Positions 1 through 64,000 of a stretch of DNA of 64,000 bases are shown here, piece by piece (position 1 is the stretch's first letter; every line of letters begins with the position of its first letter). The notes under the pieces are model-generated. The model had not been told where the DNA came from and searched no databases. It saw nothing but the letters and a program-made list of their open reading frames with translations. The position numbers and the translations under genes were made by a program. The stretch is from the NCBI GenBank assembly GCA_039621445.1, contig CP154954.1:30198395-30262394 (forward strand), written 5' to 3'. The stretch is from Euglena gracilis. Taxonomy: Eukaryota.

Positions 1-3000
1 GAGACGGAGGGGCGAGGACCCCTCCTCCGCCGGGGCCGGGGCAGCAGGAAACCCTGTGCCCGGCGTCGCGGCAGCCCCACCAGGCGCGGGGTGCCTCGGT
101 GGGTGCCTGAAGGGGGAAGGGGCGGCCGGAGTGGGCGGCAGCAACCCCCTCCCAGCCACCCGCCCCCTCAAACCTCTGGAACGCGGACCCAAGTCCCCGC
201 GGTGCACCCATGGCAAACCCCATACCCCCTGCCGGATCCAAATGCCTCTGGATGGGTTTCCAAACGTTGCGTGGACAAGACATTTCCGGCGGAGCTACGG
301 TTATTGTTTTGGGTATCTGCATCAAGCTGTTTTCAAAACTTGGGACAGCACCCTTCTGGACAGATGAACCATCAGTTAACGTTTGTTCACAAACCCCAAT
401 CGAGGTGTCAAATCATCTTCATCTTCCAGCTTCGGCATTGATTCATTCCGTAAGCCACAGTTGGGAGATGCTGAAAGCAAGCAGGATCCTGCGCCCGGGA
501 CAGACTGTGTCGACTGTGAACATCGTGTGTGTGTGAGTTCGTGGTACCTTTTGTTGGTATCGTACAGCGCAGAAAGCAAATGCGCCTCGGCCGCTGGGCC
601 TGCAATCGCAGAAAGGAGGCCAGGGTTTGGCACACCAGTCAAGGTCTGATGGGCCCTTCAGAAGACACAACGGCAAAATGCTCATCGGGTGCCGAATGCC
701 AAGAACCAATGACGAAGTTGGGTACCCCCCTCCGGGCGCTTGGCCTGTCCATGATTGAAGGTAAGGCCAGGGGGCCAACCTTAGGGGGGCCAAGAGGGCA
801 TGTAACGAGGAGGGGTCTACAAGCGTATAAGATTGCAGTTGCATTGTGTGTGCATATTTGTTTAATAGTTCGGCCCCTCAGGGATGCCAGTGAATCCAAA
901 GAGCTGCCCAATGGGGATTATTTTCGAGGTTTTTAAAAATCTTTAAGAAAAACCTTTTGAACCTCCTCAAAAACCAAAAAAATTTGACAAAATGCCTTAT
1001 AATTTTTTTTAAAACCTTCAAAACCTTCAAAAAATCACTGGCAATTTTTTTCCCCAACAGCAAAATTGAAATTGCAAAACCTCGGTGAAAAAGGCCAACT
1101 CCAGGGGGAAACATGCTTTCGGCATCGCTGGAATGCTCTCGGCACCTCTCATGCCCCAAGGCAATGAACCTGAAATGGAATAACAATAAATGATCGTGTC
1201 CCACGACGGCGTGATACTTCACTTCAAACTGAAATGGTGCGCCTCATGATGATGTGCCTTGAAATGGAACAGGTCATTTAAACGGTTCGGGTCGCGATTC
1301 TCGGTGCTCAACGTCGCTGTGTTAGAACCCAAAGAGCTCCTCAACTTGGGTTGATGCATCGGCGGGACCCGTTTGTTCGGGTTCCCCCTGTGTATTAACA
1401 CTAGTTGGGCAGGATGGATTGTTCGTAAGCGGAAATTCTCAAGTTTTTTCTATTTTTGAGGGTTTTTTTTTGTTGCCTCTTCAGGTAATTTGATGTTTTT
1501 TTTAAAAAAAATAGGGCGGTCAAAGGATTGTCTGGGCATCACCGTTCAAAATCAAATAAAAGTTTGAATTTTGTTGAGTTGGTTGGATAGGGACCACTTT
1601 CCATGATTCCACCCCCCACGGCCACCTGGCCGCACTGTGCAGGGCCCCATCAGTTCCGAGCCCGCACAAGGGACAGAACCAGGCCAGCACAAGAGGACAG
1701 AAAGAGGTGAGAAGGGCACTTCCAGTCGCCTGAGGCCCTGCAACACATCGGACAACGTGGCGGCAGCGGCAGAGGGACAAAGCGACACAAGCAAAACGGG
1801 CAGAGGGCCATCTCGTCAACGCTGCAGGGATTCCTTCATTTCGAATATGCATGCGGACCTGCGTTCCATGTGTCCCGTCTTCGTGTCATCTTTGTGGCCA
1901 TCTGCCCGAATATTCCAGCAATGCAATTGTTCTGGCACACAATTGTACTTCACGAGTTTCACTGCTCGCAGCACATACCATGCACTCGCTGTTTCGGATT
2001 TGCAGGCACAAACTGCTCCTATTGGGCATTGCCATGCTCCCAATCAGCCGGCCCAAAACATTGCTCAAGAATTCATTACTTAACGAAACCCTTTCCCTGT
2101 TACTCCAAATAATGACCATCCAAAAATGTTCATTTGGGGATACAGAAACGCTGTAAATTTGCAAAAATATTCATTTGTTTGGATGGCAGAAAGATGAAAT
2201 GCAACCCTTGCCATCCCTAAAGTGATTAAAAGACTGGGGACCCCTGTCTACAGGTTGCAACCCAGAAACGGCACAGTGGTTGAGACGAGATGACCCTTCG
2301 CAACGTTTCCGGATTCCAAAATAAAGTGCTGCATTCGCTGCACCGCAATTCTGCGAGCAGGGCGCTGCGAGGCCCGGCGAGGAACCTTTTCACGGGCCAG
2401 GTCGAAAGATCACTTCGTTAAAGAACATTTCTCCCCATGCAAGCTAGGTGGCACAAGCTTTTGATGACAACTTCCCAAGTGCATTGCAATGAACTTTCAA
2501 ACATGACAAGCCAAAAAGCGAAGCCATTCAGCATGGGTGCCGGGGACCAAGTTTCCGGCCACCCAAGAAATCCGTCAACACCTTGGGATACAACACCAAA
2601 CCCGTACAATGCAATCAAGAGGTGGTCGGGTGCCCTGGGACCGGAAAAAGAAATGCAAAGGCTTTGATGGTTCAGGGTGCCCCGGAGCAGGTGTCCGCAC
2701 AGCATGCGGGGCACGCACGCCTGGAATGTGTGTTTGGGAACCTTCCAATCGCCGCCTCATCAACACCATGCGCTTTGGTTTTTGCAAAAACCGTTGGGCG
2801 CAGCGTGTGCAGTTGCGCAAAAGGGCGACAAATGCAACTGCTCAAATGGTGCATTGGCACCAATCTTTCCCTGACGTAATCTGTGCCCATCTCCCCCCCA
2901 TAGGAAGGAGTTTTGTTCTTTTACCCCCCCCCCCTAGTCGTATGACCGGGTTCCTGCAACCTGTGACTGGGGGGGGTCATAACACCCCCATGACCTGCAA

Positions 3001-3627
3001 CCTGTGACCGGGGGGTGGTCATAAATGAGGGGTGGTCGTACGACTAGGGGGGGGGGTAAATGCAAAGCAAATCAACTCTGGCTCACTCTCCAAAAGAATC
3101 CCCTCCTGCAGTGGGGTACCCACTCAGCAGGGGGGGGGGGAATGCAACTTGGCTTCAAATTATGCAAGTCAAAAAAATGCAAAAAATGCAAAAAAAATGC
3201 AAAAAAAAACTGCAAAAAAACTGCAAAAAAATGCAACTTGCAAAAAAACCCCTGAGAAAAGGTTGGAATATAACAGAGTTGCTGCCTAAAATCCATAGAC
3301 ATGTGACAATGCCGGTGTATACCTGTCAATGATTCGCAAAGAAGACCTCCTGGAAGACAACGGCAAGCACTGAGACCCCAAAAACCCCAGGCAACTGCAG
3401 AGGGACCAGAGACAAAACATGACATATGGCGACCAACTACAAAAACGTTTTCCAGGACAAAAAATGTTATGCAAAAAATGCAAAGCAAATGCAAAAAAAA
3501 ATGCAAAAATATGGCGACCAACTACAAAAAAATTTTCCAGGGCAAAATATTTTATGCAAAAAAATGAAAAAAATGCAAAAATGCTAATTTCGGAAAAACC
3601 TGATTATGCAAAAAAAAATGAAAATTA

Positions 3628-3936
3628 CCTACCCCCCCCCCCGGGAAACTGTCACCTGACAGGTTGGCCGGTACCGAGGACCCTGACAACTTCCTATACT
3701 GACAGGTTGGCCGGTACCAGGGACCCTGACAGTTTCCCGGGCGGGACCCTGACAGTTTCCCGAGTAGGGCATTTCAAGGGAAAGTCAATGAAAAATGACC
3801 CTGACAGGTTGGCCAGTACCGGGGACCCTGACAACTTCCTATACTGACAGGTTGGCCGGTACCGGGGACCCTGACAGTTTCCCGGGCGGGACCCTGACAG
3901 GTTCTCGGGCATGACAGTTTCCCGGGGGGGGGTAGG
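3628..3936. mobile_element. TA-flanked MITE with internal ~145-bp duplication, nested in a tgcaaaaa-rich element (~3130-3963)
   Basis: TA|CCTACCCCCCCCCCCGGGAAACTGTCA ... TGACAGTTTCCCGGGGGGGGGTAGG|TA; tandem ctgacaggttggccggtacc units. Confidence 0.7.
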
Positions 3937-4279
3937 TATGCAAATTGCATATTCCCCCCCCCTCGTCCCAGCCCAACCCCCCCCCTGGGGAGGCTTGGCC
4001 GGGACCGGGTCACAAAACTTTAAAAAAAGATCGAATTCCTCTGGTCGGGAACTCCCACCAAACTTTCAGAGGGCTTGTGTTCGGCCAAATTGTTGAACTG
4101 CGACCAGAGAGGGTATCGCGCAACTTTCTGGGAACGATTCATGCTTCCATGGCGTGAACAAAGAAGCACGTTGGTGCACGCAATTTTGCACATCAAACAC
4201 TCCTGGGTTCCCCTGAACAACAGTCATAAATACCCTAGGTTTCACGCTTCTAGGGTGCGGCAAAGACCGTGAGTTGGGG

Positions 4280-4685
4280 ACAGAGGATGAGGTCGAACAG
4301 TTGGTGTGCGCACATTTGCACAAACCGAGCTCATGTAAATTTGTGCAAACATGACATTGTCCAATGGTGGAAAACTGGTCCCCATCAAACAGGTATCCAG
4401 CACCCGGCAAATGCAGGCAGCACAGACGCGCCAAACCCATGGACGTCATGGTCAGAGTGTGCAACCCACCTATTTGACAGACAAGAACATGAATCTGCTG
4501 CAGAGTTAGAATAACTAGTTCGAAACCTTCGTGTTTCTTAATGTGAAATGCGAGATGTGCATTTTGCATATTTTGTTTTACCAGCTGAGGGTGCTGATGC
4601 TCAGGGATTTGAAAAAAAAAATTCAATTTGCGCAATTGCGCAACTTGACAAAGAAAAAATCCTTCAGTGCGAGTTTGGCCACCTG
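4280..4685. mobile_element. Diverged inverted fragment of the left end of the 57912-61061 element
   Basis: atttgcgcaattgcgcaacttgacaaagaaaaaatcctt matches the reverse complement of ~57935-57975; weaker similarity continues further in. Confidence 0.6.
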
Positions 4686-4875
4686 GGTCCGGGGGTGCAC
4701 TTTCTCCCCAGCTCAAACCCGCCCACCCACTTTTCCAAAACCTACCCACTCATGACCCTGAAGTCGACCCACCCACCCACCCACCAACCAAAACCCCATG
4801 TTTTGGAAGACCAAAAACACCAAATTTTTGCCTTTCCCCAGGGTTTTGTCTGCATAAGATGGTGAAGATCTACAC

Positions 4876-4934
4876 CAGGGGATTTTTTTAAGACCAGGGG
4901 GGAGGGTGGGGTCCTTGGACTGAAAAAAACCCTG
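4876..4934. mobile_element. Minimal 59-bp hAT-like MITE
   Basis: CAGGGGATTTTTT...AAAAAAACCCTG ends; TSD atctacac/atctacag. Confidence 0.75.
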
Positions 4935-7534
4935 ATCTACAGACAGAGTGCCGGCGTGTAACCGCAGTTCAAAAGCCTGGAACTAACCCGGAAAAATGAA
5001 AAAAAAATCGGAAATTTGTGCAATTAGACACAGGGCCATGAAACAGCTGAAATGTAAGATCAACCAACTAGGTAGCGCAGAAAACAAAAACTTGCAGCAA
5101 CGATGAGCAAACAATTTGGGGATATAACGGGGTGGTGGTTTCCCCTAAGAAGCAAAAAAAAAGGATCCTGTTGGTAGTAGCTATATGTCATTCCTGAGAG
5201 AGAACAGTGCGAGGGGACGGCAGCAGTGGTAGGAGAGAGTGTACACTGAAAACACAAACACACAGAGATGCATGCGGATACACACCCACGGCATGCACGT
5301 GCGCAACAGTACACCTCTGTGGCACAATGCCACATCAACAGCATGAGTGTGGAAAAAAAACCCAATAACTCTGGGCGTCCCGAATACAACATATATCTAA
5401 TATTGTGCAAATCACTTTTTGTTATTCATCTCAGTTTGGTATCTTCAGCATTTGTATTTAAAATTCATAGGGTGACCAGGAGAAACCACCCCACACCGGT
5501 GGGTGAACCCCTCGCCACAGATCTGCATTCATCAAGCATACCCAAAGGTCCATCCATGACAACGTGACAAAGAAATCCAAAAAGAAAACCAGCTTCTTTG
5601 GACCTCCAATTGCGAAAGCCATGTTGGCTGCCCCAAGGGGGTGCGGGTCTTCCATTGGTTGCCCTCTGCCTGAAAGTAGGCGAGGGAGTGGGGAGGGACA
5701 ATGGTGGACAGGGCACCTTCCGGGAAAAGGGATGCAACCACAGCCTCGAATGGACAACTCGTTGGCAGAGGTTCGATGAGAGCAACACTCGCCCCTGTCT
5801 GCCCTCTGAGTTGTGCGTGCAAGCTGAGTATCCGGTGAGAGGGATGGCATGGTTGCTCACGGCGGTGGACACCAGGGAAATGCATTCATCGTACTCAGTA
5901 TGGAGTTCTGAGCATGTATGAATACTTAGTTCGAAGGACGACGCAGTTCGTGGTAAGGAGCACCGTCCTTAACCTGCATGTATCTTAACTTCACCCGGAC
6001 TGGCCCGTACACACCCTCACCCAAAAATGAATGTGTTTGGAAGCACCTTAGCCATATGCATTCAAAGCATGAGAAAATATGCAAATGCGTACAAGATTGG
6101 AAAAAGTCAACAGGCTTCCTTGCCCCTCCATGCTTATACACGCTTCTCAATGATGACGTATGCATCCAGACACATCCCTGAGCACACGTGGCGCAAGGAG
6201 TTCGCATGGGCAACTTGGCGGGGTAAGCAATTGCAATGCGGCCACCCTCATCAAAGCAGCCACCAACGCCTTAACCCCCGCAAATAGAAACCCCGAAAAA
6301 GTGTAAAGCCCACCAAACAGCCAAAGGATTGTATCCTCCATTTTTAGGCAAAAAAGGTGCACTTTGGTGAAACCAGGAAATACACAACGTAAATTTGGGT
6401 ATGAACTTGGTATTTGACTCATTTTGACGCAAAGGTCATCAGAGGCAATCCAAAACTTGATCCCCCCCAAATACCCCCGAGGGTCTTGAAATACCATCCA
6501 GATATAATGCTGGGGATTTATGCTTTGGGGGGGTCACCCTCCTCCGGCCAGAGGTCTTTTAGGACCTTTTCTGGGGGGTGTCCAGACCCAGCCAGGGGGA
6601 GGGGCTCGGGGACCCACTTTTGGGGTTCAATTTTGGGGTCCAAAAATTTTTGGCGTTTCTTGCCAAAAATAGAAGAAAACCCCGCTTCCGGTGGGGTACC
6701 CACTCAGGGGACCACTCAGGGACCCGAGGTCCCGAGGTCCCGAGGTCGAGGGGCTCGGCCAGGATCCACTTGGTCACAAAACTTAAATAAAACAAAAGAG
6801 GGCTTGACAAAGCGGCCGAGTTTGTATGACGGAGAGGCCCACTACCACCACAAAATGCAGCAGGAAAACAGGCTGCGGCTCCGTATTCATTTGACAGCTG
6901 CACAGTATCCATGGCAGTCAAGCAGCAGCTGCTTGTGGACCTATGCGCCCCCCCCCCCGTGTAAAAAAAAAACGGAAAAGATGGGTAAGAACCGGGGGGG
7001 GGTGCTCATTTTGCCAAGATATGGGTGAGAAACCGCAAAAAAGATCCAACGCTGCACACGAAAAAGATCCAACGCTGAACACTACTTCTGTTATTTTTGG
7101 AGTCCACAGTTGGCAATTGGAATCAAAAATTACAATACCTCACCAAATCAGGCTTCAGAAATTCTTATAATAATAATTCTTATAATTGGAAATTTCCGAG
7201 AAATATTTCTTAGAAACACACACAAAAGACGCCTCCCCGAGAAAATGACCTGTAACAAGATGGGTAAGAACTGGGGGGTGGCGCTGTGCATGGGTGGTGC
7301 TTAGACAAAGGGGAGACAAAGGGTGTTTGTTGGACACCGCTGTCCACTCTCTCTCATGAAGAGGGCCAGAGACGGGGTGGGAGATTGGGCCCCGGAAATG
7401 CACCGCAAGAATCACTGAGAATGGCACACCAATGCGCAGAACATCCATTGGAACGGGGGGCGCACTGCAGCCGCCGCCGTTTGGGTGGCAGTTCGCTAGA
7501 AGGAGGCAGCTGAGGGGACTGGGGGGACTGGGGC

Positions 7535-7980
7535 CAGGCTTTTGCTTAAGGACCCCAGGGAGGGGGGGGGTACTGGCTAGCCATCGGCTAGACACTGGAA
7601 AAAATGGACCAGCTAGGACCCCCCCCCCCCGGGGGGGGGGGGGGGGGCGTCCGGGGGTCCCCCCCACTGGAAAAAAAATTTTTCCTCCGGCGCTGCGCGC
7701 CGAGGTGGAAATGGGGGTTTTAAGAGGTTTTTGGCTGATTTTGTTCCAAAAATTCCCAAAAATGGCCAAAAAACGGACAATTTTGGCCATTTTTGGGGGG
7801 TCCCCAAAAAAATTTCCGGCGCTTTGCGGTCACTGGGAAAAAAAATTCCACCAGCTAGCCCTGCTAGCAGACCCCCCCCCTGGGGGGGTCTGCTAGAAAT
7901 CCCACTAGCCAAATTTGGACTAGCTGCAGTCCAGCCCCCCCCCCCCCCCGAGGTACTGCAATCCCTTAAGCAAAAGCCTG
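7535..7980. mobile_element. hAT-like MITE, family A (young copy)
   Basis: Perfect 17-bp TIR CAGGCTTTTGCTTAAGG / CCTTAAGCAAAAGCCTG; TSD actggggc/actgaggc. Related to 42491-42890 and 43505-43866. Confidence 0.9.
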
Positions 7981-8005
7981 ACTGAGGCCCAGGCAGCGAG
8001 AAGCG

Positions 8006-9430
8006 TCACACCGGGATGCTGGGCTTGGCGGCGGGGCCAGGGGGGCCACCCACCAACCCAAAGCCGAATCGGAGTGGCACCGGCCCTGTGATGCACTTAA
8101 TGCCATCGCTTTGAGAAAGGCCATACAAAAATACACCCGTCTTTAACTTCCTGTCAGGCTGTTCTTTACCGGGTCCGGAGTGCCCTTGGGTGCCTGCCCA
8201 GGCAGGCACTGCCCCGCCCCCCCCCCCCCCGGCGGTCGGATGTCGGCCTGTGCCCAGGAACTTTCCTCAGAAAATAGGCCATTTTCCCTTGAAAATAGGC
8301 CTTTTTTGCGCCTTCCGGCGCCGAAGGCGCAGGAGTGCCTGCTAGGCACTTTTGGCCGAGTGCCCGAGGGTCTGATTTTTGTGTCTTGGAGTGCCTGCCC
8401 AGGCAGGCACCCCGTAGTTAGCACCCCGGGGGGTGGGGTCAGCACTCGACTGAAATACAGCCTGCTTCCTGTCTCCAAAAAGAATAAGGACATGAAGCGT
8501 AAAGCACAGTAGAAATGAAGGCTTTTGAGACTGAGTGTGCTCTGTCCATCGGGGGGGGGGGGGGGATGAGTTGGACCCAGAACCACGTGCGGTCGGCCCG
8601 CCTGCGCGGGGCGGGATCCGCCTTGCATCTGCCGCCGGCACCGGCCGGACGCGGTGCGCGTCAGCACGAACACCTTCTCGGCGTCCACCACCATCCACGG
8701 CGCGCCGACCACCGCCGGCCGCCGCTCCGAGATCCGGGCGGACGGCGGTGGGCAGACGCCGGCGGTGGCGGCCGGAGGCCCACCCCCGGCACCTCCTGCC
8801 TGGGGGTGTCCGCTTGACCGGAGCTGTGACCCCACTGGGCGGGGGGGGGGGGTCCAGAAGGTGGGGCCGGCGGGCGATTTGGGGAGACGGGGGTGAACGA
8901 GGCCAACAGCAGGAGGAAGTGCAGGAAAACATGGGGGACGCAATCAGGCGGCGGCACCGTTCCCATCCCACCGGAACACTGGGACCAAACCTGACCAGGC
9001 AGTTGCAGGCACACTGAACATACTTACAGGAATGACAGTTTCTCGGGGGGGGGGGGGTCCCCTGCCCACCATGGCACTGGGCAAAGTAACATTTGACCCA
9101 AAAAATCGCCCCAGAAATTTGGAAAGGGGGGGTCCAGTCCGCCCCCACGCACCCGGGGCAGCTTTGGGGGGGGGGTCAACCACAGCAGCGCCGGGCCACA
9201 GGGCCATCACCGGGCGGGGGGCAGCATGTCGGTGGACGGCATCCGCACCCCCAGGTCGCAGCTCCGGCGCAGCCGCCGGCGCATGAGCGGCGCGGGGCCG
9301 GCCAGGGCCGGCAGGCCGCCGTCGCCCGCCTCCGCCGCGGAGGCCGCGGTCAGCCGCCGCGGCCTGGCGGGCGGGCCCGGGGCGGCGTCGCGCGGCGTGT
9401 CCCGGGCGCTGCGGCGCGGGGCACACCCGG
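8006..9430 (-). CDS. Exon cluster of a hypothetical protein (possibly the 3' end of the preceding gene)
   Basis: GC-rich islands at ~9207-9430 and ~8578-8795 (WMVVDAEKVFVLTRTASGRCRRQM), and a probable last exon ~8006-8085 (CACAG acceptor, GPVPLRFGFGLVGG...PV*). Confidence 0.4.
8155..8464. mobile_element. hAT-like MITE (gtgcctgccc-motif family)
   Basis: CAGGCTGT...ACAGCCTG ends; perfect TSD cttcctgt. Internal gtgcctgccc/gcaggcac motifs shared with 63286-63599. Confidence 0.9.
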
Positions 9431-10131
9431 GGAACGCGGGCCGCCGCGCGGTGCGCGTGGCGAATGCGAATGGATGGGGGTGGGGCGGGGGCTTTCTGAC
9501 AGGGAAGTCGGGCGGCAAAACTCCCGGCGGCCAGTTGTTCGCCCCCTTTCCAGCTTTCCGAGCAGCCCCTCTGTTCGGTTCGGTTCGGTTCTGCCCCCTC
9601 TTTCCTTCGGGGCGGTCCTCAAATGAAAAAAAACAACCTTTGCTGTCCCAGCACATTCCATGAAAGATACACAGGAAAATGGGCAAGGAAATTTGGCATT
9701 TTTCGGCGAGAACAGGTCAACATTGGGGAAAAAATGAGGCAGCTCCCAACTACGGGTGGCATATAGTTGGATCGGGGGGGGGGGGCTTTGGCCATTTTAG
9801 GCCATTTTGGGCTATTTTTGACTGTTTTTTAACCAACTTTTTAGCAATTTGGCCAAACCAACGTAGTATACAAAAAGATCGTCTCTGACCGGGGGGGTGG
9901 TCGTTAGACAAGCCCGGTCGTTGGACAAGAGGGGGGGAGGTATGGTGGGACCTGGGTCCAACCTTCCGGGGAAAGTCGGGGTTATTGATTGAAATAGGGT
10001 TAGGGTTACGATCGGCCTCCCGTCGGGCTCCCCGATCTTCGAAGGAGGAGTGAGGGGAAATGAGTGAAGTGAAGGTGAAGTGAGGCCGCGGACGAATTTA
10101 GGCCGAATTCAGGCATTTTTGGGGCCAACGG

Positions 10132-10582
10132 CAGGGTTCGATATAAGGACAGGTGGGGGGGGGGTGGTCCGGACCCCCCCTGCGGGCCAGGGGGGGGGGG
10201 GGGTGGGGGGGGGGGGGGGGGGGGGGGGGGGGACACCCCCCCCACCTAAACAGGTGCGCGGTCTGGGTTACCGAATTTCGGCCCGGCGCGAAGCGCCAGG
10301 CCGAAAATTTTTGACCCCCAAAACGACCAAAAGTGCCATTTTGGGCACTTTTTGGGCAAAAATGTGCCAAAAATGCAAAAAAATTTCGGCGCAAAGCGCC
10401 GGAGGAAAAAATTGACCCTTTTGGGGGGGGTCCCGGGAACCCCCCCGAGGGTCGGTCCGGACCCCCCTGGCAGGTGGGGGGGGGGGTGGTCCGGACCCCC
10501 CCTGCGGGCCAGGAGGGGGGGGGGGGGGGGGGGGGGCACCTCCCCACCTAAACCATGTACGCCCTCTTTATATCAAACCCTG
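10132..10582. mobile_element. hAT-like MITE
   Basis: TIR CAGGGTTCGATATAA / TTATATCAAACCCTG; perfect TSD gccaacgg; internal ~100-bp direct repeat. Confidence 0.9.
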
Positions 10583-10932
10583 GCCAACGGACGACTCAAA
10601 AAAATCTTCCCAAAACGAAACCTAACCTCTGGCCTAAGTTGGTCCCTGAAGAGGGCCAATTCTCAGGTTCCCCGGTGCCGCGGGACCAAAAGGAAGGTTC
10701 CGCGGCACGGGGGAAGGTCCTTGAGAAAATAAATAAAAAAAACCTTTCCTGTCCCTTAAAGACCCCTGCTTTCCTTTCCTGGTTCTTAGACAAGAGGGGC
10801 AGGTGAGGATCATCGCGGGTGTCCCGGGTCAGTCGAGAACCCTTTCCCCTGCCCCGATCCAGCAGGCCATGCGGATTGCAAGAAATGCATCAGAAATCTA
10901 GAAACGTTGAAAACACAAAATGTGCTGTGCAA

Positions 10933-13900
10933 CTTAGACGGCCGGGAGTGCACTTTTCTTGTCAAGTTACAAAATTCTGACAGTTTTAGTGAACATGCGC
11001 ATCCGCGCATTTCGGAAGCGGTGTGCGCAGGTGCGCATTCTAGATGGCTTGATGTCTCTTTCAAACTGGGTGTAAACACCGCAAAAATGAGCTGTTTGGA
11101 TGTTACACGACCACAAGGACTACCCCCTGTTTACTGGTTCAACTACGTATCATGCTGTTTACAGCTGTTTCCCGACGACTGTGGTACAGTGCGTGGCTGG
11201 ACACACACTCAGCACACTCCACACGGCACGCGGAACACGGACAACGCAGGACAACCTGGACATGGGTGTGCTACCTTGTGTTCACCGATGCATGCTGATG
11301 GCTTCCGGGGGGCAGGGCCTGGTGAACCCAGGATGAGCATTGGAAGGAGCACCTTGCAGCCATGGAGACGCAGCCCTCCCAAAGTCAAAACAACAGGGGT
11401 GTCACTGAGTATCAAGGCCGAAGAATGCGCACCTGCGCATTTTTTGAAACCTCAAAGAATTTTTGGAAATGGACACGGGCTGTGGGAAGGAGGGAATACG
11501 CACACGCGCATTGATGTTGAAGGGCGCACTGGGTGTGGCCTGTTGTTTGCCTGCCTTGAATCCGAGTCGTGCACCGCTGTGATGTGGTTTCGGGCTTTGG
11601 GAACACGGGTATGTGAGGAGGAGATGAACCAACAGAATCACCCTTGGCAACAATTGTTGCTGTACCAGACAACACCCTGATACACGACACCTGCAGCGGC
11701 GTGGAAAACCCTGGGCTCGGTGACGGCAGGTATCAGGGCACGCATCCATGCCCTTCAGTGGCAGGGGAACTGCCCCCCTGCAGGTCAAGTCACCGAACAA
11801 ATCAGAATGCGCACCTGTGCATTCGACCCGCTGCAGTCCAGTGCCCAGCCCAGCCTATGCTCCTCTCATCAACGTGTGGGGCACGTCACAACGCACGTGC
11901 AACCGTCCCCCCCACCCGGCGGAGGTGATGGGCCGGTTGATGCCAGCGTTGTCCGACCCCACGCCCCAGAGCGTGCATGGCAGCACACAGCCAATGGGCG
12001 CCTTGAACATCCTAATGTTGGGCTGCGGTGCACGGTGCCAGGAGCACTGTGCCCCACAATTAGGGTCAACGCAGGGGATTGTGTCTGGTACCACACATGG
12101 TGCTCTCTGGGTTGGCACCTCGAGAGCGAAACACCCCTGTCGCCACCTTCAGCATCATTCCCAAAAACGGTCTGTAAACACGGAATTATTTTACAATCCA
12201 AATGGACTCAAAGAAGCGAACACCATTGGTCAGTCCTGGCCCCAAAATTTCTCCAGGCCCTTGAAATCATGAGACGTACACAAACACATCACAACAAAAC
12301 CTTGCCGATAAACCCAGCTATTTTTTCCGTTCTGCTTTTTCTGTGTATTCCACTGTGTCGTACCAAAGAAAAACAGATGAGAAAGGGACTGCAGTGCCTG
12401 AGGAAATTCCTCAGTGACGGGCACCCTAATTCCCAACTGCGGTCAGCAGCCTTTCATGGCATGAGTGAAGAGATGGTGAATGCACACATGCGCAAAAAAG
12501 CGTCCTGTGCCTTTCTTTAAATTACAGCCACACCGTCGAATATTTGCACTCCCAGGTGGGCATGCCACCACCCACGCCAACGCCCCCGCCTGACCTGGGT
12601 TTGAAACCACACGGCTGAAATGTAGATCTCCCTGCGAGGGCCGAATGGTGTCCGAGGACGAGGCAGCCCTGGAGCAAAACACGGCAGAGGAGGACCACCG
12701 CCTGTGGCCTTGTTGGCAACAAACGTCACCCCCCACATAGAACCCTTATTTATCATGAACTCAGGGTCGACGCTCCAATACTGCAAACTTCACAACCCTT
12801 GGCCGCTGTGAAAACCAGGGAAATAACATATGCATACAACTTCTCCACACAACCCATCTGCAATGGCTGCAGTCAAACATGGCACATCGGGGTGAATGCG
12901 CACATGCGCATTCCCTTCTTGTGTCTCTCCGTAAAGCACCCTGGTAGGAAGTTGCTGTACAGGACGATTTCAACAACTCAGCACACAAGGTGGAAGCATA
13001 TCCCAGGAGACATACACCCTACTCTGGCGGATTCCTCCTGTGCAATGAGATGCCTCTGAAATCGCTGACAAAAAGGCCAGCAATGCACCATGGGGGTAGC
13101 CCTGCCACAATGCTGTGCTGGCACTGGGTTCAGGAGTGCGAGACACAGCTCCCCACAACAAAGATAATGTGCACCTGCACACTCCCCCTCATTAAAAATA
13201 CGCAGGTGCGCACTCTTGTGGATGCCCAGTGCTGCTCCCCTCCTGCTCTCCTGCAGATCCAGCCAGTGAAGGAATAGCTTCAAGAGTGCGCACGTGCGCA
13301 TTCTTGTGCCTCGTGCACTCTCGGAGAGGAGCCATTTTATGTTGTTTGTGAGGCTGTTCGGGAGGGTGTAGTCTGTGGCAGAAAGAGTTGAAGCAGGACT
13401 CTGCTCCGTAGCTTTCAAAACCAGTGACACACAGGAAAGGCGTGCAAGCCAGCCCCCCCCTCCATCCCCCTCCATACCCAGCACCCCATCCCAAACCTCA
13501 CACCTGAACACAGGTGGTCCCACGTGGTGATGTGCCGTGGTGCCTATGAGAAGGCACATGGGGAGCGGACGGCGTGCGCCACTGGAGGGATGCTGTGCCT
13601 GCATGTGTCACAGAGGGGTGCAGTGCACCATGTGCAATAACAAACAGCACGCAGGCCTAACGAAGGGTAACGAGCCCTTCCCCACAGGCATGTTGTGTGG
13701 ATTTAAACCCCCCCACCACTCTCTGAATGCAGACTACACGCACACACCAACATTGGCTATCGCCCCCTCGTGCCCTGCTTCCAGCACAGGGCACAGAACC
13801 TCCCCTCCACTCTAACCGTACTTACCCCCCCCCTATGTCCAACGACCAGTAACCTCTGTCCTCCGACCGGGGGGGTGGTCGTTGGACATAGGGTAGTGAC

Positions 13901-14684
13901 CAAAAAGGTGTCCTCTGACCGGGGGGGTGGTCGTTGGACAAGGGGTCAAAAAAAATGTTGGCGGGTAATCGGGACCCCACCCCCCAAAAAAGGTCAAATT
14001 TTCCCTTCCAGCGCTTTGCGCCGAAAATTTTGGGCAATTTTGACAAATTTTTGTCCAAAAAGTGCCAAAAATGGCATTTGGGCCAATTTTTGACCAATTT
14101 GGGGCACAAAAATTTTCGGCCCGGCGCTTTGCGCCGGGACCAAAATTTTCGCCAAACCTCCAAAAAGGTGTCCTCTGACCGGGGGGGGTGGTCATTGGAC
14201 ATAGGGGGGTCGTTGGACATAGGGGGGGGGGGGGTACAACAGTGCCCCCTTGCCACAACCACCCCTGAGAGCCACAATAAATGTCCAAAACTTCAGGAAA
14301 AGGCCGGGATGGAGAGGGGGGTGAATGCGCACCTGCGCATTCACTGGGCACCACAAAACAGGGGGACAGCGACAGGTACAACGCCTTCACTGGACGAGGG
14401 TGCCGCCCCGAAAAACAGCGTTTCGTGTCGCATCGGCTCCGCTTGACGAGGTGTTTCCCCCTGCCGGTGGATGTCAAAGCAGGTCTCCCAAAAGTGAAAA
14501 AAGTCGGATTCCTCAAAGAAATCCTCACGACGCCGGAAGTCGTGGTACACATTTCCACTTGATCACCTCGACTTGACGGGTGCGCCGCCCCGTCAAGTGA
14601 TGGCAATGCACTTGGTCACAAAAGAATGCGCAGGTGCGCAAAAAAAACCACCCAAAATGAAAAGTGCATTCCCGGCCGTCTAAG
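10933..14684. mobile_element. 3.75-kb non-autonomous TIR element with CTTAG...CTAAG ends
   Basis: CTTAGACGGCCGGGAGTGCACTTTTC vs GAAAAGTGCATTCCCGGCCGTCTAAG; dispersed aatgcgcacctgcgcatt-type motifs inside; no intact transposase ORF recognised. Confidence 0.75.
13816..14242. mobile_element. MITE nested in the 10933-14684 element
   Basis: Inverted ends TACCCCCCCCCTATGTCCAACGACC / GGTCGTTGGACATAGGGGGGG...GGGTA; repeated tctgaccggggggggtggtcgttggaca motif, also seen at ~9880-9930. Confidence 0.7.
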
Positions 14685-15709
14685 TGCAAAGCGTCTGGCA
14701 TTCATTGGGGGTTCAGGATCTCCGTGGGCATCATCGTAGCGGTGGGGTGCATGCATCGAATTGAAGCCAGCAAAGTGGGTTGGTGGCACAAGTGTGGCCC
14801 ACGGCATCCCTTGGGGAGGTGTTCCGGGAGCCATTGGGCCCAGGCTGTGCTTCTAGCCAACTGCAGCTGGGGGCTCTGTTTCTCTGTTAAGGTGGCTGCC
14901 TTTCGTCCAAAATGGGCAAAAATGAGACTTTCCCAGGCTGCCGACCACCACCCGCCCAGGGGACGTTTAAACCCCTTTAAAAAATCACTCTCATAATCAC
15001 TCTCGCAAAAAAAATATATAGCATTGCTGGAAATTTCTGGCATTGCTGCAACATTTTCTATCCACCCAAACTCGAAATAATAATAATGATAATAATGATA
15101 ATAACGATGATAATGATAATGATAATGATAATGATAATGGGTTTCTTGGCGTTTTATTTTGGACCTCATTTGATGCGCTTGACCACCCTTGGAAAACAGA
15201 ACCCTAAAATCTTAAATAGCCTCAAAAAATCGAGAACCATAAAAAAATTTCCTTTAAACCCTTGAAAACCTTTCAAACCTTGAGAATTTTTCACCGTAAA
15301 AATAATACCTGGGGGTGTTGGGGACAGTGGCTAACCCCCCCACAATATAACGCCCCCGGTTTTATATTTGGACGGGATTTCAAGACCCTAAGGAAGGCTT
15401 TATATTGGGGGGGGGGTATTTTGGGGGGATCAAACTTTTTTGGGTGGCCCCTATGACCTTCGGCAGCCTTCAAATTGTGGCCAAATCCCAATTGTATGCC
15501 AAATTTTTGTTGTGTACCTCCCATTTTCCGTAAAAATGTGCAATTCTTATCTAAATGAAGCATCTCTGGTGAAAAAAATGTTGTCCCCACCCAAAAATGA
15601 CACCAGTGTCTGGCTCCACATCAAGGGGGGGGGCTTTATATTTGGGGGGGGGTTACTGGACAGGAGGCGGCCTTGCCCCCTTTTTGTGAAAGAATCCAGC
15701 CTGGTCGGG

Positions 15710-34435
<18,726 letters not shown>

Positions 34436-34565
34436 CTGCGTCATTGATACAAGAAAGAGAGAGAGGGGGAGGAGAAAGAAAACGAACCTGAGGCGAATAA
34501 TATAAGAATAATGGGGCATGGGGCACGTGGATGACACCCATACACAACACATAACACACAACACA

Positions 34566-34658
34566 CTTAGGCCGGGAACATCAGGGGTCTTTGATGCTGT
34601 CTCAATGGCCGGGACGCAGGCCTGCTCAATGATTTCCTGGTATTCCCGGCCGTCTAAG
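34566..34658. mobile_element. 93-bp mini-element of the CTTAG family inserted in a (CA)n tract
   Basis: CTTAGGCCGGGAA...ATTCCCGGCCGTCTAAG; right end is 17/17 identical to the end of the 10933-14684 element. Confidence 0.65.
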
Positions 34659-35813
34659 ACACACAACACACAAGGCACACACATGCACGCACACACATCT
34701 TAGGTGTGAGGCATGGGTTCGACCCAGGCTGACTGGGTGGCAGGAGTGCCCACCCCTCTCCCCCACGTCTTTCTCTCTCTTCAAAAAAAAATTATTTCCC
34801 GAGGCTGGTTTCCCATGAGCACAGAGTGGGAACACAAGACAAGCCCAAAGAAAGGAAAGGAAAGGAAAGGAAAGGGGAAAAAAAGAAAATGAAGGGGGCA
34901 AATGCAGCATCCCGCTAAAGCTAAAGCATTTTGCAAAGACAACGTCGAAAAAAGGACATTTCAATTGGGTCTTAATAAAATAATAATTCAACTTCTGTTT
35001 AATGGCTCTTTAACAGTTGTAGTTTGTGCTCCGCGGGGCTCATGCTGCGGCACACAATTTTTCTTGCCGCGGTGGTCGCAGACAAGCAAATTATTGCCAT
35101 GATGGTCGCAGCACAACGAAACAATTTTGCTGCGGTGGTCGCGGCGCAGGCAATTACATTGCCGCGGTGCACGAAATGGAAATTCTTCAGAGCAGTGCAG
35201 CACCCAACAATATTACCAGTGCAGATAACCTGTGTAAGTAAATCACAATGCCAGCACAAAATCTCACTCCCTGCCACCTAACACCCATCTCCATCATGGT
35301 CGAGAAAGCATCAAAGAGGCCAGACAGGGGGCAAGATGGTGATGGTTTCTGCAGCACAGAAAAAAAAACTGAAAATTGCCGCGGCGGTCACGGCACAAGC
35401 TTCAAAGAGTTCTGCGGCGGTCGCGGCACACATTTTGCGGTCGCGGAACACAAAAAAAATAGCTGCGGCGCTGTTGGTTGCAAAAAAAAAATCCCACGGT
35501 GGTCGCGGCGCATAGAAACAATTTTTTCGAACAATTTTTTCGATCGCACCTACAAGTCTGCTCTTTTTTGGTTTCGTTCGATGTGCAATGGCATTGCTAA
35601 GCTTTCATTTCATTTCCTTATAAACTGATCGTCATTATTCTAACAATTAAAAGCCCCCTCGGGCTGACAGCCAAAAATCCAAACAACAACCCCCCCCCCC
35701 CCCCCCGCAGGGCCAGCCAAAACCCAGCCCAAAAAATGGAGGGAAAACGTGCGATATCTGGCCAAAAGCCCACTTTGGGGAAAGCTGATATCTGGCACCT
35801 TTGGACCATTGGC

Positions 35814-35997
35814 GGACGGCTGAGGCTGGTCCGGGGATTTAACAGGGTCGAAATGAAAGAACAGTCGAAAACCCTGACTTTGACGTTTGATGTTATGGGG
35901 ATAGCCAAATCCCCATAACATCAAACGTCAAAGTCAGGGTTTTCGACTGTTCTTTCATTTCGACCCTGTTAAATCCCCGGACCAGCCTCAGCCGTCC
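35814..35997. repeat. Perfect inverted repeat, 89-bp arms with 6-nt loop
   Basis: 35814-35902 is the exact reverse complement of 35909-35997; loop agccaa. Confidence 0.95.
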
Positions 35998-36820
35998 TTT
36001 GGCCGAGGTAAAGAGGGGTACCAAAATAGAAGCCCCCTCCCTCAGACTGTCCACAGTGCGACCGAATAGTAGCCCCAGGGGGCTTCTAATTGGGGGGTTA
36101 ACTTAATTGCTGCCTTTAAAAACATCGCACTCCTCGCCGTTTTCCAAAGTTATGATACACATAGAATTTTTGCGTAAAAATTAAATGAAAATGCACAAAA
36201 AATTAAAAAAAAAACATCAAAAGTAAAATGCAAACAATGTTGTCAAAGCTGTCAAGAATGAAAGGTGAATACATTGCTCCGATGCGCTGGAGATCTGTCC
36301 AGTAAAAAATATAACAGATATACGCGATAGGCATCCCAGGGATGCGTTGAACAGAATGTACTACCTCGCATGGCGTGGGGCGCTGGAAAGATGAGGAGGC
36401 CGGCAGCCGGGCCCACATGACACAAGCACGGAGGGGACAGTGCAGGGGACGTTGCGGCACTGGGCAGGCGGAGCCGCACGTGTCTCCCCAAGCGGACGGG
36501 CACCGCATTGGACACCGAACCAACAGTGGCGGGGCTGTGCTGGCACTGGTTGGGACCCCAGAACCCAGTTCCACATCCACAACCCGGATGGCATGGATGG
36601 TGGCCGAACAGGTGTCATGTTGATATCAGAAATTATGTGGAGGAGATATCCCGTTTCAGAATGGAAAAAAGAAACACTTGCCACAGTCTTGTGTATAATC
36701 ACCCTTGAATCGGCACATACGTGTGCATCATTCCTGGGGTGTGCAGCGCCAGCACATGAGCCGGTGAGAAGAAGGGGGCGGTGCTCTAACACACTGGTGC
36801 GAGGTTGGGCCGGGGGAGGC

Positions 36821-46961
<10,141 letters not shown>

Positions 46962-46993
46962 TGGGTGTGGGGCCCACGGTAGGGCGGGGCAGG

Positions 46994-47035
46994 CTGAGAG
47001 AAACACAAACGGGGGGAGAAGGGAGGGGATGGGGG
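46994..47035 (-). promoter_or_regulatory. Putative spliced-leader trans-splice acceptor of the fibrillin-like gene
   Basis: Long pyrimidine tract ending TTTCTCTCAG, 32 nt before the ATG at 46961. Could alternatively be a cis acceptor for an upstream exon at ~47107-47155. Confidence 0.45.
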
Positions 47036-48072
47036 CGAGAGGCTGAGCACTTCGGGCGCCGGAAACACCGCGCGGCCGACCGGCACCCCAGCCGAACAGC
47101 AAGAACCTTTGGGGTGGTAACAGGTGTTGAGGGAGGGGGGCGCCATGGCGGACATGGTCAGTGCAGGGCGGTACTTAACGGGAAAAAAACCTTCTTGTCC
47201 CAGTCAATGAAAAAATCATATGAAAAATGGACAAAAAATGGCCATATTTTGGTAAACATGGGGCGACTTCGGGAAAAAAATGTGATGATGATGTGATTTC
47301 TGGCAACCTTGATCCATCCACCCAAAACGGCAAAAAAAAAGCGTTTTTCAACGTTTTCACCAGATCAGCCGTTGGCCGTCCCTTAGCTTAAGGGCGGTCC
47401 TCAAGGGACAGTCCTTGAGAAGGAAAAAAAAAATCCCATCCCTTATGGACCGGAGGGCAAATACGCACATGGGCAATGTGGGCAAATTGCATATGGCAAT
47501 ATGGAGGGAGTACTCCTGACCCACAAAGTAGGACCGGTCACACACAGACACCAAGAATGCCTCCCACGCAGGTGAGACGCGAACCAGGATGGAAAGGGAG
47601 GGAGGGGGAGGGCGGCAACGCGGCAGGGGTAAAGGCTAGGGTGGCAAGCGGGGCCAACGTGCGTGTGAGCGGGTCCGCGACGAGGACAGAACAAAAGCTT
47701 GGCCTGATGGCGAGGGAGGAGGTGTCCGCCCACAGCTAACACAGACATTCAGAACCCCTGCCAAATAATTAGTTGCCGACGGAAGAACCAGCAGGAGAAC
47801 ACTTTTCTATATATTCCTTACTGTTTTTGTAATCATTACTAATTAGACTGTTTCACATTTTTCAATTGTTTCATTTTCAATCATTTGATATTCCAAAATT
47901 TAGCATATCCCCCCCTAACTGCCTGGGGATTTCCCCTGTGGCTCGCATGATTCACATTCGCCCTGGAGAGGGGGCAGCCCTGCGATTGCAAAGGCAGGGC
48001 GATGCCCGGGCCGGTCCGTGTGAACCCCGGGGCCGGGGGAGGAGGCTGGGGTGGGCTGTGAGCGGCGGGGGG

Positions 48073-51002
48073 TCATCGACCGCGCCCGCCCTGGTTGGCC
48101 CGGAAGAGGGCCAGCCCCTCCGCCAGCGACCGGCGTGTCAGCCCGTCGTGCCCCAGCAGGACGAAGGTCACCCCCGGGGGCAGGGGGGCCGGTGGGGGCG
48201 GCTTTGGGGGGCCAAGGTGTGGATGGGGAGGTGGACTTCGGGTTTCGGTCAGAAACGTGACAAATGTGACTTTCAGCCCGGGGAATGGAGTTTCCGTTTT
48301 ACGCTTCATATCGTGGTTGCTGAGATTGGGAGATCTGGTCGCTGGGTCGCATTTGCCGAATGCAGTTTGCAGGACGGAAGTATGACCTTTCACCGGTTCC
48401 AATGTCTAATACTACACACTTGAAATGAGCAAAGAATCATCTTCAACGTGAAGGGAATACTTTGAATTAAATCTGATCCATTTTTAATAGAAAATAATAA
48501 ATTACCTTCTTCAATATATACGTGCGCCCTGCGACATTTTACTTCATTTATCTCCCTCGCTTTTTCTATTGTGGAAACATTTGAGAGGGGAAAATAGCGG
48601 CACTCTTTGGGACAGGGACCCCCTGCACAACTGGGCCACCTCTCTGTTGCATCCAGGACACTGCTTGTCCTCAGGCAAGAAGGGGGGGGGGGGGGGCTAC
48701 ACATTTTCCAAGGAAAGCAGAAACTCGATGCTGATAGAAGCCATGCCTAGAATGCTCATTATGCTTGTTTGAGTAAAGACCTGGTTTTGGCTCTCGTCGT
48801 CGAAGAACAGCATTTCACTGTACAGGGCCAAGGCGATGCGGCGCCCCCGAGAACCAGTGGGGCTGGGCCACCTTGAGCACGCATCACCGCGGGAGGTTTG
48901 CCCTCCATCCGCCGCAGAGTTTGTGCCATGTGCCAGCGTTTATCAGACGTGCGTGGTGATGTTTTGAACTGTCAGTACTCATACTCCCGAGCCTTTGGTC
49001 CCCATCTTCATGGTTGCCAGCCAGTCCTTGGCCCCGTTACCTCCGACAGTGGGCTTGTCAGGACCGCTCCGCCTTGCACCCCCCAGCCTGCTGTCCCCCA
49101 GCCCGCCTCATTTCGGGCCAAGCCCCGTGGCCCATACCGTGGTCCCTCCCCTCCCTCCCCACCCCAACCCCCCCAAACCCCAGCCACTTCCGTTCGGCCG
49201 TCCTCCTTGCGCGGGATGCCGGTGCGTTGGTGCAGCCGCCGGAAGTGGGTCAGCTTGGAGCCGGGGTAGACCTCCCGGTGGTCCGCCACGGACCACATCG
49301 TGTGCTGGGGGCTGGCGGCTCGGCGGCTCGGCGGCAACGAACAGCGGGCGCAAATCCCCGGTGGGACGAGCCCCCCTCCCACCCCCCTCCATCAGAGAGA
49401 ATTTCCAAGCTGGGTTCGCTTCCTGTTGTCACACGCTGGGAAATGAAGTCGGTTTCAGAAAAAAAAATTGCCGGATGTGGAAAATGGTGACAGGGGCGTG
49501 GGCCAGGTCGGGAGTCCGCCAGTCGGACCAGTCCGCGGCAGGGCGCCATGCCACCCGTGGGACCACTGGGCGGGTTGGCGTTGGGGAGCCCCCAGCCAGC
49601 AGGGCCCCCTGGCCGGGCGGCCTCCTCCGCCCACGCGGGCTCCTCGGTGCGGCTGACGTACGCCAGCTGCACCTCCGGGTTGGCGTGCAGCTCCAGCAGG
49701 ATGCTGGGCACGTCGGCGCCGCGGCCCCCTTTAGGCAAGGGGGGGGGGACTCCTCCAAGTGCCATATATTGCCTCCGTATCACCGCGCCATGAGGTAAAT
49801 GTCGAAAATAATAACATGAATGATGGATGGAATAAGGTGATAAAAATAATAATAAAAACACACAAAATAAATGTAACAACGATAACATACCAAAAAAAAA
49901 AACGGTCCCACTTTTAAAACGACCCAGGGTCTTTGGTTGGTCAGGTTAAACCTCAAGGCCCAGACTGTGTTTTTGTCTGGGACGACGGAGGTGCAGCCTT
50001 GAACTTCACTCCTGCAGAGCCCACTGAGCGAATGCTCTGGTTGACGATAACGACAGGGTTTAACACGCCCAGCTCAAACCCAGAATTCTGAGGTAAATGC
50101 ACAGTCTATGCATCCAGCATAAACTATGAATCCAGTTTGTAGATCTGGATCTGTAAACTGGATCCAAAGCTATCCACGTGGATAGATAAACCCGCCCCCC
50201 CCCAAATAGAAGCACGGGGTTGCTACAAGCGCAGGGTCCAAATAAAAGCGCACCCCCCCCCCGTCGTCGAAGGCGGCAGTCCGCTCCAAGCGCACCCCCC
50301 ATTTTGCTGGGGCTTCTAACTGTCTAAAGGAATTCAACAAAAATCGGGCAGGAAGGGTCCAAATAGAAGCGCACCCCCCCCCCCGCCGCCAGAGGCGGCA
50401 GTCCACTATATTTTCACCCACGCTTTTATTAGGGGGGGGGGTTATGGATCTATCCATATGGATAATGGATAGATAGGGCGACTTTGGGCCCTATCTATTT
50501 AGGCCTTTATTAGCCCTGACTTTCGGTTGAATTTAGGGCCGAATTAGCATTTCATGCAAAGCCTAACCCCCACTCAAATGCCAACCCAACACCCAATCTA
50601 GAGGCAAAAAAAAGTGAAACAATCTATGTGTGAATTAAGTCCACACTTTGTCAATTTAGGCCAAAAAATAGTTTTGTCAAAATTTGGTCCTCCATTAGGC
50701 TAATATTGTAACCCTACTCCAAAAAAACCCCCTGCCATAATACATAATTAATGAATAAATTGACAGGATGAAACTTGTGACCCCCAAAGGGTCTCAAGGC
50801 TTGTTTGAAGGAGTAGAGCTAGGATTTTTGGTCCAAAAACTAGGTCTATGAATGCTAATCCTTCAATAAATCTGAGACCTCTTTTGGGGGAGACAAATTT
50901 CACCTTGCTTAATATTAATACATAATGTAAATAATACTGAATACGTAAAAATAATAAAAATGAATATTGAACATATACATGTGTTATTATAATATTATGA
51001 AC

Positions 51003-51041
<39 letters not shown>

Positions 51042-51358
51042 ATAATATATATATATATATGTATTATTTAATAAAAATAAATTGGTTAAAAAAAATGGAA
51101 ATGTAAGCATATGCACATATCATGCTCAGGTTTCTTCATGATTTGAGGGGTGCCTCCCTCCACCACCACGCCCGAAATCGCCCGAATGGAAGGGCAGCCG
51201 TGGCCAGGGAACAGCTCCACCGCCTCGCCGCTGCCGTCCACCACGCCCCGGGCTGTCTGCCGGAATGGCGGATGGCGGTGCGTGTCGACCCAGAACGGCC
51301 ACAGCGTGTAGTCGATGTCGAGGGCCACCAGCCGGGGCATCCGGTCGCCACCCGCCAT
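48073..51358 (-). CDS. MDP1: Magnesium-dependent phosphatase 1 (HAD-superfamily, MDP-1)
   Basis: Exons (minus): 51206-51358, 49615-49714, ~49510-49533, 49213-~49305, 48787-48823, 48629-48648, 48073-48175. Translation shows PRLVALDIDYTLWPFWVDTH (DxDxT motif I), VSRT (motif II), EVYPGSKLTHF, MLFFDDESQNREVAQLGVTF (motif IV) and GLTRRSLAEGL, typical of MDP-1. One junction (~49305-49510) is unresolved. Confidence 0.92.
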
Positions 51359-51375
51359 GGGGGTTGGGCAGGGCG

Positions 51376-51395
51376 CTGGGCCAGAGAGAAGGAAC
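51376..51395 (-). promoter_or_regulatory. Putative spliced-leader trans-splice acceptor of MDP1
   Basis: Minus strand GTTCCTTCTCTCTGGCCCAG: a pyrimidine tract ending in AG, 17 nt before the ATG at 51358. Confidence 0.5.
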
Positions 51396-53043
51396 GGGCC
51401 CCCGGTGACGGTTCTTCGGTGGCCTAACTCACACTTAGCTTTGAAAGCGACTGAAAAAATTGCGCCAACGTGGAATCTTGCAAAGAATTCTGTTCCCGAC
51501 TGAGAACCCTGATGTAGAATGGAAATTTCAGAGTTGTGTTGCGCCTTGTTTACGAGGCGCAGGTATATAGCACAACCCTAACGCTAAACCCAAATCATTG
51601 TATTATAAGCACAAAGCTCTGGATATATGCATGAATGTAAACACATGCACGCATATAGAAATCATTTTCATGGGGGTTTTGCCGGATTGATAAAAAAAAA
51701 ATGGTGGGCATTTTTTTTTCACAAGGATTTGGCTCCGAGGCTGCTGTTCAGGGAACTGTCAATCAGCTCCTTTTCGTGTTTCTTTTCACACGTTTATCGT
51801 GATACTCAAGTTTCAAAACATCGTCTCTGTCGATCGCCAAAAAAAAAAACTGGGAAACTGGGAAAGGAGCTTTGGGACATCTCCCTATCTATGTGCTATC
51901 AATGGATGAACACATGGGGGAAAAATGAACTAAATAACCTGATTCAGTGGCTTTGCTTCAATTGCAAAAGAAACTCTGCCAATCAAAAATCAAGAGAAAA
52001 TCTCACACTTATCCGGAAGAACTTCATAGGCTAAAGAAACCAAAAAAAAAACTGAATCCAAACTGAAGATGCGTGGGAAAAGTGGGGTACATAGTGTGTG
52101 AACAGAGTAGAATGCAATGGAGTTTGGGCGGGTAAAGTTGGGCAGCAGTCGCTGAGCCTGTGGACCCCTGTGGCGTGCCTCCTTGTACTTTGTTGTGTAG
52201 GGCACGGCCAAAGTAAAAAAAAAAGGGACAAAACAAGAAGGGCCTCTCAGTTACCTTGATTCCTTCTAAACTTGCAAATCAGAATTTGCTTTGAGTGCAG
52301 ATGGGAACTAAAAAAAATGGCTTGTTGAAAATCGAGCATCCTTTGTCTTCGGGAAGTTCTGAAGCACGAGTGGCACCTCTCGTTGAAATTAAGAGAAAAG
52401 CTGAAAATAATGTCATTATTCCTTCTCAAAACAACCAACGAATGACCAAAAATCATCACTTTTTCCCAATCCCTAACTCAAAGGTGGAGCAAAAAGAGGT
52501 GCACGTGGTGATTTGAATTTTGACGGCATTTTGTGGTGTGCGACATAAAACTGCAGGAAGATGCTGCTTCAGAGTCAAAGCCGTTTTGCAACCTGACAAA
52601 CCGCTGCCCGGGATTGCAGGGAAGATTGGGAAAGGGCAGGTCAGCGATGCCAAACGACGGTGGAGAAGAGAACTAGAGTACAAGGAAAGGAGGTGGGGAG
52701 GGCTTTGCTTCCCACCTGGGGGTTGGCCAGCTACGCAGCCCGCAGGTTGGGGGTCAGGCAACACCCCAACGATCAGTACTCGGCAGAAGTCTGGGTCCGA
52801 CACCTTGCCAGTGGGACAGCGCGCAGAAGAGCGGTGTTGAGCAGCCCATGCTGTTTTGTGTGACCTGACACGAACGACCACGCCATGTAGTGACAGTGTG
52901 TTGTGTGGCAATGATTGGTTGATTGTGTGGGAATGCTGTGTGGTCGACCAACAGGAGGTGGGGGGGGTCGGCGAAGCCCCGTGGGTAGACCTGATCCGTG
53001 GGTAGACTCCCCCACCCACCCATAGGATTTCCAGGATTCCCAT

Positions 53044-56000
53044 TCAGCTCTGACGTGGCAGCCGGGGCGGGATGAGCTCGCCCTTCAGCTTCTTGACGAG
53101 GTCGTCCGGCACGTCGGAAAGGGTGTGCATGATGGCCCCGTCCACACCATTGCTTTCTGACTCCTGGGGGGGGGGGGCTTTCCACTTTCAATCACTTTTC
53201 AACTAGTCGATCACTTTTCAAAAACAAAACCCGGGGGGGGGGGGGGCAGTCACATTGGCCACTTGGCCAAAATGCCCAAAGTCAAAAGGATTTCTGCCAA
53301 AATCAAAAAAAATGGTGCTTTCGGCGCTATGGGGCCACTTTCGGCCATTGCCAGCCAACGTCACCCCCCCGGGGGGTCTGGAGCCAAAAACCAGTCAGCC
53401 ACTCCGACAAAACCAAAAAAAAATCAGCCAAATCTCCCCCGGGGATACACCTAAGCAACGGAATGGCTCCGACCCCGGTCCGGAACCGCGCCATGCCCGT
53501 CCCCACCGGCCGCCGGTCCGACCGGGCCCCAGCCCGCCGCTGGTGCTCGGGTCGGTGCAGCTCCATTAGCCCCACCGTTCCACATGCCACCAGCCAGTGC
53601 AGCCGACGGGAGGGGTTCAGGAGAGTTGGGCATTCCAGACTCTGTCAATTTGGGGGGCATGTTTGCATGCATGTGCATGTTTTTGCAGATGTGTGAATAC
53701 ATGGTGTGTGTGCGCGCGTGTCTGTTGTGCACGTATGTGTACTTGTGTGCGGGTGTGTCTGTCCATCTGTCTGTGTGTTGTGTGCGTGCGTGTCTCCACA
53801 CACGTGCATGGATGATAGGTGCATGGGTCAATGGGAGGGCCTTTGGCGGCCCAGTCTAATGCCCCGCAACCATGAAATTTACTAACCCCCCCCCAAATAA
53901 CCTGGCGGGGGCCGTGCTCCTGGCAGTGGCCGAATAACTCGGCAGGGGGGCGGGGCAAAAAAGATGGTTCCACCCCCCCCTTTAAGGCAATATCCCTTTA
54001 CGACGCTGAAAAAAAGGGCCCAAATACCCTGGCAGGGGGGCAGGGCCAAAAGGTGGTTCCAATAACCTGGCACCGCCAGGCTATTTGGGAGGGGGTTTAG
54101 GTCGAGGTGGCCAAGGAAGCCCAGGAGGAACGATGCTCAGGAAGCGCAGCTTAGAGAGGAGCTCCTGGGCGTCCCGCTTCGTCAGGCACTCAATGCGGTC
54201 GGTGGGGGTCTGCTTGTTCTTGTAGTCCACCTCCAGGTACAGGGGCCGTGTCGGGTCGGTGGCATCCCAGTCCAGCCGGGATCAAAAATAATGGTGGTCC
54301 AATACAAAAAAAATTAAATGACCACACAAAAACCATTCGACATTTTCGCCAAATATTCAACAAATGGTCGAAAACCTAGCTCAAAGTCGTTGGAAAACTA
54401 AACGACCGAAGGAGGGGTTGAGTGAGGCAAAAAACTCACCTCACCCCGTATGGTCAAGTTTGGCAAAGTAATTGCATGTTTTTTAGAATTCAAGCCGCAC
54501 CCAGAATTTTTCAAGAACTCAAGGTAGGGGTGATTTCCAAACAAAGGAGAATTCAAAGGTTGGTTGCAAATTTGTTGGAGCTGAAAAACAGCCAAACGAC
54601 ATATTTTGTGGGAGCACTTTTCGATGATGACGGCGTTGGTGCATCAACAATCCCTGATCATCCATTTTTGTTGGAGGAACTTTCAAAGTGGTCAAAAAGC
54701 ACTAGCACAACGTCAATTTGACAAAGTGCGACTTTTTTGGGAGAAAGCCTTGAGAACCTTGGCTTTTTAGTGCAATGGAGATCATGGAGGTCAAGTGAGA
54801 AAGATCAAAAAATGGAATATGCCATAATGTCCAAACATATGATATCTGTGAGGTGTATAATGCCCAAACTCCACCATCCATTCCTGCAAGTCATTGATAC
54901 ACTGCCCAGCCTCACTGCCTCAGGGACAACAGAATGGTCAGGCTGCCGGATGGCCTCGATGTCCTCGATGCCGCGATCAAAGACAACCATTAGCCCCCAC
55001 TGCTTGCAGCAGGAGGGGGGCAGCCGGCAAAGAGGCACATTGGCGCAGGGGTTTTCTTAATGACCGGGGGGGGGTCCTGCGGGCTGGCTGGACCCCCCCC
55101 AGCAGCCAGCCAGCCAGCTGGCAGCTGGACCCGGCGGGTACCCCAAAAACAGGCAAAAAGGTCTAAAATTAACGTTGGCATTTTTCAGCCAAAATTTTGT
55201 GGTAAAGACCCAAAACCGACCCAAAAATGCCATTTTTAGGCCATTTTTGACCCTTTTTTCCCCAAAAGTTTCCTGGGCGTTTGCGCTTTTCGGTCCAGCC
55301 CAGCTTTGCCGGGCTGGATCCAACATTAGGTCAGCAGACCACCAGGAGAAGGGGCCCGCAGCCCGACTGGGAGGGAAAGAAGCGCTGGCTGGCTGGGCCC
55401 ACCTTCTGGGGTCCCCTCCAGCTGGAGAAAACCCCTGACCAGGCGGCGTGGGGCTCACAAATCAGACCGCTTGAGGGGTTCCCCGGGTCCCTCAAGGGGA
55501 CTCGTGCTCTGCTGACAGAAGTCGGGGGGGGCACTCTCACCGTCCTTAGTGAGCCACTGCGCGATTTGAGCAGCGAAAGCCTGAAACCAGCCAAACCAGT
55601 CCTGAGGCTTGGGCGGGGGCAGGGGCGGGGGGTTGGGCGGGATGCTGGGTGCGGCGGACGCTGCCGACCAGCGTCTTCTCCCGCTTGGGCATCATGTTGT
55701 AGATGGTGCTGCGGTCCATGCCCAGGATGCGGTGCTGGCGCACCCCCCACTTGTTGATCTTGATGACGTGGAACTCCTGGCGGCGGGCGGGGGGAGCAAT
55801 GTTGACGATAATGTATTTGAGGGGGTTCAGAGATTTTTGGTAGATTACCGGACCCAGCCATGTTTGGATGGGATGACCCCCCCCAATAAAGCCCCCCCCC
55901 CCCAATAATCCCCAGGGTTTTTACAGAAAAATAAAACCAGAATTATGCCACCCCGGGTGACCTGAGCTCGAACGTCGTGACTAATTTGCTACCCATCAGG

Positions 56001-59000
56001 ACTCAAAAAACTGCCAATTTCTCTGAAACAATTCTTTTTGCAAAAAAAAGACTACTCATCTTCACAGGAGGGTCCTAAAAAAAGTTATTTTGGGGTGAAA
56101 CGGGCATTTTGAGGACATTTCTGCAGGGGCCCGCTTTCCGAAGCAAAAATTCAAAAATAGCCCACCCCCGAAATAATGGTCCCCCCTGAGATCTCAGCTG
56201 AGTGTCCGAACAATAGCCCTATGGGGCTATTGTTTGGGGGGGGGGATTGGTGGATAATATTCTGTATTGATTTTGGCAAGCTGTGTTCGGTCTACTTCGC
56301 AGGGTGGCGAGACGCAACGAAGAATTGAAACACCAGATGAAACTTGCTGGCCCACAGCCACAGAGTCTGCTCAGATCATCGCTGCCTGTAGAAAAACACT
56401 CTGGGCCCTCAAAGGGAAGAGCAAGCATCATGGGAAGGTGTAATATTGGTCTGTACCAGCTTACATTCTTGTGCATGTGTACATACACATCTTGTAGGTG
56501 CGTAGGTGCGTGGGTGCGCCCAAATGTGTGGGTGGGTAGGTGGGTGGTTATGTGCGTGGGTGTGTTAGTGTGTGTGTGTGTGTGTGTGCATGTGCCAGTG
56601 TGGTGTGGATGATAAATTGTGTTCTTTTGCGCATTTGCATGCATGTCTGTGTGTGTTTGTGTGTGTGCATGTGTGTCTCGAGTTGTGTGTTTTGCTGCGT
56701 GTGCGGCTGCATACACAGCTGCTGCCTTGTACAAGTATCCTGCTTCCACCTTCAGTAAGTTGCTCCTTGTGCTATTTTCATTCTTTTTTGCAACGTTCTT
56801 CTTCATCCTCTGGCACCATTTTCACACCTGGCGGGGAGTTGTTCCGGTGCCAACAGATCCAAGCCAGGGAATGCTTGAAACTTGACTGAGCCCGGAAACT
56901 TGACTAAGTGGGGGGGGGGGCTGCTTCCCAATTCTGTTCGCCAACAGCATCAAGGGATGGTTCTACCAGCCTGCCAGGTCCCCTCCGGCTAAAGAAAGAC
57001 ACCGACAGGCACACATGGACGCTATATATGTGCATCTGAATCCACACACGCGCGCGCATGCACACACCACGCACGCACGCACGCACGCACATGCAGGCAG
57101 GCACATATGCGCAGATGCAAACGCACACGTGTGCACACACACGCACACACACACACACACACACACAACACCTGGTACTTCGAGGCATCGTACTCCGTGT
57201 ACAGTACGCCTCGGCCGTCGTCCTCCTCCGGGGCAGCGTCCACCTCGTCGTCCTCCTCCTCCTCCGCTTCTGGCCCCAGCGGCTCCAGCGCGAACTCGTG
57301 AACCGCAAATGTGCCCACAGGCCGCCGCCTCCATAAACGCCAAAGACGGGGGGGGGGGGGCAACGCTGCGCGGCACCCGACACGGCGACCCACTGTTCCG
57401 GGCGGAATCGAATGCCGACCCAGCGGGGGCCCGGCCATGGTACAGGGTGGTGAGGGTCTTCTCCGTGGGCAGGCTGCCGTCTGAGAGGCTGGTGCGGTAC
57501 ACCCCGCCGAGGACCTGCAGAGGCAAGGGCGTTTCCCCAAGAGCAACGGCGACAGCAACAAAAAAACGACAAGGACAACAACGACAAGGAAAATGGAAAC
57601 CACGCTGGTGCGGTTACGGCGGGGGGGGGGGGAGGGGGCTGGACAGACGGACTTGACTTGTGAGTTGAAAAAAAAAGTCAAGCACCAAAAAAATATGAAG
57701 GTGGGCAGGCGCTTATCAAAAATTCCAGCACATTCAAATACAGATCCACAAGAAAATGGGTGAAGGTTTGGCATTTCTCAGTTACAAGTGGGACTTGCCC
57801 CCCGATTCCAACTGAACCATGTTAGATGTGAGGAATAAGGTCAGGGTTGGGGTTTGGAATGGGGGTTAGGGTTATGGATAAATAATAAATAATAACGAAT
57901 GGATGGGGTTACTTAGGCGGCGCATCTCGAAACTTAAGGGTTTTTTCTTTGTCAATGTGCGCAATTGCGCAAATCGACATATTTTGTGAAATTCTTGGAG
58001 CGCCGACTGTGCCTGGTGAAACAGCAATATATGACGTTCACACCTCACAATACAGGTTAGGAAACACAAAGGTTTCAAGCCATCATCCTAACGAACGTTT
58101 CTGATGCGTCGGGAGCGACAGATTGGTGTTGCCGTGTGCGAAACAGGTGGGTTGTACACCCTGGCTGTTGTGTCGATGGGTACTGGTGTGTCCGCGCTGC
58201 CTGAATTGACTGGGTGTTGCAAACCTGTTTGAAGGGGGCCGATTATCCACCATTTGGACAACGTGATGTCATGGTAAATTAGGCGACGATTGTGGCATAA
58301 AAAACTTCAGAACTCTGCTGCTATCAGACGGATTGAAACGTGTGTCAAGCGATGGAACACTCACATGAAACATATTTATGAAGTGAGGGTCGATGTGCGC
58401 AAATGCACACACCGACCACGTGCGTATTTTGTGTTGGTGGTTGGTGTGCGCATTTGCGCACATCGACCCTCTGTGCCATTTGTTGATGGTCGATGTGCGC
58501 AAATGCGTACACCAACCATCAACAAATAGATAAGTGGTCGATGTGCGCAAATGCGCACATCTACCACTTACACAAAATACACATGTGATTGGTGTGCGAA
58601 AATATGTGAATGGTTGATGTGCGCATTTGCGCAAACCGACCACGTGACACTTGGGAAATATACTCCACATAATACCACATGAAACACAAGTCCTGCCTTT
58701 TCTTGGTTCAGAAGTAAAGTTTGCCCAAGGATTTTGAATGGGTACCGTTGCAATGTGTACCAAAGATCGGTGGCTTGGAAATGTACCTTTGTTTGACCTC
58801 CGTATCATGGAGTGCTCTTCATCCTTAACCGTTGATGTGCGCACTTGCGCACACCGACCATCAGGGACGCAAAACTTTTGAAGCCATTGTGTGGAGACGA
58901 AATTTTGGTTTTTATATTATGCGAAACACGCAGTAGAACACACTATATGACAGGAGAAAATTTGTTCTTTCCAAGCACAAGTTTTGCACGTCTTATCTCT

Positions 59001-62000
59001 AACCTGTAAAACCGATCGTTTTCGCGTCATCAGTTTGGGAGTTGCACAGGAGGAATTGATGACACGTAAACCCCGGTGATTGTTGGACACATTTCTTAAA
59101 CAAGGACTTCCAGAGATTCAAAATTACATGTGTGTAATCCTCCTGTTTCCCCAACCCGGAATCATTATTCTGTTTTTACCACAATGATGCCTCGTTTTTT
59201 CTCAAAAAAACATGCAACGCACCAGTTTTTGTGCACAATATCAGGGTGCTGAGTCGCAGTACTTTCACGCAACCCAACCAGGTGTAAACATCAAATATTC
59301 TCTCCCTCCAAAACAACACAGCCAAACATAAAAACACACACACCCACCCCACAAACAAAAACCCCCCCCCCCACCGCCACACCCACTCCCTCCAAAACAG
59401 TAAGGTTTGTGGCCACGTTTAAGACGCTCCGATTTTCCATTGTTTCCATGAACCAGCAGCATGCCCGCCTCCCCAGTCTGCCATCCCAGTTGTGGGGGAC
59501 AACAATGCCACCTCGGTGGCTGCTGCTGAACCGGGGGGTTAATGACGGCCTTGTGAAAGCTTAAGTGCAACCCCTATCATCACCGTTGCAGCAAAACACA
59601 AACCAGGGGGCAAGTGGTGGGATTTTTCGAAAGCCACCCCATGCCCAAGGGCGCGGCTTCACGTGTGCCGGTGACGTGCCAGCGGCGGGCCAACTATTAG
59701 AGGTCTACGGTCTCCACATGGACCTGGGCCTGTCACTTAGTCACTTTTTTCCCTAAAAAAAGCCCCATGGTTGAGGAGAGTGTTTGGCAGCTGAGTAAAT
59801 TGCACACCGAAGGAGCCATTGCAGGTGGTGTTTGGGGTCGTGTTTGAATTGCGCTATATAAAATCAATATTGTGGTCGGTGTGCGCAAACGCGCACATCG
59901 TCATGGTGTGCCCATTTTTGCACTCTGGCGACGTCCATCTTTATGCACGTGGTCGGTGTTTGAAAGTGTGTAAACGCCGACCATGTGCGCATTTGCGCAA
60001 ACCGACCACTTTTTTCATTCCGACCTGGAGCTTGGTGCATGTGCTTTTCAATGCATTTCTGTCTGTTTTCGGAGCAAAGCTGCGTTGTAAGCTTTCTTCC
60101 AATTATTGTTGTGTCAAAATGCTCAAGGCAGTGAGGTCCGTTTACGTTCCATGATATTTGATCGCGTCCCTTTTCACAAATGAACATGAGGTCGGTTTGC
60201 GCAAATAAATGCACACACGTGGTCGATGTGCGCATTTGCGCAAACCGACCTCATTTTCTCTCCCAAACTCATGGTATTTGTCTCATCAATTTCAGAAGTG
60301 TGAATTCTGGGGTATTTATGGCCGTTCTTCGGGGGAACTGCACAATGGTCGATGTGCGAAATTGCGCACATCGACACTCTTTATTTGTTCAAAACATGGC
60401 TGCAATACGTCAATACAGTGCCATTTGTGTGATCCCCTCTCCCGTTTCAGCGCTACACAATTTAGCCGGACGAATCCCCACTGCAAGTTCGGTGGGGACT
60501 CACGACGCTTCCCTCCCCTTCAAACCACTTTCCCTTCACCCTGCACGGGCCTTCACAAAATCCCCAGGCACGCCTTCGTTTCTGCGCTCTTGGCCGGCGG
60601 CGTGATTGGACCCACCCTAACCCCCCCCCATGCTTCTTCCCTGCGCTCTGGCAAACGCACAAGAACACAACTCCAAGGCCAGCAAAAACAAAAAAAAAGT
60701 GCGCCAAAACCCCCGGAGGGAGCCAGCCAGGGTCGCCAACAACCGGCGAGGAGAGCTGCATCGCACAAAAAGGGGGGAGGCGGTACCGGGGTTTTGGTGT
60801 TTTGGTCGCTGTTTTTTCAATTGTGGGGGGGGTAGGTCCGGGGGTTTTCGTGGCATGCCGACCACAAAAAAACTGTCAAAAACACGTAATTCGTGGGAGC
60901 GCCGGGGCCAAAAATGAAAATTTTGTCGGATTCGTCGTCCACCTGTCGCCTCGCGCTCTTCCCCCTTGCAACGCCGACGCCAAATTGAAAAAAAAATGGT
61001 CGGTTTGCGCAAATGCGCAAATCGACCAAAAAACCCTTAAGTGCGAGATGCACCGCCTAAGGGTTAGGGTTAGGGGTTATAAGCCTAAAAATAAGCCTCA
61101 ACTTTGGAGGAAAAAAAGGTTGAAAACGCTGAGATTTGGTCTAAAAGTCCTTAAAACAGAACTCCTTGCCCTGATCAGAGTGTGGCTTAATAACCACATG
61201 GAAAAGGCTGCCGGTTCTTAAGGAATGGGGTTTTTTTTATTAACAAAAGGACCGCTCCTTAAGGGCTGCCCAGAAAGAGGGCTGGCCAACGGCCGGCCTG
61301 AGACTCGAGCCGACCGGGTTGAAAACCTAGATGGCAGCAGAAAGCTCTGCCCCCCCCCCCCCCCCGGGGAGGGGTTCCAGTGGTATGGCCCAGGGAGGGG
61401 GTCCACTTGTGTGGGGCGATTGGGCGGGTATCGGATGTGTTCTTACCACCATTTTGGTTGAGATCACGGTTAATTAAAAGATTAACCCCGCCCCTTGGGG
61501 TTCATCCAACCAGCAGCCTTTTTCCGGCCAGTAGCCCTTTTCCATCCCTGGACCCCCCTCCCCCCATCCACGAGTTTGGATTATTTTGCAGCCGCCTGAA
61601 GGGTCGGCTGGACGGGCAACAATTTTTTTTTGCGTCTGAACTGGGCTGGCCAGGGCAAATTTTGGGTCAAATGCCAACTTGTATCACGATTGGCGGATTT
61701 TTTAGACAAGTTTGCGGTGTTGATTTTTTGGGGTGCCCGGTTCAGCCCCAGTTTGGGCCTATTTCCAGCCCTGAGACCCCCAGGGGGGGGTCAGCCATCA
61801 GTGTCCGGCCAGACGCTTGGGTGCAGTAAAAAAAAAAGGAAGGGCTATATCAAGGACACGTCATTTTCTCCCTCGAGACAGTGGCAATATGATCATATTC
61901 AACTCAAAAAAAAGACAGAAACAATGGCATTCTCCCAGTGAATGCAAGCAAGAAATGCGACATTGGGACTTCAAAAATAATAAAAATGGTGTTGGGTTTT

Positions 62001-63922
62001 CCAGACCCTGCGCAGCAGATAGACCAGTTTGATTTGGTGCTTCTTCGGGTCACGGTTCAGCTTCTCACAGACCAACGCCAACAAGTCCCGGTACAGGACG
62101 TCAGGGGGTAGGGAGAGGCGGCGGCGCGTCGTGCGGCTCTGCCGCACATAGTTGACGAAGAAGGTGAGGTCCTCCAGCGTCTTGCGGGCCGGCTGGATGG
62201 GGTCCCGGCTGGACCTGGAGGACCGAGGGAAATGAAGCGTTGCGGGATTTGAAAATGGTCGACCGGTTCTCTGGTTTCTGGTTTGAGGCAGCAAACGTTT
62301 TCGAAAAGGAAACCACTGGACAAGTGCAGAGCCACTGGTCAAGGAAGGTGCCGGAGAAAAGTGCTTGGATATTCAGCTCCAGAATAATGGAAAGAGTTTG
62401 CATAACTGCAGGATGGAGCAAAGCTGCAGAAAATAAAGAACCAGTATGAAAGGTTTCAGGTTCCCTCGCCGAAAGCCATGGGAATTCTCAGCCAATTGTT
62501 TGAGGTGAAAATCCCCCCCAAAAAACCCTGGTCGATGAAAAAGTTGCAAGCCCAGGGCATGGCCGTGGCTGTGACACAGAACGGCAATCCTGGCAAATCC
62601 TGCACAAGGCTTTTTTGACTGTGTTCCACCTTGGACAGATTGTCCCAAAATTTCCTGTCTGGTTTTGAGGAGGGAACAGGGGTTTGTTTAAGACTGGGGG
62701 GGAGGGGGGTTCCCCACCCACCCATCCCCTGGGGGCCGGCCCCCGGGGGGGGGGGGGTGTCCCGGGGGACCTACTCTCGTTTTCCCGAAAATGGCAAAAA
62801 ATCGCGAAAATGCTAAAAATAGCGGCGCCTTCGGCGCCAAAAGGTATATCCCCGGGGGTCCCCCAGGGGGGGGGGGGGCTCGGCTAGACCCACCCACCCT
62901 AACCTTACCCCCCCAGGGTCCAAGACGAAAAAAAAATCCCCTGGATCTGAAGTCCAAATGAGAGCCGGTTGCCCCAGACCTGGGGGGGGGGGCTGCCGGC
63001 CTGCGCGGCTACGGGTCCCTCCTGGGGGGGGAGGGGTGCTCATGGCCATTCTCGACCCTTTTTCCTCAAAACTATCAGTCGGGCCTGGGCTGGCCCCAAC
63101 TTTATTTCAGCAGAGGGCAGAGGGGCGTCACACATTGGCTGGGCTGGACCCAGAGGAAGAGTTCCTCAGGCTAAAAAAAAAATGGCCCTGCTTCCGACTC
63201 CCCCCCCCCTAGGGGGATCACTTCCACTCTTCCACTCAATCACTTTTTTTCAGAAAGCCAGTCAGTCATTTTGGCTCCCTGGGATCATGCTTGTGCTTAC
63301 CGACCGGGGGGGGGGGTGCCTGCCCCTGGCAGGCACACCCGGGGGGGGGGGACCCAGAAAATTTTCATTGAAAATGGCCTTTTCCGGGCCCCTGGCGCCT
63401 TCGGCCGGGGTTTTGGGGGGGGGGGGTGCCTGCCTGCCCCTGCCCGTCCCTGGCGCCGAAGGCGCCAGGGACGGGCAGGGGCAGGCAGGCACCCCCCCAA
63501 AAACCTACCCCCCCCCGGGGGTCGGATTGGGTGCTATGTGGTGCCTGCCCCTAGCACCCCCCGCCCCGTGGGGTGGGCACCCGACTAAGCACAGGCCTGC
63601 CTGGGATCCAGTAAAAAAAATTCGACTACAAATGTGAGAAATATATATAAATAAACAAATAAATAATACGGTGCCTTCGGCGGCGAGTCACTTCGGTGGT
63701 TTATCGCCGACCACCCCCCTCTTGGGGGAGGGGGTTTGGATCAAAACCAGTCAGGCACCCCTCCCCTGGGGCAGGGGGTCGACCAGAGACTACTACAAGG
63801 TCCGGGGGCGGACACCCGCTCTCGCTGCCGTCGCTGCAGCACATGACCAGCGTGTCCAGGCGGTTGACCTTGGAGTTCCAGTCCAGCGCCGGGACGTCCT
63901 CCTCGATGGTCCCGGTGTCATC
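53044..63922 (-). CDS. SIN1: SIN1/Avo1/MAPKAP1-like TORC2 subunit, 3' part (end of CRIM, RBD-like and PH domains); 5' end lies beyond the window
   Basis: Manual exon model (minus): 63816-63922, 62007-62214, 57399-57514, 57172-57310, 55639-55776, 54940-54978, 54139-54257, 53469-53567, 53044-53137; all phases join in frame to TGA. DDTGTIEEDVPALDWNSKV resembles the SIN1 CRIM motif (EDDGEVDxDFPxLD). LSLPPDVLYRDLLALVCEKLNRDP is RBD/ubiquitin-like. YQEFHVIKINKWGVRQHRILGMDRSTIYN...TQHPDRGIEDI...ELLSKLRFL resembles the SIN1 PH domain. Three GT-AG and five nonconventional introns; the 57311-57398 junction is the least certain. Family call is from motif recall, not a search. Confidence 0.8.
53143..53465. 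mobile_element. hAT-like MITE (CATAC/aaaccagtcag family) forming the last intron of the SIN1-like gene
   Basis: Ends CACACCATTGCTT / AAGCAACGGAATG; flanks gccccgtc (53135-53142) / gctccgac (53466-53473), 6/8 identical. Internal aaaccagtcag motif shared with 17734-18091 and 32948-33303. Confidence 0.8.
55046..55437. mobile_element. hAT-like MITE inside a nonconventional intron
   Basis: TIR CAGGGGTTTTCT / AGAAAACCCCTG (same ends as 32605-33459); TSD degenerate (4/8). Confidence 0.7.
57912..61061. mobile_element. 3.15-kb TIR element with CTTAG...CTAAG ends, within a GT-AG intron of the SIN1-like gene
   Basis: CTTAGGCGGCGCATCTCG..CTTAAGGGTTTTTT vs AAAAAACCCTTAAGTGCGAGATGCACCGCCTAAG; many gtcgatgtgcgcatttgcgca motifs inside. 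Confidence 0.8.
63286..63599. mobile_element. hAT-like MITE nested in a CATAC-family remnant (~63210-63790)
   Basis: CATGCTTGTGCTTA / TAAGCACAGGCCTG ends; perfect TSD cctgggat. Confidence 0.85.
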
Positions 63923-64000
63923 CTGCAGCAAGGCGGGCACCGGCGCAGGTTGGAATACCGCCATGGCAAGACGTGGTGGAACGGCGCGCGCCAGCGAAAC

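Follow-up and report, generated by a model that had tools for sequence, protein, structure and literature searches.

A MITE in a coding exon of a SIN1-like gene of Euglena gracilis, probably removed from RNA as a nonconventional intron with one copy of its target duplication

The nonconventional introns of euglenids are described by the signature N3CDG/CH'GN5-6|R, in which the 3-nt and 5(-6)-nt spacers were established genetically (in the passages of PMC12501133 that deal with the signature). The CDG/CH'G part was found in 61.2% of the nonconventional introns of E. agilis according to the same passages, so exceptions are common. A MITE origin of these introns is already in print (in passages of PMC3935182, PMC11282704 and PMC12501133); the proposal goes back to 2014 and relies, in the relevant passages, on inverted ends and junction repeats only. 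The corresponding section of the 2014 paper states that transposable elements had not yet been identified in euglenid genomes, and the part of a 2025 study that addresses the origin of the introns still describes it as unclear. A newly gained E. agilis intron with eight-nucleotide direct repeats is reported in the section of PMC4770533 on intron gain. The introners of Micromonas, Aureococcus, dinoflagellates and tunicates are transposon-derived spliceosomal introns, as outlined in PMC11282704 where it treats them.

The locus described here lies in a 64-kb stretch of E. gracilis DNA that was analysed as a whole and is referred to as the window. An exon in the coding region of a SIN1-like gene very probably received a MITE insertion, which is now removed from the RNA as a nonconventional intron together with one copy of its target duplication. 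The features of the focal element are as follows.

53143 to 53465, plus strand (family orientation, antisense to the gene): MITE copy of 323 bp, homologous to 17734-18091, 32948-33303 and ~45380-45617
53143 to 53155, plus strand: left terminal inverted repeat CACACCATTGCTT, the 3' arm of the RNA stem
53450 to 53465, minus strand: right terminal inverted repeat, CATTCCGTTGCTTAGG in minus-strand reading, the 5' arm of the RNA stem, from intron +4
53135 to 53142, plus strand: left 8-bp duplication copy GCCCCGTC, with 53135-53137 exonic and 53138-53142 intronic
53466 to 53473, plus strand: right 8-bp duplication copy GCTCCGAC, with 53466-53468 intronic and 53469-53473 exonic
53389 to 53398, plus strand: subterminal family motif AACCAGTCAG, occurring once in the focal element and 1-4 times per family copy

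The inverted ends are identical at 10 of the first 13 bases, and the right end CATTCCGTTGCTTAGG has 2 mismatches to the family terminal 16-mer. The left and right copies of the duplication agree at 6 of 8 positions with both mismatches in the intronic halves, and the two exonic halves combined are the spliced 8-mer. The family to which the element belongs (~320-360 bp, termini like CATACCATTGCTTAGG) has at least four copies within the window, of which the other three are these.

17734 to 18091, plus strand: family copy of 358 bp, duplication TCCCGGAC/TCCTGGAC, 7/8
32948 to 33303, plus strand: family copy of 356 bp, duplication GCCCGGCC/GCCCGGCT, 7/8
45380 to 45617 (start approximate), plus strand: family copy with the right end intact (CATACCGTTGCCTAAG, minus strand) and the left end lost or diverged

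A four-way alignment of the copies has a mean column identity of 63% over 456 columns. The terminal 16-mer, allowing up to 4 mismatches, has 12 matches, 7 of them in the four family loci, in comparison to a mean of 3.9 over 50 shuffles; the similarity within the family exceeds chance. The motif AACCAGTCAG occurs 10 times in the window, always on the plus strand, and is present in all four copies. The ends of the elements were set by alignment between copies and the flanks were then compared, which revealed direct 8-mers just outside the aligned ends (6/8, 7/8 and 7/8 for the focal and the two full copies); the copy at 45380 to 45617 has no recognisable left end and the duplication was scored on the other three only. 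A reading of the flanking 8-mers as an extension of the inverted repeat was rejected, since they match at only 3/8, 3/8 and 5/8 when read as inverted. The focal element, being short, non-coding and multi-copy with inverted ends of ~13-16 bp and 8-bp duplications, is a MITE, and its homologues in the window bear out what had been claimed from its sequence, namely a multi-copy 323-bp element with imperfect inverted ends, a 6/8 duplication of 8 bp and the family motif.

Two further searches concerned the family. A metagenome scan with the subterminal motif yielded 23 loci, to which blastn of the four copies aligned over only 17-32 nt around the seed; alignments of this extent are chance matches, and no family member was among them. 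A check for open frames across a presumed excision of the other MITE copies found that nearly every junction in this GC-rich DNA is spanned by a frame of >100 aa, and the same check chose the wrong frame for the real intron 53138..53468. The duplications of the focal and other family copies are imperfect and also alike between copies (roughly nCCCSGnC), a likeness that needs a target preference as explanation.

An inverted-repeat survey of the window, with four repeat clusters left out, comprised 1822 pairs. Flanks matching at 7/8 or better accompany 8 of these pairs, one of which is the family copy at 17734. Such flanks are present in 4 of the 46 candidates that start with CAG (control 0.0) and in only 3 of the 1661 pairs not starting with CA (control 2.0). 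The four CAG elements are listed here without strand.

8155 to 8464: separate MITE-like element, CAGGCTG... ends, perfect 8-bp duplication CTTCCTGT
10132 to 10582: MITE-like element, CAGGGTT... ends, perfect 8-bp duplication GCCAACGG
7535 to 7980: MITE-like element, CAGGCTTTTGCT ends (12/12), duplication 7/8
31839 to 31924: MITE-like element of 86 bp, CAGGGCTGTACG ends (12/12), duplication 7/8

With their CAG...CTG ends and 8-bp duplications, these four elements match the published splicing code N3-CAG...CTG-N5, and they supply the type of element that a transposon reading of the code had required. An improbable alternative is that the junction repeats were not made by a transposase and that the family is an intron-type element spread by break-repair capture or by reinsertion of circular intron RNA. 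The eight-nucleotide junction repeats of E. agilis gapC are read as a mark of break repair in the relevant passage of PMC4770533, the flanking 8-mers are alike between the family copies, and 0 transposases were found in 142 of the window's 164 frames of at least 130 aa. This alternative has to contend with three copies that carry 8-bp direct repeats of constant length exactly outside their inverted ends, which is the signature of cut-and-paste insertion, and with four CAG-ended elements whose 8-bp repeats match at 7-8/8 and are unrelated in sequence. Furthermore, the other family copies lack the AGC and GACGG of the focal intron and are thus not copies of the excised intron.

The sequence-only reading had called the element hAT-like. 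hAT elements have the terminal motif 5'-YARNG and the target consensus nTnnnnAn. The focal family resembles hAT MITEs in its 8-bp duplication, its inverted ends of ~13-16 bp and its small, non-coding, multi-copy nature. Unlike hAT elements, its ends (CACAC, CATTC and CATAC, or CAYWC) do not fit YARNG and the nTnnnnAn target is not seen. In 142 of the window's 164 stop-to-stop frames of at least 130 aa, a Pfam scan detected 0 transposases. Of the features specific to hAT, the duplication length is the one that the focal family shares, and membership in hAT is not supported beyond it. It is possible, if doubtful, that the family belongs to a non-hAT superfamily making 8-bp duplications, with Merlin foremost and P-like or other elements as further options. 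The sections of PMC8101967 on Merlin describe two families in E. gracilis, each with duplications of 8 bp, and state that Merlin ends conserve a terminal GG; Merlin comes first as the sole superfamily with 8-bp duplications documented for E. gracilis in the literature consulted. Judged by the Merlin features in that source (a duplication of 8-9 bp and a terminal GG), the focal family fits in length and shares the 8-bp duplication, while the CA start of its ends and of the CAG elements differs from the terminal GG. The CAYWC ends, being off the hAT motif, favour a superfamily other than hAT. Conversely, the neighbouring elements at 10132 and 31839 start with CAGGG and fit YARNG (the other two CAG elements start with CAGGC), and the CAGGG elements and the focal family are alike in their palindromes of C-runs and G-runs and in a CCGGCGC...GCGCC hairpin.

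The reading of the focal element as an intron relies on RNA, for which the following parts of the gene are needed.

53469 to 53567, minus strand: upstream coding exon, ending ...RFRTGV, from RNA joints and the spliced frame
53138 to 53468, minus strand: nonconventional intron of 331 nt, consisting on the gene strand of the 3 nt AGC, the element and the 5 nt GACGG
53068 to 53137, minus strand: downstream coding exon (GAIMHTLSDVPDDLVKKLKGELIP) of 70 nt, bordered downstream by a further nonconventional intron
52791 to 53067, minus strand: next nonconventional intron, 277 nt, its joint 52790->53068 seen in 3 contigs and 35 reads

The junction 53469/53137, which had been predicted before any RNA was consulted, is present in the RNA contigs or reads of four runs: one contig each in X15, X16 and X17, and 26 raw reads (13+13) with 22 start points in X21. 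The other seven listed junctions of the gene have 17-62 reads each. The gene strand reads ...GGG GTC GG / AGC-CATTCC...GGTGTG-GACGG / G GCC ATC, with slashes at the cuts, and the 331 nt skipped equal the element plus 8 nt, split 3 + 5, in agreement with the predicted loss of the element and one duplication-length. A shared CGG allows the cut to slide by up to 3 nt (the plus strand ends CC..CT). None of the four resulting registers, AG-GG, GA-CG, GG-AC and CG-GA, is GT-AG, GC-AG or AT-AC, so that the claimed lack of GT-AG holds for all of them. The X21 bin that contains the intron has a mean depth of 7.9, nearly all of which comes from its 60 exonic bases, and the depth is estimated, roughly and from 391-nt bins, at no more than ~2 over the intron against ~40 in the exon. 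Template switching by reverse transcriptase was rejected as the source of the junction because its reads are comparable in number to those of the other junctions and the intron depth is near zero; colinear transcript-derived proteins, including a 71%-identical relative, further counter this explanation.

The spliced frame is open across all 10 exon pieces, and its protein is identical to the transcript-derived P0001 at 321 of 333 positions and to P0003 at 252 of 355. Both relatives are colinear across the junction, which together with the open frame upholds the claimed restoration of the reading frame. The earlier frame end, ...PPRLPRQS*, was wrong: removal of intron 53067..52791 leads to a protein ending ...GELIP|TSAEY* with its stop at 52775-52773. 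P0001 and P0003 each have precomputed SIN1_PH and CRIM domains, with PF16979 and PF16978 as the Pfam entries. Exon 55779-55639 alone matches SIN1_PH at E=0.0037 and 18 bits, under the cut-off of 27, and P0001 has 98% identity over this exon. By the domains of its full-length relatives, CRIM plus SIN1_PH, the host gene is a putative SIN1 (mTORC2 subunit), the CRIM part of which would lie past the window end. A PDB sequence search with two exons gave no relevant match. The same gene contains the GT-AG introns 62021..57512 and 63813..62213, and 57175..55781 is GT-AG after sliding.

The junction RNA might instead derive from a near-identical allele or paralogue with an empty site, in which case the window copy would be an unspliced or unexpressed insertion allele. 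In the junction contigs 4-5 of ~180 3'-UTR positions deviate from the window, with further differences at 53513, 55648-55738 and 62067, the junction reads are not phased to the window haplotype, and P0001 is not identical to the window protein (321/333). A window-like haplotype is nevertheless expressed, since at each of the 10 listed exonic and 3'-UTR sites 24-43% of the X21 reads have the reference letters. The intron depth is nonetheless no more than ~2. X15 and X16 include low-depth intron-only contigs for neighbouring introns, two without listed differences and one with 2, and the former place window-type sequence in these samples. The element is also old relative to an allele divergence of ~2%, as judged from the duplication (6/8), the ends (10/13) and the family identity (63%). 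In addition, the frame of the window allele is intact on either side of the element and the gene's eight other introns all behave alike. An empty-site source is very improbable against this evidence, and the window's own haplotype, beyond near-identical ones, is likely to be spliced.

The ends of the removed segment can form a terminal stem from +4/-6, in which 12 of the first 13 positions pair, two of them as G.U (pattern |||x|||||||||x). Both the minimum-free-energy and the centroid fold pair the intron termini. The folding energy of the whole intron is not better than that of shuffles (z = -0.31; 37 of 100 shuffles equal), and as runs of G and C fold whatever their order, the terminal stem is the sole informative part of the fold. 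The exon that follows opens with a purine (G at 53137, minus strand). The intron motif is CAU...GUG with U.G at +6/-8, which is outside the C-D-G (+4..+6)/C-H'-G (-8..-6) signature of PMC12501133 as its passages define it.

It is proposed that a non-autonomous DNA transposon (~320-360 bp, with an 8-bp target duplication) landed in an exon that would once have been uninterrupted, at the gene-strand target GTCGGGGC. The inverted ends may pair in the pre-mRNA and thereby bring the exon ends close, and the stem would be the feature recognised. The machinery of euglenid nonconventional introns would gauge its cuts from this stem, with the 5' cut 3 nt upstream of it and the 3' cut 5 nt downstream. 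The two spacers, 3 + 5, add up to the 8 bp of the duplication, so that one copy of the duplication leaves the RNA along with the element and the frame that preceded the insertion would be regained.

The pattern is less clear in the other introns. The other five nonconventional introns of the gene have 5, 4, 3, 1 and 0 matches of 8 in the duplication register, and for four of the five blastn found no dispersed relative within the window. This blastn comparison to the window comprised the seven introns listed without GT-AG ends, one of which (57175..55781) is GT-AG after sliding, and non-self matches were obtained for the focal intron (3) and 55637..54978 (2, weak) only. Pooling of the six nonconventional introns gives 19 of 48 in-register matches, where 16 shifted controls give 6-18. 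This value is the highest but is not clearly separated from the controls, and it owes its height to the focal intron (6) and its neighbour (5). In the neighbouring MDP-1-like gene, mapped with protein guidance, intron 1 (51205..49715) and ~49212..48824 place a stem at +4/-6 with 3-4/8 flank matches, and two further introns were mapped too imprecisely. The suggestion that the intron consensus is nothing more than inverted ends and a divided duplication is thus not supported as a general rule, the sister introns matching at 5-0/8.

A broader proposal, put forward tentatively and with slightly less than an even chance of being correct, is that the euglenid code N3-CAG...CTG-N5 is the RNA image of 8-bp-duplicating transposons, whose termini would be CAG...CTG and whose duplication halves would be the spacers. 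In that event any such MITE landing in a transcribed exon would be a precisely removable intron from birth, the excision machinery would have arisen, or been co-opted, to reverse just this type of insertion, and the ~70% share of nonconventional introns in E. agilis would be explained. The sum of 3 and 5 as a duplication length offers a reason for an otherwise arbitrary spacer rule, and this arithmetic was not found in the published passages on these introns. The MITE hypothesis leads to a prediction that can be counted genome-wide, an inverted repeat from +4 to -6 with spacers that sum to the duplication length of the family. The case concerns one locus and a concept already known; one intron tied to a repeat family is concrete support for the older idea of a MITE origin.

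The closest described systems are the nonconventional introns of E. gracilis and E. agilis (Milanowski et al. 2014, 2016; Nomura et al. 2025), which like the focal intron have no GT-AG borders and possess a +4/-6 stem, 3- and 5-nt spacers, a junction slidable via short direct repeats and a purine-first exon, and which also coexist with GT-AG introns in one gene. The focal intron departs from the genetically defined CDG/CH'G signature by having U.G rather than G-C at the third motif position (CAU...GUG). It also differs from those in the published passages in that it can be assigned to a dispersed family, other copies of which define its ends and the 8-bp duplication independently. The introners are similar in that a DNA transposon with inverted ends becomes an intron upon insertion, the duplication being used and the exon restored. 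Introners rely on the spliceosome and on GT/GC-AG or other fixed dinucleotides that partly come from the duplication, and so far the focal family, unlike introners, has one intronic copy only. In contrast to introners the focal element has no dinucleotide signal, and its cuts would be set by their distance from the inverted-repeat stem.

The reading of a MITE copy as itself a nonconventional intron holds at the focal locus (53138..53468, minus strand) in the SIN1-like gene, where the element is removed from the RNA together with one duplication. The window is GC-rich euglenid nuclear DNA (54% G+C), and the coordinates proposed in the sequence-only reading, the 6/8 duplication, the AACCAGTCAG motif (53389), the lack of a 3' AG and the codons GTC GG|G GCC ATC are all present in it. 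A blastn comparison of the focal interval with the window matched elsewhere only an internal piece of ~45 bp, and the three matched places, when read, are complete elements built like the focal one.

Focal element, its family copies and the internal-piece matches
53143-53465, plus strand: focal element, 323 bp, left end CACACCATTGCTT, right end in reverse complement CATTCCGTTGCTTAGG
53135-53142, plus strand: left flanking 8-mer GCCCCGTC
53466-53473, plus strand: right flanking 8-mer GCTCCGAC, identical to the left at 6/8 positions
17734-18091: family copy, 358 bp, ends CATACCATTGCTTAGG / CATACTATTGCTAAAC, flanks TCCCGGAC / TCCTGGAC, 7/8
32948-33303: family copy, 356 bp, flanks GCCCGGCC / GCCCGGCT, 7/8
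right end at 45617: family copy, left end lost or diverged
33194-33236: internal-piece match, 88.6%
45523-45568: internal-piece match, 84.8%
17969-18028: internal-piece match, 75%

Dispersed homologues had been expected, and four family loci are thus found in the window. The four copies align with a mean column identity of 63% over 456 columns and have in common subterminal AACCAGTCAG repeats, C-run/G-run palindromes and a GGYGCCTTCGRCGCC hairpin. The family's terminal 16-mer, allowing at most 4 mismatches, occurs at 12 places in the window (shuffle mean 3.9, maximum 11, n=50), 7 of which fall within the four loci. Scored as inverted repeats, the flanking 8-mers of the three full copies match at only 3/8, 3/8 and 5/8 positions; they match better as direct repeats, which identifies them as target-site duplications rather than extended inverted ends. 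All 10 occurrences of AACCAGTCAG, at five loci, are confined to the plus strand, so that the family copies in the window share one orientation and the focal copy is antisense to its host gene.

RNA data from three sets of RNA-type contigs (X15, X16, X17) and one raw RNA-seq read set (X21) were placed on 52300-64000; the run search behind them found 24 runs, 23 of which are labelled with one organism. The predicted junction 53469/53137, which skips 331 nt, is seen in one contig of each of the three sets and in 26 raw reads of X21 with 22 distinct starts. As the seven other listed junctions of the gene have 17 to 62 reads, the focal junction is of ordinary strength. It can slide by 3 nt (shared CGG), and none of the four registers (AG-GG, GA-CG, GG-AC, CG-GA) is canonical, as had been anticipated. 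From its position relative to the element ends, the removed RNA consists of 3 nt, the element and 5 nt, that is the element plus one duplication-length, in agreement with the earlier arithmetic. Both mismatches between the focal 8-mers lie within the intronic halves, the pattern that persistent coding constraint on the exonic parts would produce, and the 8-mer of the spliced RNA is made of the two exonic halves joined. Inward from the +4/-6 register (a terminal stem starting at intron position +4 and ending at -6), pairing holds at 12 of the first 13 positions, with two G.U pairs among these, and the termini are closed in both the minimum-free-energy and the centroid folds; the folding energy of the whole intron is no better than that of shuffles (z = -0.31).

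The junction could in principle be supplied only by an allele in which the element is absent. Compared with the window, the contigs carrying the junction show 4-5 differences among about 180 positions of the 3' UTR and a few more in exons, and 57-76% of X21 reads carry the non-window letters there, so the dominant expressed haplotype is not that of the window. The window letters are nonetheless present in 24-43% of X21 reads at 10/10 listed exon and 3'-UTR sites, which means that a window-like haplotype is expressed as well.

Haplotype-differing exon and 3'-UTR sites within 52609-62212
52641, 52666, 52721, 52779, 53513, 53523, 55648, 55671, 55681, 55738, 62067

At least two haplotypes, about 2% apart, are expressed, with the window letters in the minority; the variant 53523 C>G, found in 15/42 reads, is a possible marker of the window-like haplotype of that strain, or else of a third haplotype. 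Retention of the element in window-like transcripts would give the intron a depth of about 12, against an estimate of roughly 0-2, both figures being rough and drawn from binned depths of unphased reads. The 391-nt bin holding the intron has a mean depth of 7.9, nearly all of it from 60 exonic bases at about 40. An exclusive origin of the junction from an allele without the element is very improbable, and in that case, too, the sequence at the junction would represent a clean empty site holding one 8-mer.

Splicing of the focal intron restores a conserved frame. With the RNA-supported exons joined, the frame is open through 10/10 pieces in the window and ends ...GELIP|TSAEY*, which replaces the naive end ...PPRLPRQS* because a further RNA-supported intron follows downstream.

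53067..52791, minus strand: 277-nt second nonconventional intron, starting 70 nt after the focal one ends

A single exon matches SIN1_PH below threshold (E = 0.0037, 18 bits, cut-off 27), and a database search with it returned three longer relatives. Two transcript-derived ones, P0001 (476 aa) and P0003 (521 aa), have precomputed SIN1_PH and CRIM domains, are identical to the spliced product at 321/333 and 252/355 positions, and are colinear over the junction (...RFRTGM-GAIMH... and ...RFMTNM-GAIMH...). The label SIN1-like is therefore right, and the insertion site lies within conserved coding sequence. P0002 (an ENA gene model from another assembly, on a 222-kb contig) shares 94% identity over the PH-domain exon and leaves the SIN1 frame directly after ...KLRFLMELHR; its prediction probably took no account of nonconventional introns. 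Among proteins, the nearest matches are EukProt entries derived from transcripts; one of them, EG_transcript_24788, is 100% identical to exon 1 of a neighbouring gene.

48076-51358, minus strand: MDP-1-like acid phosphatase gene (Pfam Acid_PPase, E = 1.6e-12)

This neighbour has at least 4 introns, at least two of which look nonconventional (51205..49715 and about 49212..48824).

The SIN1-like gene has both GT-AG and non-GT-AG introns. All six nonconventional ones are in the +4/-6 register after slides allowed by the read data, 53067..52791 after 1 nt.

GT-AG introns of the SIN1-like gene
62021..57512
63813..62213
57175..55781 (after a 5-nt slide)

When '5 exon + 3 intron' is compared with '5 intron + 3 exon', the six score 6 (focal), 5 (53067..52791), 3, 4, 1 and 0 of 8. 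Their sum, 19/48, is the top value against 6-18 at sixteen shifted controls, the separation not being clear, and only the focal intron and 55637..54978 have blastn relatives elsewhere in the window, the latter with two weak matches. The older introns of this gene therefore neither back nor oppose the general claim. Within the 4.5-kb GT-AG intron, 57618-57638 and 61347-61367 show many raw-read joints between opposite strands, and loose ends of G or C runs, with a depth at 57633 of about 313 (40-80 in exons); this looks like an inverted G/C-run repeat pair or reads from many similar repeats elsewhere.

The window was also scanned for inverted repeats (at least 10/12 bases matching, the first five exact, spacing 80-1500 bp), the 8 bp outside each pair being scored against five offset controls. 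The figures leave out four tandem or palindromic clusters of CGGCCGCGG and TTGCGCA/GTGCGCA type (20900-21400, 25100-25550, 57900-61100, 11000-14700), which yield many spurious inverted-repeat and duplication candidates; 57900-61100 falls inside the 4.5-kb GT-AG intron described above. Flanks match at 7/8 or better in 8 of 1822 pairs, one being the family copy at 17734 and four starting with CAG (from 46 CAG candidates; control 0.0).

CAGG-ended MITE-like elements
7535-7980: duplication 7/8
8155-8464: duplication CTTCCTGT, 8/8
10132-10582: duplication GCCAACGG, 8/8
31839-31924: duplication 7/8

Pairs not starting with CA are at chance level (3 of 1661, control 2.0). The duplication-bearing elements in the window are those with CAG...CTG (or CAT...ATG) ends, and their duplication is 8 bp; CAG...CTG ends with 8-bp duplications are what a link from MITE ends to the N3-CAG...CTG-N5 intron code requires, the code being the published one. 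The four CAGG elements have C-run/G-run palindromes and CCGGCGC...GCGCC hairpins in common with the focal family, at no blastn-level similarity.

The focal element is a MITE with an 8-bp duplication. Its description as hAT-like is unproven: the duplication fits hAT, but the ends, CAYWC, depart from the hAT end motif YARNG, to which two CAG elements (CAGGG) conform. Among 142 long open frames searched, of 164 in the window (stop-to-stop, at least 130 aa), none has a transposase domain, and membership of hAT is possible though somewhat doubtful. Merlin families with 8-bp duplications are described for E. gracilis in PMC8101967, according to which Merlin ends conserve a terminal GG; the focal and CAG-element duplications are of that length, whereas their ends do not have the terminal GG.

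In the portions consulted of the papers that follow, insertion of MITE-like elements was proposed in 2014 as the source of nonconventional introns, when euglenid transposable elements were not known (PMC3935182), and eight-nucleotide direct repeats at a newly gained intron in one E. agilis strain were ascribed in 2016 to double-strand-break repair (PMC4770533). In a 2024 review, CAG/CTG are termed inverted ends and the repeats at the junction are called duplication-like (PMC11282704); in a whole-word search of its text '8 bp', '8-bp', '8 nt' and 'hAT' are absent, and the sole 'eight' counts phylogenetic lineages. In 2025, spacers of 3 nt and 5(-6) nt and a CDG/CH'G motif were defined genetically, with 69.1% of nonconventional introns slidable and their origin called unclear, perhaps MITE-like (PMC12501133), and MITE-like transposons were suggested as a source of noncanonical introns in diplonemids (PMC12621601). 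Neither the link from 3 + 5 to an 8-bp duplication nor a dispersed family containing an intron appears in the main text, as far as consulted, of these five papers or PMC8101967, with supplements, figures and subscription papers outside the search. That the consensus in general consists of MITE ends plus a split duplication is plausible and can now be tested. Compared with the 2025 signature, the focal CAU...GUG falls outside CDG/CH'G, among the 38.8% of introns for which that work offers no explanation (PMC12501133), and the focal case, well documented for a concept known before, is direct evidence for the MITE-origin hypothesis already in print.
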